Shown piece by piece: positions 1 to 64,000 of a stretch of 64,000 nt of DNA. Position 1 is the stretch's first letter, and every line of letters begins with the position of its first letter. The notes below the pieces were generated by a model. It was not told the origin of the DNA. It worked only from the letters and a program-made list of their open reading frames with translations, and did not search any database. This DNA comes from an uncultured bacterium. GTDB lineage: Bacteria > Patescibacteriota > Microgenomatia > UBA1400 > MFAQ01. Location of the stretch: the NCBI GenBank assembly GCA_963980225.1, contig CAXBYW010000005.1:1235-65234 (forward strand), in the 5' to 3' direction. The translations under genes and the position numbers were made by a program.

Positions 1-359
1 TTTTCTACCCAGAACTTTTATGCCTTGTTATTAAAAGCTCTCCTGTTGGTCAACAGTTAATAAAAAACAAATCCAAACTAGGTTTCATTAAGTACGCCTT
101 TCTTTCTCAAAAACTAATCCGTGGTATAGACAGAGATCCAGAACACATAGATCTTTTGGTGGTGGGCAAGGTCATCATGCCTCAGCTGTCTCTAATAGTA
201 AAGAAACTAGAAAAAGTTTTAGATTCGGAAATAAACTACTCCTCAATGACAGAGGAAGAGTACAAATACAGGAAGGCAAGAAAGGATCCCTTCATTACCT
301 CCGTCCTGCTTCAGCCAAGAATAATGATAATCGGAGATGAAACTAAATTATTAGCCTAA
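1..359 (+). CDS. C-terminal fragment of unknown protein; ORF open to the window start (no in-frame stop from base 3 to 359)
   Basis: Manual frame walk shows the 156..359 ORF extends without a stop to the window edge. Ends TAA immediately followed by ATG of next gene. No recognisable motif. Confidence 0.35.
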   Translation, partial: FYPELLCLVIKSSPVGQQLIKNKSKLGFIKYAFLSQKLIRGIDRDPEHIDLLVVGKVIMPQLSLIVKKLEKVLDSEINYSSMTEEEYKYRKARKDPFITSVLLQPRIMIIGDETKLLA

Positions 360-551
360 ATGACTCACTCACAAAAAATAATCAAAGCAGGTAACTCTCT
401 AGCAGTTACCATTCCTTCGCGTCTGGTCAAAACTTTAGGTTTAAAATCTAAAGACACCGTCCTAGTAATTCAAGAAGATGCAGAAAGTATTACTTATAAA
501 TTCCTAAACCCCCAACAGCTAACTCTCTCCAGTTTAACCCCTAAAACTTGA
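360..551 (+). CDS. AbrB/MazE/SpoVT-type DNA-binding domain protein (antitoxin-like)
   Basis: N-terminal IIKAGNSLAVTIPSRLVKTLGLKSKDTV matches the swapped-hairpin AbrB/MazE fold signature. 63 aa. Start abuts the stop of the upstream ORF. Confidence 0.55.
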   Translation: MTHSQKIIKAGNSLAVTIPSRLVKTLGLKSKDTVLVIQEDAESITYKFLNPQQLTLSSLTPKT

Positions 552-566
552 GGTACAATAATCTTC

Positions 567-1901
567 ATGTCCAACCAGAAGCTTAATCAGCTATTCTTTT
601 TGATCGTAAGTATTTTCTTGATATCTCTTTTCTTAAGCCTTCCAAGGGAAGTCAAGGTTTTTGGCCACCAACTTCCCGAACTAAACCTTAATTTGGGACC
701 AGTAAATTTTCATCGTGACTTAAAAATAAAACAAGGTCTAGACCTACAAGGAGGAACCAGGGTTGTTCTCAAGGCAGACATGGAAAACATAGAAGAACAA
801 GACAGGTCTGTAGCTCACGAATCAGTTCGCTCAGTCATAAGTAGAAGGGTAGATCTTTATGGTGTTTCAGAGACGAATATAAAAATATCCAAATCAGGTG
901 AAGAGTACAGACTGGTCGTAGAGTTACCAGGTATAGATCAACCCCAAGAAGCCTTGGACCTTATCGGCCAAACAGCTAGGCTAGCTTTTGCTTCACCCAA
1001 CTTTGAGGTTCCACCAGCTTCTCCGTCCGCCGACCCGGTCCTAACAGGTTTCACTCCCACTGACCTTACCGGGGCAGACCTTAAAAGAGCTCAAGTTACC
1101 TTCGAGACAGACAACAGACAGCCCGGTGTCTCACTAGAGTTCAAAGATTCAGGTAGAGAAAAGTTTGCCGAACTTACCAAGCAGTTTATTAACCAACCTC
1201 TAGCAATAATAGTAGATGACTCAATATTAACTGCTCCTATCATCCAGTCCGTCATTACAACCGGCCAGGCCATCATTACCGGACAGTTCACTAATGAGGA
1301 GGCAAAAAGTTTAAGTATTCAGTTAAACTCTGGAGCACTTCCTGTCCCCGTCAGTATATTAAGTCAAAAAAACATTCCTGCTACTTTAGGATCAGAAGCA
1401 GGTTACAAAAGCGTAGTTGCTGGCGGCATTGGTCTAGGATTAGTTGCTCTCTTTATGGTTGCTTACTACGGCTGGTTAGGGGTTATCGCCTCGTTTGGTC
1501 TAGTCCTTTATGGTCTTATCACCATGAGTATCTACAAAATTATCCCAGTCACTCTTACTCTTCCTGGTATCGCCGGTTTCTTACTCTCTGTCGGTATGGC
1601 AGTGGACTCAAACATCTTAATCTTCGAACGCTATAAAGAAGAAGTCAGGGCCGGTCGTTCTCCTAAAGTAGCTCTAGAGCTAGGTTTTGGTAGGGCATGG
1701 GACTCAATCAAAGACGCCAACACAGCCACTATTATTACCGCCCTTATCTTGTTCAACCCACTGGGTTGGGACTTCCTTAACACCTCCGGCGCGGTTAGGG
1801 GATTTGCTCTAACATTAATGATAGGAATATTTATCTCTCTTTTTACTGGTATCGTAGTTACCAGAACCTTACTAAGACTATTCTATAAAAAAGCAAAATG
1901 A
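567..1901 (+). CDS. secD: protein translocase subunit SecD
   Basis: N-terminal TM helix, periplasmic domain (LVVELPGIDQPQEALDLIGQTARLAF), C-terminal 6-TM bundle. Followed by secF with ATGA overlap. Confidence 0.85.
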   Translation: MSNQKLNQLFFLIVSIFLISLFLSLPREVKVFGHQLPELNLNLGPVNFHRDLKIKQGLDLQGGTRVVLKADMENIEEQDRSVAHESVRSVISRRVDLYGVSETNIKISKSGEEYRLVVELPGIDQPQEALDLIGQTARLAFASPNFEVPPASPSADPVLTGFTPTDLTGADLKRAQVTFETDNRQPGVSLEFKDSGREKFAELTKQFINQPLAIIVDDSILTAPIIQSVITTGQAIITGQFTNEEAKSLSIQLNSGALPVPVSILSQKNIPATLGSEAGYKSVVAGGIGLGLVALFMVAYYGWLGVIASFGLVLYGLITMSIYKIIPVTLTLPGIAGFLLSVGMAVDSNILIFERYKEEVRAGRSPKVALELGFGRAWDSIKDANTATIITALILFNPLGWDFLNTSGAVRGFALTLMIGIFISLFTGIVVTRTLLRLFYKKAK

Positions 1902-2578
1902 ACTGGTTAAAACTATCACCCCTCTATTTTTTCATCTCCTTCCTGCTCATATCCATCAGCATCTTCTCCATCGTTAAATATGGCTTTAACCTATCTATCG
2001 AGTTCACCGGTGGCTCCGTCACTACTCCTCAAGGTTTCGAGTACGTCGGTCCTAGCATCGGTCAAGAAACGATAAGAAAAACCGTCATCAGTATCATCTT
2101 GGCGGTTACGACCCTGTTAGTCTATATATCCTTTACCTTTAAAAAACTAAAATTTGGTGTCTGTGCCATTTTAGCTATGTTGCACGACTCACTTATTCTT
2201 TTGGGGAGTTTTTCTCTTTTAGGTCATTTCTTTGGAGTACAGGTGGACCTCTTGTTTGTCACTGCTGTCTTAACCACTCTTTCATTCTCGGTTCATGACA
2301 CCATCGTAGTTTTCGACAGGATAAGGGAGTTAAGTAATACCCCAGCCAAAGAAGTAGACAATATCAACCAAGCCATCACCGACACCATCGTTAGATCACT
2401 AAATAACTCCCTCACCATAATATTCATGCTCTTGGCTCTTCTGCTTATGGGGGCTAGTTCTACCAAACACTTTATCTTGGCTCTACTCATCGGTACCATC
2501 ATAGGAACTTACTCTTCTACCTTTACTGCGGCCCCTTTACTTACTGTCTGGACCAAGATCTTTGATTCTAGAAAGTAA
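1898..2578 (+). CDS. secF: protein translocase subunit SecF (short form)
   Basis: IEFTGGS motif, multi-TM, operonic with secD. Only 226 aa, so a reduced form. Confidence 0.75.
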   Translation: MNWLKLSPLYFFISFLLISISIFSIVKYGFNLSIEFTGGSVTTPQGFEYVGPSIGQETIRKTVISIILAVTTLLVYISFTFKKLKFGVCAILAMLHDSLILLGSFSLLGHFFGVQVDLLFVTAVLTTLSFSVHDTIVVFDRIRELSNTPAKEVDNINQAITDTIVRSLNNSLTIIFMLLALLLMGASSTKHFILALLIGTIIGTYSSTFTAAPLLTVWTKIFDSRK

Positions 2579-4012
2579 GTACTTCTTAGTGTTCTTACTA
2601 GTGTCTTCAATTACTTCCTCAAATAACTTATTCATCACACTACCAATTTTTGGTCCTGGTTTAATTTTTAAAACCTTCATCACATCTTTACCATTAACCG
2701 CCAAGTCCTTTACTTCCATTGGTTCAAACAACTGTTCACCAATTCTTTTCTGTAACTCCTGAAGTCTCCAGCTAGTGGTCTTGCTCCCACCACCCTTTCT
2801 GTCACCCACTCTTAAAAGCATCATGTTATTTATGTTCTCCTTACCTACTCGTTTGATAAATCTACGTATCGAAGCATCAGTCATTTCCGGCTGGTAGGCA
2901 AACATATGCCAGCGAACCAAGGTAACAAGTTTTTTTATCTGATCCTTCGAAAGTTTTAGTCTCTCACCAATTTCTTCAACCATCCTAGCACCAATTACCT
3001 CATGACCGTAAAAAGTTGTCGCTTCTCTGGTATCCGTCTCAAACTCACATCTAGGACATTTAAGGCTGTCTCCAATTAACAAATCTTTTTCCTTCATCAC
3101 CCAACCACATCTGGAGCATCTCCATTTTTTACTTGCAGGTTTACCGACATCATGTAAGAACGTTGCCAATCTAAGTAATGGGTCAGAAGCAGGGCAGTGA
3201 TTCAAAGATTCTAACATGTGATCTAAAACATCTAGTTTGTGGTGCCCTTTTTGCTCTACTTTTTTTGCCTCCAAAACCTCAGGGATGACGTACTTCATTA
3301 ACCCAGTGGAGATAAGCAGCCTCATCCCATCAGCAGGGTAAGTAGACGCCAGTATCTTAAACAACTCATCTCTAACTCTCTCTTTACTTACCTTTTCTAA
3401 AAGTGGTGACTGAACACTCAAGGCTTCAAGCGTCTCCTTTTCTATCTCAAAACCTAATAAGGCGGCAAACCTAATCGCTCGCATCATTCTCAACGCATCT
3501 TCCCCAAATCTCTTATTAGCCTCTCCTACTGCTCGTATGATCCCATTTTCAAAGTCATCTAGCCCATCAACAAAGTCAATTAAATGGAGGTCATCCATCT
3601 TACCTCCAATAGCTAGGGTATTAATAGTAAAGTCCCTTCTTTTGACATCTTCTTCCAGGCTCTTACCCCACTCCACCTTATCAGGATGTCTGTGATCAGA
3701 GTACTCCTTCTCCGATCTGTAGGTAGTGATCTCATATACCTGCTTTAATCCATTGCTTTCCACCGGTACCATTACCGTTCCAAATTCATTCTCATAAAAC
3801 GGTTCATGGGTCTTCATTAATTCCAGGGTTTCTTCTGGTGTGGCACTAGTGGTTAGGTCGCACTCGACGGGCTCGTTTCCTAAAAGAATATCTCTAGCCG
3901 CTCCACCAATTAAATAAATCTCAAAGCCTTTTTTTGTGAAAACATCAAAAAATTCCAAGACCGTTTTGGGCACTAAACTCATCTCGTCTTTTAATAACTT
4001 TCTTTTTGTCAT
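2537..4012 (-). CDS. cca: CCA-adding tRNA nucleotidyltransferase with HD domain and an inserted 4-Cys zinc-ribbon-like segment
   Basis: Pol-beta head LIGGAARDILLG plus DL, HD motif FLHDVGKP, then insert CSRCGW...CPRCEF before YGHE. Start chosen at internal Met (MTKRKLL..., cat at 4010-4012) rather than the longest ORF at 4108. Confidence 0.75.
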   Translation of the reverse strand: MTKRKLLKDEMSLVPKTVLEFFDVFTKKGFEIYLIGGAARDILLGNEPVECDLTTSATPEETLELMKTHEPFYENEFGTVMVPVESNGLKQVYEITTYRSEKEYSDHRHPDKVEWGKSLEEDVKRRDFTINTLAIGGKMDDLHLIDFVDGLDDFENGIIRAVGEANKRFGEDALRMMRAIRFAALLGFEIEKETLEALSVQSPLLEKVSKERVRDELFKILASTYPADGMRLLISTGLMKYVIPEVLEAKKVEQKGHHKLDVLDHMLESLNHCPASDPLLRLATFLHDVGKPASKKWRCSRCGWVMKEKDLLIGDSLKCPRCEFETDTREATTFYGHEVIGARMVEEIGERLKLSKDQIKKLVTLVRWHMFAYQPEMTDASIRRFIKRVGKENINNMMLLRVGDRKGGGSKTTSWRLQELQKRIGEQLFEPMEVKDLAVNGKDVMKVLKIKPGPKIGSVMNKLFEEVIEDTSKNTKKYLLSRIKDLGPDSK

Positions 4013-4043
4013 ACTATATATTGTAGAATACAATCCACTCACC

Positions 4044-5519
4044 ATGAACCCCACATTCAAAGATCTAGTAAATACTATCAAAAAGAACGACATCAAGGTA
4101 GATATCAACGCTTTAGAAGATGCCTATCTATTCGCCAAAAATGCCCATGAAGGTCAACAAAGATACACAGGCGACCCATTTATCGCCCACCCCCTACATG
4201 TGGCTAATACTATTGCTTCATGGGGCTTAGACGAGGCTTCAATTAAAGCTGCCTTACTTCATGACGTCCTAGAAGACACACCAGTTACCTACAAAGAGCT
4301 TGAAAAAAAATTTGGTTCAAAAATCGCATTTTTAGTAGATGGTGTCACTAAAACTGGCCAAGTTCAGTTAAGAAATAGTAAAGATTTAAATTTTGTAGAG
4401 AATTTAAGAAAAATGTTTGTGGCTATGGCTAAAGACATCAGGGTTGTCTTGATCCGTCTGGCAGATCGATATCACAACATGCTTACTCTAGACGCTGTTC
4501 CCCTAAGTAAACAGCAAAGAATTGCCTTAGAGACAGTTGAAGTATACGCCCCTTTAGCTGAAAGACTAGGTATGGGAGAGATAAAAGGAGAGTTGGAAGA
4601 CCTGGCCTTTCCTTTCATAAAACCAGATGAACACGAAAAAATTACCGAGTTATTCAAGACCAAGATAAAGCAAACCAAACAACACACCAATCAGGTAATT
4701 AAACAAATTGAAAAATTTCTTAAAAAAACCAAACTAGACATACAAGTCCATGGTCGCTTTAAAAACAAATACAGTCTTTACCACAAACTCCAGCGTCCGG
4801 GTATAGACAACGATATAAATAATATCCACGACTTAGTTGCCATAAGAATCATTACTAAAAATCAATCAGACTGCTATCTTTGTTTAGGTCACGTCCACAA
4901 GCTATACAAGCCTGTCCCTCACATTGGAGTCTCAGACTTCATCGCTCAACCAAAACCAAACGGATACCAGTCAATCCACACCAAGATCTTTGACCACCAC
5001 GGGGGGACAGTAGAGGTACAGATAAGATCACAGAGAATGCATCAACAGGCAGAGCTTGGCGCCGCCGCTCACTACGCATACAGCCAAGCAAAAAATGACA
5101 TTAAAAAAGACCCTGACGCTTTAGAAAAAGGTACTGCCTTTAAAGCCAGTAAAAAAATGGACTGGGTTAAGCAGTTGGCTAAATGGCAAGACGAGATAGA
5201 AAACATCAAGGAGTTCAAGAAAAACCTGTCTCTAGACACCCTGTCTCACCGGATCTACGTCTTCTCTCCACTGGGAGATGTTTATGACCTACCAGAAGGA
5301 GCTACTCCAGTAGACTTTGCTTTTATGGTTCACTCCGATCTAGGTCTTCATATCAAGGGCGCCAAAGTAAACAAAAAACTAGTACCTCTAAGTCACCCAC
5401 TAAAAAGTGGTGATGTTGTAGAAATAGAAAAAACCAAAAAGAAACAAAAACCAAACAGAGACTGGCTTCAGTTTGTTAAGTCCAGTCAGGCCAAGGCAAA
5501 AATTAGAAGATCTTTATGA
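4044..5519 (+). CDS. RelA/SpoT-family (p)ppGpp synthetase/hydrolase (short, no ACT domain)
   Basis: HD hydrolase motif AALLHDVLEDT, synthetase core (YHNMLT... RFKNKYSLYHKL... DLVAIRIIT), TGS-like IYVFSPLGDVYDLPEGATPVDFA. Start set to ATG 4044 to avoid antisense overlap with cca. Confidence 0.8.
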   Translation: MNPTFKDLVNTIKKNDIKVDINALEDAYLFAKNAHEGQQRYTGDPFIAHPLHVANTIASWGLDEASIKAALLHDVLEDTPVTYKELEKKFGSKIAFLVDGVTKTGQVQLRNSKDLNFVENLRKMFVAMAKDIRVVLIRLADRYHNMLTLDAVPLSKQQRIALETVEVYAPLAERLGMGEIKGELEDLAFPFIKPDEHEKITELFKTKIKQTKQHTNQVIKQIEKFLKKTKLDIQVHGRFKNKYSLYHKLQRPGIDNDINNIHDLVAIRIITKNQSDCYLCLGHVHKLYKPVPHIGVSDFIAQPKPNGYQSIHTKIFDHHGGTVEVQIRSQRMHQQAELGAAAHYAYSQAKNDIKKDPDALEKGTAFKASKKMDWVKQLAKWQDEIENIKEFKKNLSLDTLSHRIYVFSPLGDVYDLPEGATPVDFAFMVHSDLGLHIKGAKVNKKLVPLSHPLKSGDVVEIEKTKKKQKPNRDWLQFVKSSQAKAKIRRSL

Positions 5520-6394
5520 ATATTTTAAAGACAATAATCCTATCTCTAGCTATCTTGTTTCCTCTGGTCCCTCAGTACTTAAAAAAAGTATCATCCACAG
5601 ACTCAAAAGTAAAATCCGCGTCAGTCCATCAACTCAAGGTTCCAAAATCTACTTCTTCAATCTCACCTGTATTTACCGCCCAAGCAGTATACGTTCTAGA
5701 CTTAGACTCAAACACCGTCCTTTTCTCAAGAAACTCGAAAGAAACACTCTTTCCAGCCTCCTTAACCAAGATAATGACAGCAGTAGTTGCCTTGGAACAC
5801 TACTCCAAAGATCAAATCTTAACAGTAAAAACAGCCGATCTTTCTATCGGTAACACCATGGAGTTAAAACCAGGAGACAAACTAACCACAATGGATCTAA
5901 TATATGGTCTTTTAGTTGCGTCAGGCAACGACGCTGCCTTAGCTCTAGCAGAGAACTTCCCTGGTGGTTACTCCCAGTTTGTTGTCGCCATGAACAAAAA
6001 AGCTGAAGAACTAAATTTAACCAAGACTCACTTTAATAATACTTCTGGGGTGGAAGACATAGGTCACATCACTACAGCCCACGATCTTGCCATCTTAAGC
6101 CAGTACGCTTTAAAAAACGCTACCTTCCGTCAAGTTGTTGGCACCAAACAAAAAGAAATCACTAGTATAAAAGAAAACAAATACTCTCTTTTCTCCACCA
6201 ATGAGTTGCTTGGGGAAGTTGAGGGTGTCTTAGGAGTCAAGACCGGCTGGACACCAGAGGCTGGTGAGTGCCTTATCACTCTAGTCAATCAAGATAGTCA
6301 CCCGGTATTAATAGTCTTGCTAGGATCAGAGGATAGGTTTGGAGAAACGGTTGGGATGATAGATTGGGTCTATGAAAGCTTCTCTTGGGAATAG
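5516..6394 (+). CDS. D-alanyl-D-alanine carboxypeptidase (peptidase S11/PBP5-like)
   Basis: SxxK (ASLTK), SxN (SGND), KTG (KTGWT) motifs. N-terminal signal/TM. Confidence 0.7.
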   Translation: MNILKTIILSLAILFPLVPQYLKKVSSTDSKVKSASVHQLKVPKSTSSISPVFTAQAVYVLDLDSNTVLFSRNSKETLFPASLTKIMTAVVALEHYSKDQILTVKTADLSIGNTMELKPGDKLTTMDLIYGLLVASGNDAALALAENFPGGYSQFVVAMNKKAEELNLTKTHFNNTSGVEDIGHITTAHDLAILSQYALKNATFRQVVGTKQKEITSIKENKYSLFSTNELLGEVEGVLGVKTGWTPEAGECLITLVNQDSHPVLIVLLGSEDRFGETVGMIDWVYESFSWE

Positions 6395-7465
6395 CTACTT
6401 TAACCACTCATCCGTAATGGCCGAGACATAAGCTACAAAATTCTTGTCTCCTAAAAATACATAAACAGGCATCGTATACTCATCCGTTCCTCCATCAAAA
6501 TATCCCAAGAACATCCTTCTTATCTTTATAGTTCCATTATCAGGGCTGTCATTCGTTACAAAACCACCACCATTTTTTAGCTCTTCCCATGCTTCTAGTC
6601 CAGTCTTAATTTGGTAAGTACTCATTTTTGTGTAGTCTATCTCTGTATAATTATTCTCAAGTAAGATTAATTTCTCATTAGGTTTATCAGATCCAGACAA
6701 AATCAATCTAACAAGCCCTTTTCTAGGTGTCGGTCTGTAAAAAGGATAACTAGACAAAACCTCTTTTGTTTCCTCATCTATCTCCTCTATATTTTTTCTA
6801 TAAAAATCAATCTGCACAAAGTCTGCATCAGACAAAGCTAGAGCCAAAGCCAGCTTATCTCCTTCTGCTTTTAGGTAACTGATTTTTTCTTCTCCTAGAA
6901 TATCATCTGGTAATACATCACTAATTCTCAACAACCCAACTCCAGCAGACAGTACCTGGGCATCAGACTTGAAACCAACCACTCTTGCTAGTTCCGGATC
7001 ATTCTGCCACTGTTTTGTCATCCTAAAGTGTCCGGTTATGATGTTCATAATTAGTTTAGAGCTTAAACTATCGTTAGTGTCCCAAATATACTCAGTTTTT
7101 GAATTTTCCACAGGCTTGAAAGTAAAACCTAATTTAGAAGCCTGCTCAATTGCTTTGTTTGCCTTCAAGAAGGTGCTTCTCTCAAGAGGAGAACTGTAAA
7201 CAGTCATCCTGTCAGGAAAAGTAGGAATCTCTCCAGTAGGTAGTTCTAAAAGCATCTCAGGTCTAGTGGTTTCTTCCGGGAACTTCAATTTCTCAAGTTT
7301 TCCAAAACCAGCCAACGGAGATGGAAGAGCTGCTGGAAAATATCGCTTATACACCTTAATACCGGCCCCGCCTAAATACCAAAGCAAGCTAATAGCCACA
7401 AATCCAATTGCTCCATACTTAATTGCTTTTCTTACTACTACTGCTGATTCGGTTAAACTTGCCAT
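6395..7465 (-). CDS. membrane-anchored hypothetical protein
   Basis: Long ORF, single N-terminal TM helix, no recognised motif. Abuts the dac stop codon with zero intergenic bases. Confidence 0.4.
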   Translation of the reverse strand: MASLTESAVVVRKAIKYGAIGFVAISLLWYLGGAGIKVYKRYFPAALPSPLAGFGKLEKLKFPEETTRPEMLLELPTGEIPTFPDRMTVYSSPLERSTFLKANKAIEQASKLGFTFKPVENSKTEYIWDTNDSLSSKLIMNIITGHFRMTKQWQNDPELARVVGFKSDAQVLSAGVGLLRISDVLPDDILGEEKISYLKAEGDKLALALALSDADFVQIDFYRKNIEEIDEETKEVLSSYPFYRPTPRKGLVRLILSGSDKPNEKLILLENNYTEIDYTKMSTYQIKTGLEAWEELKNGGGFVTNDSPDNGTIKIRRMFLGYFDGGTDEYTMPVYVFLGDKNFVAYVSAITDEWLK

Positions 7466-7489
7466 CTAACATAAAGTATACTATCAAGT

Positions 7490-8809
7490 ATGACTAAAGC
7501 CAAAGTCCGTACTAGAAATGCTCCTTCCCCAACAGGCATTCCTCATATTGGTAACACTCGTACCGCCCTTTTTGACTACCTACTGGCCAAAAAATATAAA
7601 GGTAGCTTTGTTCTTCGCATAGAAGACACCGATCAAAAAAGACAAGTAAAAGGTGCAGTAGAGGCAATTAACGACATCCATGAGTTTTTAGGGCTAGTTC
7701 CTGATGAGAGCTCAAAAGTTGGCGGTCCATATGCACCATACACTCAAACAGAGAGACTAGGTACCTACAAAAAAGTCGTCAAACAGTTGATAGACAATGG
7801 CGATGCCTACGAAGACGAGGGTGCCGTAAGAATCAAGATGCCCAAAGAGGGTTACACCGTCTGGAAAGACTTAGTTCAAGGTAAAATCTCCATTCCTAAC
7901 GAAGAGGTAGACGACAAGGTCTTATTAAAATCAGACGGCGTCCCCACCTATCACTTAGCCGCCATGGTAGACGATCACTTCATGGAGATCACTCATATAA
8001 TGAGAGGTGTAGAGTACATAGTCTCCACCCCGGTCCACTTAAAGATATACGAATCCTTAGGCTGGCAACCTCCAGTATTCATGCACGTCCCCTTACTCTT
8101 AGGTCCAGACAAATCCAAGTTAAGTAAACGTCATGGTGCCAAGAATGTACTTCAGTTTAAAGAAGAAGGTTACCTACCAGAAGCCATCAACAACTTTTTG
8201 TTTTACTTAGGTTTCTCATACAAAGATAACTCGGATCTTTTGACCATGAAAGAAATGATCGACATCTTTGATGAAAACAAGATAAGTAAGAGCAACGCTA
8301 TCTTTGACATACAAAAACTTAACTACTTCAACTCAAAGTGGATTAAAAAATTAGAAGGGGAAGATCTATTAAAAAGACTCATTCCTTTTGTAAAACCATC
8401 CTATAAAAAAGATAAAAAAAAGTTGACTCAAATACTTCCCTTAGTTAAAGATAGACTAACCAAGTTAAACGAGGCAAATGATTTAATAGACTTTTTTTTC
8501 CAGTTTGAAAAACCAGACATAGATAGTCTTTTAGAAAGTAGCCAAGCTAGTCCGGCTCTGACCTTAAGTTGGTTCAATATGGTTCAAAATGACCTTGAAG
8601 CATTAGTTGAGTTTGACCCAGAATCTATTCACAAGCTACTCAAAAAAACTCAAGAGTTATCAGACCTTTCACCTCGTCAGGCATTTATGAGTTTGCGTCT
8701 AGCTATTACCGCTAAGGACGTCACTCCACCACTTTTCGATTGCATATCTATTCTTGGAAAAGAGGAATCCTTAAAAAGACTGAAAGATTCCATGACTTCA
8801 CTTAAATGA
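7490..8809 (+). CDS. gltX: glutamyl-tRNA synthetase (truncated, 439 aa)
   Basis: HIGH motif (PHIGNTRTAL), KMSKS-like KLSKR, class I catalytic core. Confidence 0.85.
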   Translation: MTKAKVRTRNAPSPTGIPHIGNTRTALFDYLLAKKYKGSFVLRIEDTDQKRQVKGAVEAINDIHEFLGLVPDESSKVGGPYAPYTQTERLGTYKKVVKQLIDNGDAYEDEGAVRIKMPKEGYTVWKDLVQGKISIPNEEVDDKVLLKSDGVPTYHLAAMVDDHFMEITHIMRGVEYIVSTPVHLKIYESLGWQPPVFMHVPLLLGPDKSKLSKRHGAKNVLQFKEEGYLPEAINNFLFYLGFSYKDNSDLLTMKEMIDIFDENKISKSNAIFDIQKLNYFNSKWIKKLEGEDLLKRLIPFVKPSYKKDKKKLTQILPLVKDRLTKLNEANDLIDFFFQFEKPDIDSLLESSQASPALTLSWFNMVQNDLEALVEFDPESIHKLLKKTQELSDLSPRQAFMSLRLAITAKDVTPPLFDCISILGKEESLKRLKDSMTSLK

Positions 8810-9672
8810 ATAAAGATACTGCCCTCCAGAATACCATTGCTAATTTAGAAAAAAGGTCTAGTTCATTAAGAAAGGATCTTCTAAAACATAAAACCGCCAA
8901 AAAGTTCTACACCAAATCAACTCTTCTGGCTCATGAACTAAGACAAAAATCTACCCAATTACTCGCCGGAGCAGGTCTAGTTGGAACTCTCTTGGCTACT
9001 CCTGTCGGCTCCATCGTTGCTAATCAGCCAGTCCAAATTACTCAAGAAAACCTCCAACAAAACTTGACCAACAACTTAAATTCCATTGTTCCCCATCAAC
9101 CAACCAAGCTTTCTTCGGATCAAGCTAAAGACATAGAAAAACAAATCCAAGACACACTAGGTATCCCGGCTAAAGCAGTCCTAAATGATCAAACATTAAA
9201 TCACCAAGTAGGCTACATAGGTTATGAGCAGCATTTACAAAGATATCCAGGAGATTCAATAGACCAACACGATGAAGAACTAATAGCTGGTATCGCTCCA
9301 GGCAAAGGCGCTTGGGGCTACTTCTCTCCTACCAAACAAGACTTTACTACACAGGACTACCTTAGAGAAAAATATTACTCTGTAGCCCAAACTCTTTACC
9401 TACCCAACTGGAATCAGGACTTTAGGTACCTAAGAGACTGGTACAAATACAGAAAGATTCTTGTAGTTAACCCCGCTAACGGCCAAGCAGTAGTTACTGT
9501 TTTAGCTGATGCCGGGCCAGCCAAGTGGACTGGTAAGCAGTTTGGTGGTTCACCGGAAACAATGAAAGAACTAAACCTCCACAAAGGCAGTAGAAAAGGC
9601 TTAGTTTTATTTTTATTTATAGACGACCCAGACAACCTTATTCCATTAGGTCCAGTTACTAGTAAAATATAG
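8806..9672 (+). CDS. RlpA-like double-psi beta-barrel domain protein (putative septal/peptidoglycan-binding)
   Basis: C-terminal ILVVNPANGQAVVTVLADAGPAKWTG...MKELNL resembles the RlpA DPBB signature (VxNxxNGxSVVVRVNDRGP). N-terminal TM. ATGA overlap with gltX. Confidence 0.4.
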   Translation: MNKDTALQNTIANLEKRSSSLRKDLLKHKTAKKFYTKSTLLAHELRQKSTQLLAGAGLVGTLLATPVGSIVANQPVQITQENLQQNLTNNLNSIVPHQPTKLSSDQAKDIEKQIQDTLGIPAKAVLNDQTLNHQVGYIGYEQHLQRYPGDSIDQHDEELIAGIAPGKGAWGYFSPTKQDFTTQDYLREKYYSVAQTLYLPNWNQDFRYLRDWYKYRKILVVNPANGQAVVTVLADAGPAKWTGKQFGGSPETMKELNLHKGSRKGLVLFLFIDDPDNLIPLGPVTSKI

Positions 9673-9676
9673 TCCT

Positions 9677-9997
9677 ATGTCCATAATCTTTTACGATCAC
9701 TTAATAAATAAACACGAACTCCTAGTCATCATTGATAAAACAGAAGGTGAGGACAATCATAAAAGTAAGATCAAGCATTTGGTCGACGATATTCTCCACC
9801 AGGGGATTGTAGAGTTCACCTTATCCAAGTTAAAACCCAAACATCACAAGGTCTTTCTACAACAACTCCATCACGCTCCATATAGCCCCGAAATTCTAGA
9901 CTACCTCAAGGAAAAAGTTGCTCATGACATAGAAGAGCAAATCCAAAAACATGCAGACAAACTAATTAAAAAAGTCAGAAAAGATCTAGGTCTCTAA
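9677..9997 (+). CDS. hypothetical protein
   Basis: 106-aa ORF, His/Lys rich, no motif. Confidence 0.3.
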   Translation: MSIIFYDHLINKHELLVIIDKTEGEDNHKSKIKHLVDDILHQGIVEFTLSKLKPKHHKVFLQQLHHAPYSPEILDYLKEKVAHDIEEQIQKHADKLIKKVRKDLGL

Positions 9998-10689
9998 CAG
10001 CGTTTTGACTTAACATATCCAGCGTCTCTAGCTTCTTTTTCACTACAAAACCATTCTTCTCCTCTGTCTTTCTCTACTACTGTGGTCATGTACTGAACAC
10101 ATCCAGGTAGATGGTAAATTCGCCCACTTGAATTACTAGGATCGATGTTTCCTTTTATGACACACTTTGGATCTTCAATATTTTCCCACTGGTAACAGGT
10201 AGGACTATACACCCCCAGCTTATTTTCCTTCGCTTCAAGTCCCAACGCCTTTAACTCATCCGTCACGCTGCTGGTATCACTATGATATCTACCCCAACCC
10301 TTCTCAATGATCTCTTTATTGATCAATTTCTTTCCGACATAAACCAAGGCCATGGCTCTACCTCTCTGGTCCAAAATTTTCTCCCGAATAATAACTCTCT
10401 TTCCTTCCACTAGTTTTTTAAGTAAATTAGTCGCCTCCACACCACCACAAAACTCTAACTCTGGCGCATCCAGATGCCTCAGTCGTAAACGAACCTTGCC
10501 ATCAAGTACCAAGGTGTCACCGTCAATCACTCCTTCAACTGCAATACTCTCATCAAATTTTGGTAGCCCGCCTGTTGTCAGGTAAAAAGCATTTAATATC
10601 AAAGACAACCCTAAAATCAACCATCCCCAACCAAACTTTATTGGCAAACCAGACAAAAAACTGAATTTTTCCTCCTTCTTCACCTTCAC
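9994..10689 (-). CDS. thermonuclease (SNase)-like nuclease with C-terminal Cys-containing domain
   Basis: GDTLVLDGK...RLRLRHLDAPE...GKRVII...RGRAMALVYV matches the staphylococcal nuclease fold. N-terminal TM. C-terminal YHLPGC...FCSEKEARDAGY...C motif. Confidence 0.6.
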   Translation of the reverse strand: MKVKKEEKFSFLSGLPIKFGWGWLILGLSLILNAFYLTTGGLPKFDESIAVEGVIDGDTLVLDGKVRLRLRHLDAPELEFCGGVEATNLLKKLVEGKRVIIREKILDQRGRAMALVYVGKKLINKEIIEKGWGRYHSDTSSVTDELKALGLEAKENKLGVYSPTCYQWENIEDPKCVIKGNIDPSNSSGRIYHLPGCVQYMTTVVEKDRGEEWFCSEKEARDAGYVKSKRC

Positions 10690-10704
10690 CTCTTTAATTG
10701 TATA

Positions 10705-10956
10705 TTAAACGGATCTAATCAAGTTTTCTTTTTGCTCTCTCGTTAGCTTTTTGAGCGCAGCCTCTCTTTTCATCGCCTCAGATCTTGTTTTGTAAGGCTC
10801 AGAATACACCAACTCAAACGACTTAAAGTAGCGCATGTACTTAGCTGATTTAGGAGTTTTATTTAGGTGTTCTTTGAGTCTTTGTTTTAAATCTTTTGCC
10901 TGTCCAATATATAAAGTATTAGACGAGGTGCGAAGTATGTAAACAGAAAAGGGCAC
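10705..10956 (-). CDS. GIY-YIG nuclease-domain protein
   Basis: FSVYILRTSSNTLYIGQAKDLKQRLKEH plus conserved E/R downstream. 83 aa, stand-alone GIY-YIG. Confidence 0.65.
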   Translation of the reverse strand: MPFSVYILRTSSNTLYIGQAKDLKQRLKEHLNKTPKSAKYMRYFKSFELVYSEPYKTRSEAMKREAALKKLTREQKENLIRSV

Positions 10957-11187
10957 TTATTTTCGTTTTTTATGATGCTTTCTTTTTCCCCACATCGTCT
11001 TATTCCATGCTCTCTCATGGAAATAGTAGATTATCGTGCTAGATATATTTGAAAATATGATTACTCCCAATGCCATACCAATGTTTTTAGTGATTGCATA
11101 AATAATGATTCCATCAGCCATCATCACCAAGATTCTAAAGGTGATTGATTTAGCTACCGATCGTTTTACTGTCTCTACTGCCATCAT
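10957..11187 (-). CDS. small 2-TM membrane protein (DUF2061-like)
   Basis: 76 aa, two hydrophobic helices, basic C-terminal tail. Confidence 0.4.
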   Translation of the reverse strand: MMAVETVKRSVAKSITFRILVMMADGIIIYAITKNIGMALGVIIFSNISSTIIYYFHERAWNKTMWGKRKHHKKRK

Positions 11188-11248
11188 TTCATTCTATAGT
11201 AAAAATACAAAGATCATGTAAGAAAGTTTTGAGAGACAGGAGTCTTAC

Positions 11249-12100
11249 TTGTATACTATAAATACGATGGAAGGAATTATTCAAACTTTATCTCCAGCAG
11301 AGTTAGGTAGTCTAGACAAAAAAGAAAAGGAACCAGGAAAGAGCACTGTGTTGTTGTACGGTCAACATAGAACTAAAGAAAAAGTGGCATATGAGGTGGC
11401 GCGTAGAGTTTCTAAGTTTTCACCTTTACAAAAAAAAGGATTAGTTGTTGTGGAGTATCCTAAAGGTTTTGATTATAACGATGCGTATGAAGAAGCTAAA
11501 AAGCAAACAGAAAACTTAAGCACGCAGTATCAAAATATACGAAAAGTTTTCCACGAGATTTTTAGAGAAAAAACACAAGAAGGACATAAAATTAGGGACA
11601 ATGTTTGTAAGCAAAATGCGGACAAGTTAGTGCTCGATATTCATGAAACGACTGACTTTGCAAGAAGTGAACCAAAACTAAGGAGAGATGAAATAGTTTT
11701 TTTGACATCTCTTTCCGAGAAGGGAAATGACGAGTTAAACAAAGTTTTAACAGGCATCTTCCCTGATTTAGATGATATAGATCGACCCTACAATAAGCTT
11801 CGTCTGGTTGCTAAAAACCCAACTAAAGAGAACACTGAAAGTACGTTACCGCCAAATTATATTGCAGTAGAGTTAATAACAAGAGGTGACGATATCTACG
11901 AAAAGAGCGCTAATAAAGATGGGATATGGAGTATTGGTGTAGATGAAAGAGAGGATTATTTACATAGGGAAAAAACAGATGAAAAGACTAGTTCTGCAAT
12001 AAGCAGGGAGGCGACAATTTATACCAGACTTTTAGAAAAAATTATTCCAGAAATTGAAAAATACTACACGGAAAAAGTATTAGATACAAAGTTACTTTAG
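11249..12100 (+). CDS. hypothetical protein (283 aa), probable TTG start with AGGAG 6 nt upstream
   Basis: Long ORF, no recognised domain, convergent with the paralog array. Confidence 0.4.
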   Translation: MYTINTMEGIIQTLSPAELGSLDKKEKEPGKSTVLLYGQHRTKEKVAYEVARRVSKFSPLQKKGLVVVEYPKGFDYNDAYEEAKKQTENLSTQYQNIRKVFHEIFREKTQEGHKIRDNVCKQNADKLVLDIHETTDFARSEPKLRRDEIVFLTSLSEKGNDELNKVLTGIFPDLDDIDRPYNKLRLVAKNPTKENTESTLPPNYIAVELITRGDDIYEKSANKDGIWSIGVDEREDYLHREKTDEKTSSAISREATIYTRLLEKIIPEIEKYYTEKVLDTKLL

Positions 12101-12130
12101 TGGGTTAAACACATAAAACTTAATTTGCAA

Positions 12131-12170
12131 AAAAAACACCTATTCCGGTGAGGGATAGGTGTTTGGTGTA
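12131..12170. terminator. bidirectional rho-independent terminator between convergent genes
   Basis: Stem ACACCTAT(12136-12143)/ATAGGTGT(12155-12162) with extended imperfect pairing, A-run upstream and T-rich run downstream. Confidence 0.5.
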
Positions 12171-12189
12171 TTTACTAAACAAATTTATT

Positions 12190-12756
12190 TTAAGAAACAG
12201 TCTCATTAAGGACAATATCAGAGGCCTTATATTTTATTCGCATTTTTGCGACTTCATCCATAGGCATTTCATACGTCTCATTTTCTTTAAGATGGCTTAC
12301 TTGGGATTCGAACTCAACCATGAAATCAGCTACTTTATCAAAATCTCTTTCTAGTTTTTTGATTTCATAAAGCTCTTTTTGTTGGTCTACAATCTGGACA
12401 TAGATTGTACCCCCTAAAATCTCAAAGAAAAGGTCTGGATAATTGCCAATTTCTTTTTGAAGAAACTTCTTGGCCCATCTTTCTGCGCTGAGAGAATCGT
12501 ACCGTCTGGCTTTGGTTCGATCGGTCTTAATGGCTTGTTCTAATTTTGGTCCAGATCGCCAAGGCATCTGAATGAGACGCTTACTCTCCCACTGTCCTTG
12601 AAGGTGAGAATAAAGTAACCTCATCTGCCTTCGTCCTTCTTTCATTTTTTCTTCATAGGACATTAAAGCTGTCTCAACGCGTTGACGTTCTGTTTCAAAT
12701 GCGTGTCTTATTTCAACACGCCATCGTCTGAGTGTCAGGTTAATATAGTATTCCAT
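12190..12756 (-). CDS. paralog A of tandem three-gene family (unknown function, 188 aa)
   Basis: Shares YPxLF...G(S/T)I(Y/F)V and C-terminal E(T/S/I)Y(E/A)(M/L)P...(V/I)(A/G)(K/E/R)MRI(K/N/S)Y motifs with B and C. GGAGG RBS. Confidence 0.5.
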   Translation of the reverse strand: MEYYINLTLRRWRVEIRHAFETERQRVETALMSYEEKMKEGRRQMRLLYSHLQGQWESKRLIQMPWRSGPKLEQAIKTDRTKARRYDSLSAERWAKKFLQKEIGNYPDLFFEILGGTIYVQIVDQQKELYEIKKLERDFDKVADFMVEFESQVSHLKENETYEMPMDEVAKMRIKYKASDIVLNETVS

Positions 12757-12785
12757 GACCTTACCTCCTCATGGTTTTCTTGGGT

Positions 12786-13337
12786 TTACTTATTGATCAC
12801 GAGCTCGTTGATTGAGTAGTTAATACGCATTTCACCAATTTCCAAAGCAGGTAATGCATAAGACTCGTCTTGAGACTTACTTGCAATTTTCTTGCGAAAA
12901 TCAGACATAAAGTCATGCAGTTCTCTCAACCCTTGTTCGGCCGACATAAGTCTTGCAAAAAGTTCCTCTTGTTTGTCGATCAGAACAATAACTGAGTCAC
13001 TGTCTGCCATAGACAGAGTTGGGTATTTGCGAAGTTCTTCTTCGATCAGTTCTTTTGCCCAACCACCTACTCTTAGGTAATCAGGTTCATCCAGCTCGGT
13101 TAAATCATCATATAGAGTTACTTTTAAGGTTGGTGCCTCGAAGAAAAATCGAAATGGCTTTCTTCGTCGAACAATTCTGATTACATCATAAAGGTCTCTA
13201 AGTTCTTCCATCCCAATTTTTCGGATCGCATTATACTTGTCTTCTAGCGACTCAATACAAAGCTCTTCTCGTGTGATTGCTGCACTTATCTCTGCAATCC
13301 AATCTTTAATTTTTTTTCGAATTTTTTTCTCAACCAT
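12786..13337 (-). CDS. paralog B of tandem three-gene family (183 aa)
   Basis: Same conserved blocks. Upstream sequence AAACCAATATGGATTACTGGAGGTAACCATG is near-identical to that of paralog C. Confidence 0.5.
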   Translation of the reverse strand: MVEKKIRKKIKDWIAEISAAITREELCIESLEDKYNAIRKIGMEELRDLYDVIRIVRRRKPFRFFFEAPTLKVTLYDDLTELDEPDYLRVGGWAKELIEEELRKYPTLSMADSDSVIVLIDKQEELFARLMSAEQGLRELHDFMSDFRKKIASKSQDESYALPALEIGEMRINYSINELVINK

Positions 13338-13367
13338 GGTTACCTCCAGTAATCCATATTGGTTTAT

Positions 13368-13919
13368 TTATTCTTCATCAACTTTAATCACTTTACCCTT
13401 CGAATACGATATACGCATCCGGGCAACATCCAAAACAGGTAGTTCATAAATTTCATCTTCATCACCAAGGGTAGTTTCATTATAGAAAAGAGTCATGTAC
13501 TTGACCATTTCCTTCAGTGATTTTTGGGCAGCAGCAAGTTCTACCGCAAGTTCTCCTTGCTCTTTAATTTCAACAAAGATCGAACCCGAGCGTTCCATAA
13601 AAAGATTAGGGTACTGATCTATTTCTTGTTCGAGTAAACCATAAGCCCACCAAGCTACAACTAGGTAATCATGTTGTGGTAGTTCAGGTTCAGTATATGG
13701 GGCTTGTTTTAGTTTTGGCTCTTTATACCTCTTCTTCCAACGTTTATTTTGTCGGGCAATTTCGAGTAGTTCAAGAAGTGACTGAAGTTGTTTCCGGCCT
13801 ATCCGACTAGCTTCCTCATACGTTTCTTCTAATGCTTGAACATAAAGTCGTTCTCGTACTATTGCCTTTCTCATTTCGACAAGCCAATTTTTAGCCGTCA
13901 TGCGTACTTTTGTAATCAT
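13368..13919 (-). CDS. paralog C of tandem three-gene family (183 aa)
   Basis: Same conserved blocks. Upstream AAACAAATATGGCTTACAGGAGGTAACCATG. Confidence 0.5.
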   Translation of the reverse strand: MITKVRMTAKNWLVEMRKAIVRERLYVQALEETYEEASRIGRKQLQSLLELLEIARQNKRWKKRYKEPKLKQAPYTEPELPQHDYLVVAWWAYGLLEQEIDQYPNLFMERSGSIFVEIKEQGELAVELAAAQKSLKEMVKYMTLFYNETTLGDEDEIYELPVLDVARMRISYSKGKVIKVDEE

Positions 13920-14093
13920 GGTTACCTCCTGTAAGCCATATTTGTTTCTTTTTTTGTTTAGTTTGAAAGGTGCAAAAGGTAATTATATCAAGTTATAGGA
14001 CTACAATCAAATAAAAATAAGCTTTAGTCACCACAATTCTTTTGGAAAATCTATGTCATGTATAATACACATTTCAAGCTTAACTTCAATCCT

Positions 14094-15872
14094 ATGAAAA
14101 ATATCTCAAAAATCATTAGACTATCAAAACCTCTTTATAAAAAGATACTTCTTTTGAGCCTTCTTGTACTTATTATGTCCCTTGTACAACAGGTGCAACC
14201 ATTCTTCATTAAATTTATTGTTGATGATATTGATCTTCAGATCACCTCAGGTTCTGGTGATAGCAGACGAGTAATGTTCCTTATGTTGGGTATGCTAGTT
14301 GCTAACCTTTTTGCGAACCTACTTAACTCCATCAACATGAGGTTTGGTGACTACATAAATTCAAGAGTCAGAAAGTTCCTTATAGAAACCTTTTACAACA
14401 AGGTGTTCACTTTACCTCAACGATATTTTGACACCAAGGTTAGCGGTAAGATCTTAAACCAACTAGGTAGAGGGATTGATTCGATTCAACAGTTCATGGG
14501 AATGGTCACAAATTTTGTACTTCCTGCAATTTTCCAGAGCATCTTAACCGTCGGCATTCTTATGTACTACAGCCTTCCAGTCGGGTTGATCGCTCTTTTT
14601 GTTTTTCCTGCATACATACTAGTTAGTAGTTATTCAACAAAACGTTGGGGAAAAGAAGAAGTCAAAAAAAACAAGCTAGAAGACATTTCCAGAGGAAGAA
14701 TCCAGGAAGTGATAGGGAACATAAGGCTTGTAAGAGGTTTTATGATGCAAGCACAAGAATGGAAATTTGTGTCCAAGCAAATGCTCAAAATCAATAAAAT
14801 TTACGACAAACAATCAACCACTTATCATGTAATCAACTTTTTCCGCGAGTCTGGAGTCGAAGCAGTTCTTCTAGTAATATCTTTAATTGTTTTCTCAAAT
14901 ACTTTTAACGGAATTCTAACTCTTGGTGAGATGGTTCTTATCTTACAGCTACTTTTCCAAATACGAAGACCACTGTTTGCCATGAGTTTTATTCTCGAGA
15001 GAATTCAGCACGCCGAAAGTGGGTCAAAGGAATTTTTTGAAGTCATGGATCTAACGTCTTCAGAAAAGGTCAATATGAGGGCACTACCTAAAAATAGTTT
15101 CAATAAGTCTCCAAGTCTTCAATTCAAAAATATTACTTTCGAGTATGACAAAGAAAAAGGATCAGTCTTACAAGATATTTCATTCAAGATTCCTGCCAAG
15201 CAAACCGTTGCGTTGGTAGGTCATAGTGGTGCCGGTAAATCTACAATCATCAATCTCATACTTAAGTATTACGACTCCACAAAGGGTGAAATATATTTGG
15301 GAGACAAACCATACAGTAAACTAACCCATCAAGAAATACGCAGCCACATATCACTCGTCTTTCAAGATAACGAACTATTTTCGTCAACCATCAGAGAAAA
15401 TGTCGCTTATGGTATACCAAACGCAAAAGAAAAAGATATTATCTCGGCTCTCAAGAAAGCAAATGCATACGGCTTTGTATCAAAGTTTCCAAAAAAACTT
15501 GATGAAGAAATTGGAGAAAGAGGCATCAAACTTTCTGGTGGGCAAAAGCAGCGTATACAAATTGCCCGTGCAATTATGCATGACGCACCGATTCTTATTC
15601 TCGATGAGGCAACAAGTAGCCTAGACTCAAAGTCAGAAAAACAAATTCAGGAAGCATTAGAAGCTTTGATAAAAGACAGACTTGTAATAATCGTTGCTCA
15701 TAGATTCTCTACCATTCAAAACGCAGATCAAATATTAGTATTGGATAATGGAAAATTAGTTGATTCAGGACGACCAAGTGAACTAGCAAGGAAAAAAGGA
15801 GTCTATTCAGAACTACTTCAATACCAAATCAAAGGAAATCAAAAACTTCTCGAAAAATACGAACTTCATTAG
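14094..15872 (+). CDS. ABC transporter permease/ATP-binding half-transporter (MsbA/exporter type)
   Basis: Six-TM N-terminal domain, Walker A GHSGAGKST, signature LSGGQKQR, Walker B ILILDEATS. Start moved to ATG 14094 because TATAAT sits at 14061-14066. Confidence 0.8.
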   Translation: MKNISKIIRLSKPLYKKILLLSLLVLIMSLVQQVQPFFIKFIVDDIDLQITSGSGDSRRVMFLMLGMLVANLFANLLNSINMRFGDYINSRVRKFLIETFYNKVFTLPQRYFDTKVSGKILNQLGRGIDSIQQFMGMVTNFVLPAIFQSILTVGILMYYSLPVGLIALFVFPAYILVSSYSTKRWGKEEVKKNKLEDISRGRIQEVIGNIRLVRGFMMQAQEWKFVSKQMLKINKIYDKQSTTYHVINFFRESGVEAVLLVISLIVFSNTFNGILTLGEMVLILQLLFQIRRPLFAMSFILERIQHAESGSKEFFEVMDLTSSEKVNMRALPKNSFNKSPSLQFKNITFEYDKEKGSVLQDISFKIPAKQTVALVGHSGAGKSTIINLILKYYDSTKGEIYLGDKPYSKLTHQEIRSHISLVFQDNELFSSTIRENVAYGIPNAKEKDIISALKKANAYGFVSKFPKKLDEEIGERGIKLSGGQKQRIQIARAIMHDAPILILDEATSSLDSKSEKQIQEALEALIKDRLVIIVAHRFSTIQNADQILVLDNGKLVDSGRPSELARKKGVYSELLQYQIKGNQKLLEKYELH

Positions 15873-15935
15873 AAACTATTTTATCACTGGAAGACAACCA
15901 CTTTTGTTCCTTTTTATAATTAATCAGGTGTACTA

Positions 15936-16727
15936 TTGATATATGATAATGGAACGATGAACATTTATGTTTTAGCTTTATTTATCAGTCTAGGAATAAA
16001 TTTTTTATTCTTTCTCTTAGCTAATGCTTTAAAGACAGATAAGTTTACAGATTTCACATACGGTTTGACCTTTACAGCACTTGCTTTCTTATTTCTTTTT
16101 AAAAATCAAACATTTTACAGGTATCAGCTGTTACTGATGGTAATGGTTGTTTTATGGTCAATAAGACTTATTACTTATCTTTTAATCAGAATTTTGAAAA
16201 TTAAAAAAGACAGTCGTTTCAATAAAATCAGAGAAAATCCCTTAAAATTTTTACAATTTTGGGTTTTCCAAGGTTTAACAGTTTGGATAGTTATGCTTCC
16301 CTCAATCTTTCTACTTAACATAAAAGAACCCAAACCCTTGAATACGATAATGGTTTCAGGAATCATTATTTGGGCTTTTGGACTATTAATAGAAACTATC
16401 TCAGATTGGCAAAAGTTTGGTTTTAAAAACAATCCCAAGAATAAAAACTTATGGATTCAATCAGGGTTATGGAAATACTCAAGACACCCTAATTATTTTG
16501 GCGAAATGTTGGTTTGGTGGGGAATTTTTATTTTTGCCTTACCTTTTTTACAAGGTTTGTCGTGGTTAACCATTTTTAGTCCGATTTTTATTACCTATAT
16601 TCTTATATTTGTCAGCGGTATACCGCTATTGGAAAAAAGATATGATAAAAAATATGCAGATAACAAAAAGTATCAGGAGTACAAAAAGAAAACCAGTACT
16701 TTAATTCCTCTATCTCAAAAGAGATAA
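15936..16727 (+). CDS. DUF1295/ICMT-like (isoprenylcysteine carboxyl methyltransferase / steroid-reductase fold) membrane protein
   Basis: Multi-TM with WKYSRHPNYFGEMLVWWG (RHPxYxG-E signature). Confidence 0.5.
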   Translation: MIYDNGTMNIYVLALFISLGINFLFFLLANALKTDKFTDFTYGLTFTALAFLFLFKNQTFYRYQLLLMVMVVLWSIRLITYLLIRILKIKKDSRFNKIRENPLKFLQFWVFQGLTVWIVMLPSIFLLNIKEPKPLNTIMVSGIIIWAFGLLIETISDWQKFGFKNNPKNKNLWIQSGLWKYSRHPNYFGEMLVWWGIFIFALPFLQGLSWLTIFSPIFITYILIFVSGIPLLEKRYDKKYADNKKYQEYKKKTSTLIPLSQKR

Positions 16728-16734
16728 TCCCCCT

Positions 16735-17127
16735 TTATATTTTTGAAACTATAAAATAGCTAATCAGAGAAACTGAAGCCCCCAAGATAGTTCCCCAAAC
16801 CATATCAACAACAGTGACTACTAATGGCCAGTCTTTGATGGTGGCCAAATTAGTTAAATCATAGGTAGCGTAGGAGATGAGTCCCAGTAGAGCTCCCAAA
16901 AAAAGAGCTTGTGTCCAAGAGTTTTTCTCTAAAGCCGGTAAAACCGAGAAAACAACCAGACCTACTACAAATAATAAGTAAAACAAACCAGCTGCTACAA
17001 AATTGACATTTGTTTTCATGAGGTAGCCTAGTTGTTGGGCGTAAAATTTTCTAGAGATTATGGTAAGCCAGACCATGTCTATGGCTAAAAATACTGGAAG
17101 GGTAATGAAATAAGCTTTGACAAACAT
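16735..17127 (-). CDS. small 4-TM membrane protein (DUF2177-like)
   Basis: Hydrophobicity pattern only. Confidence 0.35.
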   Translation of the reverse strand: MFVKAYFITLPVFLAIDMVWLTIISRKFYAQQLGYLMKTNVNFVAAGLFYLLFVVGLVVFSVLPALEKNSWTQALFLGALLGLISYATYDLTNLATIKDWPLVVTVVDMVWGTILGASVSLISYFIVSKI

Positions 17128-17128
17128 C

Positions 17129-17524
17129 TCAACGATTTAAATAAGTAACACTTAATTGTAAAACAGTTGCAAAACTAACCCACAATAGATATGGTACCTG
17201 AATATAAGTAATCCATTTCTGGTGAGGATATATAGCAACCATTGCCCAAACAAGAGTGATTAAGACGAGAAGAATGTCTATGGCTGCCAAGTAGTTGTTT
17301 CTTAACACAAACTGTAGGGGGGTAAAAGCAAAGTTAAAGATAAGATTAAGAATAAACGGAAGAGCAATAAGGAGTGATATTCTCTTTTGAAAGAAAAGTT
17401 GAAATACCTTGAAAAATGATATGGTAATTAAGATATAAAGAAAAGTCCAAACTGGGCCAAAAAGCCAAGACGGTGGAGACCACGAGGGTCTAATTAGCTG
17501 TTGATACCATTCACTTTCTTGCAT
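17129..17524 (-). CDS. tspO: TspO/MBR tryptophan-rich sensory protein family
   Basis: WYQQLIRPSWSPPSWLFGPVWTFLY matches the TspO N-terminal signature. 5 TM. Confidence 0.6.
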   Translation of the reverse strand: MQESEWYQQLIRPSWSPPSWLFGPVWTFLYILITISFFKVFQLFFQKRISLLIALPFILNLIFNFAFTPLQFVLRNNYLAAIDILLVLITLVWAMVAIYPHQKWITYIQVPYLLWVSFATVLQLSVTYLNR

Positions 17525-17565
17525 ATAAATAAATTATAGCAGTTTTCAAGAGAGCTATTTTTATG

Positions 17566-17636
17566 TTGCCGGGCTAGGATTCGAACCTAGATAACGACTT
17601 TCAGAGAGTCGTGTCCTACCATTAGACGACCTGGCA
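17566..17636 (-). tRNA. tRNA-Gln (anticodon CTG)
   Basis: Manually folded cloverleaf. U1-A72, D-stem GTCT/GGAC, anticodon stem CGACT/AGTCG with loop CUCUGAA, 4-nt variable loop, T-arm CTAGG-TTCGAAT-CCTAG, discriminator A, no encoded CCA. One A5-C68 mismatch. Confidence 0.75.
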
Positions 17637-17676
17637 AGGTTAGTACTCGTAAATTATACCCTCTATTCCTGAAAAA

Positions 17677-18123
17677 CTATTTTTTTAAGGCTTTTACCTC
17701 TTTTCTCAACTTAGCTATCTGCTCATTCATTTCTTTCTGGATCCTCTTGATCTCCATTAGCTGCCTATCTGCTTTCTCGTCCAGCCTTATATCCATCTCT
17801 ATTCTTGCTCGATCACTCTTTCTGAGTCTCTCTTCCTTCTTGTCCCTTGCTTCCTCACCTCTGTTAGACGCCATCAAGAGAAAAATACCAATAAAGATGG
17901 CTTCAAGCGAAACACTAAAGGTAAGCTTGTTAATATCAAAATCAAATACTACCCAGATGGTAAACCACAAGGTGTGTGCTACAACCGCCCACCAACTACC
18001 TAAAAACCAAGAAATTACATCAGTAATTTTGACCATCAGGCTTTTTGTCTTTTTTAAAGGCTTAGCCATAGTTCCGTTTGTGTTCATTGCCTTTACTATA
18101 TTAACAAACCAACTTAGGGTCAA
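17677..18123 (-). CDS. DUF1003-like membrane protein with coiled-coil C-terminus
   Basis: 2 TM helices then charged R/E/K-rich helix. True start may be an internal Met. Confidence 0.4.
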   Translation of the reverse strand: MTLSWFVNIVKAMNTNGTMAKPLKKTKSLMVKITDVISWFLGSWWAVVAHTLWFTIWVVFDFDINKLTFSVSLEAIFIGIFLLMASNRGEEARDKKEERLRKSDRARIEMDIRLDEKADRQLMEIKRIQKEMNEQIAKLRKEVKALKK

Positions 18124-18154
18124 GTAGTTGCTCTATTTGATATACTATCAATAT

Positions 18155-18712
18155 ATGAAAAAATCACTCATTATCGTTATCGCAGTATTAGTATTAGTAG
18201 GTTCCTCACTAACAGGTACATACAACTCCCTAGTTACCGACTCCCAAAAAGTTGACGGTCAGTGGGCCCAGGTGGAAACCCAGTACCAACGTCGTTTTGA
18301 CCTAATTCCTAACCTAGTTGGAGCCACTAAAGGGATTTTTGAACAAGAGAAAGAAGTTTTTGGTAAATTAGCAGAGGCTCGTCAAGGATATTCCGGAGCT
18401 CAAACACCAACTCAAAAAGCAGCCGCGGCTACTCAAGTAGAATCAGCGCTATCACGCTTGCTGGTCATAGTTGAAAACTACCCAGACTTAAAGTCAGACA
18501 GGGCAGTACTTTCATTAACCGACGAACTGGCTGGTACTGAAAACAGAGTAAGTGTCGAGCGTAAACGCTATAACGACACAGTTCTTGTATTCAATACCAA
18601 GGTCAAACGTTTCCCTACGAATCTCATCGCCCCAATCTTTGGCTTTGATGCAAGGCCTTACTTTGAAGCCATAGAGTCAGCTTCCGAAGCACCAAAGGTA
18701 GACTTTCAGTAA
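18155..18712 (+). CDS. LemA family protein
   Basis: N-terminal TM. WAQVETQYQRRFDLIPNLV...RKRYNDTVLVFNTKVKRFPTNLIA is typical LemA. Confidence 0.7.
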   Translation: MKKSLIIVIAVLVLVGSSLTGTYNSLVTDSQKVDGQWAQVETQYQRRFDLIPNLVGATKGIFEQEKEVFGKLAEARQGYSGAQTPTQKAAAATQVESALSRLLVIVENYPDLKSDRAVLSLTDELAGTENRVSVERKRYNDTVLVFNTKVKRFPTNLIAPIFGFDARPYFEAIESASEAPKVDFQ

Positions 18713-19596
18713 TGATTCGTCGCCCAACCCGTCTTTTCCTTAGTCTCCTTGTTTTTTGTTTTCTTGTCATCCGGTCTTCCTCGTCTGTATACGCCTTTCC
18801 TGATCCAACAGGTTTCGTTAATGACTTTGCCGATGTATTACCAGTAGAATACGAACTCGAGTTAGAAAAAAAACTAGCTGATTTTAGTACCCAAGTAGGT
18901 CCCGAGGTGGTAGTGGTCACCATCAACAGTCTAGAGGGGGACATCATAGAAAACTACGCAGTAGAACTTTTTGCCGAGTGGGGGATAGGTAAAAAAGAAA
19001 CAGACAACGGGGTATTATTTATCTCGTCAATTGGTGATAGAAAAATGCGTATAGAAACAGGGTATGGTGTTGAAGGTTTCTTGCCAGATGGCAAGGTCGG
19101 TAGAATTCTACGTGACTCAGTTGCACCAAACTTTAAAGAACAAGACTACCAAGCTGGTATAGACGCAGGGGTCGGAGCCATTCTTTCTGCCTTAGAATCA
19201 GATCCTAACATCGCTCCTATCTCCTCCACGGCTTCTGACGAGATCCCCAATCTTCCATTTATGATCTTTATTGTCATTTTCTTTGCTATGGCCCTAAGCT
19301 ACTCAGCTGCATTCATGGCTCGTTCTAAAAGTTTCTGGTTTGGTGGGGCCGTGGGATTTTTCATCGGGCTCTTCTCGGGTGTAGGGGCAGCCGTTTTTCT
19401 TGGTTTATTTGGTCTATTTCTTGACTTCATTCTTTCACAAAACTATAAAACTCTAAAAAAAACCAAGCGCCCAACTAGCTTCTGGAAAAGCAAAGGCGGC
19501 TTTGGAGGCTTTGGAGGTAAAAGCAGTGGAGGTGGAGGTTTTGGAGGTTTCTCTGGTGGAAGTAGCGGCGGGGGAGGTGCTTCTTCCAGTTGGTAA
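18712..19596 (+). CDS. TPM-domain protein with C-terminal TM segments and Gly-rich tail
   Basis: TPM phosphatase-like domain (GFVNDFADVL...VVVTINSLEG...NGVLFISSIGDRKMRIETGYG), GGFGG repeats. ATG overlaps the LemA stop. Conserved LemA-TPM pair. Confidence 0.65.
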   Translation: MIRRPTRLFLSLLVFCFLVIRSSSSVYAFPDPTGFVNDFADVLPVEYELELEKKLADFSTQVGPEVVVVTINSLEGDIIENYAVELFAEWGIGKKETDNGVLFISSIGDRKMRIETGYGVEGFLPDGKVGRILRDSVAPNFKEQDYQAGIDAGVGAILSALESDPNIAPISSTASDEIPNLPFMIFIVIFFAMALSYSAAFMARSKSFWFGGAVGFFIGLFSGVGAAVFLGLFGLFLDFILSQNYKTLKKTKRPTSFWKSKGGFGGFGGKSSGGGGFGGFSGGSSGGGGASSSW

Positions 19597-19666
19597 GCGC
19601 TTTTATTTGACTTTTATCTCTCCAAAAGGTTAAATATAGTTACCCAAATAATTACCGAAACAAAAC

Positions 19667-20824
19667 ATGTCTCCAAACGAACCACTAGCCTCAAAGATCC
19701 GCCCCAAAACACTAAAAGACTTTATCGGCCAAGACCATTTAGTTGGGGAAAACAAACCCCTACGCGTTGCTATCGGTAAAAAACATCTTTTCTCCATGAT
19801 TTTCTGGGGTCCACCAGGAGTTGGTAAAACCACTCTTGCTAAAATCTACGCCCGAAACTTAAATGCCGAGATTGTTGAGTTATCCGCTGTCTCTGCCAAG
19901 AAAGACGATATCCGTAAAGCCATCAAGCAGTCCCAAGGTGCTCTTCAACCTTTAGTTTTATTCTTAGATGAAATTCATCGTTTCAACAAAGCCCAGCAGG
20001 ACTTCCTCCTACCTTTTGTAGAAAACGGTCAACTAACTCTTATTGGTGCCACCACAGAGAACCCTAGTTTTGAAGTCATCTCACCTCTTCTATCTCGCTG
20101 CCGCGTTTTTATCTTAAACGAGCTATCAGAAAAAGAAATGGGCAAGATAATCACCCGCTGCGTCAAAGCCTTGCCGGTCAAGATTACTATAAACAAAAAA
20201 GCTAAGGACTGGTTATCAGCTATGGCTAATGGCGACGCCAGGCAAGCAATAACCATGATAGAGAACACATTTAATCTCTATCAGTCCCTCAAGATAGAGG
20301 ATCTAAAAAATACTCTTCAGTCTAAGCACCTGCGTTTCGACAAAAAAGGTGAAGAACACTACAACACTATCTCTGCTTTTATAAAATCCATGAGAGCCAG
20401 CCAACCAGATGCTGCCGTCTACTACTTGTCTCGCATGATCGACGCTGGCGAAGACCCCCTTTTTATTGCTCGTCGCATGGTCATCTTTGCTAGTGAAGAC
20501 ATCGGTCTAGCCCAACCCACTGCCTTGGTCGTAGCTAACGCCGTCTTCAAAGCCTGCCAGGTAATTGGTTACCCGGAGTGTGCCATTAATCTAGCCCACG
20601 GTGTCACTTATCTATCTAATGCCAAAAAAAGCCGCTCTTCCTATAACGCCTTACGTTCGGCCCAGAAAGATGTCAAAAGCCATGGCAACCTATCTGTTCC
20701 ATTAGAGATTAGAAACGCCCCCACCGAGTTAATGGAAAAAGCAGGTTATGGTAAAGGTTACGACCCTTATACCAAAAAATCTCTTCTCCCAGAAAAACTT
20801 GCCAACAAAAAATACTTAAAGTAA
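19667..20824 (+). CDS. rarA: replication-associated recombination protein A (AAA ATPase)
   Basis: Walker A GPPGVGKTT, DEIHRFNKAQQD, C-terminal MgsA helical domain. Confidence 0.8.
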   Translation: MSPNEPLASKIRPKTLKDFIGQDHLVGENKPLRVAIGKKHLFSMIFWGPPGVGKTTLAKIYARNLNAEIVELSAVSAKKDDIRKAIKQSQGALQPLVLFLDEIHRFNKAQQDFLLPFVENGQLTLIGATTENPSFEVISPLLSRCRVFILNELSEKEMGKIITRCVKALPVKITINKKAKDWLSAMANGDARQAITMIENTFNLYQSLKIEDLKNTLQSKHLRFDKKGEEHYNTISAFIKSMRASQPDAAVYYLSRMIDAGEDPLFIARRMVIFASEDIGLAQPTALVVANAVFKACQVIGYPECAINLAHGVTYLSNAKKSRSSYNALRSAQKDVKSHGNLSVPLEIRNAPTELMEKAGYGKGYDPYTKKSLLPEKLANKKYLK

Positions 20825-20863
20825 CTCTTGACAGGGCTCTCACATTTTTGATAACTTGCCAAC

Positions 20864-21076
20864 ATGGTTAAAGCAGAAGGGCCTAACGGTCATCATCATC
20901 CAGACTGTATTATTCGCGAAGACAACACAGTTGTTTCTTGGGATGAGGCAACAGAAGAAATGCAAAACGAATGGTTAGAACAAAATACCCAAGGGAAAAA
21001 GAAGAATGGTAATCCAGACAAGGGTAATGGTAAAGCTCAAAGAAAAAAGAAGCGACGATCTAACTCTCGATCTTAA
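20864..21076 (+). CDS. small Lys/Arg-rich hypothetical protein
   Basis: 70-aa ORF preceded by TTGACA-17-like promoter elements at ~20827-20860. Low complexity. Confidence 0.25.
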   Translation: MVKAEGPNGHHHPDCIIREDNTVVSWDEATEEMQNEWLEQNTQGKKKNGNPDKGNGKAQRKKKRRSNSRS

Positions 21077-21092
21077 TCAAGAATATATAAAA

Positions 21093-22073
21093 TTAGATTG
21101 ATGCATTGGGATATTTTTTAGCTACCTGTTCAGCTACCCAAGGGTAGTGAATCTTAATTCCTTGTTTAAGACTATATTTAGGTTTCCATCCAGTAGTGTA
21201 GATCTGCTTATTACTAAAATTCCTAGATATAACTCCCACCGCTCCTTTAACATGTTTAATTTTTAGTTTTTTACCAGAAACAGCAATGATCGTTTGGGCT
21301 AGTTCATCAACCGTTACATACTGAGCACTACCAATATTAGTGGGCTGATCAATGTTTGATTTCATTAAAGCCCTGATGCCAGCTAGTAAGTCATCGATAT
21401 ATGTAAATACTCTAACAGCTTTTCCATTTCCCCAGACTTCGACAGATCCACCTTCTTTTGCTAAAGCAACTTTTCGGCTGATAGCATCGGCAGCTTTTTC
21501 TCGACCACCTTCCCAGTTCGACTCGGGACCATAAGTGGTCTGAAATCTGGCTATCCTGACGGGCATACCATACTGTTTACCATACACCTGAAGCATTCGT
21601 TCAGAATATAATTTTTCCCAACCATACTCATTTTCTGGAAAAGCAGGGTAAACATCCTTTTCTTTTATAGAAGGATGTCCAATCTTCATATCTTTGTAAA
21701 CACAAACAGAAGAGGAGAAGAAAAATTTAGGTTTTTTCTTCAACTTAACTGCTTCAGAGATCATATAGACATTAATCAAAACATTGTTGTGCATCATGTC
21801 GCATGCTCCTGGCACCATATAACCGGCACCTCCTCTGTCAGCAGCTAGTTGATAGACCTCATCGAAGCCACCATATACTTTCAAAGCTTTGGTGCAGTTT
21901 TTTTTAATACGAAGATCAAGGATAGCAAATTCATCGGCAGCTGTCTTAGAATATTCTGGGCGTTTAATATCAACACCTCTAACCCAGCAACCTTCTTTCT
22001 TTAAAAGTTTAATTAAGTGGGAACCAACAAATCCTCCAGCACCAGTGACTAAAACTCTTTTCTTTTTAGACAT
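21093..22073 (-). CDS. NAD-dependent nucleotide-sugar epimerase/dehydratase (SDR family)
   Basis: Rossmann VLVTGAGGFVGSHL, catalytic YxxxK (YGWEK). Confidence 0.7.
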   Translation of the reverse strand: MSKKKRVLVTGAGGFVGSHLIKLLKKEGCWVRGVDIKRPEYSKTAADEFAILDLRIKKNCTKALKVYGGFDEVYQLAADRGGAGYMVPGACDMMHNNVLINVYMISEAVKLKKKPKFFFSSSVCVYKDMKIGHPSIKEKDVYPAFPENEYGWEKLYSERMLQVYGKQYGMPVRIARFQTTYGPESNWEGGREKAADAISRKVALAKEGGSVEVWGNGKAVRVFTYIDDLLAGIRALMKSNIDQPTNIGSAQYVTVDELAQTIIAVSGKKLKIKHVKGAVGVISRNFSNKQIYTTGWKPKYSLKQGIKIHYPWVAEQVAKKYPNASI

Positions 22074-22154
22074 AAACTGAAAATTAATTGACTAACAAAA
22101 TATCATTATAGTACAAGAGAAGGGGTATTGTTTTAAAAATTATTACAATAACTT

Positions 22155-22799
22155 TTAATCAAGAATCACCCACATATTTTTTTTACTCGCATCAAGTTCT
22201 ATCTTCACACTCTTCCATCCAGCCTCAGTTAAGACACTTTCCCAGTATTTTTTCCCTCCAGCAAAATAGAATCTTTTTAAACCGGTGTTAGTAAACGGAA
22301 TTTCTATCCATCTTATATTAGTAAGTTTTAATTTAAAGTTTTTAAGGTGTTCACTCCAAAACTTTTTCTGCCACAAGTTCCAAAAGGAGACATATATTTT
22401 CCCGTCCCTTTTAAGATGTTGCTTCATTTTCTTTAAAACATAGACTTGTTCTTTCCTATTTGGTAAATGGTGAATCACTGCGACCGCAAAAATCTTGTCA
22501 AACTCCCCTAAATTTTTCCAGGTGTTTTCTTTAGTGATATCTCCAGTAATAAATTTATACTTTTTCCCCTTATATCTTTCCTTTGCTATCTTGGTTAACT
22601 TTTCAGAAAAATCGATTCCTGTATAATCAACATTTACTCCGATACCTTGGAGTAATCTGCCCTCGCCGCAGCCAACATCTAACACTGAGTCTTTACTGGA
22701 AACTTCGCCACTCCACTTTTTCATCTCCGGCCACAAAGACCTTGGCCTAAGGTAATACTTACTAATATCGTTATATACTGTCTTCAAATTATTTATCAT
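22155..22799 (-). CDS. class I SAM-dependent methyltransferase
   Basis: Motif I VLDVGCGEGRL. Start set at MINNLK (cat 22797-22799), sharing CATG with the divergent Elp3 start. Confidence 0.6.
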   Translation of the reverse strand: MINNLKTVYNDISKYYLRPRSLWPEMKKWSGEVSSKDSVLDVGCGEGRLLQGIGVNVDYTGIDFSEKLTKIAKERYKGKKYKFITGDITKENTWKNLGEFDKIFAVAVIHHLPNRKEQVYVLKKMKQHLKRDGKIYVSFWNLWQKKFWSEHLKNFKLKLTNIRWIEIPFTNTGLKRFYFAGGKKYWESVLTEAGWKSVKIELDASKKNMWVILD

Positions 22800-24345
22800 G
22801 AAAAGCCTAAAAAATATAATACAAAGGGATTTTACTAAACTTGGCGGACAAAGTTTGGGAAGACTTAAACGTATCTGGGCTAAAGAGATCGGCTTTATTC
22901 CTAAAAACTCCCAAGTTCTCAAGGCTTACAACCAGTTAATAAAGAGTAAAAAAATAAGACCTCTCCTTGATCTAGGTTCATTTTTAACTACTAGAAAGAC
23001 AAGAACTCAGTCTGGGGTAGCTCCTATGGCCGTCATGACTATGCCCTTTGCCTGTCCAGGTAGATGCATCTTCTGTCCCTTAGAAAAAGGTATGCCTAAA
23101 AGCTATTTATCCGATGAGCCGGCTGCTCAAAGAGCCAAGAAAGTAAACTTTGACCCCAAACTACAGATAAAATCCCGTCTTAAACAACTGGCTGCTACGG
23201 GACACACCACAGACAAAATAGAGATCATTGTGATTGGTGGAACTTTTTCAGCTTATCCTAAAGAATATAAAATCAAGTTTTTCCAAAGTATCTTTGAAGC
23301 GCTAAATGGTAAAAAATCTAAGTCCTTGGAAGAAGCTCAGTTTGTAAATGAAACAGCCAAACACAGAGCTGTCGGCATCAGTATAGAAACCAGACCAGAC
23401 TGGGTTACCAAAGACGAAATAAAACTCCTAAGAAGACTCGGGGTAACCAAACTTCAGCTAGGTGTTCAAGCTCTAGATGAGAAAATATTAAAGAAAATCA
23501 AAAGAGGTCACTCTCTAGAGCCAGTCGCCACTTCTACTAGACTACTAAAAAACTCAGGTTTTAAGATCTGCTATCATTTTATGCCCAATTTACCTGGCTC
23601 CACCCCCAAAAAAGATATTAGTATGGCTGCAATGATGTTTGAAGATAAGCGTTTCAAACCAGACTACCTAAAAATATATCCAGTTCAGGTCATTCCCACT
23701 ACTGAGTTACACACACTTTTTAAGGCTGGTAAATTCAAAACTTACACAGACAAGTCTCTAAAGAATGTCCTAAAAAGCATCAAAGAAATTACTCCACCAT
23801 GGGTAAGGATAGATAGGTTAGTTAGAGATATTTCCAGGCAATGGGTGAGTTCTGGAACTTTAAAAACAAATATTCGTCAGATTATCCAACAAGAATTAAA
23901 AGAAGAAGGAAAAACCTGTCAGTGTATTCGTTGCCGAGAGATTAAAGACGGTCTCCATAGTCAGTCTCCTAAACTAAAGGAAATAATAATCGATACATTA
24001 GGCGCCAAAGAACATTTTTTAAGCTTTGAGGATAAGGGAAATCTATATTCTCTACTTCGTTTGAGACTACCAGACAAAGACCAGCAAGTTCTTTTCCCAG
24101 AACTTGAAGGTGCTGCCATTATCCGTGAAGTTCACACCTTTGGTTCTGCATTAGCTTTAAAAGAACGCCAGTCGGCAGAGGCTCAACATAAAGGTTTGGG
24201 TAAAAAATTAGTCAGTAAGGCAGAGAAAATTTCTAAAGAAAAGGGTTTTAAAAAACTTGCCGTTATCTCTGCTGTTGGAACAAAAAAATACTACTCAAAA
24301 CTTGGGTTCAAAAAAGACGGTCTGTATATGACTAAAGATATATAA
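22798..24345 (+). CDS. Elp3-like radical-SAM + GNAT tRNA-modification enzyme homolog
   Basis: Radical SAM CPGRCIFC (Cx3Cx2C), ~515 aa, C-terminal GNAT-like block (HKGLGKKLVSKAEK...KLGFKKDG). Confidence 0.65.
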   Translation: MKSLKNIIQRDFTKLGGQSLGRLKRIWAKEIGFIPKNSQVLKAYNQLIKSKKIRPLLDLGSFLTTRKTRTQSGVAPMAVMTMPFACPGRCIFCPLEKGMPKSYLSDEPAAQRAKKVNFDPKLQIKSRLKQLAATGHTTDKIEIIVIGGTFSAYPKEYKIKFFQSIFEALNGKKSKSLEEAQFVNETAKHRAVGISIETRPDWVTKDEIKLLRRLGVTKLQLGVQALDEKILKKIKRGHSLEPVATSTRLLKNSGFKICYHFMPNLPGSTPKKDISMAAMMFEDKRFKPDYLKIYPVQVIPTTELHTLFKAGKFKTYTDKSLKNVLKSIKEITPPWVRIDRLVRDISRQWVSSGTLKTNIRQIIQQELKEEGKTCQCIRCREIKDGLHSQSPKLKEIIIDTLGAKEHFLSFEDKGNLYSLLRLRLPDKDQQVLFPELEGAAIIREVHTFGSALALKERQSAEAQHKGLGKKLVSKAEKISKEKGFKKLAVISAVGTKKYYSKLGFKKDGLYMTKDI

Positions 24346-24353
24346 TTTAAATT

Positions 24354-24893
24354 ATGAAAAGAACAAATCTACCAGTGAGAGAAATTATATTTGGCCTAGA
24401 AGACGGAATAGTTTCAACTTTAGGGGTGTTAGTTGGTATAGCTACAGGTACAAACAATAAGTCTCTTGTCATTTTGTCAGGCTTGGTTGTCATCTTCGTA
24501 GAGAGCCTTTCAATGGCCGCTGGTACCTATTTATCAAACAAGTCCCAGCAAGAGATTCACTTAGCTGAAGATAAAAAATTTCCACTCAAATCTTTGTTCC
24601 ACAGACACAAACCAGGCCTGCCAGTAAAAGAATCAGCTTTTATGGGGGTATCATATATTTTAGGAGGCTTAGTTGCACTTACTAGTTTCTTAATTCTCCC
24701 AGTGGGTATCGGGGTGATATCAGCTGTTCTAACTTCATTTGTCTTTCTATTTACCATTGGTTTTGTAAAAGGCAATCTAGCTCAGATCAGCTCTGTAAAA
24801 TCAGGCCTAGAGATGGTCCTAGTTTCTGCTTCGGCATCCTTTATTGGTTACATAGTGGGTAAGCTTGCCTCCACTTTATTAACCACGCTATAA
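24354..24893 (+). CDS. VIT1/CCC1-family membrane protein (short)
   Basis: N-terminal EIIFGLEDGIVSTLGVLVGIA pattern and multiple TM helices. Confidence 0.45.
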   Translation: MKRTNLPVREIIFGLEDGIVSTLGVLVGIATGTNNKSLVILSGLVVIFVESLSMAAGTYLSNKSQQEIHLAEDKKFPLKSLFHRHKPGLPVKESAFMGVSYILGGLVALTSFLILPVGIGVISAVLTSFVFLFTIGFVKGNLAQISSVKSGLEMVLVSASASFIGYIVGKLASTLLTTL

Positions 24894-24897
24894 AATA

Positions 24898-25347
24898 ATG
24901 ATTGCTGTAATCCAAAGAGTCTCAAATGCCAAAGTAAAATCACTAGAAACAGACAAAGAAAGCAAAATTGGTTCAGGTATGTGTATTCTTTTAGGTGTTG
25001 CCCAAGATGATCAAAAAGAAGATTTAGCAAAAATTGTAAAAAAGATTACCAACATTAGAATCTTTAAAGATAAAGACAATAAGATGAACTTAAGTCCTCA
25101 AGAAGCAAAAGCAGAGGTATTACTCATCTCTCAGTTCACTCTACTAGCCAACTCAAAAAAAGGTAACCGACCTAGTTTCATCAAAGCCGCCAAGCAAGAA
25201 AAAGCAGAGTCAATGTATAAAGAGGTGATAGAGACTTTAAAAGAAAATGGTTTGGTAGTAAAGACAGGTTTTTTTGGCCACTACATGGAAATCGACCTAA
25301 AACTAGACGGTCCAGTTACAATAAGCTTAGATTCAAACAAACTATGA
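24898..25347 (+). CDS. dtd: D-aminoacyl-tRNA deacylase
   Basis: MIAVIQRVS start, SQFTL motif, 149 aa. Confidence 0.8.
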   Translation: MIAVIQRVSNAKVKSLETDKESKIGSGMCILLGVAQDDQKEDLAKIVKKITNIRIFKDKDNKMNLSPQEAKAEVLLISQFTLLANSKKGNRPSFIKAAKQEKAESMYKEVIETLKENGLVVKTGFFGHYMEIDLKLDGPVTISLDSNKL

Positions 25348-25802
25348 AAAATTTCATCAAAAAATTAATTCTCTGTCTTGGTCTCACATCAATCTTTCTA
25401 CTCCTCATTCTTTTTAATCTAAAAAAAGCACAAAGAGATATTGCCCAGTCAACACAACCCTTATACAAAATATCTTTGATCAACCCCACTTTGAATGCAT
25501 CTGCTGACGAACCAATAGAGTTTTCTTGGGACATACAGGCCCCAGACACCGCTATTTCTCCCAGTACCACAATATACTATGGCCACGTGAGTTCTCCCAG
25601 TGCTTTAACCACAAATGACTCACCTCAAGCAGTCGGTTACCCTTACAAACTAACAGATTATTTAAATGGTAGTTTTTTTCTACCAGACACGTTCTCCACT
25701 AGCGTAAACTTATTACCAGGTACTATTTTTTACAGAGCCTACGCCAGGGTCGGTAATCAACACTTATGGTCAAGTGAAACCAAACTGGTAATCCATAAAT
25801 AG
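25344..25802 (+). CDS. hypothetical secreted/membrane-anchored protein
   Basis: N-terminal hydrophobic segment. No domain recognised. Confidence 0.35.
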   Translation: MKNFIKKLILCLGLTSIFLLLILFNLKKAQRDIAQSTQPLYKISLINPTLNASADEPIEFSWDIQAPDTAISPSTTIYYGHVSSPSALTTNDSPQAVGYPYKLTDYLNGSFFLPDTFSTSVNLLPGTIFYRAYARVGNQHLWSSETKLVIHK

Positions 25803-25940
25803 CAAATAACTATGTCTAAAAAAAAGTTCTCATTTTTTCTTTTCTTTTTGATCCTGCTTCTTACTATTTTAGTCACGATTTTACTTGGTGTCAGAGCCGT
25901 CAGATTAGCAAACTAGCCCTTGATCTGCTAAAATACTTTC

Positions 25941-28310
25941 ATGTTAGATTCGAAAGGTAAAACAATCAGAAACCCAGTTAACCTGGTGCCTCTAATTACT
26001 CTGAAAGAAGGGGTTATCTATCCTCAAACCGAAGCCATATTAGCTTTTGGTCGCGAAACCTCAATTATCGGCATCAAAATGGCTGTGGAGAATAGGAGTC
26101 TAGTTTGTTTTGTGTCCCAAAAAACAAAAATTAAAGAAAATCCTCAAGTTACTGACTTGTATCAAATAGGTACAGTTGCTGAGATCATCAAAACCTTACC
26201 TGTAAACAAAGAGCTCCATGCTCTAGTCAGAGGTCTATATAAAGTAAAAATTAACACCATTGAAAAAAGAGATGGATCTCTAATAGCCAGCGTCACCAAG
26301 ATTCCTGATCAATATGTGGAAAGAAAAGAGTTGATTGCTTTAACCAACCACGTAATTAATCAAACTAAAGAAGTCCTTAATCTCGGTAAAGGAAACATAG
26401 ATCCCGCCGCTTTTATAAAAATAATCAACACGTCAAATCCAATCAGTATCTCTTACCAGGTCGCCTCAACTCTTACTTTAAAAAATGATCAAAGACAAAA
26501 ACTTTTAGAAGAGAACAATTTAGAGAAGCGCTTAATGCAGATAGGTGAGTACCTAGGACAAGAGATAAAGATTCTTCAGATAGAACAAAAGATTGCCAGT
26601 AAAACTCAAAAGAAATTTGATAAAAACATGCGAGAAAATGTCTTAAGAGAGAGAATGCGCACCATTCAAAAAGAGTTAGGTACAGGTAAAGAAGATAACG
26701 ACATAAAAGAACTAAAAGATAAAATCAAACAAGCTAAGCTCCCAGAAGACATAAATGAAAAAACACTCAAAGAGCTTGGACGTCTAGAAAAAATCTCCAT
26801 TCATAGTCCAGAATCTAGTTACATAAGAACCTGGATAGAGACAGTTACTGAGTTACCTTGGAACAAATTAAGCAATGGTACTTATTCAATCGAAAAAGCA
26901 GAAAAAATATTAAACAGGGACCACTACGGCCTAGAAAAAGTCAAAGAAAGAATTCTAGAGTACATTGCGGTTTTAAAATTAAGAAGCAAAAAACAAAAAA
27001 AGAAAACTAAGAGTGAAAGCTCCTTGCCTACGATTCTTTGTTTCGTGGGACCACCTGGTGTAGGTAAGACATCTGTTGGTAGATCCATAGCCAAAGCCGT
27101 GAATAGAAAGTTCGTCAAGATGGCTTTAGGTGGAGTCAGAGATGAAGCAGAAATAAGAGGTCACAGACGCACTTACGTTGGTGCTATCCCCGGTAGAATA
27201 ATCCAGTCAATTAAAGAATCCGGCAGTAGCAACCCAGTATTCATGCTAGATGAGCTAGATAAAATAGGTAAAGACTTTAGGGGAGATCCAGCATCAGCTC
27301 TTTTAGAGGCTTTAGATCCAGAACAAAACTACGCCTTTAGAGACCATTACTTGGACATTCCCTTCGATCTATCCAAAGTTCTCTTCATAACCACCGCCAA
27401 CGTCCTCGACACCATTCCTCCAGCTCTAAAAGACAGGTTAGAAGTTATCCAGTTCACTGGCTACACAGAAGATGAAAAATACAACATAGGTAAAAAATAC
27501 TTAGTTCCTAAACAGTTAGAAAATCATGCTCTAAAAAAGAAGGATATAAAAATTCCTGCAGATACTTTAAGAACAATCATCAGCCAGTACACCAGAGAAG
27601 CAGGAGTCAGAAACCTAGAAAGAGAGATAGCTGCCGTTTTAAGAAAAACAGCCAAAATTAAGGTTAGTAAAAAGTCTTTCCACCCCATCACATTGACCAA
27701 GCAAAAACTAACAACTTTCTTGGGTCCAAGAAAATACAACTACACCTTAAAAGAAAAAGATCTCCAGCCGGGAATTGTCACTGGACTTGCATACACTCAA
27801 ACAGGTGGAGATATTCTTTTGATAGAAGTTGCCATTATGCCAGGTAAAGGTAGGATTAAATTAACAGGGCAGTTAGGTGATGTTATGAAAGAATCAGCTC
27901 AAGCTGCGTACTCATACGTTAGATCTCATCAAAAACAACTAGGAATCACCCAGAAAATGATCTCTACTTCAGATATCCATATCCACGTTCCAGAAGGAGC
28001 TGTTCCTAAAGATGGGCCTTCTGCTGGATTAGCGATAACCACCGCCATTATATCTGTTTTCTGTAACGAACCAGTCAAAAAAGATCTTGCCATGACTGGT
28101 GAGGTGACCTTAAGAGGTAGGGCCTTAGAGATTGGTGGGGTAAAAGAAAAAGTCATCGCCGCTCATCGAAGTGGAGTAAAAGAAATTATCCTACCAAAAC
28201 AAAACGAGAGAAACTTAATAGACGTTCCAGACAAAGTTAAAAAAGATCTTAAGTTCCACTACGTCACATCTATGGATGAAGTGGTTAAGATTGTTTTTTC
28301 CTCAAAATAA
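25941..28310 (+). CDS. lon: ATP-dependent Lon protease
   Basis: Lon N-domain, AAA+ Walker A GPPGVGKTS, protease Ser-Lys dyad region PKDGPSAGLAITTAI. Confidence 0.9.
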   Translation: MLDSKGKTIRNPVNLVPLITLKEGVIYPQTEAILAFGRETSIIGIKMAVENRSLVCFVSQKTKIKENPQVTDLYQIGTVAEIIKTLPVNKELHALVRGLYKVKINTIEKRDGSLIASVTKIPDQYVERKELIALTNHVINQTKEVLNLGKGNIDPAAFIKIINTSNPISISYQVASTLTLKNDQRQKLLEENNLEKRLMQIGEYLGQEIKILQIEQKIASKTQKKFDKNMRENVLRERMRTIQKELGTGKEDNDIKELKDKIKQAKLPEDINEKTLKELGRLEKISIHSPESSYIRTWIETVTELPWNKLSNGTYSIEKAEKILNRDHYGLEKVKERILEYIAVLKLRSKKQKKKTKSESSLPTILCFVGPPGVGKTSVGRSIAKAVNRKFVKMALGGVRDEAEIRGHRRTYVGAIPGRIIQSIKESGSSNPVFMLDELDKIGKDFRGDPASALLEALDPEQNYAFRDHYLDIPFDLSKVLFITTANVLDTIPPALKDRLEVIQFTGYTEDEKYNIGKKYLVPKQLENHALKKKDIKIPADTLRTIISQYTREAGVRNLEREIAAVLRKTAKIKVSKKSFHPITLTKQKLTTFLGPRKYNYTLKEKDLQPGIVTGLAYTQTGGDILLIEVAIMPGKGRIKLTGQLGDVMKESAQAAYSYVRSHQKQLGITQKMISTSDIHIHVPEGAVPKDGPSAGLAITTAIISVFCNEPVKKDLAMTGEVTLRGRALEIGGVKEKVIAAHRSGVKEIILPKQNERNLIDVPDKVKKDLKFHYVTSMDEVVKIVFSSK

Positions 28311-28962
28311 AAAGACCAGATATCAAAGAGAGACCTCCGGCAATTACAGCGACTGGTATACCTTGCCATTTCCAAATGATATTGTCTGGCCTAAAGTTTT
28401 CTAAAAAGACTCTAATCGCTCCATATCCAATCAAATAAGTACCAGTAATCCTGCCAGTTACCTTTTTTTGTTTTCCTACTCTCCACAAAATCACAAACAA
28501 AGTCAAGTTGAGTATCGACTCCCAAATAAACAATGGCTCTCCATTTTTCCCATAAAGCTCACCATTTGCCCAGTTGCCCAGTCGACCTATCGCTTGTGCT
28601 AACGGCATTCCAATCAACATCACATCCAATATGGCAAAACCTCTATTTTTTGTCTTCAAATTAAAAAATATTAGTCCCATCAAGCCCCCAAGTATTGCCC
28701 CCCAAATTCCCAATCCACCTTGCCAAACATAGAGAGCTCTAATAGGATTTAGTGAATATACTTCTCCCCATAAATGCACCACATGATATATTCTTGCTCC
28801 GACAACTCCACCAACTAAAGCCCACCAAAAAGCTTTCTCTACTTTCTCTTGTTCAACTCCTCTTTCTTTTGCAAATCTAAGCGACACTTGTAAAGCGCTT
28901 AGTATAGCCACTCCAAGAATCAGTCCATATAAGTGAAAATCAAAACCACCAAGACTAATCAT
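28285..28962 (-). CDS. lgt: prolipoprotein diacylglyceryl transferase
   Basis: Multi-TM. Lgt signature AQAIGRLGNWANGELYGK. Convergent 26-nt overlap with lon. Confidence 0.75.
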   Translation of the reverse strand: MISLGGFDFHLYGLILGVAILSALQVSLRFAKERGVEQEKVEKAFWWALVGGVVGARIYHVVHLWGEVYSLNPIRALYVWQGGLGIWGAILGGLMGLIFFNLKTKNRGFAILDVMLIGMPLAQAIGRLGNWANGELYGKNGEPLFIWESILNLTLFVILWRVGKQKKVTGRITGTYLIGYGAIRVFLENFRPDNIIWKWQGIPVAVIAGGLSLISGLFILRKKQS

Positions 28963-30190
28963 TTAACAATTTCACCAACTCATCCACGGTTACAACTTTT
29001 GTTTCATCTTCATCTCTTCTTTTTATCTCCACCCCACCTTCATCTAAACTTCTTTTACTTACTACCACTCTTAGTGGGCAACCGATAAGGTCTGCATCGG
29101 CAAATTTTCTTCCAGCAGACACACCTCGATCATCCCAGAGGACTTCATTGGTTTCAGAAAGCTGTTTATATAATTTCTCACCCATCTCACCCATGTCTTC
29201 TCCTAAGCTGATTAACTGAACTCCAAATGGAGCAACTGACTTAGGCCATAAAATCCCTTTGTCATCATTGCATTTTTCAACCAACACTCCCATGGTTCGG
29301 CTTATTCCAATTCCATAACAGCCCATGACTGGAGATTTTCTTTTTCCATCTTCACCGGTGTACTGTAAGTCAAAATCTTTTGCATACTTAAGACCCAAGT
29401 CAAACACATTTCCAACTTCTGCTGCTCTTGCTTCCAAAAGTTTTTCACTCTTACAGCTACTGCAGGTTTCACCAACCTTAACCTTAGCAATCTCGCTATT
29501 TATACAAAATTCGCAACTAGGGCAGTACAAAATGTCATCCTCACCAGCATCCGTTATAACCATAAACTCGTAAGAAATCTTCTCTGTGAAACTACCACCA
29601 GAAGCCTCAGTTACCTTAGCTACTAATCCTAGTCGCTTGTACACCTTTATGTAGGCCTGTCTGACTTTCTTGTAGTAATCCTCAAAGTCTTCTTCTGTTT
29701 CATGCCAAGAATACATATCCTTCATCAAGAACTCTCTGCCCCTTAGAATACCGGACCTAGACCTTAACTCATCTCTAAACTTCCACTGTATATGGTAAAC
29801 ACTAGCTGGTAGATCACGATATGACTGGATAAACTCTTTCATTAAAGGAGTTACTACTTCTTCTTGGCTCTGTCCTAAGGCATAGTCTTTTTCTGTTCTA
29901 CTTTTTACTTTAAATAAGACATCAATGCCATCCCAACCACCGGTCTTCTTCCAGTTTTCTGCTGGGTGAAGCATAGGCATCAACACTTCTTGCCCACCTA
30001 TTTTATCCATCTCCTCACGCACTATCTGACTTATCTTGTTTAAAACTTTTAACCCTAAAGGTAGGTAAGTGTAAGCTCCTGCCATTAACTGACGCACAAA
30101 ACCAGCCTGCACCAACAGTCTATGGTTAGTGGTATCTGCATCTTTTGGAGCGTCTTTTAGAGGCTCAACTATCGTCTTACTCATCTTCAT
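28955..30190 (-). CDS. proS: prolyl-tRNA synthetase (short, no editing domain)
   Basis: N-terminus HRLLVQAGFVRQLMAGAYTYLPLGLKVLNKI, class II motifs, C-terminal anticodon-binding fold. Confidence 0.8.
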   Translation of the reverse strand: MKMSKTIVEPLKDAPKDADTTNHRLLVQAGFVRQLMAGAYTYLPLGLKVLNKISQIVREEMDKIGGQEVLMPMLHPAENWKKTGGWDGIDVLFKVKSRTEKDYALGQSQEEVVTPLMKEFIQSYRDLPASVYHIQWKFRDELRSRSGILRGREFLMKDMYSWHETEEDFEDYYKKVRQAYIKVYKRLGLVAKVTEASGGSFTEKISYEFMVITDAGEDDILYCPSCEFCINSEIAKVKVGETCSSCKSEKLLEARAAEVGNVFDLGLKYAKDFDLQYTGEDGKRKSPVMGCYGIGISRTMGVLVEKCNDDKGILWPKSVAPFGVQLISLGEDMGEMGEKLYKQLSETNEVLWDDRGVSAGRKFADADLIGCPLRVVVSKRSLDEGGVEIKRRDEDETKVVTVDELVKLLND

Positions 30191-30214
30191 ACCTTGTTAT
30201 TATACAATGTCTAT

Positions 30215-31258
30215 ATGGTAAGAATTGGCATAATTGGTACGGGCTTTGGGGTTAGAAGCATGATTCCCACATTTAAAGAAATAAAAGGCTGTAAAGTCAT
30301 AGCTCTAGCTGGTAGGGACCTAGGTAGAACAAAAGAAATTACCAAAAAACACAATATCGAGTTTGCCTACGACAACTACCAAGACTTGATTAAAAATAAA
30401 GAAGTGGACTTAGTCTGTAATCCAACACCAAGCGATCTCCATCTAGAAATAGCTTTACTGGCCATAAAAAATAAAAAACACTTATTACAAGAAAAGCCCG
30501 CTGGACTAAACTCCAACCAAATAAAGAAACTCATCAAGGCAGCTAAAAAGACCAAAAAATTCATTGCTGTAAATCACGCCGCAAGGTTTAATCCTGTTAC
30601 TTTAAAAATTAAAAAGTTAATAGATACCGGTGTCTTAGGTAAGGTAACTTCAATATCAATCGATCACCACACTAACTACGGCAGCTTCAAGGGGGCTACT
30701 TACACCTGGTGGGATGACCACAAAAAGTCAGGTGGACAAACAGTCTTAGGCTACGGTACCCACTTTATCGATCTTGCAAGATACCTGACAGGTTTCCCCA
30801 AACTTGAAAAAGGTTTCTTACACGATCAAATAATAAGTGAGTCTCAGCCAGATAAGTTAACCGGTAAACTAAAAAAAGTTACTTCTCCAGATCAGTTTAG
30901 AGCCAACATCAAGCTTGCTGGCTCAATCAATCTTTCTCTCTCTACTACTCTCTATTCTTTTGGTTACAAAAATTTTGATCTAAAAATTCTAGGTACCAAG
31001 GGTGTCGTCTTCTACTCCGACTTAGATGGTCTACAACTCTCCACCGACAATAATCAGTTACTTCAAAAAGTTGTAATCAAAGACCCTCTGTCAAATATTA
31101 ACGTAGGTAACTCATTTGTCTCCAAGTCATTTAAGTTTCTAGCCAAAGATTTGATTAGTTATCTAAATGGTGAGACTAAAGACTTTAAATACTGTACCCT
31201 TAAACAAGCTTTAGAAAACCAACAGGTCTTGGAAAAAATAGGAGCCAAAAAACTTTAA
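30215..31258 (+). CDS. Gfo/Idh/MocA family oxidoreductase
   Basis: N-terminal Rossmann VRIGIIGTGFG. Start moved to ATG 30215 (longest ORF begins at TTG 30194). Confidence 0.65.
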   Translation: MVRIGIIGTGFGVRSMIPTFKEIKGCKVIALAGRDLGRTKEITKKHNIEFAYDNYQDLIKNKEVDLVCNPTPSDLHLEIALLAIKNKKHLLQEKPAGLNSNQIKKLIKAAKKTKKFIAVNHAARFNPVTLKIKKLIDTGVLGKVTSISIDHHTNYGSFKGATYTWWDDHKKSGGQTVLGYGTHFIDLARYLTGFPKLEKGFLHDQIISESQPDKLTGKLKKVTSPDQFRANIKLAGSINLSLSTTLYSFGYKNFDLKILGTKGVVFYSDLDGLQLSTDNNQLLQKVVIKDPLSNINVGNSFVSKSFKFLAKDLISYLNGETKDFKYCTLKQALENQQVLEKIGAKKL

Positions 31259-31260
31259 TT

Positions 31261-32079
31261 ATGAAAATCACCAAAGCATCCGGGCAGGCAGAAGAATTTA
31301 GCGCAAAGAAACTAACAAACTCACTTACATCCATAGGTGTCTCACAAGATGTAACAAAACAAGCTCTCCAGTTGGTTAAAGATAATCTCTCATCTGATAC
31401 CGACACTCACAAGGTTCACAATATAGTTTCCCAGTACTTAAGTCAGCACTCTCATCCTCTTCAGCGACTAAACTACAACTTAAAAAGGGCCATTTTTAAA
31501 TTAGGGCCTACAGGTTACCCTTTTGAGCACTTTATGGCTAAAATCCTGCGAGAATTTGGCTATCAAGCAAAGGTAGGGGCCATATTAAACGGTAAGTGTG
31601 TTGCCCATGAAATAGACATAGTTGCCAAAAAAGACAATCAAGTCTTCTATATAGAATGTAAGTTCCACAACAGACCAGGTCTAAAGACCGACATCCAGAC
31701 AGCTCTATATACCCAAGCAAGGTTTGAGGACGTATCAGGTGCTGCCAACAGTCCTAACCTAGACCATCACTCTTGGTTAATGACCAACACCAAGACTACA
31801 ACGGACGCCAACTCGTACGCCAAATGCCAAAACATGAAACTTACCTCTTGGAGCTATCCCAAAAAAGAAAGCTTGTTCCACTTGGTAGTTGGCTCTAAGT
31901 TGCATCCAATTACCGCCATCAACTCACTTTTACCTGACCAGGTAGAGACGTTACTAAAACAAAACATCATTACTCTAAAAGATCTAAGCCATCAACTAAA
32001 AAACAACCGACTGGCATACTTACTATCAAAAGAAGAAATAAAAAAGATCAAAGAAGAGATTACCGCCATCTATTCATGA
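31261..32079 (+). CDS. ATP-cone domain fused to restriction-endonuclease-like (PD-(D/E)xK, Mrr-type) domain protein
   Basis: N-terminal MKITKASGQAEEFSAKKL... (ATP-cone-like). Middle HEIDIVAKKDNQVFYIECKF (D...ExK). Confidence 0.5.
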   Translation: MKITKASGQAEEFSAKKLTNSLTSIGVSQDVTKQALQLVKDNLSSDTDTHKVHNIVSQYLSQHSHPLQRLNYNLKRAIFKLGPTGYPFEHFMAKILREFGYQAKVGAILNGKCVAHEIDIVAKKDNQVFYIECKFHNRPGLKTDIQTALYTQARFEDVSGAANSPNLDHHSWLMTNTKTTTDANSYAKCQNMKLTSWSYPKKESLFHLVVGSKLHPITAINSLLPDQVETLLKQNIITLKDLSHQLKNNRLAYLLSKEEIKKIKEEITAIYS

Positions 32080-32762
32080 ATCCAAATGAAGGTATTTTCC
32101 TAATCGACAAACCAACAGGTCTAACCAGCCACGACGTAGTAGATATAGTAAGAAAGAAGCTTGCCGTTCAAAGAGTCGGCCACACCGGCACGCTCGATCC
32201 ACTAGCCACAGGTCTTTTAATTATCTTGGTCGGCAGACAGCACACCAAAAGACAAGATGAATTCTTAAAGCAAGACAAACAGTACCAGGTAACCATTAAG
32301 TTGGGAGTAGAGACGGACTCTTATGACTCGGATGGTCAGATGGTAAAGACAGCTCCGTTGTCTATCCTTAAAAAAATAACTAAGCAAGATGTATTGCTTG
32401 CCTTAAAAAAATTCGAAGGTGAGATAGACCAAACAGTTCCCTCATTTTCAGCCGTTAAGATAAAGGGTAAAAAGCTCTACCAACTTGCTAGGCAAAAAAA
32501 GACAATAGCTAAGTTACCTGTAAGAACAGTAACAATCACCAGATTAGAACTTCTCTCCTTTGATGACAAGACACACGAGGTTGAGTTATTAGTAGACTGC
32601 ACCTCCGGTACATACATTCGCTCTCTAGCTCATGATCTAGGTAATGCTTTAGGGGTTGGTGGTCACGTCACCAAATTAAGAAGGACAAAAATTGGCCAGC
32701 TTTCTGTTAAACAAGCCACTTCCCCTCAAGACATCTCAAAGACTTCTAGTATTGAGATATAA
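32076..32762 (+). CDS. truB: tRNA pseudouridine(55) synthase
   Basis: GIFLIDKPTGLTSHDVV...VGHTGTLDPLATGLL catalytic Asp motif. Confidence 0.85.
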   Translation: MNPNEGIFLIDKPTGLTSHDVVDIVRKKLAVQRVGHTGTLDPLATGLLIILVGRQHTKRQDEFLKQDKQYQVTIKLGVETDSYDSDGQMVKTAPLSILKKITKQDVLLALKKFEGEIDQTVPSFSAVKIKGKKLYQLARQKKTIAKLPVRTVTITRLELLSFDDKTHEVELLVDCTSGTYIRSLAHDLGNALGVGGHVTKLRRTKIGQLSVKQATSPQDISKTSSIEI

Positions 32763-32765
32763 AAC

Positions 32766-32794
32766 TTACAGGATATTACAAGATAAGGTATAAT
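32766..32794 (+). promoter_or_regulatory. sigma70-like promoter (TTACAG-17-TATAAT) for the CBS gene
   Basis: Hexamers at 32766-32771 and 32789-32794 with 17-nt spacer. AAGGAG RBS before ATG 32881. Confidence 0.4.
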
Positions 32795-32880
32795 CATTTT
32801 TCCCTAACAAACAACTTAAGATTGCACATTGTCAGTTTTTTAAAGTAAGTTCAAAATAGACTCAAAAAAGGAGATGCATC

Positions 32881-33330
32881 ATGTTTACTGTTCGAGGCTT
32901 ATTACAGGAAAAGACGAATAAAGAGTTATTCTCTATCGGTCCAAGAGCGAGGGTTTCTACAGCCAACAACTTGATGAGAAGAAAAAAGATTGGTTCGTTG
33001 CTGGTCATAGAAAAAAACAAATTAGTGGGCATTATGACAATACGTGATTCATTCTTAAAAATAAATCATGATGTGCAAGCAGCCAAAGACACTCTGGTCA
33101 GAGAGGTGATGACACCAAAAGAAGAAGTCATCAGTGTTACCTCTTTTGCAAATATGAATGACTGCCTAGCAGTAATGGATCATCACACGATCCAACATCT
33201 GTTGGTTATAGAAGATGGGGAAGAAGAAGTCATTGGTATAGTTTCAATTAGAGATGTTGCTCGCAGCATTTCTGCCCATCAAGATTATCTTGCGGGGGAA
33301 ATGGGAAACTATAATCTATCAAGGACTTAA
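32881..33330 (+). CDS. CBS-domain pair protein
   Basis: Two CBS repeats (GIMTIRD...; GIVSIRDV). Confidence 0.7.
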   Translation: MFTVRGLLQEKTNKELFSIGPRARVSTANNLMRRKKIGSLLVIEKNKLVGIMTIRDSFLKINHDVQAAKDTLVREVMTPKEEVISVTSFANMNDCLAVMDHHTIQHLLVIEDGEEEVIGIVSIRDVARSISAHQDYLAGEMGNYNLSRT

Positions 33331-33548
33331 AAAAACTACTACAACAACTACATCACAACTAAAGGTTGGCCTTATTCAAAGGTCAACCTTTTTTACTGGT
33401 TTTCTCCTAAATCTATCAAAAACAGCTAATTTGTAGTAGAATACACCTAGCTTAAAGAACAGGTTCGGTCAAAGATTTTCTTTTCACCCTCATTGTTTCA
33501 GAAAGCAATTATTATTAAGGCCCGGATATTCTGGGTAGAAAGATTAGT

Positions 33549-33869
33549 ATGGATGCTCAAAATCCAAAAAAATTATATATAGGCAACCTGCCTTACAGTG
33601 TCACAGAAGATCAGCTTCGTGATCTATTTTCCCAGTTTGGGGAAATCGTAGATCTTAAGCTCATCACAGACAAAATGTCTGGACGCTCAAGAGGTATCGC
33701 CTTTGTAGAGTACACATCCGAAGAGGATGCTAATAAAGCTATAGAAGCTACTAACAACACCGAGCTAGAAGGTAGAGCAATCGTGGTAAACGTTGCCAGA
33801 CCTCCTAAGCCAAGAGGTGAAGGTGGTTTCGGTGGTGGAAACCGCGGTGGCGGTGGCTACGGCAGATAA
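33549..33869 (+). CDS. RRM-type RNA-binding protein with Gly-rich tail
   Basis: RNP2 LYIGNL, RNP1 RGIAFVEY, C-terminal GGFGGGNRGGGGYG. Confidence 0.8.
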   Translation: MDAQNPKKLYIGNLPYSVTEDQLRDLFSQFGEIVDLKLITDKMSGRSRGIAFVEYTSEEDANKAIEATNNTELEGRAIVVNVARPPKPRGEGGFGGGNRGGGGYGR

Positions 33870-33884
33870 GCTTTAGCTTTAACT

Positions 33885-33940
33885 TAAAACCCCTAGAAGG
33901 GATTATCCTAAAAACATAGTCTTTTTCTAGGGGTTTTTTG
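33885..33940 (+). terminator. rho-independent terminator after the RRM gene
   Basis: CCCCTAGAA...TTCTAGGGG stem followed by TTTTTT. Confidence 0.45.
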
Positions 33941-33970
33941 TATTAATTGCCAAATTTTCTACTCTTGGGA

Positions 33971-34900
33971 TTAAGGTCTAGTCAGCTCAGATAACTCACG
34001 ATTAGTTAATTGTTTTTTAAACCAACCCTTTGAGACGTTCATATAGCTTAATAAACCTAACTCATTAAATTTATTTAGTCTTTGAAAACCAGTTTTCTCG
34101 TCAACAGGGAACAAAGATACTTTTTTAGATATTTCTTGTACAAGTTTCAATTGTTGTTTGTTTGCATTAACCTCTTGTCTTAAAACTGCTTTCCACACTG
34201 ATATACTACCCGGCTTGTCGGCAGTATCATTTTCCAGATCGTTAACGCTTTTTGAACTAATAGGTCCAAACTTATTTCTATTTTCCCAAAAACTATCCTC
34301 TTCTATATCAGGATCATTGTAATGACCTTGCTCATGCAGTAAAGCAGACAGATCATCAGCGTTCCTAAGTGAAGTAATAATTATATTCTCAACTCCAACC
34401 ATCGATGTGCCAAATTGTCTCCTTATCTCATTATTAAGTTTATGCTTCTTTTTAGCCATATCCAGCTCCATAATTGACACGCTTTCTTTGGTACCAAGAA
34501 CAAGAGGTCTAACCTCAAAATAAATGTCTGTAAAATGATCTAAAATATCTACATCATTTATTTTTAAAGAAGTAAGTTTCAACGCTTTCACACTATTTTT
34601 TCCTTTATCAATTTTCTTAGGAGACAGCAGCTCAATTTTCATCTGTTGTCCACCTTCCATTACCCCTTCTGTTAATACTGAGCTTACTCTATATCCATTT
34701 TCAATCCTTTTGACTTTTGATTCTTTCCCAAAAATTTCCTTGATTCTTGGAACATCTAAAGGGACTATTCTAAAGTCACGTTCTTGTTGTCCTCCTGCTT
34801 CCATATAGTCAAGTTTAACAAGTTTTAGAAGTAAGTTCCAACAAGGGTGGAAACTCAGTCTAAAGGCACTTTGCAACTTAGATGGTGTAAAATATGTCAT
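33971..34900 (-). CDS. hypothetical protein (element-associated)
   Basis: Longest ORF reaches 35092 but the N-terminal extension is implausible (Phe/Pro-rich). Start set at MTYFTPS (cat 34898-34900). Confidence 0.35.
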   Translation of the reverse strand: MTYFTPSKLQSAFRLSFHPCWNLLLKLVKLDYMEAGGQQERDFRIVPLDVPRIKEIFGKESKVKRIENGYRVSSVLTEGVMEGGQQMKIELLSPKKIDKGKNSVKALKLTSLKINDVDILDHFTDIYFEVRPLVLGTKESVSIMELDMAKKKHKLNNEIRRQFGTSMVGVENIIITSLRNADDLSALLHEQGHYNDPDIEEDSFWENRNKFGPISSKSVNDLENDTADKPGSISVWKAVLRQEVNANKQQLKLVQEISKKVSLFPVDEKTGFQRLNKFNELGLLSYMNVSKGWFKKQLTNRELSELTRP

Positions 34901-34933
34901 TATTAAGCTTGGTGAAGACAAATAGTAAAAAGG

Positions 34934-35200
34934 ATGGACAAAGAAAAGACAATCAATTTCGAAAGTATTAGCAGGAAAGAAAAGATTACGATAATTACTG
35001 AGATACTGGATGATTATTTGACACCAGCAAGGGCGGCTTCTAAAAATATAGAAGAAAATTGGCCAGAATGGAAAAGAGAATATGCAGAACAAAAACGCAA
35101 TGAATATAGAGGGGGCTCTGTATTGAATTTGACCCCAGAAGAAAAAGGTGACCTGAAGGTGGCTCTTTTTGACATACTCTTATTATCAGATTTTACATAA
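34934..35200 (+). CDS. small hypothetical protein (88 aa), divergent from 33971..34900
   Basis: ORF only. Confidence 0.2.
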   Translation: MDKEKTINFESISRKEKITIITEILDDYLTPARAASKNIEENWPEWKREYAEQKRNEYRGGSVLNLTPEEKGDLKVALFDILLLSDFT

Positions 35201-35396
35201 ACCTCACACATAAGATGTTGATGTGTATGTCAACCTGATCATTTGTGACCCTAGACCTTCTGCAACCGAACCAAGTTATTTCAAACCTAGTTGACTTGAT
35301 TCACACCTTCTTGCCCGACACCCAGCAGCTTGCATTTGCTACCTAAAGATACTCCAGTAAAGGTAATTGAACCTGAGTAATGATAAAATAATTGGC

Positions 35397-35915
35397 ATGT
35401 CAGATGAGTTAATTGATCAGGTTGACGAGAACGATGAAATAATAGGATCTATTTTCAAGAGTCAAGCCCATCAGAACCCATCGCTTATCCATAGAGAAGT
35501 GGCGATTGTTGTTTTCAATAAAAAAGGAGAGGTACTACTCCAACAAAGAAGTATGAAAAAAATGAACGACCCTGGTCACTGGAAAATGACAGCCGCAGGG
35601 CATATTGGGGCAGGTGAAGATCCAGAAGAAGCCATCAAGAGAGAAGTGGAAGAAGAACTGGGTATCAAAGTTGAGCCAACTTATTACAAAAAAGTATTTG
35701 AGAAATATAGAGACAAGGAAGCTCGGTTTTTTTGGATCTACTACACAGTCTTAAGTAAGGAACAACCATTGAAATTAGATAAAGAAGAAGTCATGGATGC
35801 CAAGTGGGTTAAATACTCTGGTCTTAAAGAGTTCTCGAAAAACAATAAATACCTCTTATCTAGTCCTTCACACACTAGAATTACTGAAGTAGCTGAAATA
35901 CTAGATTTCACTTGA
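35397..35915 (+). CDS. NUDIX hydrolase
   Basis: Nudix box GHIGAGEDPEEAIKREVEEELGI (Gx5Ex7REuxEExGu). Start at ATG 35397. Confidence 0.7.
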   Translation: MSDELIDQVDENDEIIGSIFKSQAHQNPSLIHREVAIVVFNKKGEVLLQQRSMKKMNDPGHWKMTAAGHIGAGEDPEEAIKREVEEELGIKVEPTYYKKVFEKYRDKEARFFWIYYTVLSKEQPLKLDKEEVMDAKWVKYSGLKEFSKNNKYLLSSPSHTRITEVAEILDFT

Positions 35916-36097
35916 AACCAAATAAAACCTCGATACATAGGTTAAATGTGACCCATACAGGTCCGTCTTCAAACCAAGTATGGCTAGAGCTTAGTAAGTT
36001 ATACCGTGATCTCGAACAGGCACAAAAGAATACATTGAACCATCTCCCATTAAGGCATGGAACATCGTAACAAGAAGGTGATGATAAAATATAAAGC

Positions 36098-36631
36098 ATG
36101 AGTAAGTTTGTAGTCACTTTCGCTGGTCCAGTAGGTAGTTCTAAAACACCAATTGCACATCATCTTAGTTATACTTTTAATCTACCAATTTTTAACAACG
36201 ATACTATTAGAACCGAAGTTGCGGAAGACCTTCTGCAGTTCGATAATGAAGAATTTAGGAAACGAGCCCGAAAAAGAATAAAAAATATTGTAGACAGAGA
36301 CCTTCCATTTATTTATGACGCAAGTGTCGATAGAACTTGGGAGGAAATAAAACAAATTTTAATAAATAATAACTACAGATGGTTTATTATTAACCTTGAC
36401 CTAAGTAAATCTTTTTTAGTTAAGTTGTATCAGGTGAAAAATTATGAAGATTCTCTTAGTGAAATAGATCGCTTCATTGCTGAGCATCATAAATTTCTCA
36501 AGAAACATAAAAATGACATTTCACTCAATATAAATGATCAAAATTTTTCAAATAGATTAAGTATTTCAGCAAGTAAGCTTGCAAAATGGTTAAAAAACCA
36601 AATAAATCCCGACACACCTGTTAAATTGTGA
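36098..36631 (+). CDS. small P-loop NTPase / kinase-like protein (AAA_33/CPT-like size)
   Basis: Walker A GPVGSSKT at residues 10-17, 177 aa. Confidence 0.5.
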   Translation: MSKFVVTFAGPVGSSKTPIAHHLSYTFNLPIFNNDTIRTEVAEDLLQFDNEEFRKRARKRIKNIVDRDLPFIYDASVDRTWEEIKQILINNNYRWFIINLDLSKSFLVKLYQVKNYEDSLSEIDRFIAEHHKFLKKHKNDISLNINDQNFSNRLSISASKLAKWLKNQINPDTPVKL

Positions 36632-36704
36632 ACCACCCTTATTTTAATTCGAACGGAAGGAAGAATCAAACTCCGTTTATTTCGAACGAGGAAATAATGC
36701 AATT

Positions 36705-36720
36705 CCTGGTTGCAACCAGG
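36705..36720. repeat. 16-bp perfect palindrome CCTGGTTGCAACCAGG in 160-bp intergenic region
   Basis: Read directly. Adjacent duplicated TTCGAACG motifs (36648-36690). Confidence 0.6.
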
Positions 36721-36793
36721 CAAATACAAGATATTAAGGTAGAGCATAGCATAACTTAATGACCACCGCTTTCTAAGTGGGTTATAATGAAGT

Positions 36794-37618
36794 ATGACAA
36801 AGAAGGAAGAGTTTGCATTGCTTTGCCGAGAATACTTTAAGGGTAAGGATTGCAAACTTGATAAATTGAATTCTACCAAGCTTCAGCCTTACTATTTTTG
36901 GAAAAACAAAGCAGATAACGTTTTCGAATATGTCCTCTTTGACTTAGATAAAAATGGAATATTTTATGATATTGAGTTTTATACTTCACCATACATAAAA
37001 ATTAGAAAAACAATTCATATCGACCACGCTGAAACTCCACTTTTTAGCTATTTTGAAATAACCTATCCGGACAAAAAATCCAAGATGTCATACGCAAATC
37101 TACTTAGAATAGGAGAAGAGACTGAGTTTTCAACAAAAGATTATTTTGAGTATTTCAAGTATGCATACGAAACTTGCAAGACAGATATCTTTGATAAAAA
37201 CCTTAAAGACTTGAAAAAGAAAAGAAATAATTATCGTGTCAACCTAGAAACAATGAACCGTATATGGGAAAAATACCAAGAGATTGGAGAACAACCCTTC
37301 GAAGATTTTATTTCAAGCAATACGGCTTTTTATATGGACAGTTTTGAATTTTTCAGAAAGGACAACCCACTCGATATCGAACTCGGTTTGCAAACTTTCA
37401 ACAGGCAGTTTTATACAAAAGCTTTTGCCAGCAAGCTTAAAGATGATTATGAATCAATGAGAAAATTTGTGTTTTATGCAATTCCTGAAATATATAAACA
37501 CTTCGAAGATTTTTGTTATCCTCATTATAAGAATGATAAGTTTGACACGGTACACCTAACAAAATTTCAGAGTACTGCAGTTGCCTACTTTGCAGAAAAA
37601 CGTTTGTTTTCGAAATAA
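36794..37618 (+). CDS. hypothetical protein, very AT-rich, Tyr/Phe/Lys-rich (274 aa)
   Basis: ORF with composition distinct from its neighbours. No motif. Confidence 0.4.
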   Translation: MTKKEEFALLCREYFKGKDCKLDKLNSTKLQPYYFWKNKADNVFEYVLFDLDKNGIFYDIEFYTSPYIKIRKTIHIDHAETPLFSYFEITYPDKKSKMSYANLLRIGEETEFSTKDYFEYFKYAYETCKTDIFDKNLKDLKKKRNNYRVNLETMNRIWEKYQEIGEQPFEDFISSNTAFYMDSFEFFRKDNPLDIELGLQTFNRQFYTKAFASKLKDDYESMRKFVFYAIPEIYKHFEDFCYPHYKNDKFDTVHLTKFQSTAVAYFAEKRLFSK

Positions 37619-37830
37619 TCAAACATTACTATTGCCTAGAAATGTGTCGTTTGGATAGTAACTTGTCCCTCAAACTGTTTCTCTGGTATTTAGTCATGAT
37701 AGAAGTAGTTACTCCTTGTATTGTCTGGATTCACTCGGGGAGTGAAATATTGCCCTTGAAAGTAGTTGCTGGTAAAGTTTAATAACCCCAGCCTACTCCT
37801 TATAACTTTCAGATTGTATTTTAAACAATT

Positions 37831-39696
37831 TTGCATACAACCAAAAAGCACAAAATTGGCTGGGACGGGTCTAGTATTGCCTTCCCTGTCTTTGACAAGA
37901 GTGGAGATATTGTCAATATTCGTCACAGGAGAAGTCCTAATAAAACCAAGGGGCAGAAATTCTGGAACGAGAAAGGTGGTAAGGCTTCGTTGTTTAACAT
38001 CCAAACACTTAAAGATAATTCGGAGTCCACAATCATCTGTGAAGGAGAGTTTGACGCTATGGTTGCTGAACAGTTTGGATATTCAGCGGTAAGCAGTACA
38101 GCTGGCGCAGGAACATTCAAGGAAGGTTGGGTAAAGGAATTCGAGGAGGTAAAAACTGTCTACATTTGTTATGACACCGATGAAGCCGGAAAAGATGGAG
38201 CCAAGAAGGTGGCAAAACTATTTGAAAGCAAGGCAAGGATAGTCGAGTTACCCCACAAGGGTGATAAAAAGGTTGACCTCACTGACTATTTTGCAAAACT
38301 AAAACACAATCGAGAGGACTTCGATAAATTACTCCAAAAAGCGAAGCCGCTAAAAACAAAATATGAGCTGGTTGAAGATGTATCTGATGAAGAAGTTCAT
38401 CCAGCAGTAGATTATAAGCACGACAGACTGTTCTACACCTTGACGCTGCCAGTAAAAGCTAATGATGAGCCCAAATCGGCTGCGGTAACAATCTCTGGTG
38501 GCCACAAGGTCGGATACGATACTAATAGTCTTGGGTATGTGAGTATTGATGGTAGAGAAATAAAGATTAAAAACGTTTCACAAATACCTAATGCCTACGC
38601 CCGATGGAGCACAAAGGATTTGAGCAGATATTTGAAAAGTAACAAGACAGTGACACCTGCGCTACCTTTTATGGAAATAAAGGAAGTACTGAACAAGTTC
38701 GTAGACTTCAGGAATGAGAAAGATGCTGACATAATAACTCTTTGGCTCATTGGCACCTACTGCTTCCCTGTGTTTGACGCTTACCCATACCTCTATTTCG
38801 TAGGAGTCAAAAGAAGCGGAAAAACAAAGACTCTTCTTATCATTGAAAAGCTGTCATTTAATTCTGCTATGTCTAGCGATATGTCCTCTGCGGTTTTGTT
38901 TAGGATAGTTGAAGCAAAGCGAGCCACTGTCGCACTTGACGAGAGTGAGCAGCTATCAGATAAATCCAGGAAGAAAGACCTGCGATTGATACTCAACTCC
39001 GGCTACAAGCGAGGTGCTCCTGCATACAGAGCAAAGAAGCAGAAGGATGGCGGATTTACCCTAGAGGCGTTTGAGGTTTATAGTCCCAAAGCGATTGCAA
39101 ACATATCAGGGATGAATGATGTTCTTGAGGATAGAGCTCTCACCATCACAATGGTTAGGACAAACAACAAAAAGGTTGGAAACACTGCTGTAACTGAAAA
39201 GGTCGAGGATTGGAAATATCTGCGCTCACTGCTGTATGAATTTGCACTCGAATACGCAAGTCAAATATCTGATGTTTACCACAACGACCCTGGCGTTAAT
39301 GAGCTATTAAACAGGCAAAATGAACTCTGGAGCCCACTTCTGAGCATTGCAAAGGTAGTCGGGAAGGACTTGTTTGATGAGATCAACAAGGAGGCTAAAA
39401 AGAGGGCAGAAGAAGCATCTGGTGCAGATCTGGAGGATTTTGACTCTTCCGTGCTTCTTGCCCTTAGAGAACTTTCACCGGAAGAAGTTGAGACTACGCT
39501 AACAAATAAGCAAATCAAGAGTAAGGCTCATGAGTACTTGGAAGATGACCAGCGAGAGTATCTGACAAGTCGTGGTATTGGTGCTGCACTCAAAAGGTTT
39601 GGTATCAAAGGAAAAAAGATACAAGGCTACTGGAGATACGCAATAAAACCCGATGAGATCCAGGACCTAGTAAAGCGATATGGAGTAGATGTTTGA
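37831..39696 (+). CDS. Toprim-domain DNA primase fused to P-loop (helicase/primase-C-like) domain
   Basis: Toprim CEGEFDAM...YICYDTDEAGKDGA (E...DxD). Walker A GVKRSGKTK. Upstream region has AGTAGTT repeats and a TCACTC/GAGTGA hairpin. Confidence 0.65.
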   Translation: MHTTKKHKIGWDGSSIAFPVFDKSGDIVNIRHRRSPNKTKGQKFWNEKGGKASLFNIQTLKDNSESTIICEGEFDAMVAEQFGYSAVSSTAGAGTFKEGWVKEFEEVKTVYICYDTDEAGKDGAKKVAKLFESKARIVELPHKGDKKVDLTDYFAKLKHNREDFDKLLQKAKPLKTKYELVEDVSDEEVHPAVDYKHDRLFYTLTLPVKANDEPKSAAVTISGGHKVGYDTNSLGYVSIDGREIKIKNVSQIPNAYARWSTKDLSRYLKSNKTVTPALPFMEIKEVLNKFVDFRNEKDADIITLWLIGTYCFPVFDAYPYLYFVGVKRSGKTKTLLIIEKLSFNSAMSSDMSSAVLFRIVEAKRATVALDESEQLSDKSRKKDLRLILNSGYKRGAPAYRAKKQKDGGFTLEAFEVYSPKAIANISGMNDVLEDRALTITMVRTNNKKVGNTAVTEKVEDWKYLRSLLYEFALEYASQISDVYHNDPGVNELLNRQNELWSPLLSIAKVVGKDLFDEINKEAKKRAEEASGADLEDFDSSVLLALRELSPEEVETTLTNKQIKSKAHEYLEDDQREYLTSRGIGAALKRFGIKGKKIQGYWRYAIKPDEIQDLVKRYGVDV

Positions 39697-39933
39697 GTAG
39701 ACAACAAGTAGACGTATGATAACAACAAATAGTCCAGCAACAAGGCAAAAAGCGAGAAAAGAAGTAGACATTGCTGGGAAAACACATCACCCTGACTCAT
39801 TTTCTATCCGATACATATTCCTGGTTCAGGGCATGGTTATAAGATTTGCTGCAAATGTCTACCGAAAATTCATAAAAGTGCCTGTTTATTGGGGAAAACA
39901 AGTAGAAAGTATGTCTACCTAAAGTCTACTAAT

Positions 39934-40452
39934 ATGTCTAAAAACTACAAAAAATTAATCGAAAATGCCAAAGCTGAATTGCTGATAGCGAAAGACGCAG
40001 GCGTGCGGGAGCAAACATTGAATGCAATCAAAGATCGTATTAAGCACCTGAGACGAGAGTTCAAGCAAGAAAAGAGGAACAAGAACATCAAACATTTCGG
40101 AAGTTGGCCAGACGAGATTCTTATGCAGCGTTACGACGAAGTAACCAAATTCACAACTGAAAGGGAAAAAGACATTCGAGGTATTGGACTTTTTAACAGT
40201 GAGGATCGTGAGGAGGATATGAAAAAGTTCGAAGACTCGCTTCGTCTAGTTGAAATACTTGAGGATGAAGGTAGAAGAAGGAAGATGCTCTACTTTATGA
40301 CTGACAAAGAACGAGCAACAGTCATAAAAGATATTTTCGGAGTAGAACCAAAGAAGATGACTGACGAAGAAAAGAAGTTGCACGAGCAAGCGGAAAGGAA
40401 AGGAGCAACAGTCTACACAATTGAGGCTGGAAGGGTGTCTGTCCTCGCGTGA
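39934..40452 (+). CDS. hypothetical charged protein
   Basis: ORF. Start at ATG 39934 (MSKNYKK). Confidence 0.35.
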   Translation: MSKNYKKLIENAKAELLIAKDAGVREQTLNAIKDRIKHLRREFKQEKRNKNIKHFGSWPDEILMQRYDEVTKFTTEREKDIRGIGLFNSEDREEDMKKFEDSLRLVEILEDEGRRRKMLYFMTDKERATVIKDIFGVEPKKMTDEEKKLHEQAERKGATVYTIEAGRVSVLA

Positions 40453-40506
40453 GGCAGCCTTACCCTCCCTACCCACAAGCGTAGCTAGTAATTTAAACCT
40501 AAAACT

Positions 40507-40881
40507 ATGAAATGTGCTTATACGAAAACTAATGGAGGTAAGTGTGGAGCTAATTCTATGAAAGCTTCCGGGTATTGCTTTGCCCACAACCCAAAAACAA
40601 GGGAAAAGCACAGCTTGGCAGTTGCAAAAGGTGGAAAGCTGTCTAAAAAGACTAGGCTTGAGCTACCTCCGGTAAAGATAAAGAAACCAGAAGATGTGGT
40701 CGATCTTCTCGAAGAAACGATAAACGGAATACGCGACGGCTCAATTCCTCCAAACGTAGCAAACACAATCGCATATGTATGCTCACACGCACTTAAAGCA
40801 ATAGAGCTGTCCAAATACGCAAACAAACTAGAGAGTGTTGAGCGAATACTAATGGAGAGAAAAATAACTAAACAATCATGA
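40507..40881 (+). CDS. hypothetical protein with N-terminal Cys/His cluster (CxxxxxxxC...CxxH)
   Basis: MKCAYTKTNGGKCGANSMKASGYCFAHNP. Confidence 0.35.
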   Translation: MKCAYTKTNGGKCGANSMKASGYCFAHNPKTREKHSLAVAKGGKLSKKTRLELPPVKIKKPEDVVDLLEETINGIRDGSIPPNVANTIAYVCSHALKAIELSKYANKLESVERILMERKITKQS

Positions 40882-41306
40882 GTTACAACAAATTGACACG
40901 AAAACAGTTATTTTCTGGTGAAGTTAGCTACACACTAGATGATTTTGCAAAGGATTTCAGGAAAGAAGTAATAAATGTCTGGGGACGAAAAAGGCTTGAT
41001 ACAAAAAACGGACAATCAAACACCCTGTTCCAAGGATTGCTGCTGATAATAATATTTGCATCACAGGGCAAGTCCCTCTGGGAGATAAACGAAGTATTGC
41101 TTGGCAAGAACACGAAAGATTTGGAAGACAACCTTGGGTCAATTGTCAAAATGTACGAAAAGGAAATCAAAATCCTTGAAGGGCTACAAATGAATATGTT
41201 TTTGGAAAACTTGAAAAAATATCACCTGTCAGACTCCCTCAACCTACAACTTCTAAATACTAATTTTCGAGAGTGGTTCGTCAAAATAATGGAACCCCAG
41301 GACTAA
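40878..41306 (+). CDS. hypothetical protein
   Basis: ORF with ATGA overlap to the upstream gene. Confidence 0.35.
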   Translation: MSYNKLTRKQLFSGEVSYTLDDFAKDFRKEVINVWGRKRLDTKNGQSNTLFQGLLLIIIFASQGKSLWEINEVLLGKNTKDLEDNLGSIVKMYEKEIKILEGLQMNMFLENLKKYHLSDSLNLQLLNTNFREWFVKIMEPQD

Positions 41307-41308
41307 CT

Positions 41309-42208
41309 ATGAAAAACACACTAAACATCAAAACACTCGCGAGAGGCATGAGAGCAGAAGATAAAGCAAAATTGTTGTTTGCAGATAGAAACAAGCGGTC
41401 TGAAACATCAGGGAAAGAAGGATTACTTACTCCAGAGGAAGAGGATGCGCTTATCAAAGATGCGCAAGAACTGCATCAGATAAACGAACTTAACCGACTA
41501 AGTAGGCTTTACAACATCGCATCGTTGATCTTTCTGGATATACAGTCGGCCTGTTTGTATTTCAGGATTGCAGAAGGGAGGCTGGTCACAATACTTACAG
41601 GAATGATCTTGGTTGGTGAATCAAGTGACACATTAGGTCAAGCAATATACGACCAAGCATTACACGGATACACCGAAAAACAGCTAGAAGAAAAGAAGTA
41701 TCAAGATGAGATTGATTTGAAAGCTGCTAAGCTGCGAAAGAAATATGGTGGCAACGGATTATCCGCCGTATACGATTATTTCGAACCATCATTAAGAGGT
41801 GGCAGTTACTTCTCTGCAAAAAGGAAGGTCGAGGTTAGTCAGCCAAATAAGTTGCTTCAAAAGGCATTCATTCAAACAATTAAGGAAGTAAAGAGGTTTA
41901 ACAAACAAGTGTTTCAGTGGAATTATATCGAATCAAAAGCTGGGATAGACCTTTTGAGCGATAGAGAGAGAAAAATCATTTCTGGTTTCCAAAAAGATAT
42001 CAATGATTTTGTCAATTTAGGGGGGTATCTAGGATTTATACAAATTTATGTCGAATTTGAAGACAAAAAGATATTGAAATTTGAAAAACTAGAAGAACCG
42101 GAATTCACTTCTGTCATAAAAGACATGAAGAAGGCAACGGATTTGAGTAAAAAGACCAGAAACAGGGCCCGCGAAGAGGTCGAAAACATAATTCAAAGAA
42201 AACAGTAA
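41309..42208 (+). CDS. hypothetical protein (~300 aa)
   Basis: ORF. ATG 41309 abuts the previous stop. Confidence 0.4.
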   Translation: MKNTLNIKTLARGMRAEDKAKLLFADRNKRSETSGKEGLLTPEEEDALIKDAQELHQINELNRLSRLYNIASLIFLDIQSACLYFRIAEGRLVTILTGMILVGESSDTLGQAIYDQALHGYTEKQLEEKKYQDEIDLKAAKLRKKYGGNGLSAVYDYFEPSLRGGSYFSAKRKVEVSQPNKLLQKAFIQTIKEVKRFNKQVFQWNYIESKAGIDLLSDRERKIISGFQKDINDFVNLGGYLGFIQIYVEFEDKKILKFEKLEEPEFTSVIKDMKKATDLSKKTRNRAREEVENIIQRKQ

Positions 42209-42209
42209 T

Positions 42210-42455
42210 ATGGCTACAAAAAAGGAAAATATTGATAAATACATAGATGCAATGATCGATATCATTATTGACTCATACATAGCCAAAAAGCGTAGAAAAC
42301 GAGATAGGAAATGTGCTAAACTGGATATGAGCTCAAATTTTGCCGAAGGGAATTTTGATGGCCGTCTTGGACAAATCCCTTCGGATTTGAGCTCACCAGG
42401 GCGGCCTTTAAAGTTGTATGGAAAAGAAAAAAGCAATACTGTATCTGAGGTTTAG
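42210..42455 (+). CDS. small basic protein upstream of the recombinase (candidate regulator/RDF)
   Basis: 81 aa with KKRRKRDRK. Overlaps the recombinase start. Confidence 0.25.
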   Translation: MATKKENIDKYIDAMIDIIIDSYIAKKRRKRDRKCAKLDMSSNFAEGNFDGRLGQIPSDLSSPGRPLKLYGKEKSNTVSEV

Positions 42456-44007
42456 TGACACTAAGCAATATGGCAATACAAGCATTGACTCGCAAGAAAA
42501 GATTTGCAGAAATGCCTGTGAAGTCGAGAGTTATAGTGTTGTTAAGATAATTAAAAATGAGGCGGTTTCCGCAAGCAAGACCAATACTCAAAGAGTAGCT
42601 GAACTTCTGGAGTTTTGTAAAGAGCGAAAAGGTAAATTTGATGTCCTCATGGTCTATAAATTGGATCGGTTCGCCAGATCGCAAGAACAACATCACTGGT
42701 TACGAGGACAAATTCTCAAACTTGGCGTAATACTTCGATCAGCAACAGAAAAAATCGACGAAAGTCCCTCCGGTAGATTGGTTGAGGGAGTACTTGCTGC
42801 AGTAAACGAATATGACAATGAGGTAAAAAGAGAAAGAGTGAAGATTGCAATGTGGTCTAGGGTAGAACATGGTCTTTATCCCTGGTCACCACCGACTGGA
42901 TATATACCCAAGGTGGTTCCTGGAGTGAAATTGTCACCCAGGATTATTGATAATACTTGCTGCAATGAGATTGTGAGCCTTTTTGAGCGATACTCGACAG
43001 GTCTTTACACAAAAGCCGATCTGGCTAAAGAATATAGCAAGAAAGAGATAAAGAATTACAAGGGTAAAACCCTGAAATTTTCGATTCAAACATTAGATAA
43101 TATTCTTAACAACATCTTTTATACAGGATATCTTAAATACAAAGATGGAAGACTGATTGTGGGTAAACACAAACCATTAATATCCTACGCAATGTTTGAA
43201 AAATGCCAGGAAGTACAAGCACAGCTATCAAACAACGCTAATCACAAGTATCTGAGACACAATCCTGACTTTCCACTTCGAAGATTTGTGTTGTGTGGTG
43301 ATTGCAACGGTCCACTTACTGCCTGTTGGTCAAAATCAGGAAGTGGTAAAAAGCACGCTTACTACTATTGTAAAAGTAAAGATTGTGAGATGTATTCGAA
43401 GATGATAAAGAAAGCTGATCTTGAAAACGGATTTATGGAGTATCTATCAAAAGTAAAACCCACCAAGAAGTTTGTGAAACGGTTCAATCAAAGATTTCTA
43501 AAAAGGTATAAAGAACGGGAACTGGAAATACGAGGTGATTTCTTGCGTAAAGCCGACAACATAAAGGAAATGGAGAAGGAATTAGGTTGGATAGTCAAGC
43601 AAGGTAGAAAGGGAAAGTTGCCAGAGAGAGTTGTAACAAAGCAAGTTGAAGAACTGGATCAGAAAATAATTCTTGCAAAATCACAGCTTTCAGAAGAACA
43701 CGCTGAGGAGCTGAATATCAAAGGATTGCTGTCTTATGCAGAAACATTTATTCGAACGCTAGAAAAAAACTGGTTTGACGCACAAAATGAAGTAAGAATC
43801 AGACTTCAAAGGGTAATTTTCCCCGATGGTGTCGTTTACCAAAATAATCAATTTTCGAACGCCAAATTATGCCGTGCTTTTGAGATAATCAACGACTTTG
43901 CGACCAACTACTCAAAAGATGTGACCCCGGCGGGATTTGAACCCGCGATCTCCAGGATGAGAACCTGGTGTCCTAAACCGCTAGACGACGGGGCCGTTTG
44001 TGGCTGA
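42418..44007 (+). CDS. large serine recombinase (integrase)
   Basis: Resolvase catalytic motif ILYLRFSDTKQ (Y-R-x-S-x-x-x-Q). Recombinase domain and zinc ribbon CGDCNGPL...YYYCKSKDC. C-terminal 25 codons are the reverse complement of the tRNA-Glu 3' half. Confidence 0.8.
   Translation: MEKKKAILYLRFSDTKQYGNTSIDSQEKICRNACEVESYSVVKIIKNEAVSASKTNTQRVAELLEFCKERKGKFDVLMVYKLDRFARSQEQHHWLRGQILKLGVILRSATEKIDESPSGRLVEGVLAAVNEYDNEVKRERVKIAMWSRVEHGLYPWSPPTGYIPKVVPGVKLSPRIIDNTCCNEIVSLFERYSTGLYTKADLAKEYSKKEIKNYKGKTLKFSIQTLDNILNNIFYTGYLKYKDGRLIVGKHKPLISYAMFEKCQEVQAQLSNNANHKYLRHNPDFPLRRFVLCGDCNGPLTACWSKSGSGKKHAYYYCKSKDCEMYSKMIKKADLENGFMEYLSKVKPTKKFVKRFNQRFLKRYKERELEIRGDFLRKADNIKEMEKELGWIVKQGRKGKLPERVVTKQVEELDQKIILAKSQLSEEHAEELNIKGLLSYAETFIRTLEKNWFDAQNEVRIRLQRVIFPDGVVYQNNQFSNAKLCRAFEIINDFATNYSKDVTPAGFEPAISRMRTWCPKPLDDGAVCG
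43922..43995 (-). tRNA. tRNA-Glu (anticodon CTC)
   Basis: Manual cloverleaf: acceptor GGCCCCG/CGGGGTC (one GU), D-stem GTCT/GGAC, anticodon stem CCAGG/CCTGG, loop UUCUCAU, T-arm GCGGG-TTCAAAT-CCCGC, discriminator A. Confidence 0.7.
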
Positions 44008-44045
44008 GCTAGGCTCGCTTGAGGCTAATTTTACCCTGAAAAGTA

Positions 44046-44074
44046 TTGACAATCAACCCAAACTGACATAGAAT
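44046..44074 (+). promoter_or_regulatory. sigma70-like promoter TTGACA-17-TAGAAT upstream of greA
   Basis: Hexamers at 44046-44051 and 44069-44074. Confidence 0.4.
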
Positions 44075-44190
44075 ATCACTTTACGGTAAGAAATCTGCCC
44101 GATTTTTTAAGATTAAGATAAACAAGGAAAGCGTGCCCCTTAAGAACAAAACCTTAGGGAAGCCCACTTTTGCTAAAAGAAAACAATAAT

Positions 44191-44661
44191 ATGACCATAA
44201 ACAGTAATAAAGTCCAATTAACCTCTGAAGGTTACAACGAACTAGTAAAAGAGCTCAAGAACCTAAGGGAGGTAATGCTGCCTAAGGCAATCAGTCGTAT
44301 TGCTTCTGCTAGATCATTAGGTGACCTATCAGAAAACTACGAATATCAATCTGCTAAAGAGGATCACTTAACTCTAATTAGCAGAATAGAAGAGCTGACA
44401 GACACCATAAAACGTAGTGAAGTAATCAAAAAAAATACTAACAATGATGCTGTTAATATTGGTCATGAGGTAGAGGTTACTATCAACAGCTCTGATCACG
44501 TATTTACCATAGTAGGAGAATGGGAGGCAGATCCTAAAATCAAGAAAATCAGTCACAAATCACCATTAGGAACAGCTCTCATAGGTAAAGCAGTCGGCGA
44601 CAAGGTAGAAGTAGAAGCCCCAGCTGGCATGGTCATCTACACCATCAAGACCATTAAATAA
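44191..44661 (+). CDS. greA: transcription elongation factor GreA
   Basis: GDLSENYEYQSAKE motif, 156 aa from ATG 44191. Confidence 0.85.
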   Translation: MTINSNKVQLTSEGYNELVKELKNLREVMLPKAISRIASARSLGDLSENYEYQSAKEDHLTLISRIEELTDTIKRSEVIKKNTNNDAVNIGHEVEVTINSSDHVFTIVGEWEADPKIKKISHKSPLGTALIGKAVGDKVEVEAPAGMVIYTIKTIK

Positions 44662-44705
44662 CGAATTTTCTTTCTTAACTTAGTAATTTAGGCTACAATG
44701 TCCTC

Positions 44706-46157
44706 ATGGGTAGGCTACAAGCAACTAAAGACCAAAGAATAGAAAAAATAAAGAATTTAAGAAAATTGGGTTCGGATCCTTTTGCATCTAGTTTCAACAA
44801 AAAACAAACAATTAAAGAAAGTCGTGAGCTACTAGAAAAAGATACTCAGACTGCCGGTAGAGTCATGGCTGTTCGTGGTCATGGAGCTTTAGTGTTTATG
44901 GATCTGGTGGATGAAACTGGAAAAATTCAACTACTTTTAAAACAAGAAAATCTAAGCGACAAAGAAAACAAAGTAATCGCCCTTTCAGATATCGGAGACT
45001 TTATTGGTGTCTCAGGAAAAGTAATAACCAGTAAAAGTGACGAGATAAGTATAGAAGTAGCAAGTTTCACTCTTTTAACTAAGTCAATTAGGCCCTTACC
45101 AAGTCAGTGGCATGGACTAAAAGACGTTGAGGAGCGCTACCGCCAACGTTATCTAGATCTACTTCTTGATGACGACCTAAAAGAAGTATTTAGACGCAAA
45201 GCCATTTTTTGGCAATCATTCCGTCAATTTCTCTTGGATAAAGGTTTCCTGGAGGTAGAGACTCCAGTCTTGGAAAACACCGCTGGTGGTGCCGATGCTA
45301 ATCCTTTTGTCACCCATCATGATGCCTTAGACGTAGATCTTTATTTACGTATCTCCATAGGGGAACTCTGGCAAAAACGATTGATGGTCGGAGGTTTTGA
45401 AAGGACGTTTGAGATTGGTAGACAGTTTAGAAATGAAGGCATCAGTCATGAACATCTCCAAGACTATACCCAAATGGAATTTTACTGGGCCTATGCCAAC
45501 TATCAAGACTCAATGAAACTAACAGAAGAGATGTACAAGTACGTAGCCAAAAAAACCTTCAACACTTTAAAGTTTGACATTAATGACCACAAAGTAGATT
45601 TAAGTGGAAACTGGGGAGAAATAGACTATGCTACCACTGTCTTAGAAAAAACAGGAGTTGATATTACTAAGGCAACTACAAACCAGCTCAAAGACAAGCT
45701 TAAAGAGCTTAAAATTAGGTATGACACGAATAGCAACAAGGGTCGTCTAATAGATTATCTGTGGAAGAGTATAAGAAAAGATATAACTGGTCCAGTTTTC
45801 CTTACCGGTCATCCAGTAGAGGTGTCTCCATTAGCCAAGAGGAAACCAGAAAACCCTGACTTTGTTGAGCGTTTCCAAATAATCATTGCTGGTAGTGAAG
45901 TGGGTAATGGTTACTCCGAGCTAAACGACCCACTAGATCAAGAAGCTCGATTCAAAGAGCAAGAAAAAGCCCGTGAAGCCGGTGACCCAGAAGCTCAGAT
46001 GCACGACAAAGATTTTGTTAGAGCCCTTGAATACGGTATGCCACCAGTAAGTGGTTTTGGAGTCAGCGAAAGACTATTCTCATTTTTAGCCAACAAATCC
46101 ATTCGAGAAACAGTATTTTTTCCTCTACTTAGACCAGAAGTTAAAAATAAAAAATAA
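44706..46157 (+). CDS. lysS: lysyl-tRNA synthetase (class II)
   Basis: OB-fold N-domain, class II motifs, PVSGFGVSERLFSF. Confidence 0.9.
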   Translation: MGRLQATKDQRIEKIKNLRKLGSDPFASSFNKKQTIKESRELLEKDTQTAGRVMAVRGHGALVFMDLVDETGKIQLLLKQENLSDKENKVIALSDIGDFIGVSGKVITSKSDEISIEVASFTLLTKSIRPLPSQWHGLKDVEERYRQRYLDLLLDDDLKEVFRRKAIFWQSFRQFLLDKGFLEVETPVLENTAGGADANPFVTHHDALDVDLYLRISIGELWQKRLMVGGFERTFEIGRQFRNEGISHEHLQDYTQMEFYWAYANYQDSMKLTEEMYKYVAKKTFNTLKFDINDHKVDLSGNWGEIDYATTVLEKTGVDITKATTNQLKDKLKELKIRYDTNSNKGRLIDYLWKSIRKDITGPVFLTGHPVEVSPLAKRKPENPDFVERFQIIIAGSEVGNGYSELNDPLDQEARFKEQEKAREAGDPEAQMHDKDFVRALEYGMPPVSGFGVSERLFSFLANKSIRETVFFPLLRPEVKNKK

Positions 46158-46158
46158 A

Positions 46159-47451
46159 ATGCTTGACATCAATTTTATAAAAGACAATCAAAAAATAGTA
46201 GAAAAAGCCTGTACTAACAAAGGATTAAACCCTAATGTGGTAACTAACCTGCTGGAGATAGACGTAAAGCGTCGTGAGCTCATGGGTGCTGTTCAGGGTC
46301 TACGTGCCAAAAGAAATACCCTAAACGAGTCTTTAAAAAAAGAAAGAACTGATGATTTACTCTCACAAGCAGCCGAACAAAAAAAGGACCTACAAAACAT
46401 AGAGCCCCAACTCAGGCAAGTCGAAGCTGAGTTTGGGGCACTTATGTTACAAATTCCCAACGTTCCTTTAGAAGATGTGCCGGTTGGTAAGGACGAATCT
46501 GGCAACAAAAAATTAAAAGACTGGGGTAAGAAACCAAAGTTTGATTTTGAACCAAAAGATCACATAGAACTTGGCACAAGTCTTGATATCTTAGATCTAG
46601 ACAGAGGTTCGAAGGTGGCTGGTTTCAGAGGCTACTATCTTAAAAATGACGGTGTCTTAATGCAAAATGCTCTTATGCAGTTTTCCTTAAAAAAATTCAT
46701 TGAAAAAGGTTTCACTCCAGTGATTCCTCCAGTAATTAATCGTCGTTCAGCTTTTGTTAATTCCGGTCACTTTCCTTGGGGTGAGTCTGAAGCATATAAG
46801 CTAGCTGAAGACGAAACCGATCCAGAAAACGACTATTTTTTAGCCGGCACAGCAGAAGTTCCCTTGGTTTCCATGTATGCTGGTGAAACCTTAAAAGAAA
46901 AAGATCTCCCTATAAAAATGGTAGGTTATTCACCCTGTTACAGGAGAGAAATAGGTAGTTATGGTAAAGATACTAAAGGTTTCTATAGAGTCCATGAGTT
47001 TACTAAGATAGAACAAGTAGTTCTTTGTAAAAATGATCTAGAAGTATCCAAAAAGTGGCATGAAAAAATGCTAGAGTTCTCAGAGGAGATTCTTCAAGAG
47101 TTAGGTCTTCATTATCAGGTCTTACTTATGTGTACCGGTGATATGGGAGAACCCCAGGCAAAAAAATATGACCTAGAAGCCTGGATGCCTGGAAGAGATG
47201 ATTATGGAGAAACTGGTTCAGACTCTATAATGACCGACTTCCAGTCTCGTCGAGCCAACATAAAGTATGTGGCCAGTAATGGCGAAACCAAGTTCGTCCA
47301 CATGCTAAATAACACAGCCTTACCTTCCGTTAGGGTGCTCATAGCTATTTGGGAAACATATCAGCAGAAAGACGGTTCAATCAAAATCCCTCCTGTTTTA
47401 GTGCCTTACATGGGTAAAGAAGTAATCACCAGTGAAAAAAAAGATAAGTAA
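46159..47451 (+). CDS. serS: seryl-tRNA synthetase
   Basis: Coiled-coil N-arm, class II core (GYSPCYRREIGSYGKDTKGFYRVHEFTK). Confidence 0.9.
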   Translation: MLDINFIKDNQKIVEKACTNKGLNPNVVTNLLEIDVKRRELMGAVQGLRAKRNTLNESLKKERTDDLLSQAAEQKKDLQNIEPQLRQVEAEFGALMLQIPNVPLEDVPVGKDESGNKKLKDWGKKPKFDFEPKDHIELGTSLDILDLDRGSKVAGFRGYYLKNDGVLMQNALMQFSLKKFIEKGFTPVIPPVINRRSAFVNSGHFPWGESEAYKLAEDETDPENDYFLAGTAEVPLVSMYAGETLKEKDLPIKMVGYSPCYRREIGSYGKDTKGFYRVHEFTKIEQVVLCKNDLEVSKKWHEKMLEFSEEILQELGLHYQVLLMCTGDMGEPQAKKYDLEAWMPGRDDYGETGSDSIMTDFQSRRANIKYVASNGETKFVHMLNNTALPSVRVLIAIWETYQQKDGSIKIPPVLVPYMGKEVITSEKKDK

Positions 47452-48472
47452 AGTTTTTCCTTTATTTCTGTTTGTTGCCAGTTTAGTTGGTGTACTTTAT
47501 CTTTTATTTTTTCTTTTTTCGCCAGACTTAATTTCTCCAAAAAGTTCTCACTCACTTGATCTCACCTCAAGAGTTCAGCAGAAAATTTCCAAGATCCAGA
47601 CTCTAAATGACTCCGACGCAGAAATCTTACAAGGTTTGGACAATATCCCTCGCTATCTTGCCTACAACCAAGAAACAAATTTGGTCTACTCAGGTAAAAA
47701 CCAAAAAGATTCATTCTCTCCCGCATCATTTACCAAACTACTTACCACCCAGGTTGCCTTAGATCTGGTTGCTCCAGAACAATATCTAACGGCTAGTGTA
47801 AAAAGCGTCGACAAAGTCCCCACCATACTAGGAATGTCACCAGGAGAACAATTACAAGTAACAGATCTAGTAAGAGCTTCTATTGCTACTTCTGCAAATG
47901 ATGCTGCTGAAACTCTAGCTCGAGGCATATCCTCACTTTATGGTATGTCTTCCGATGAATTCATTAACTTAATGAATAAGAAATCCCAAAGTTTAGGTAT
48001 GATAAATAGCCGATTCGCCAATCCAGATGGCCTAGATGATCAAAATCAGTACTCAACTTTAGAAGATATCACAAAACTTATCCACAATGCACAACAAAAT
48101 TACCCAGAAATACTAAAGAGTGCCGCTTCAGATAACCAAGATATAGAAAAGACCGAGGTTCACAAGCACTACTATCTACCAAATTGGAATGGTTTACTTG
48201 ATGTTTATCCGGGTGTAACTGGCCTAAAAATTGCCTACACAGAAGAAGCTGGTTACTCTACTATCGTCACTGCCACAAGGGAAGATACCAGTATTGTAGT
48301 CATTGTTTCTGGCGCAGAGTCTTTTATCGAAAGAGACCTGGCCGCTGTCGCACTATTAGATCATGCCTTTACCAAGGAAAATATAGTCCCTGCCAAAACT
48401 ACCAGCTCTCAAATCAAAAAACGCTACCAGCAATGGGCAGATCTGGCTACTAAAATAAAAAACGAAAACTAA
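47432..48472 (+). CDS. peptidase S11 / D-Ala-D-Ala carboxypeptidase-like protein
   Basis: SxxK (ASFTK), SxN (SAND). N-terminal TM. Confidence 0.55.
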   Translation: MKKKISKVFPLFLFVASLVGVLYLLFFLFSPDLISPKSSHSLDLTSRVQQKISKIQTLNDSDAEILQGLDNIPRYLAYNQETNLVYSGKNQKDSFSPASFTKLLTTQVALDLVAPEQYLTASVKSVDKVPTILGMSPGEQLQVTDLVRASIATSANDAAETLARGISSLYGMSSDEFINLMNKKSQSLGMINSRFANPDGLDDQNQYSTLEDITKLIHNAQQNYPEILKSAASDNQDIEKTEVHKHYYLPNWNGLLDVYPGVTGLKIAYTEEAGYSTIVTATREDTSIVVIVSGAESFIERDLAAVALLDHAFTKENIVPAKTTSSQIKKRYQQWADLATKIKNEN

Positions 48473-48473
48473 C

Positions 48474-49097
48474 ATGTCCGTAAAATCATATTTTAATCCA
48501 GAAGTAATTAAGACCTTTAAATCCAAATTCAATACTAATATTCAGTTAGTTAATTTCTCCGGTCAATTGAGACTAGATATGGGAAATCTAACTCAATCAG
48601 GTCAGGTAATAGAAAAGATCTGGAGTAAGGCGTTTAAAAATCTTATAAATTCATCTTTTAAACCAAAAAGAGTTTTGATTTTAGGTTTCGGTGCAGGCTC
48701 TGTTGCCAAGGTAATAAGAAAAAAATGGTCGAAGGTTAAGATAACCGGGGTGGAAATAGATCCTATGGTCATAAAAATAGCCAAAGAATACTTTAAAGTA
48801 GACGAGATTCCTAATTTACAAATAATAAATAAGGACGCCGAAGTCTTTATTAAAGAAACAAAAAAGAAGTTTGACTTGGTCTTGGTGGATTGTTATCAAG
48901 GCTACAAAATCCCCCAGATTTTTGAAAACAAAAAATTCTTAACCTCCTTAAAAAAAATAAGTGAGGTTGTTTTAATCAATCGCCTATTTTGGGACAATCA
49001 CAAACAAAAAACCATCAAGTTTTTGGGGGAGTTAAACAAATCCTTTACTACCTCTACCTGTCGAACTCCATCTAATCTAGTTATCTCAATTTCTTAA
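48474..49097 (+). CDS. spermidine-synthase-like methyltransferase fold protein
   Basis: VLILGFGAGSVAKVI... ITGVEIDPMVIKIAKEYF... VLVDCY. Confidence 0.5.
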   Translation: MSVKSYFNPEVIKTFKSKFNTNIQLVNFSGQLRLDMGNLTQSGQVIEKIWSKAFKNLINSSFKPKRVLILGFGAGSVAKVIRKKWSKVKITGVEIDPMVIKIAKEYFKVDEIPNLQIINKDAEVFIKETKKKFDLVLVDCYQGYKIPQIFENKKFLTSLKKISEVVLINRLFWDNHKQKTIKFLGELNKSFTTSTCRTPSNLVISIS

Positions 49098-50220
49098 GCT
49101 CTTCTCTATGTTCCTGTGCTTTGGTAGAGTACCAAATAAGCCATCCTAAAAACTCATCTCTTTCTTCGTTGTTCATAGTTACTTCCTCCCACTCAACTTC
49201 GCCTTTATCGAACCAACGAAAGAAAAACTTAGCTCGTCCTTCAGTCGCATTATTTAAAACACTAGTCTTTACAGGAAAAGCACCACCGCTATGGTTTAAC
49301 CATTTTTTATCCAAAATATAACGAGCAGCAAATCTCTCAGTCATAAATAGAGCCAGCTGAGCTTGCCTTTTTCTAATCTCTTGTTGAAGCTCGCCTTCCG
49401 TCTCTCTGTTTCCGGTCTTTAGGTCTGTTATTTGTACGGTCACTGTTTTCTTTGCTCTTTCTTCTCTAGTTATCCTATCTACCCTGCCCATTATTTGTAA
49501 AAGCTCGGTGTTAACAATAGCTAACACCTCATTAACACTTTCATGTTTCAGTCCATATCCCCACTTACCTTTCTCCCCTTTAAAGTACTGACTGGTCCAA
49601 TGCTCTGCTAAAAGCAACCCCTCCTCGAAAAGCTCATTACTTCCTAAAACATCTGCTTTAAGTAGGGGATTACTAAAACCCATGTCTTGAAACATCGGTA
49701 ATATTTCTTTTTTGTCTCTTTCTTGTTTTTGCCTTATGTTTAAAAATCTTTCCCACGATTCCGCCATGATTGTAAGCAGTCTTTCCTCATCTATATCCTT
49801 CTTCGTCTCCACCCACTCTGTGGCGCCATAATACACATCAAGGGTTTCCTGATTAGCACTTGGTAACCCGCGTTTAATAACTGGCCCAACTGTCCCCTGA
49901 GTTATCAAGTTAAATAGTACGTCTGCACCATGAAGTTCTTGTCCAAAAATAGAGGCTCTCTCCCCTTTCTCCCCGTAATGTTTAGTCTCATCTGGTTTAT
50001 CAACCAATCCTTCTTTCCAGTAAAGGTAAGGTAACCATTTCTCCATTTTTGAGATGTTTGTTCTTACTCTTGTAAACCCTTCAAATTTCCTAAACTCATT
50101 CACAGCGTAAGTAATCTGAGGTTTAACATCTTCTGTTAATGTTTTTTCCAGATGAGGTTCCAAGACACTAAATCTTGTTTGCTGATCTCCCTTTTTTACC
50201 CTATCATCTATTTCTAGCAT
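49081..50220 (-). CDS. hypothetical protein (379 aa)
   Basis: Long ORF, no confidently recognised domain. Confidence 0.4.
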   Translation of the reverse strand: MLEIDDRVKKGDQQTRFSVLEPHLEKTLTEDVKPQITYAVNEFRKFEGFTRVRTNISKMEKWLPYLYWKEGLVDKPDETKHYGEKGERASIFGQELHGADVLFNLITQGTVGPVIKRGLPSANQETLDVYYGATEWVETKKDIDEERLLTIMAESWERFLNIRQKQERDKKEILPMFQDMGFSNPLLKADVLGSNELFEEGLLLAEHWTSQYFKGEKGKWGYGLKHESVNEVLAIVNTELLQIMGRVDRITREERAKKTVTVQITDLKTGNRETEGELQQEIRKRQAQLALFMTERFAARYILDKKWLNHSGGAFPVKTSVLNNATEGRAKFFFRWFDKGEVEWEEVTMNNEERDEFLGWLIWYSTKAQEHREELKKLR

Positions 50221-50243
50221 TAAGCAGGTATAATTAGATAATC

Positions 50244-52841
50244 ATGTTTAAAATTTTCAATAACCTTTTTGACGGTAATCAAAAACAGCTAGATCAATTT
50301 AAGGCAGCTGTTGCCACGATAAATGATCTAGAGATCAAAGTCAAGAAACTAAAGGACAACCAAATCAAGACGGAAGTTAATAAGTTTAAAAAACAACTTT
50401 CTCAAGGAAAAACGCTAGATGACATCCTGCCAGACATCTACGCCTTGGTTCGTGAGGCAACTCAAAGAACCACGGGTATGCGTGCTTTTGACGTTCAGTT
50501 AATGGCCGCCATCGCTTTCCATCAAGGTAAAATTGCCGAGCAAAAAACAGGAGAAGGTAAAACACTCTCTGCTGTCTTCGCTATTGCCCTAAACGCTCTT
50601 ACTGGTCGAGGAGTTCACTTAATTACAGTTAACGACTATCTAGCCCAAAGAGACGCAGGTTGGATGGCTCCAACATTTGATCTGCTGGGCCTTTCTGTCG
50701 GTGTAATCTATTCTGGTAAAGGCGATCAACCAGCTTCCATTTACGACCCAAAATATGAGGACAAGACTCACCATGATAAAAGACTCCATAATCTAAAACC
50801 TTGCTCTAGACGTGAAGCTTACCAGGCAGACATAACTTATGGAACTAATAACGAGTTCGGTTTTGACTACTTGCGAGACAATATGGCTAGAGACCTGAAA
50901 GGTCAAGTTCAACGTGAGAAGCACTTTGCCATAGTAGACGAGGTCGACTCGATTCTAATAGATGAAGCCAGAACTCCATTGATCATCTCTGCACCAGACA
51001 CCGAGCCAACTGAAAAATACTACCAATTTACCGAAGTTGTGAAGTCGCTTTCAAAAGATACAGATTATGATCTAGACGAAAAGCAGAGAACCGTTAACTT
51101 AACCGACCATGGTCTAAAAAAAGTAGAAAAGATTCTCAAAGTAGACAACTTGTACGAGCAAGACTATCAGACTCTACATCACATAGAGCAGGCTTTAAAG
51201 TCGAGAACTCTATTCACCAAAGACAAGGACTATGTAGTAAAAGACGACTCGATCATCATAGTAGACGAGCACACCGGTAGATTAATGTACGGTAGGCGTT
51301 ACTCAGATGGACTTCACCAATCTATAGAAGCCAAAGAGGGTGTAAAAATTCAACAAGAATCAAAAACACTTGCCACAATCTCACTACAAAACTATTTTAG
51401 GATGTATGAAAAACTAGCTGGTATGACCGGTACAGCTGTTACAGAGAAACAAGAGTTCAAAAAAATATATGACCTAGAAGTAGTGGTCATTCCCACTAAC
51501 AGGCCGGTAAAGAGACTAGACAATCAAGACATCGTCTATAAAACTCAAAGGGCTAAGTACTCAAAGATCGTTGAGGAGATAACAGAGAGAAATAAAAAAG
51601 GCCAACCTATCTTAATTGGTACTAAATCCATAGACCAAAACCAAATACTGACTCAGTTCTTAAAAAAGAAAAGAATAAAACATAAGGTTCTAAATGCAAA
51701 AAATCACGAAAGCGAAGCCGAAATTATCTCTCAAGCAGGAGCACCAGGAGCAGTTACCGTCGCTACCAACATCGCTGGTAGGGGAGTAGATATTGTCTTG
51801 GGAGGAGATCCATCAGACAAGACAAAAGCCGAATGGCAAAAGGAGCATGAAAAAGTAAAAGAGCTAGGTGGTCTTCACATTATTGGTGCTGTTAGACATG
51901 AATCCAGACGAATCGATAATCAGTTCAGAGGTAGATCTGGTCGTCAGGGTGATCCAGGGTCATCTCGTTTCTTTGTTTCCTTAGAGGATGATATTATGCG
52001 CATTTTTGGTGGTGATAGAGTCTCAAAGTTAATGGATCTACTTAAAGTTCCAGAGGACCAGCCTTTAGAGGCTGGAATGGTTTCTAAGGCCATAGAAACA
52101 GCTCAAGCCAAAGTAGAAGCCCACCACTTTGATCAAAGAAAAAATGTAGTAGAGTACGATGGAGTTTTAAATAAGCACAGGGAAGTTTTCTATAAAAAAC
52201 GCCAGCAAATTTTAGAAAAAATAAATGACACGGATGGTCTAAAAGAAGAAACTGACCAACTTCTAACTCAGGAAATAGACAATCTTCTTGCCAGTTACGC
52301 TGACAAACTAACCAAAGAAGACGCAGATCACTTAATAAAAGAATTTCAGTCAGTCTTACCTCTTCATCCTCAATCAGCCGACCCATTAGAAAAAAGATTA
52401 GTGGGTCAAACACCAGAAGAGATAGTTACATTATTTAACAAAATAGTAACTGATGCGAGAAAAGAACAAGAACTAGTTTTGGGTAAAGAAACAACTAGGG
52501 AAGCAGAAAAATTTGTTCAACTAGGAACTTACGATGAGCTTTGGATGCAACACCTGGATTCCTTAGACTCCTTAAGAGACGGCATAGGTCTAAGGGGTTA
52601 TGCCCAAAAAGATCCAGTGGTAGAGTACAAAAAAGAAGCATATTCTTTATTTGAAGCTCTCTTAGGAAAAATTGACAGTCAGGTTGTAAGAAGAATTTTT
52701 AGAATTCAAGCCAAACCCATCACTCCTCCAGTTCAACCAATCCAAGTTGATTCCACACCTAAAAAACTTGGTAGAAATAACCCTTGTTGGTGTGGTTCTG
52801 GTAAAAAATGGAAGACATGCCACTACCCTGCTTTACGATGA
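50244..52841 (+). CDS. secA: preprotein translocase ATPase SecA
   Basis: DEAD motor motifs, C-terminal zinc-binding CWCGSGKKWKTCH. Confidence 0.9.
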   Translation: MFKIFNNLFDGNQKQLDQFKAAVATINDLEIKVKKLKDNQIKTEVNKFKKQLSQGKTLDDILPDIYALVREATQRTTGMRAFDVQLMAAIAFHQGKIAEQKTGEGKTLSAVFAIALNALTGRGVHLITVNDYLAQRDAGWMAPTFDLLGLSVGVIYSGKGDQPASIYDPKYEDKTHHDKRLHNLKPCSRREAYQADITYGTNNEFGFDYLRDNMARDLKGQVQREKHFAIVDEVDSILIDEARTPLIISAPDTEPTEKYYQFTEVVKSLSKDTDYDLDEKQRTVNLTDHGLKKVEKILKVDNLYEQDYQTLHHIEQALKSRTLFTKDKDYVVKDDSIIIVDEHTGRLMYGRRYSDGLHQSIEAKEGVKIQQESKTLATISLQNYFRMYEKLAGMTGTAVTEKQEFKKIYDLEVVVIPTNRPVKRLDNQDIVYKTQRAKYSKIVEEITERNKKGQPILIGTKSIDQNQILTQFLKKKRIKHKVLNAKNHESEAEIISQAGAPGAVTVATNIAGRGVDIVLGGDPSDKTKAEWQKEHEKVKELGGLHIIGAVRHESRRIDNQFRGRSGRQGDPGSSRFFVSLEDDIMRIFGGDRVSKLMDLLKVPEDQPLEAGMVSKAIETAQAKVEAHHFDQRKNVVEYDGVLNKHREVFYKKRQQILEKINDTDGLKEETDQLLTQEIDNLLASYADKLTKEDADHLIKEFQSVLPLHPQSADPLEKRLVGQTPEEIVTLFNKIVTDARKEQELVLGKETTREAEKFVQLGTYDELWMQHLDSLDSLRDGIGLRGYAQKDPVVEYKKEAYSLFEALLGKIDSQVVRRIFRIQAKPITPPVQPIQVDSTPKKLGRNNPCWCGSGKKWKTCHYPALR

Positions 52842-52936
52842 TGATCTGTCGATAGTTTAAAAAAACGAAAGACCCATATTGACAAAAGCATGGGTGTTCA
52901 TGCACAATGGAGACCAGTTAAAAAAGAAAAAAAATT

Positions 52937-53746
52937 ATGGACACTACTGCAAAAAAGAATAACACCGTTACCAAAGATAAAGATGAGTTAGAAACAAAAC
53001 CAGTAGAAGACTCAATAGAGGAGCCTAATGAAGAAATAAAAGAAGAGGATGATAAATTTGAAGAAACCAAAGAGATTAAAGAAGAAAATGAGTCTGAAGA
53101 GCCAAAAGAAGAAATAGAGCCAGAACCCAAAGATCAGCCAGACGACAATGAAACCATAGATGAAGAACTGGGAACAGAACCAGAACAAGAAGAAACGAAA
53201 GACCCAACTATTCCTACCCCAATCATTCCTGAAGGTACTTTAGACCAAGTCTTAGAAGTAAAGGAAGACAAACCTAAATCTAACAAAGGATTACTTGGTG
53301 CTCTGGCAATTACCTTAGTTGTAGGCGGTTCTTTAACTGGTGGTATCATCTATTCCAGATCAGCCACTAACAATCAAGATATTCGTTCAAAAGCCGCTGA
53401 AACTCCAGAGATCACAGCCACTGCTACACCCACAGCCACCCCTACTCCCGAAGAGATTGATTTTTCGGAATACAGTATAGAAATCCAAAATGGATCGGGT
53501 ACTGCTGGTCAAGCAGGTGTAGTAAACGAAATCCTACAAGCCCAAGATTTCAGCGAGGCAGACACTACTAACGCCGATTCTTATGATTATGAAGATACAG
53601 AAGTACAAATGAAGGAGGGCACTCCTAAGTCTGTCTATAATGCAATAGAAAAAGCTTTAACTGATGACTATCAAGTGATCGAAGGGGAGGCGTTAGACGC
53701 AGACTCCCTATTTGACATCGTAGTTATTGTGGGAGCAAAAAGATAA
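52937..53746 (+). CDS. acidic protein with TM helix and LytR_C-like C-terminal domain
   Basis: EIQNGSGTAGQAGVVNEILQAQDF... block. E/D/K-rich N-terminus. Confidence 0.45.
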   Translation: MDTTAKKNNTVTKDKDELETKPVEDSIEEPNEEIKEEDDKFEETKEIKEENESEEPKEEIEPEPKDQPDDNETIDEELGTEPEQEETKDPTIPTPIIPEGTLDQVLEVKEDKPKSNKGLLGALAITLVVGGSLTGGIIYSRSATNNQDIRSKAAETPEITATATPTATPTPEEIDFSEYSIEIQNGSGTAGQAGVVNEILQAQDFSEADTTNADSYDYEDTEVQMKEGTPKSVYNAIEKALTDDYQVIEGEALDADSLFDIVVIVGAKR

Positions 53747-53832
53747 GTAGAAACATATATAACACCTAATCAACTATCAACTCAGATGACACAGGGAGCT
53801 CAATAGTAATAAACGTTTCCCGCTAGGAATCC

Positions 53833-53861
53833 TTGACAACCACTCATCCCACCTCTAATAT
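53833..53861 (+). promoter_or_regulatory. consensus-like sigma70 promoter TTGACA-17-TAATAT
   Basis: Hexamers at 53833-53838 and 53856-53861. Supports the + strand repeat gene. Confidence 0.45.
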
Positions 53862-53889
53862 GGATATATTGCCAATTAATTAAAATAAA

Positions 53890-54261
53890 ATGGACGATAC
53901 AACAAAAAGCGCCCCTCCAGCAGGAAATATTGATCTAAATATGGATCCAGCTCTAACAACCCCTGCTGACCCAGTTACTACCCCTCCACCAGTATCAGAC
54001 AACTTACCTCCACTAACTCCCCCTGCAACCCCTGCTGACCCAGTGATTCCAACTCCAGTGGCAGTTCCTCCAGCTCCAGTAATTCCAGTGATTCCAACTC
54101 CAAGTGACACCCCTGCAGTTCCTCCAATGGGAACTCCAAGTGACACCCCTGCAGTTCCTCCAATGGGAACTCCAAGTGATACTCCTGCAGTTCCTCCAAT
54201 GGAAACTCCAAAAAAGACTCCTTTGGCAGAAGACCCAGACAAGGTAAACCCTTCTCTTTAA
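53890..54261 (+). CDS. Pro/Thr-rich repeat protein (123 aa)
   Basis: TPSDTPAVPPMG x3 from a 42-bp DNA repeat. Strand chosen because of the upstream promoter. Antisense Gly-rich ORFs are likely artefacts. Confidence 0.4.
   Translation: MDDTTKSAPPAGNIDLNMDPALTTPADPVTTPPPVSDNLPPLTPPATPADPVIPTPVAVPPAPVIPVIPTPSDTPAVPPMGTPSDTPAVPPMGTPSDTPAVPPMETPKKTPLAEDPDKVNPSL
54094..54219. repeat. 42-bp tandem repeat x3 (coding)
   Basis: ACTCCAAGTGACACCCCTGCAGTTCCTCCAATGGGA repeated with 1-2 substitutions. Confidence 0.7.
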
Positions 54262-54266
54262 GGTAA

Positions 54267-54608
54267 ATGGCCCAAATCATTTTAACGAATCATGTAAAGA
54301 AAAGAGCTTTAGAGCGTGGTGTGTCTCTACAAGATCTAGACAAGGTAGTTCGTTTTCCTGATAGTGTTACCCAAAGTAAAAACAACTCTTCCAAAAAACA
54401 CACCAAAAACTTTGGATCATATCAAATAGTAGTTCCTATTAAACGCCAGGGAAACAACTGGGTCACCGTATCAGCTTGGAAAAAACCAGTTTACTCAAGC
54501 AACAGATATAAAGATAAAAAACTTCCAAAACAGCTCTTTTTAGAGAGAATAATAAATAACGGCTTACTCAAGTTGGAGAAGGTCTTTAGTCGAAGATCTA
54601 ATAGATAG
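54267..54608 (+). CDS. DUF4258-like (toxin-like) protein
   Basis: N-terminal IILTNHVKKRALERGVSLQDLDKVV and later VTVSAWKK fit the DUF4258 pattern. No partner found. Confidence 0.35.
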   Translation: MAQIILTNHVKKRALERGVSLQDLDKVVRFPDSVTQSKNNSSKKHTKNFGSYQIVVPIKRQGNNWVTVSAWKKPVYSSNRYKDKKLPKQLFLERIINNGLLKLEKVFSRRSNR

Positions 54609-54863
54609 ATATTCATCACATCTTAGTGAAGCAAACAATCCTTCACGTTTTTCATTTTTACACTCGCTTACAGTAGCAATCCCAAAAAACACTACCACCA
54701 TGAAAGCAATAGAAACTATCGTTGTACCAACAATCCTATACCCAAAAAATTGATCATCCAAAACTAATTGTCTCGCACCACTAACTAAGTTGTAAAACCA
54801 CTCTGAAAAACTAACTAAAAATATTAAAGCAAGAATGATTCCTACAATGACAGGCATATCCAT
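54564..54863 (-). CDS. small 2-TM membrane protein
   Basis: 99-aa ORF with hydrophobic helices. Confidence 0.3.
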   Translation of the reverse strand: MDMPVIVGIILALIFLVSFSEWFYNLVSGARQLVLDDQFFGYRIVGTTIVSIAFMVVVFFGIATVSECKNEKREGLFASLRCDEYLSIRSSTKDLLQLE

Positions 54864-54909
54864 AGATAAATCCTATCACATCTAGATCAATTCCTGTTAC
54901 AATGGCCCC

Positions 54910-55581
54910 ATGCTGAAAAAGTCTGTTTTGCTAGTTATCTCTTCCTTAATTCTCTCGGCCTGCACGACCAAAACAATCTCTCCTTTAGTAGAAGAAAATG
55001 TAATAGTTAATAATCAACCAACAGAAAAAATGAGCCAAACAACCACACCAGTAGAAAGTAAATCTATCTCAGTTACTATTAACACCAGTCTAGGTGAAAT
55101 GACCTTAGAACTCTTCCCAGACAAAGCTCCCCTAACTGTCGAGAACTTTGTCGGTTTAGCTACCGGAACAAAAGAATGGACAGATCCAAAAACCGGTGAG
55201 AAAACTAAAACCCCCCTATATCAAAACCTCATCTTCCATAGAATCATAGCTGACTTCATGGTCCAAGGTGGTGACCCATTGGGGAATGGTACGGGTGGAC
55301 CAGGTTACTCATTCAAGGATGAGTTTGACTCTAGTTTGACGTTTGATAAACCAGGTATCCTAGCTATGGCCAACAGTGGTCCCGGAACTAACGGATCCCA
55401 GTTTTTCATTACCTTAGCTCCTACTCCTTGGTTAAATGGTAAGCACACCATCTTCGGTATGGTAACAAAAGGTATGGATGTTTTAGAAAAGATTGGTAGC
55501 GTAGAAGTTGGCATTCAAGACAAGCCAGTAGTAGACGTTGTCATAGAATCAATAAATGTCGTCCCCAACACTCAACCGTAA
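54910..55581 (+). CDS. cyclophilin-type peptidyl-prolyl isomerase, lipoprotein-like
   Basis: [15 protein letters not shown] plus lipobox-like LSAC. Confidence 0.85.
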
Positions 55582-56410
55582 GATAGGTGGTCATGTCTCC
55601 ATCGCTGGAGGCTTAACTAATGCTGTTCAAAACACTTTAGATATTAAAGGTAACTGTATGCAGATCTTTGCCGGTTCTCCCAGAATGTGGCTGAGAACTC
55701 CTTTCCCAGAAGATCAAGTCACAAGTTTTAACCTAAAAGTCAAAGAACAAGATCTCTCCCCCATTTTTATCCACGCTCTTTACCTGGTCAATCTAGCTTC
55801 AGACAACCCTGAGCTACTAGAAAAATCCTACCAAGCCTTACTAATGGACTTACAAAATGGACAAAGGATTAACTCGGCTGGTGTCATCGTCCACATCGGC
55901 TCCCACCAGGGTAGGGGATTTGACTCAGTCAAAGACCAGATTATTAGTCTAGTAAAAAAACTTTTAAAAAACACCAAAGATACCCCCTTTCTTATCGAAA
56001 ACTCCGCCGGTCAAAAAGGCAAGATTGGTTCTCTTGAAGAAATAGAAGCTTTGGTAAAGAGTATAGATGACCCACGAATTAAAGTCTGTCTGGACTCAGC
56101 TCACATGTTCGAGGCGGGTATCGATTTAAGAGAAGCAAAAGTAGTTGAAGATTTAGTAAAAAAACTTGGAACTAAGGGGTTACTAGACCGTTTGGTTTGC
56201 CTACATTTAAATGACTCAAAAACTGTCCTGGGGTCAGGTCACGACAAACATGAGAACATAGGGGAAGGGGAGATAGGTAAGGCTGGCTTGTCAAATCTTG
56301 TTAACCACCCCAAACTAAAACACCTACCTCTACTTCTAGAAGTTCCAGGACAAGACAAAAAAGGTCCAGACCAAAAAAACATACAAACTGTTCACACTCT
56401 AACAAACTAA
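55556..56410 (+). CDS. nfo: endonuclease IV (AP endonuclease family 2)
   Basis: [11 protein letters not shown] start and TIM-barrel metal-site pattern. 26-nt overlap with the upstream gene. Confidence 0.75.
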
Positions 56411-56431
56411 GTCTTTTTGTTGCTTAAAAAA

Positions 56432-56463
56432 CAAAAAAACCACCAACGGTATATTGTTGGTGG
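56432..56463 (-). terminator. rho-independent terminator for the minus-strand small gene
   Basis: Stem CCACCAAC/GTTGGTGG (56440-56463) followed on the minus strand by a U-run. Confidence 0.45.
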
Positions 56464-56486
56464 TTAGGGGTAGATATTCGTAAAAG

Positions 56487-56639
56487 CTAGTTTTTGAGGT
56501 AGTTGGCAAGGCCAAGAAAAAAGCTTAAAATGCAAAATGTTGCAAGCCCAGCAAAGATATCTGCAGTAGCCATGGCAACAAAATATGAAGCAAGAATCAT
56601 TAATATGATCATGCTTATTAAAATCATTGTTGATAACAT
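56487..56639 (-). CDS. 50-aa hydrophobic (2-TM) small protein
   Basis: GGAGGA 7 nt upstream of ATG and a terminator directly downstream. MLSTMILISMIILMILASYFVAMATADIFAGLATFCILSFFLGLANYLKN. Below the 60-aa ORF track cutoff. Confidence 0.35.
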   Translation of the reverse strand: MLSTMILISMIILMILASYFVAMATADIFAGLATFCILSFFLGLANYLKN

Positions 56640-56783
56640 ACTATTGTCCTCCAAAAGTTAGTCTATTGATTGAAAAGAACGAATGGTTAAATTATACCAT
56701 ATTATAAGGCAATAATCAAAAGCAAGTAGGTTGCTAAATAGTCTCCAATGTAGCTTCAAGTAGTGATAGAATATAGAAAGATT

Positions 56784-57818
56784 ATGGCAAAAAAAGAAGT
56801 AAAAAATAACCAGGCTGACAAGACTCCTTTTTGGAAAAAGAAATGGGTATGGCTAGTGGTATTTATTTTAATCATGGGTGGTCTCTTCCTTAAAAAACGC
56901 GCTTCAGCTGGTAAAGATCTAGATAGTATCGTTATAGAGCGAGGTTCTGTTAGACACGAACTAATCCTAACAGGCAAGATCAAGGCTGTAGAGCATGCCC
57001 AACTAAACTTCCAGTCTTCCGGTGAGTTATCTTGGATAGGAGTAAAAGAGGGAGACTTGGTTAAAAAAGGTCAGTATCTTTTAAGACTAGACGCCACCAG
57101 TCTACAAGCTCAGTACGAACAGGCAGTTGCGGCTTTAAGAAAAGCTCAAGCCACAGCAGATAATGTTTTAGATCAAGTCAAGGATAACGATGATGACGAG
57201 ACCCATGTACAAAAGGACTTAAGGACAACGGCAGAAGCCACTAGAGACAGTGCCTACAGAGCCTTGGAAATTGCCAGGGAAAACCTAAGAAATGGTTACC
57301 TAAAAGCACCTTTTGCGGGTATCGTCACCAACGTAGTATTACCTTTCTCGGGAATAAACACTACTTTTTCTCAACCTCAGATAGAGATACTAAACCCAGA
57401 AACAATGTACTTCGAGATCCAAGCAGATCAAACAGAAATCAAGGATCTATCTGTAGACCAACAGGTCTACATTACTCTAGACTCCTATCCAGAAAAAGAA
57501 ATAATGGGTACTGTTCAAAGTATTGCCTACACTCCTAGTGTTGGTGCATCCGGTACAGTTTATGAAGTCAAGGTTAGTTTTGACGAGTTAGACATTGAAA
57601 AATACAGAGTCGGCATGACCGGTGACGCCAGCTTTATTTTAGCCGTTAAAGAAGATACCCTCTACGTCCCACCCAAGTACATAAATTCAGACAAAGATGG
57701 TAAATACGTCAAACTTTCTCCTAAAAACGACCATGTATACATAGAGGTGGGTGTTGATGGAGAAAAGAGAACAGAGATAAAAGGTGACATAAACGAAGGC
57801 GACACCGTTTATGATTAA
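56784..57818 (+). CDS. periplasmic adaptor / membrane-fusion protein (HlyD/MacA family)
   Basis: N-terminal TM, coiled-coil and beta-barrel pattern. Operonic with the ABC ATPase. Confidence 0.75.
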   Translation: MAKKEVKNNQADKTPFWKKKWVWLVVFILIMGGLFLKKRASAGKDLDSIVIERGSVRHELILTGKIKAVEHAQLNFQSSGELSWIGVKEGDLVKKGQYLLRLDATSLQAQYEQAVAALRKAQATADNVLDQVKDNDDDETHVQKDLRTTAEATRDSAYRALEIARENLRNGYLKAPFAGIVTNVVLPFSGINTTFSQPQIEILNPETMYFEIQADQTEIKDLSVDQQVYITLDSYPEKEIMGTVQSIAYTPSVGASGTVYEVKVSFDELDIEKYRVGMTGDASFILAVKEDTLYVPPKYINSDKDGKYVKLSPKNDHVYIEVGVDGEKRTEIKGDINEGDTVYD

Positions 57819-58485
57819 ACTAAAGGGAGTTTCTAAAACATATTTTTTGGGTGAAGAGAAAGTCAAGGCAGTAGACAACGTCTCCTTAGACATTAAAAAG
57901 GGTGAGTACTTAAGTATTGTTGGTCCATCAGGTTGCGGTAAATCTACCTTGATGTACACCATTGGTTTGTTAGACATCCCCACCTCAGGTCAAGTTATTA
58001 TCGACGGTCAAGACGTCAGTAAACTAACTGACGAAGAGTTATCAAAATTAAGAAACGAAAAGATAGGTTTTGTCTTCCAGTCATTCAACCTAATCAATAA
58101 GTTCACTGCTCTAGAAAACGTTCTCTTGCCCACCAAGTACATAAAAAGTAAGCTAGACTTTGATCCAGAAAAAAGAGCAGAGAAACTTCTCAAGCAGTTT
58201 GGTATCTGGGAAAGAAGAAACTTCTTCCCCAACAAAATCTCTGGTGGTCAGCAGCAAAGAGTGGCTGTAGCTAGAGCTCTAATCATGAATCCAAGTATCA
58301 TCCTAGCTGATGAGCCAACTGGTAATCTAGACACCAAATCAGGTCATGAAATCCTAGACCTACTAGGTGATCTAAATAAAAACCTAAAAGTTACTGTTGT
58401 CTTGATTACTCATGAAATGGATATAGCCAAGCGAACTAAACGCAGAGTAGTAATGAAGGATGGTCAAGTAGTATCAAAAAAATGA
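57811..58485 (+). CDS. ABC transporter ATP-binding protein (MacB/LolD-type)
   Basis: GPSGCGKST, ISGGQQQR, ILADEPTGNLD. Confidence 0.85.
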   Translation: MIKLKGVSKTYFLGEEKVKAVDNVSLDIKKGEYLSIVGPSGCGKSTLMYTIGLLDIPTSGQVIIDGQDVSKLTDEELSKLRNEKIGFVFQSFNLINKFTALENVLLPTKYIKSKLDFDPEKRAEKLLKQFGIWERRNFFPNKISGGQQQRVAVARALIMNPSIILADEPTGNLDTKSGHEILDLLGDLNKNLKVTVVLITHEMDIAKRTKRRVVMKDGQVVSKK

Positions 58486-59699
58486 AACTAAAAAACGGCA
58501 CCTACCATTTGATAAAGTCAGCCATAGCTGACTTTAAACGAAACAAGGTACGTACCTTTTTAACCTCTTTAGGTATTACCATCGGAGTCCTATCAGTCGT
58601 CATGTTAATTGCTTTGGGGTTAGGTTTAAAAAACTACATCCAAGAACAGTTCGAAGGCTTGGGAGCCAATCTAGTAATGGTTATGGCAGGTTCTGGTATA
58701 GGTGGGGGAGATGGTGGTGGCTTTAGTGGACCAGCCGGTATGTTTGGTTCTGTTGTGGAATTTGACGAAAGAGATGTTTCATCCTTAAAGAGGATTCAAG
58801 ATATAAAGTACGTCGTTCCGGTGTACTTTAAATCCTTGGCCATAGAAGCAGAAGATAACAAAGAGATGGGTTATGTCATGGGTGTAAATGACGAATTCTT
58901 TGATCTAATGAGTGCCGAGATGCTAGAAGGTGAAATCTTCGACAAGTCAGATATACAAGGTAGAACTAAGGTTGTTGTTTTAGGTTTCACCCTATCAGAA
59001 AAACTTTTTGGCGAAGCCGGTGACGGCGCTGGTAGAACCATAAGGGCAGATAACATGAGGCTAAAAGTAATCGGAGTTTTAGAAAAAACCGGGGACACAG
59101 AAATGGATAAATCAGCCGTCATACCATACACAACTACTTTTGCCAGCCTAAACCCCGACAAAACTTTTTGGTCAATCTATTTAGGTGTTGACGCAGAAGA
59201 TAAAGTTGACGCAGCTTCAGACAAAGCAGAAGAAGTCTTATTAAGGCGTTACAAAGAAGACGAGTTTGCTGTGGTCCAGCAATCAGAAGTCCTCTCAACC
59301 ATTAATCAGATATTTTCCGTCTTAAATGCCATTTTAGTAGCCATCGGTTCCATCTCCCTATTGGTCGGGGGTATCGGTATCATGAACATCATGTACGCTA
59401 CCGTTACCGAACGAACCAAGGAGATTGGAATAAGGCGAGCCATCGGTGCCACTAAACAAGACATCTTAACTCAATTCTTAACAGAGTCAGTCGTCCTATC
59501 AGTCCTCGGTGGACTGGTTGGTTTAACCCTGTCAGTTTTAATAGTCTTAGCAGTAAGACCGTTCTTCCCTGTGGCCATAAATACTTTGGCCGTAATCATC
59601 GCCATCGGCGTCTCAAGCTTCATCGGTATATTTTTTGGTGTTTTCCCCGCCAAGAGAGCAGCCAATCTACCTCCAATCGTCGCCATCAAATACGAATAA
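58482..59699 (+). CDS. ABC transporter permease, FtsX/MacB-like
   Basis: TM1, large periplasmic domain, C-terminal 3 TM. Confidence 0.8.
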   Translation: MKLKNGTYHLIKSAIADFKRNKVRTFLTSLGITIGVLSVVMLIALGLGLKNYIQEQFEGLGANLVMVMAGSGIGGGDGGGFSGPAGMFGSVVEFDERDVSSLKRIQDIKYVVPVYFKSLAIEAEDNKEMGYVMGVNDEFFDLMSAEMLEGEIFDKSDIQGRTKVVVLGFTLSEKLFGEAGDGAGRTIRADNMRLKVIGVLEKTGDTEMDKSAVIPYTTTFASLNPDKTFWSIYLGVDAEDKVDAASDKAEEVLLRRYKEDEFAVVQQSEVLSTINQIFSVLNAILVAIGSISLLVGGIGIMNIMYATVTERTKEIGIRRAIGATKQDILTQFLTESVVLSVLGGLVGLTLSVLIVLAVRPFFPVAINTLAVIIAIGVSSFIGIFFGVFPAKRAANLPPIVAIKYE

Positions 59700-59709
59700 A
59701 ATACACACT

Positions 59710-60780
59710 ATGGACATCACTTCAAAAATAAAAGAAATTAAGAAAAAGCTAGGCGTAGAAGACCTTAAAGTAAAACTAAAAAGTCTACAAGAGAAGTCAG
59801 CAGATCCTAGTCTCTGGCAGGACGAGGACAAAGCCAAAAAGACACTTCAAGGACTGTCTCACATCCAACTTATTTTAGACAAGATCGACTCCCTAGAAAA
59901 AGACGCTAAAGATCTAGATGGACTACATAAACTTCAAAAAGATACAGCCGATGAATCACTGACTAAAGAAGTCGACGTCCTTCAAGAAAAGTTGATAAAA
60001 AAAATTAAAGACCTTGAACTACAAACATTTCTCTCTGGGAAACACGATCCTCAAGGAGCCATTGTCTCCATTCACTCCGGTCAAGGTGGCGTGGAAGCCA
60101 TGGACTGGGCGGCTATGTTACAAAGAATGTACCAGAGATTTTTTGACATAAAAGACTGGAAGTGGCAACTAGTATCAGAGTCGCAAGGTGAAGAAGCAGG
60201 TATAAAATCAGCCATAATTCTAGTCAATACCCCATATGCCTATGGTTACCTAAAAAGTGAAGCAGGTACTCACAGGTTAGTTCGCTTAAGTCCTTTTAAC
60301 TCAGACAATCTAAGGCAAACCTCTTTCGCTGGTGTGGAGGTAACTCCAGTCATAGAAGATCAGGTCTTATCAGAAATTAAAAGCGAGGACTTAGAAATAG
60401 AGTTCTTTCGCTCTGGAGGTCCAGGTGGGCAAAACGTCAACAAGCTTTCAACAGCCGTTCGTCTAAAACACAAACCCAGCGGAACAGTGGTGGAATGCCA
60501 GACCCAAAGGACCCAAGAGCAAAACAGGAAAATCGCCATGCAGATCTTGGTCAGTAAGTTAGAAAAACTAGAAGAAGAAAAAAGAGAAAAGGAGCTAGAA
60601 AGCATCAAAGGTGAACACAAGGTTCCGGGTTGGGGACAGCAAATACGCTCTTACGTTCTCCATCCTTACAAGCAAGTAAAAGATCACCGGACCAAGGTAG
60701 AGTCCCAAGATCCAGATGCAGTCCTAAATGGCTCACTAGATATCTTCATAGAAGCCGGACTTTCTGCTAAACTAGAATAA
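59710..60780 (+). CDS. prfB: peptide chain release factor 2
   Basis: GGQ (SGGPGGQNVNK) and SPF-containing domain. Single uninterrupted ORF. Confidence 0.85.
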   Translation: MDITSKIKEIKKKLGVEDLKVKLKSLQEKSADPSLWQDEDKAKKTLQGLSHIQLILDKIDSLEKDAKDLDGLHKLQKDTADESLTKEVDVLQEKLIKKIKDLELQTFLSGKHDPQGAIVSIHSGQGGVEAMDWAAMLQRMYQRFFDIKDWKWQLVSESQGEEAGIKSAIILVNTPYAYGYLKSEAGTHRLVRLSPFNSDNLRQTSFAGVEVTPVIEDQVLSEIKSEDLEIEFFRSGGPGGQNVNKLSTAVRLKHKPSGTVVECQTQRTQEQNRKIAMQILVSKLEKLEEEKREKELESIKGEHKVPGWGQQIRSYVLHPYKQVKDHRTKVESQDPDAVLNGSLDIFIEAGLSAKLE

Positions 60781-60803
60781 ATTAGTAAATACTATAAATA
60801 TCA

Positions 60804-61322
60804 ATGGAAATAAAAAAAATAAACTTAGATCAAGACACCAATGTAGCCCCAGTAGTTGGTGCGCCTAGTACACCTGGTACAGCATTACCTGTTAAAGAGA
60901 AGTCTTTTACTCCGCTTTTTATTATCCTAGTCATTGTTTTAGGTGTCTCTTCCGGAGCAATTATAAAAAACCTTAAATCAGGATCAGCTGGCCAGATGGC
61001 CGGAGTTGACGCCCCAGAGGAGGGTGTTGCGATAAACGTTGGTGAAGTGTTTGGTGCAAAAGATGAATCCGGTTTTACAGACGAGGCCACAGGAATCTTA
61101 GAAGAAGGTGGGCTTGATGGTGAAGGTACACATAAACTTATTCGTCCCGGTGGTGACGATCAGACGGCCTATCTTACTAGTTCGATTCTAGACTTAGATC
61201 AATTTGTCGGGTTCAAGATCTCGGTTTGGGGTGAAACATTTTCCGGCCAAAAAGCCGGTTGGTTAATGGACGTTGGTAGGGTAAAGGTTGATGAGCTCAA
61301 TCCCACTCCCTTAGATGAATAA
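60804..61322 (+). CDS. hypothetical membrane-anchored/secreted protein
   Basis: TM near the N-terminus. Acidic Gly-rich. Confidence 0.35.
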   Translation: MEIKKINLDQDTNVAPVVGAPSTPGTALPVKEKSFTPLFIILVIVLGVSSGAIIKNLKSGSAGQMAGVDAPEEGVAINVGEVFGAKDESGFTDEATGILEEGGLDGEGTHKLIRPGGDDQTAYLTSSILDLDQFVGFKISVWGETFSGQKAGWLMDVGRVKVDELNPTPLDE

Positions 61323-61327
61323 AAAAT

Positions 61328-62011
61328 ATGGTTATATTCGATTCGGTAACCAAAATCTTCCCAAACGGTGACCAGGTCTTAGACCAGGTAGGTTTTCATA
61401 TTACTGCAGGTGAAATGGTCGTAATCACCGGCAAATCTGGCTCAGGTAAAACCACCATTGGCCGGCTTCTAATAGGGGACTTGAAACCATCAGAAGGTCA
61501 AATCATAGTAGATGGGGAAAAAGTCATAGAGGCAAACCTAAAAGAATTAATCTCTCTAAGGCGAAAAATCGGCACAGTCTTCCAGGATTACAAAATCATC
61601 CCTGACAAAACCACTTACGAAAACGTTGCCTTGAATTTAGAGGTAGCTGGTTTTGATAAAGAAGATATAGAGAAGAAAGTAGAAAAAATACTAGAAATGG
61701 TTGGTATACCAGGTAAAAAAGACCTTTTCCCATCCCAGTTATCAGGTGGAGAACTCCAGAGGGCTTCACTAGCAAGAGCCATAGCTACCGAACCACACAT
61801 CTTGTTTGCCGACGAACCAACCGGTAATCTTGACAAAGCTACTTCCAAAGAAATATTTGAACTTCTAAAGAAAATAAACAAAGCTGGCACCACAGTAATA
61901 ATTGCTACTCACGACGAAGAATTTTCAAGCTCCGGCTCCATTCACCATATTCATCTAGATAAAGGTAAAATAGTTAAAGACTCACGTCCATCAAAGAAAA
62001 AGAAAAAATGA
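61328..62011 (+). CDS. ftsE: cell-division ATP-binding protein FtsE
   Basis: GKSGSGKTT, LSGGELQR. Followed by ftsX and an M23 gene. Confidence 0.8.
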   Translation: MVIFDSVTKIFPNGDQVLDQVGFHITAGEMVVITGKSGSGKTTIGRLLIGDLKPSEGQIIVDGEKVIEANLKELISLRRKIGTVFQDYKIIPDKTTYENVALNLEVAGFDKEDIEKKVEKILEMVGIPGKKDLFPSQLSGGELQRASLARAIATEPHILFADEPTGNLDKATSKEIFELLKKINKAGTTVIIATHDEEFSSSGSIHHIHLDKGKIVKDSRPSKKKKK

Positions 62012-62907
62012 AGACTACTTTAAACAACATCCGTCGTTCACCATACCAAGCCTTAGCAGCAATTCTTGTTACCAGTCTTACTCTTTTCATTATCTCCATC
62101 TTCATCTATGTATCCCTCGCATCCCAAGTTGTCCTAAATCATTTTGAAACAAAGCCACAGATAATTGCCTATCTAAAAGATAGCCATACTCAAGAACAAG
62201 CCAACCAGCTAATCAACTCAATCAAATCTAAGACAAACGTCCAAGATGCTTTGTATATAAGTAAAGACCAAGCCCTAGAGATATATAAAGAGAGTGTCGG
62301 TAATGACCCATTGCTCTTGGGTAGCATCACCGAGCTAGGTCTGGTTACAGCAGAAATACTACCAGCCAGCATAGAAGTAACCGCCAAAACTCCTAAGGAC
62401 TTTGACTCTATCGTAGAAGTCTTAAAAAAATCTGATCTAATCAGCACCACTTCTCAAGGTCAAAAAGAGATCGACTTTCCAAAAGACATAGTAGGGGAGT
62501 TGACCAGGTGGACTCACGCTATAAGAGTAGCAGGAATAATCTTAATATCAGCTCTTTCTCTTACTTCTATTTTAACTATTATGATAATTATCTCTTTAAA
62601 AATCGCCTCAAGAAGAGTGGAAATTGGCACCTTAAAGTTACTAGGAGCTCAAAATAAATTTGTCTTAAAACCTTACTTACTAGAGTCCATAATCTACGGT
62701 CTCTCAGGAGCTTTCACAGGCTGGCTACTAAGCTATATTTTCCTTCTTTACTCTACCCCTTTCCTGTCTCAAAGATTAGGCAACATTATCGCCTTCCCTG
62801 TTCCTTTCTTAATCGCCCTAATTCCTCTAGGAATCTTAATTATTTTCTCCCTAATTTTGAGCCTAATTTCAAGTTTCTGGGCTGTTTTAAGATTTCTTAA
62901 AAGATGA
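62008..62907 (+). CDS. ftsX: cell-division permease FtsX
   Basis: 4-TM FtsX topology. Overlaps ftsE. Confidence 0.75.
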   Translation: MKTTLNNIRRSPYQALAAILVTSLTLFIISIFIYVSLASQVVLNHFETKPQIIAYLKDSHTQEQANQLINSIKSKTNVQDALYISKDQALEIYKESVGNDPLLLGSITELGLVTAEILPASIEVTAKTPKDFDSIVEVLKKSDLISTTSQGQKEIDFPKDIVGELTRWTHAIRVAGIILISALSLTSILTIMIIISLKIASRRVEIGTLKLLGAQNKFVLKPYLLESIIYGLSGAFTGWLLSYIFLLYSTPFLSQRLGNIIAFPVPFLIALIPLGILIIFSLILSLISSFWAVLRFLKR

Positions 62908-64000
62908 AAAAATGGCTGGTTCTATTTGTTATCGGTTTCATTGTTTCCCTGGCGCTTCCTGCTTGGGCCATAGAGTGTGAAGGTGCTCCTCCAAGTGACG
63001 CCGGTCAGCTAATTGAGTACATAACAAAATGTAATGCAAAAATAAATGAGTCCAAAGGGCAGCAACAAACTTTAAACTCTGCCATCACCGTTTTAAACTC
63101 TAAAATCAACTTGGCACAAGGTCAGATAAATCAAACCCAAAGTCAGATCGACGGTTTAGAGGAAGAAATCAAACTATTATCCACTGTACTTGAGGACCTG
63201 GACCAATCCTTAGATGAACTATCCGTCACCTATGTTGCCCGTGTTCGAGAAAGTTACAAACAAAGAGATTTAAACCTAATTAGACTGTTCTTTTCATCCG
63301 ACTCTTTTGGTCAGTTGGTTACTAAGTTAAAGTACATTAACTCCATAAAACAAAGAGATAGGTTAGTTCTTCAAGAACTAGAAAAAACGAGATTAGATTT
63401 TGATCAACAAAAGCTAACTAAACTAACCAAACAAGAAGAGGTTGAATTGTTAAAGGATAAGTTGGTCGGACAACAAGTTGCTTTGGGTGGTCAGAAAGCT
63501 CAAAAACAAGACCTTTTAGTAATTACTAAAAACGACGAAGCCAAGTTTCAAAATTTACTCAACCAAGCCAAGGCAGAGCTAGAAGCTATCGAAGCCATTA
63601 TCGCTGGTAATGGTCAGGAAAACTCAGTCGGAAGTGTAAGTCAGGGTGACACAATTGCTCATGTTATCACTGGTTCATCTTGTAACTCATCTGGTTCCCA
63701 CCTTCATTTTATGGTTGCTGACAACACTCTAGTAAAAAACCCATTTGAGTTTTTAAAGTCGATAGAACACAACAATGTATCTGGTGGTGATCCTTTTAAT
63801 CCTTCTGGTAGTTGGGATTGGCCACTATCACCCACCATTAGTTTTAATCAAGGGTATGGTTCTACTTGGGCTATTCGAAATACTTGGGTAGGAAACATTT
63901 ATTCATTTCATAATGGCATAGACATACATGGTAGTTCCACAACAGTAAAGGCAGTTCAAGCAGGTGATTTATATAGAGGTAGTTATACTGGTTCTGGTGG
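62904..64000 (+). CDS. EnvC/PcsB-like coiled-coil M23 peptidase-domain protein (partial; runs off window end)
   Basis: Signal/TM, Gln-rich coiled coil, then M23 motifs (HLHFMV, GIDIHGSS). No stop before the window end. Confidence 0.6.
   Translation, partial: MKKWLVLFVIGFIVSLALPAWAIECEGAPPSDAGQLIEYITKCNAKINESKGQQQTLNSAITVLNSKINLAQGQINQTQSQIDGLEEEIKLLSTVLEDLDQSLDELSVTYVARVRESYKQRDLNLIRLFFSSDSFGQLVTKLKYINSIKQRDRLVLQELEKTRLDFDQQKLTKLTKQEEVELLKDKLVGQQVALGGQKAQKQDLLVITKNDEAKFQNLLNQAKAELEAIEAIIAGNGQENSVGSVSQGDTIAHVITGSSCNSSGSHLHFMVADNTLVKNPFEFLKSIEHNNVSGGDPFNPSGSWDWPLSPTISFNQGYGSTWAIRNTWVGNIYSFHNGIDIHGSSTTVKAVQAGDLYRGSYTGSG

Follow-up and report, generated by a model that had tools for sequence, protein, structure and literature searches.

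Three anciently diverged tandem paralogs of an undescribed soluble protein family in a probable Patescibacteria species

Three genes lie head to tail on the minus strand of the window, the 64,000-nt stretch of DNA from an uncultured bacterium analyzed here. They are called A, B and C; A and B are the two 183-aa genes, labelled B and C in the earlier sequence-only reading, and C is the 188-aa gene. The features of the array are:

13982..14010, minus strand: predicted promoter of the trio (TTGATT, 17-nt spacer, TG-extended TATAAT; consensus match, 10/12)
13920..13949, minus strand: translation-initiation region of gene A; the ATG is preceded by AAACAAATATGGCTTACAGGAGGTAACC
13368..13919, minus strand: gene A (183 aa, pI 5.7, soluble)
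13338..13367, minus strand: A-B spacer, serving as translation-initiation region of gene B (26/30 match to the region before A)
12786..13337, minus strand: gene B (183 aa, pI 5.1)
12757..12785, minus strand: B-C spacer (GAGGAGGTAAGGTC before the ATG); of the A/B motif the ends alone are kept
12190..12756, minus strand: gene C (188 aa, pI 8.6)
12134..12164, no strand assigned: terminator-like 13-bp hairpin, followed by a T-run on the minus strand

The sequence-only reading had described three tandem minus-strand genes of 188, 183 and 183 aa about 30 bp apart, and its coordinates are exact, the A-B and B-C spacers measuring 30 and 29 nt. No longer ORF overlaps A, B or C on either strand, as judged from the ORF list and the sequence, and the GGAGG ribosome-binding sites reported earlier were found 5-7 nt upstream of all three ATGs. 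In pairwise BLASTP comparisons A and B are 36% identical (E = 9e-36), A and C 31% (E = 2e-26), B and C 26% (E = 8e-19), values in line with the quarter to a third estimated by eye. Chance is ruled out as the source of this likeness, which is homology, and the three are true paralogs. The proteins are collinear over their full length in a MAFFT alignment with 31 invariant columns, where every sequence block quoted in the earlier reading is present (W12; YPNLFM/YPTLSM/YPDLFF; GSIFVEI/DSVIVLI/GTIYVQI; E.Y.LP....MRI.Y). About one-third of the residues are charged, and no hydrophobic segment fits a signal peptide or a transmembrane helix. The GC content of the trio ranges from 0.386 to 0.391, the ORF mean being 0.391; a foreign origin was considered and rejected, the base composition being equal to the genome average. 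The trio is made up of real genes, copies that diverged long ago within an undescribed family of soluble proteins.

The promoter-like site is located about 60 nt 5' of gene A, and the hairpin at 12134..12164 is common to the trio and to a convergent gene of 283 codons. Promoter-like site, three ORFs and terminator-like hairpin fit a single tricistronic operon, a layout predicted from consensus signals. The 30 nt 5' of the ATGs of A and B match at 26 positions, vs. 55% identity in the codon-aligned coding DNA, in which the best 33-nt window matches at 25 positions; the upstream regions of the two 183-aa genes are thereby nearly identical, as had been observed by eye. The leader motif AATATGG(A/C)TTAC(T/A)GGAGGTAACCATG occurs in the 64-kb window at 13335-13360 and 13917-13942 only (0 occurrences expected in shuffles), and the 26-nt motif AATATGGNTTACNGGAGGTAACCATG is found in exactly two copies in the same 64 kb, preceding A and B. 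The leader of gene C has in common with these only AAACC..AA and GGAGGTAA. The latter is a common ribosome-binding form in this genome (11 copies vs. about 2 expected); the 12 nt 5' of it are found before A and B only. The idea that the conserved leaders fold into a regulatory RNA was rejected, the fold z-scores being +0.54 (A), -1.51 (B) and -0.16.

The exact protein A is encoded on 41 contigs, up to 526 kb long, from several metagenomes. Nine contigs were retrieved that match the window at 99.97-100% identity; in each the trio has the same neighbours, and its sequence contains 0 SNPs. Elsewhere, five SNPs fall in the ABC exporter gene at 14058..15872 (14468, 14516, 15093, 15154, 15807) and two in the tRNA-Gln gene at 17565..17636 (17570, 17573), with no others; a 1-nt indel is located at 14030, in the divergent intergenic region. 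A 1.7-kb metagenome scaffold (L018) matches the window at 100% identity from codon 6 of B through C. Its positions 1-569, unrelated DNA with a DsbA-like gene, are joined at an A-run to window positions 13322..12180, and the scaffold is either an assembly chimera or derived from a strain without gene A.

The genes flanking the trio encode an MsbA-like ABC exporter (divergent), the 283-aa orphan (convergent), a DUF2061 protein, a small GIY-YIG protein, a secreted SNase and GluRS; a PBP5-type peptidase and RelA/SpoT are encoded further out, and TspO, LemA and MgsA on the other side. The gene of the 283-aa orphan (11249..12100, plus strand) runs towards the trio and uses the same hairpin terminator. 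Pfam, NCBIfam and PADLOC assign the orphan to no family, and two related genome loci contain no homolog of it; it was considered as a relative of the trio family, and no relationship was found. A membrane-anchored or secreted staphylococcal-nuclease-like protein with a C-terminal 'sunset' domain (NF051437) is encoded at 9994..10689 (minus strand). The gene at 8806..9672 (plus strand) directly follows that of GluRS, stop and start codons overlapping, and encodes a 288-aa protein without family match, 65-69% identical in both related genomes; the gene is conserved and lineage-specific, and its product is probably secreted. Farther away, a 529-aa ORF (42418..44007, plus strand) contains at its 3' end, on the opposite strand, a tRNA-Glu (CTC) gene (43921..43995, minus strand).

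The source organism is probably a member of the Patescibacteria. By GluRS identity the closest genome representatives are a contig at 76%, belonging to a MAG labelled Pseudomonadales that we suspect to be mis-binned, and a 'Patescibacteria group bacterium' at 60%. The trio family is absent from both loci examined. In the 60% relative (L013) the synteny RelA-PBP5-356aa-GluRS-288aa-106aa is kept and then lost, and no family member resides in the 21-kb stretch examined. The break coincides with the start of the lineage-specific genes of the window. Past the 106-aa gene, positions 12597-16338 of L013 look like an inserted island, judged by ORF translations only, which encodes a 716-aa helicase-like protein, a small protein whose cysteine motif resembles a zinc finger, and a Fic-like protein.

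The sequence-only reading could assign no domain to the trio, and the searches agree with it: Pfam, NCBIfam, PHROGs, PADLOC and PDB sequences gave no match to either single-protein or profile queries, the best PDB profile match having E = 1.4. A profile search placing the genes in a housekeeping family had been named as a result that would overturn the earlier reading, and no known family was assigned. For all seven members of the family described below nothing rises above noise in Pfam, NCBIfam and PADLOC, and the PHROG matches are single-member noise. Among 5.8 billion protein clusters a word-seeded search found the three self-hits and nothing else; an exhaustive HMMER search of 1.84 billion representatives gave six matches at E <= 1e-3. 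Two of the six are self-hits, one is a fragment of C, two are genuine full-length relatives of 186 aa (P0005 and P0007), and the last, a repetitive 990-aa protein, was judged spurious. Two more relatives, P0008 and P0009, were recovered only by iterating the search. Family profiles found nothing in JGI metagenome contigs, nor did profiles of A/B/C and of the distant clade in IMG/VR; literature and accession searches brought nothing of use, and all sources call the three products 'hypothetical protein'. As far as these sequence searches reach, the family is confined to a single near-clonal species, probably of the Patescibacteria, and to one further small group of bacteria, likewise uncultured. 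It is new by exclusion only, as a protein family and not as a demonstrated new kind of system.

Divergent tandem paralogs had been taken as a hint of immunity, anti-defence or phage-interaction proteins. This proposal gained no direct support from the analysis, which turned up neither a partner nor a mobile context nor a link in the databases. A toxin-like gene next to the trio, an expected companion, is missing over about 10 kb, as are defence, phage and mobile-element genes, integrases and transposases included, and the 29-30-nt spacers leave no room for interleaved toxin modules. A, B and C have no match at E <= 10 in PADLOC-DB 2.0, where their neighbours give only generic ABC-ATPase or nuclease-domain matches. 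Protein A has no tblastn match in 50,697 phage records and 72,556 plasmids. The orphan status, the tandem paralogs and the patchy distribution would suit genes carried by a phage or another mobile element, for instance for anti-defence, or left behind by a prophage; yet homologs are missing from phage records, plasmids and IMG/VR, PHROG matches are not consistent, and the flanking genes are ordinary chromosomal ones of native GC, so that such an origin is highly improbable.

The four distant relatives reside on contigs of 0.9-2.4 kb, with a GC content of 45-52%, from four sequencing runs of another study (SRR22387840, SRR22387999, SRR22388142 and SRR22388221). In two contigs (L010 and L012) the family gene comes after a gene for a PBP5-type peptidase. 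Positions 1-2363 of another contig, L017, contain a P0007-like gene, the P0009 gene and two small genes of 197 and 71+ aa, all on the same strand, so that the array has at least four genes. By consensus matches a TATAAT promoter precedes every one of them, and near-identical hairpins terminate them, the repeated terminator being CCGTGGGYTGT..AACAGCYYACGG followed by a T-run. The 197-aa and 71+-aa genes were considered as cryptic paralogs, and their kinship to the family could not be shown.

In L010, where the region concerned is 1795-1961, the P0008 gene is directly followed by the start of the 197-aa gene. Positions 1806-1961 of this contig align at 85% to positions 1335-1489 of L017, the whole P0009 cassette being skipped. 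The terminator of L010 has the look of a hybrid between the two L017 terminators, with a 5' side resembling that of ig1 and a stem resembling that of ig2. The family genes of the two contigs are 67% identical, vs. 85% for the adjacent spacer and the start of the next gene, and the first 15 codons of the latter carry two synonymous differences. Since the flank is more similar than the gene it borders, P0007 and P0008 are maybe not orthologs, and may be different paralogs brought beside the same flank, although very little sequence is involved. From the two contigs of about 2 kb, copy number in the distant clade probably varies through recombination between the repeated terminator modules. The finding of a single conserved copy at all orthologous loci would have told against a diversifying array; relatives too are in tandem, and a cassette found in one contig is missing in the other. 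Among the nine contigs of the species the trio shows no variation; in the distant clade one cassette differs between L017 and L010.

Only W12, E23, K59, P68, W91 and A92 are invariant across the seven members, and no conserved constellation of His, Cys, Ser or Asp is found among them, which argues against an enzyme. The invariant residues are read as a conserved core rather than as a catalytic site. AlphaFold2 models were obtained for gene A (pLDDT 89.5, pTM 0.76, from only five sequences) and for P0007, about 20% identical to A (pLDDT 89.5, pTM 0.66). The succession of elements is identical in both: N-terminal strand, very long helix, strand/short helix/beta-hairpin unit, second long helix, and a final strand/short helix/strand. 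The first helix spans 49 residues in A and 56 in P0007, a difference of exactly 7 between clades, without a corresponding extension of the second long helix. By these models the family consists of highly charged alpha/beta proteins with one reproducible predicted fold.

Foldseek searches of the PDB and of predicted viral folds (BFVD) gave no match at E <= 1e-3 or TM >= 0.5; all structural matches have E >= 0.02 and a TM normalised to the query of 0.41 at most, and those to LAGLIDADG, MutS, RRF, YbjN and HIV reverse transcriptase were set aside as insignificant. The best match is A0A5S9EQG8, a 153-aa protein of Tenacibaculum phage PTm1 that is itself uncharacterized (TM 0.41 query / 0.48 target, probability 0.92, E = 0.028, rmsd 5.7 A, 14% identity), which falls below the usual same-fold threshold. 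MutS chains recur as weak matches to the gene A model (query TM 0.18-0.33, E >= 0.02), and are weaker still against the P0007 model (ranks 5 and 11, TM 0.18-0.19). The lever-clamp region of MutS has two long helices with a small beta-containing unit at the tip, a layout similar to that of the family; sequence similarity to MutS is absent, as are ATPase and mismatch-binding domains. Hetero-oligomers of the prefoldin alpha/beta type likewise combine long helix, beta elements and long helix in co-encoded paralogs of equal size, assembly being hypothetical for the trio. In contrast to prefoldin, the family has extra N- and C-terminal strands and no Pfam match, and no prefoldin-like chain is among the PDB matches listed (best 50 per search).

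The fold echoes of MutS and Sso10a, weak as they are, bear on a rather unlikely reading in which A, B and C are nucleic-acid-binding or regulatory proteins (nucleoid-associated proteins, translational regulators), perhaps binding their own leader. The conserved segment following helix 1 is basic and aromatic (RQNKRWKKRYKEPKLK in A, WQNKPFRF..KP in relatives), the N-terminal motif (R/K)(R/K)W is conserved, and conservation of the leader motif extends beyond the Shine-Dalgarno. The structural matches, however, are insignificant (E >= 0.02, query TM <= 0.41), neither a helix-turn-helix nor another nucleic-acid-binding domain was found, two of the three proteins are acidic, the leader is devoid of RNA structure, and gene C lacks most of the motif.

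In a neighbour-joining tree of the seven sequences A, B and C group apart from the other four members with bootstrap 1.0. The clades also differ by the 7-residue indel in helix 1 and by a 12-residue loop indel, and tree and clade-specific indels together indicate that expansions were independent in the two lineages. The trio arose by lineage-specific tandem duplication, the translation-initiation region having been copied with the gene. The description of the genes as divergent tandem paralogs is thus borne out, by BLASTP homology as by the lineage-specific expansion in the tree.

The dN/dS comparison among the three paralogs is uninformative, synonymous sites being saturated (Nei-Gojobori pS 0.65-0.74), though pN is lower (0.39-0.48). 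Judging from these proportions, which yield no meaningful omega, non-synonymous change has clearly been slower than synonymous change. L011 and gene 1 of L017 form the only unsaturated pair, with 5 synonymous and 1 non-synonymous differences, and over these six substitutions selection looks purifying; positive selection is not indicated in data that are thin. The idea that the ORFs are spurious or decaying and functionless, which the want of annotation in any source might evoke, is effectively refuted: the three ORFs of about 185 codons are intact, with strong RBSs and a predicted promoter and terminator, their paralogy is significant, distant homologs have the same length and the same predicted fold, and pN is well below pS.

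Which function the family serves was weighed from these data. The reading we favour, with a probability of roughly 0.3, is that the proteins are non-enzymatic binding modules acting individually, each paralog with its own version of a partner, of the inhibitor, adaptor or immunity type. Each paralog would recognise a different version of a partner molecule, and arrays would grow and shrink as the repeated non-coding modules on either side of each gene recombine. Stand-alone modules are favoured because a catalytic signature is missing, the L017 cassettes are autonomous and one of them is dispensable, expansions were independent, and distribution is patchy. Arrays of immunity genes to polymorphic toxins are alike in several respects, being made up of divergent head-to-tail paralogs for small soluble cytoplasmic proteins without enzymatic motifs; the patchy distribution and the gain or loss of cassettes in relatives are also alike. 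Unlike immunity arrays, the trio has no cognate or orphan toxin nearby, no mobile context and no match to a described immunity or defence family, and its family shows no within-species variability and is confined to two tiny lineages.

Several observations weigh against stand-alone modules. No partner gene is visible next to the trio, and no known immunity, defence or anti-defence family is matched. Known immunity families are usually widespread via horizontal transfer, and this family, by contrast, is narrow. The trio carries 0 SNPs across the nine contigs, selection is purifying where measurable (5 synonymous : 1 non-synonymous), and cassette loss is documented by two contigs of about 2 kb. 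Operon layout and matched initiation regions would fit joint action at least equally well.

Joint action is the core of a reading that is nearly as likely and ranks just behind, and that we consider possible: A, B and C would be produced together as the subunits of a single cytoplasmic scaffold or adaptor, joined via the long helices, a homo-oligomer turned hetero-oligomer after duplication. The signals fit one transcription unit with 29-30-nt spacers, and the initiation regions of A and B, matching at 26/30 vs. 55% identity in coding DNA, would allow the proteins to be made in balance. None of the three copies has been lost or disrupted, although the genome is small and synonymous sites are saturated, and in relatives, too, two copies or more have stayed next to each other. 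In the models, the difference of one heptad in helix 1 suggests a projecting helix able to pair with another chain. On the other hand, the presence of a promoter and a terminator for each L017 copy and the absence of one copy in L010 are unexpected for obligate subunits, and co-transcription and copied leaders are the default outcome of tandem duplication.

A more far-reaching form of the binding-module reading combines a new fold with a bank of inhibitor- or immunity-like proteins, which would neutralise variable effectors of host, competitor or phage in ultra-small, probably host-dependent Patescibacteria, the arrays being reshuffled via terminator/promoter or leader modules. We regard this combination as doubtful. 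The remaining probability goes to functions outside the readings listed.

Orphan paralog clusters are commonplace in Patescibacteria genomes. As it stands, the family described here, with about eight known members, is a cleanly delimited and confidently foldable orphan family, tractable for structure determination and interaction screening. If the combination of a new fold with a modular bank of binding or inhibitor proteins proved true, it would be among the first entry points to function in the large fraction of orphan genes in Patescibacteria, and would illustrate how repeated non-coding modules can drive array dynamics.

Follow-up and report, generated by a model that had tools for sequence, protein, structure and literature searches.

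A probable 7.3-kb integrative element of a Patescibacteria chromosome, located at the 3′ end of tRNA-Glu and encoding a large serine recombinase

To our knowledge, the textbook rule is that serine integrases do not target tRNA genes, and the mobile elements of CPR/Patescibacteria are poorly known. When genomic islands were mapped with TIGER/Islander, 14 of 297 serine-integrase islands were assigned to t(m)RNA genes; these cases were judged too few, and experimental proof was requested (Mageeney et al., 2020, PMC7192596). In tycheposons, a tyrosine recombinase was present in 910 of 937 elements (97%) and a large serine recombinase (LSR) in the rest (Hackl et al., bioRxiv 10.1101/2020.12.28.424599). 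Here we followed up a sequence-only reading of a window of 64,000 nucleotides from an uncultured bacterium, which had proposed an integrative element with a serine integrase at the 3′ end of tRNA-Glu and had called such targets uncommon; the literature does describe them as rare and unproven (PMC7192596). The proposal was upheld by the domains of the recombinase, the recurrence of its overlap with tRNA genes and the relatives that lack the block. We consider it likely that the window holds a 7.3-kb integrative element, plasmid-like or satellite-like, that was inserted into a Patescibacteria chromosome by an LSR at the 3′ end of tRNA-Glu(CTC).

The recombinase gene (42418-44007, + strand) was identified from its ORF, Pfam and PHROG matches and homologues, and it encodes 529 aa in the integrated state. 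Judged by its domain architecture, the protein is an LSR of the integrase type. A resolvase serine motif, a recombinase domain and a Cys zinc ribbon had been recognised in this ORF by eye, and Pfam returned all three: Resolvase at the N-terminus (PF00239, residues 6-149, E 2.6e-25), Recombinase (PF07508, E 8.4e-10, 39.3 bits against a cut-off of 21.1) and, after the latter, Zn_ribbon_recom (PF13408, E 2.5e-06, 28.2 bits against a cut-off of 25.3). The protein also matched PHROG 95 'integrase' (2.8e-68) and the solved structures 9iu2, 4kis and 3bvp, with residues 216-320 corresponding to the C-terminal domain of A118 integrase (4kis). The nucleophile, Ser13 in YLRFSDTKQ, lies in a column at least 90% conserved among 62 homologues, and every column invariant in these family members was retained.

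At the right edge of the element, the LSR gene comes last and overlaps attR and the tRNA-Glu(CTC) gene, which is intact and represents the host attachment target (43922-43995, - strand; Rfam 64.9 bits; ARAGORN 43921-43995). Residues 502-529, the last ~28-29 codons, are antisense to the full tRNA gene and to 12 nt past its 5′ end; the overlap noticed at the outset was real, although it is not limited to the 3′ half of the tRNA as then described. Among 107 full-length homologues (32-78% identity, mostly CPR), the C-terminal peptide is antisense tRNA in one fixed frame in 91, and an antisense tRNA stands at the end of the LSR ORF in 48 of 68 assessable metagenome loci, with 13 tRNA species involved. 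V502 is found in 103 of the 107 homologues and E508 in 91; their codons are the antisense of C72-A73-N74 and T54-T55-C56, respectively, at a spacing of 18 nt. Since the same reading frame recurs in so many homologues and loci, the overlap is not due to chance, and it is a trait of this LSR family. At least 520 LSR relatives were confirmed by tblastn in JGI metagenomes, and the recombinase belongs to a large and apparently undescribed group that uses tRNA gene ends as landing sites. Members are abundant in CPR bacteria and are present in high-GC bacteria too.

To place the locus, we compared it with related genomes. The window and five relatives (L192, a JGI contig, L196, L197 and L198; LysS 75-83% identical) have a backbone in common, which runs from Lon to TruB and RRM, through a variable interval, to tRNA-Glu, greA and lysS. 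The 10-kb block is absent from all five. In L196 and L197 the tRNA-Glu is unoccupied, with no LSR, and differs from that of the window by one base. For the genes in 33880-43920, the related loci contain no homologues, and the content of the interval between RRM and tRNA-Glu varies between the relatives; this interval is a hypervariable hotspot. Core genes had been seen on both sides of the block, and they were found as described. The RRM protein gene (33549-33869, + strand) is the last of the conserved left backbone and is followed by a hairpin and T-run (33889-33942), while the conserved right backbone starts with the greA promoter and gene (44041-44661, + strand), the promoter being TTGACA-17-TAGAAT at 44046-44074 (11/12 matches). 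The closest related element, L188, has an LSR 78% identical to that of the window and likewise occupies a tRNA-Glu, in genomic surroundings that are unrelated; only the module from primase to LSR is common to the two.

The right attachment site, attR (43900-43945, + strand), has the core TGTGA at 43920-43924, which comprises the 2 nt 3′ of the tRNA and the complement of A73, C72 and U71. The last part of the LSR coding sequence serves as its P arm, and its B′ half-site is made of the acceptor 3′ strand and T arm of tRNA-Glu, with the T-loop box GATTTGAAC at 43934-43942. A reciprocal half-site had been expected somewhere in 33.9-36.8 kb, and a candidate attL was obtained within this range, at ~36.63 kb (36605-36655, + strand). 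It has the core TGTGA at 36627-36631, a B arm formed by the end of the gene kin177 and a P′ arm, ACCACCCTTATTTTAATTCGAAC, with the box AATTCGAAC at 36646-36654. The left end of the element reads GTGA/AC-N14-TTCGAAC, and the same motif marks the left ends of two related elements (L032 and L033). In ~2 Mb, GTGAAC-N14-TTC[GA]AAC occurs only three times (window 36628, L032 1121 and L033 5425), always in an intergenic gap 6-10 kb upstream of a family LSR and in the same orientation. To the left of the motif in L033 lie the host gene guaB and a GNAT gene, also of the host. Four contigs that have no tRNA join a near-identical motif straight to the 3′ end of the LSR, an attP-like arrangement.

Between core and T-loop-like box, the distance is greater by 5 bp in P′ than in B′ (index 23 versus 18), and this shift was observed in the window, L032, L033, L048, L066 and L084. 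It agrees with the prediction of the published model of LSR attP and attB sites, in which attB has its ZD motif closer to the centre by 5 bp (Rutherford et al., 2013, PMC3783163). The predicted attP contains CAAAAGATGTGA joined to ACCACCCTTATTTTAATTCGAAC, and the predicted attB contains TTGTGA joined to CCCCGGCGGGATTTGAACC. No convincing mirror copy of the box was found in the P and B arms, and the B arm of the window differs from the empty site of L196 except for TTGTGA. A direct repeat of the tRNA end was sought at the left boundary and the left-end motif was sought in the closest relatives, L188 and L189; neither was found.

With these boundaries, the element is probably 36632-43924 (7.3 kb) and consists of o274, a primase gene, six small ORFs and the LSR. 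The first gene inside it, o274 (36794-37618, + strand), is an ORF of no assigned function without a homologue in L188 and has a promoter-like site upstream (36759-36788). The replication gene had been read as a Toprim and P-loop primase/helicase, and it does encode a primase-like protein of 621 aa (37831-39696, + strand) with Pfam matches to Toprim_2 and DUF3631, a Walker-A-like GVKRSGKT and 69% identity to the L188 primase. Five ORFs with no assigned function follow at 39716-42208 (+ strand); o68, o172 and o124 are common to L188, whereas o142 and o311 are not. The start of the LSR is overlapped by o81 (42210-42455, + strand), to which an ORF in the same position in L188 is 55% identical, and L189 and L195 likewise have small ORFs that extend across the start of the LSR. 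From its position, o81 is a candidate directionality factor or regulator.

We propose that the LSR joined the attP of a circular element to an attB located at the very last bases of tRNA-Glu(CTC), on its 3′ side. The cut would fall inside GTGA, the complement of U71-C72-A73 plus one base, and the exact crossover is a prediction. A cut at this place, at the final 3 nt of the tRNA, would leave tRNA-Glu intact and host-derived, and no tRNA 3′ half is duplicated. The recombinase gene itself would supply the P arm of attP with the final part of its coding sequence, and upon integration the ORF would run on antisense through the tRNA and gain a new C-terminal tail, giving 529 aa in the integrated state against a predicted 544 aa in the excised one. 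Owing to this overlap of attP with the gene end, the tail would switch between an element-encoded and a tRNA-antisense form. The near-universal T-loop box TTCGAAC is probably recognised by the zinc-ribbon domain. In the tRNA (B′) this box is closer to the crossover by 5 bp than in P′, and such a difference is the published means by which serine integrases distinguish attB from attP. A universal T-loop box would also explain the use of many different tRNAs by the relatives. LSRs need a directionality factor for excision, and the element may still be active and carry one. More tentatively, with chances that we put a little below even, the family may be a large, undescribed LSR clade dedicated to tRNA genes, for which the geometry of acceptor end and T-loop constitutes attB, the zinc-ribbon domain reads the box, elements hop between isoacceptors and the C-terminal tail changes form on integration.

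The extent of the element could also be drawn differently. The sequence-only reading had a ~10-kb element beginning at ~33950, and its placement at the tRNA-Glu 3′ end is supported; its extent probably has to be revised, a start at 36632 being the most likely. Were the whole block of ~10 kb (33880-43924) one element, attL would be expected directly behind the RRM terminator, with the NUDIX and kinase-like genes as cargo. Synteny with L192 does stop at 33879 and resume only at 44041, the genes between lack homologues in related loci, as described above, and the left stretch is low in GC. However, no att-like motif or tRNA-end repeat was found near 33.9 kb, the family-specific P′ motif lies at 36628, L188 has nothing in common left of the primase, and in L045 a homologue of kin177 has an RRM gene as its neighbour and belongs to the host side. 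The NUDIX hydrolase gene, correctly recognised beforehand (35367-35915, E 2.5e-23 in Pfam), encodes an IDI/YfcD-like protein of a housekeeping type. We regard the single 10-kb element as improbable. The left stretch (33880-36631, GC 0.348), with o277 (- strand), o88, the NUDIX gene and kin177, is probably outside the LSR element and may be an older island or a set of lineage-specific genes. A start at 36632 leaves the NUDIX and kinase-like genes outside the element, together with two ORFs of no assigned function, and the two named genes would no longer count among its genes as they had before. The small P-loop kinase itself was recovered as a weak match only (kin177, Cytidylate_kin2, E 0.001, below the cut-off). 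GC is similarly low on either side of the proposed attL (kin177 0.31, o274 0.32). The left stretch forms a separate low-GC part of the same hypervariable hotspot.

As for the nature of the element, it may be fixed and immobile. A dead remnant of one ancestral integration, with excision lost and the ORF kept by chance or for another role, is unlikely on balance but carries real weight, and it is compatible with the main explanation of the element's origin. The element was present at 99.9-100% identity in each of the 25 same-species contigs, which come from many samples, and none of them has an empty site; neither an excised circle nor an attP junction of the window element was seen, no circular contig was found among the relatives, and the P and B arms lack clear symmetry. 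Such fixation says little, however, as the population is nearly clonal. Also against a dead element are the intact 529-aa ORF, which keeps the family-invariant columns, with the Ser13 column nearly invariant, and the intact replication and small-ORF module, collinear with L188. A cryptic prophage or phage satellite, with structural or hijacking genes too divergent to recognise, would account for the layout of integrase, primase and small ORFs of no assigned function, which is P4-like/PICI-like, for the PHROG matches of the primase to phage primases and for that of o124 to a family of unknown function (PHROG 9747). Nevertheless, just as none had been recognised from the letters, no capsid, portal, terminase, tail, terS or MCP family was found with Pfam and PHROGs in the ten largest ORFs and three small ones; a tailed phage would need more than 7.3 kb, and the nearest LSR is 30% identical in IMG/VR and 25.6% in GenBank phages, where identity reaches at most ~25%. 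This possibility is quite improbable. A non-integrative resolvase or invertase, adjacent to the tRNA by coincidence, has the slightest chance of all: PHROG 125 'DNA invertase' matches the N-terminal part of the LSR, and L035 has an 87-nt inverted repeat starting exactly at the core, but Recombinase and zinc-ribbon domains define integrase-type LSRs, the same-frame overlap with tRNA ends occurs in dozens of unrelated contexts and related genomes have empty sites. By the domains, the recurrent overlap and the empty sites, it is close to excluded.

If the preferred explanation, an LSR element integrated at tRNA-Glu, holds for the whole clade, a group with readable att logic would overturn the rule against tRNA targets, and the idea that the T-loop acts as the ZD motif would become directly testable with 50-bp substrates. 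A universal attB of acceptor end and T-loop would let the clade hop between tRNA isoacceptors, and transcription of the recombinase head-on to that of the tRNA could be a built-in switch of integration state. For CPR/Patescibacteria, this would add a concrete class of integrative elements that are small, replicating and recurrent. For engineering, a near-universal tRNA feature as natural attB might offer ready-made sites in many genomes, and it would be a specificity concern as well.

Among known systems, SCCmec is similar in that the CcrAB LSRs insert an island at the extreme 3′ end of rlmH/orfX without inactivating the gene, and its site tends to gather successive elements; it differs in having a protein-coding target, often two recombinase subunits, staphylococcal hosts and no known overlap between recombinase ORF and target. 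The phage LSRs (Listeria A118/LI Int, Bxb1, phiC31, TP901-1 and SPbeta) have the same resolvase/recombinase/zinc-ribbon architecture as the window LSR and short att sites with a small common core, as proposed here, and for LI integrase a ZD-type box was modelled 5 bp closer to the centre in attB (PMC3783163), as in B′ relative to P′ of the window. In contrast to them, the window LSR targets a tRNA gene 3′ end and not a protein-coding gene or intergenic site, its ORF ends inside the target with a C-terminus predicted to change with the integration state, and its carrier, a 7-kb element of a CPR bacterium, has no phage genes. Tycheposons and PICI-like elements (Hackl et al., bioRxiv 10.1101/2020.12.28.424599) are likewise small elements at tRNA hotspots in streamlined genomes, with an edge integrase, a primase/helicase-type replication gene and variable cargo, and here too the hotspot content varies among relatives. 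The window element matches this set with its tRNA-Glu target, LSR and Toprim/DUF3631 primase; it differs in that its integrase is a serine recombinase, it has no terS, capsid or other packaging gene and it resides in CPR, whereas tycheposons were described in Prochlorococcus. The t(m)RNA serine islands of TIGER/Islander are a phenomenon of the same kind; their description includes neither a clade nor an att architecture, nor any overlap of ORF and tRNA (PMC7192596), whereas here the overlap defines the clade.

Around the insertion, we compared the window with related genomes whose LysS was 75-83% identical, in which the backbone Lon-LGT-aaRS-GFO-ATPcone/Mrr-TruB-RRM ... tRNA-Glu-greA-lysS-serS was found. 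The gene content of their RRM-to-tRNA interval was wholly different from that of the window: MscS and a GIY-YIG gene in contig L192, AhpC, YecM and unknown ORFs in a JGI contig, SNase and two Fic genes in L196/L197, and restriction-modification and AAA_14 genes in L198. DNA synteny between L192 and the window stopped at 33879 and restarted at 44041. In L196/L197 the tRNA-Glu, essentially that of the window with one base different, was unoccupied and was followed by its own terminator hairpin. The element was thus absent at the same backbone in relatives rather than syntenic in all of them, and its description as an insertion was upheld. Among same-species contigs, 25 of 25, from many samples and 99.9-100% identical, carried the element; because all were near-identical and element-bearing, no presence/absence polymorphism was seen among them. 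Since the more distant MAGs L010 and L011 carried other serine recombinases at the same tRNA-Glu, the RRM-to-tRNA-Glu interval is an integration hotspot.

Further repeats were observed in this interval. In L192, the 3' end of tRNA-Glu recurs as a direct repeat of 18 nt (8551-8568 and 8922-8940; GTGACCCCATAGAGAATC, with its end in the T-loop) on either side of a lone GIY-YIG nuclease gene beside the tRNA, with no integrase left. In L198, several copies of GGAATGACAATGTGAC (7635-7663, 9165-9178 and the tRNA-Glu 3' end at about 9225-9241, the last abutting the tRNA end) enclose an AAA_14/DUF4143 gene and resemble the scars that repeated integration at one and the same core would leave. The otherwise collinear L192, L196 and JGI contig lack the CBS-domain gene that the window carries at 32722-33410, between truB and RRM; this gene constitutes a second small lineage-specific insertion.

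The large serine recombinase (LSR) is encoded by an ORF of 529 aa at 42418-44007 (+), with the Pfam domains Resolvase (E 2.6e-25), Recombinase (8.4e-10) and Zn_ribbon_recom (28.2 bits, cut-off 25.3); it matched PHROG 95 'integrase' at 2.8e-68 and the solved serine integrases 9iu2, A118 (4kis) and TP901-1 (3bvp). The tRNA-Glu(CTC) occupies 43922-43995 of the minus strand (ARAGORN; Rfam 64.9 bits), so that the LSR ORF runs antisense across all of the tRNA and 12 nt past it. The antisense overlap described earlier was therefore real, but its restriction to the 3' half of the tRNA was not. The Toprim_2/DUF3631 primase, the NUDIX gene and the RRM gene were all borne out by ORF and domain checks, as was the greA promoter (TTGACA-17-TAGAAT, 44046-44074), and no recognizable capsid or terminase genes were found with Pfam and PHROGs, again as first read. 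The T-run 3' of the tRNA-Glu is made of LSR codons (plus strand AAAAGATGTG, 43911-43936), and a promoter-like site upstream of the tRNA (44056-44028, -) shares bases with the greA promoter, which points the other way; transcription of tRNA and recombinase is therefore convergent.

To place the left boundary, we used the related elements. The closest, L188 (LSR 78% identical), also lies at a tRNA-Glu, in another genomic context, and shares with the window the primase (69%), the ORFs o68, o172 (75%), o124 (62%) and o81 (55%) and the LSR; left of the primase the two have nothing in common. No repeat of the window tRNA 3' end was found at the left boundary; tRNA 3'-end direct repeats of 12-29 nt were present in the distant relatives L062, L098, L084, L066 and L055, and also in L192. 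At 36628, exactly at the stop codon of the weakly kinase-like gene kin177, lies GTGAACCACCCTTATTTTAATTCGAAC. Across the roughly 2 Mb of sequence that was fetched, the pattern GTGAAC-N14-TTC[GA]AAC had just three occurrences (window 36628, L032 1121, L033 5425), each time in an intergenic gap 6-10 kb upstream of a family LSR in the same orientation; these LSRs were 52-53% identical, and in L033 the housekeeping gene guaB and a GNAT gene stood immediately left of the motif. A near-identical motif with N13 spacing was joined straight to the LSR 3' end in L029, L035, L039 and L194, which have no tRNA there and a different conserved tail (...V-NVFEKIRTYF), as would be expected of an unintegrated attP; an Rfam search of the tRNA-free tails of L029, L035 and L039 found nothing.

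The core TGTGA is common to both junctions, attL (36627-36631) and attR (43920-43924), and consists of the 2 nt downstream of the tRNA and the complement of A73, C72 and U71. The same junction is marked by the L198 direct repeats, which end in ...ACAATGTGAC at the tRNA end, and by an L035 inverted repeat that begins exactly at TGTGAAC. Because of the 36628 motif, the common core and these two junctions, the element was placed at 36632-43924 (7293 bp), a boundary that we regard as probable, instead of starting near 33950 with a length of about 10 kb as previously supposed. Our confidence was held at that level because no convincing mirror motif was found in the left-hand arms (P, B) and because the left-end motif was not found in the closest relatives, L188 and L189. 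The suggested search for a reciprocal att half-site thus yielded a candidate at about 36.63 kb, though not a clear mirror motif in these arms. No circular contigs were found among the relatives. The L035 inverted repeat (87 nt, 2757-2843 and 12564-12650, 98% complementary), whose start coincides with the core at the 3' end of the LSR, encloses 9.7 kb with defence-like genes (methyltransferase, LexA-like, GIY-YIG, ATPase); it may represent a segment able to invert, a second att site or an error of assembly. Copies of TTCGAACG at 36648-36655 and 36681-36688, 33 nt apart at the left end of the element, with a third inside the LSR gene at 43853-43860, could be extra putative binding sites or chance matches.

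The 2.75 kb left of this boundary (33880-36631) hold o277 (-), o88, an IDI/YfcD-like NUDIX gene and kin177. This stretch was absent from all relatives compared, its GC was 0.348 against 0.389 in the flanks, and it contained no recombinase gene; a kin177 homologue, 52% identical, was found in L045, directly after an RRM gene and on the host side of a different element. The stretch may be an older island or lineage-specific DNA. A segment at 35149-35192 (also 35230-35243), GTGACC ... ACTCTTATTATCAGATT, matched 16 of 17 nt from the T-stem to the anticodon-stem of the tRNA-Glu variant of L192, L010 and L011, with a score that 0 of 500 shuffles reached. We did not retain a decayed tRNA half of this type as the reading: Rfam detected no tRNA there, and the segment pairs with an inverted copy close by into a local hairpin. 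It may have been left by an older integration, or the hairpin may have arisen by chance. That the element itself had supplied the tRNA 3' half, by crossover in the anticodon loop, was first suggested because all differences between the window tRNA-Glu and the L192/L010/L011 type lie 3' of the anticodon. This was rejected, since L196 has essentially the same tRNA without the element.

In the crossover that we favor instead, exchange would fall in the final 3 nt of the tRNA, which would thus be kept without any duplication. The predicted junctions are CTACTCAAAAGATGTGAACCACCCTTATTTTAATTCGAAC for attP and CCTGTTAAATTGTGACCCCGGCGGGATTTGAACC for attB; on integration the LSR would gain the tail TPAGFEPAISRMRTWCPKPLDDGAVCG, and the excised form is predicted to have 544 aa and to end ...DVNHPYFNSNGRKNQ...EHSIT. 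Before integration, the end of kin177 would have coincided with the last three bases of the convergent tRNA; in the reconstructed attB (36590-36631 + 43925-43945), the kin177 stop TGA lies within the GTGA core. An 8-bp inverted repeat across this attB (AAATCCCG / CGGGATTT) was set aside because it is not centred on the core. The distance from the G of GTGA to the start of the T-loop box GAAC is 18 nt in the tRNA B' arm and 23 nt in the P' arm, and the 5-bp outward shift was also found in L032, L033, L048, L066 and L084. The zinc-ribbon domain would read this box and the recombinase domain the acceptor end; the universality of the box would account for the range of tRNA targets.

The overlap was then followed across the protein family. 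In 5.8 billion proteins, a homologue search listed 120 matches of 32-78% identity, among which the few named ones were mostly from CPR (Woesebacteria, Curtissbacteria, Shapirobacteria, Pacebacteria). Nearly all C-termini read ...V-(T/S)-(P/R)-x-G-(F/I/L/V)-E-P..., with V502 in 103 and E508 in 91 of the 107 full-length members aligned. The Val502 codon GTG is the antisense of C72-A73-N74 and the Glu508 codon GAA that of T54-T55-C56, 18 nt apart as in any canonical tRNA; these two residues, the most conserved of the C-terminus, are therefore dictated by the tRNA, read in one fixed frame. At least 520 relatives were confirmed in JGI metagenomes, and in the 80 loci assessed (27-61% identity) the LSR ORF ended in an antisense tRNA in 48 and in none in 20, the contig end cutting the remaining 12. 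The targets comprised 13 tRNA species (Glu, Lys, Ala, Gln, Met, Leu, Ile, Arg, Val). A single Patescibacteria contig, L189, carried two such LSR elements in mirror orientation, at tRNA-Glu and tRNA-Gln (10001-11585 and 16366-17918), and a high-GC IMG/VR provirus (L110) had the same arrangement at tRNA-Arg. Two proteins annotated as Chloroflexota or Caldilineaceae (P0078 and P0084, 44-48% identical) lack a tRNA-antisense tail after the conserved Val, so not every clade member lies at tRNA genes.

The element encodes a primase-type replication gene and the LSR; a small conserved ORF that overlaps the start of the LSR gene may, judged by position only, be a directionality factor. The other ORFs of the element matched no family of known function in Pfam, PHROGs, NCBIfam or defence-system scans, the last two giving only NUDIX and DnaG-like matches in the cargo, and no phage structural genes were found. 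The best viral LSR matches reached 30% identity in IMG/VR and 25.6% among GenBank phages. The replication module is exchangeable, because the first L189 element (about 5.5 kb) has a Prim-Pol/PriCT_1 replicase instead, along with a DUF5659 gene.

Neither the enzyme family nor the notion of islands targeted to tRNA genes is new. Serine integrases were described as 'not known for targeting tRNA genes' in a survey that placed 14 of 297 serine-integrase islands at t(m)RNA genes, compared with 44.5% for tyrosine integrases, and whose authors called for experimental proof (Mageeney et al. 2020, PMC7192596). Our literature search found no paper on a tRNA-dedicated LSR clade or its att logic, nor on CPR serine-integrase elements at tRNA genes; the novelty appears to lie in bringing the two together, in how abundant this is in CPR, in the fusion of ORF and tRNA and in the geometry of the T-loop box. 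In LI integrase, the zinc-ribbon-domain motif occupies attP positions 16-24 and attB positions 11-19, a difference that lets the enzyme tell attP from attB (Rutherford et al. 2013, PMC3783163). In the predicted window sites the T-loop box likewise lies 5 bp nearer the centre in attB than in attP, and the boxes would fall on exactly the LI positions if the crossover is the GA of GTGA. As a whole, the element appears to work like an integrative plasmid or a tycheposon/PICI-like element, although the latter mostly use a tyrosine recombinase and the window element a serine recombinase.
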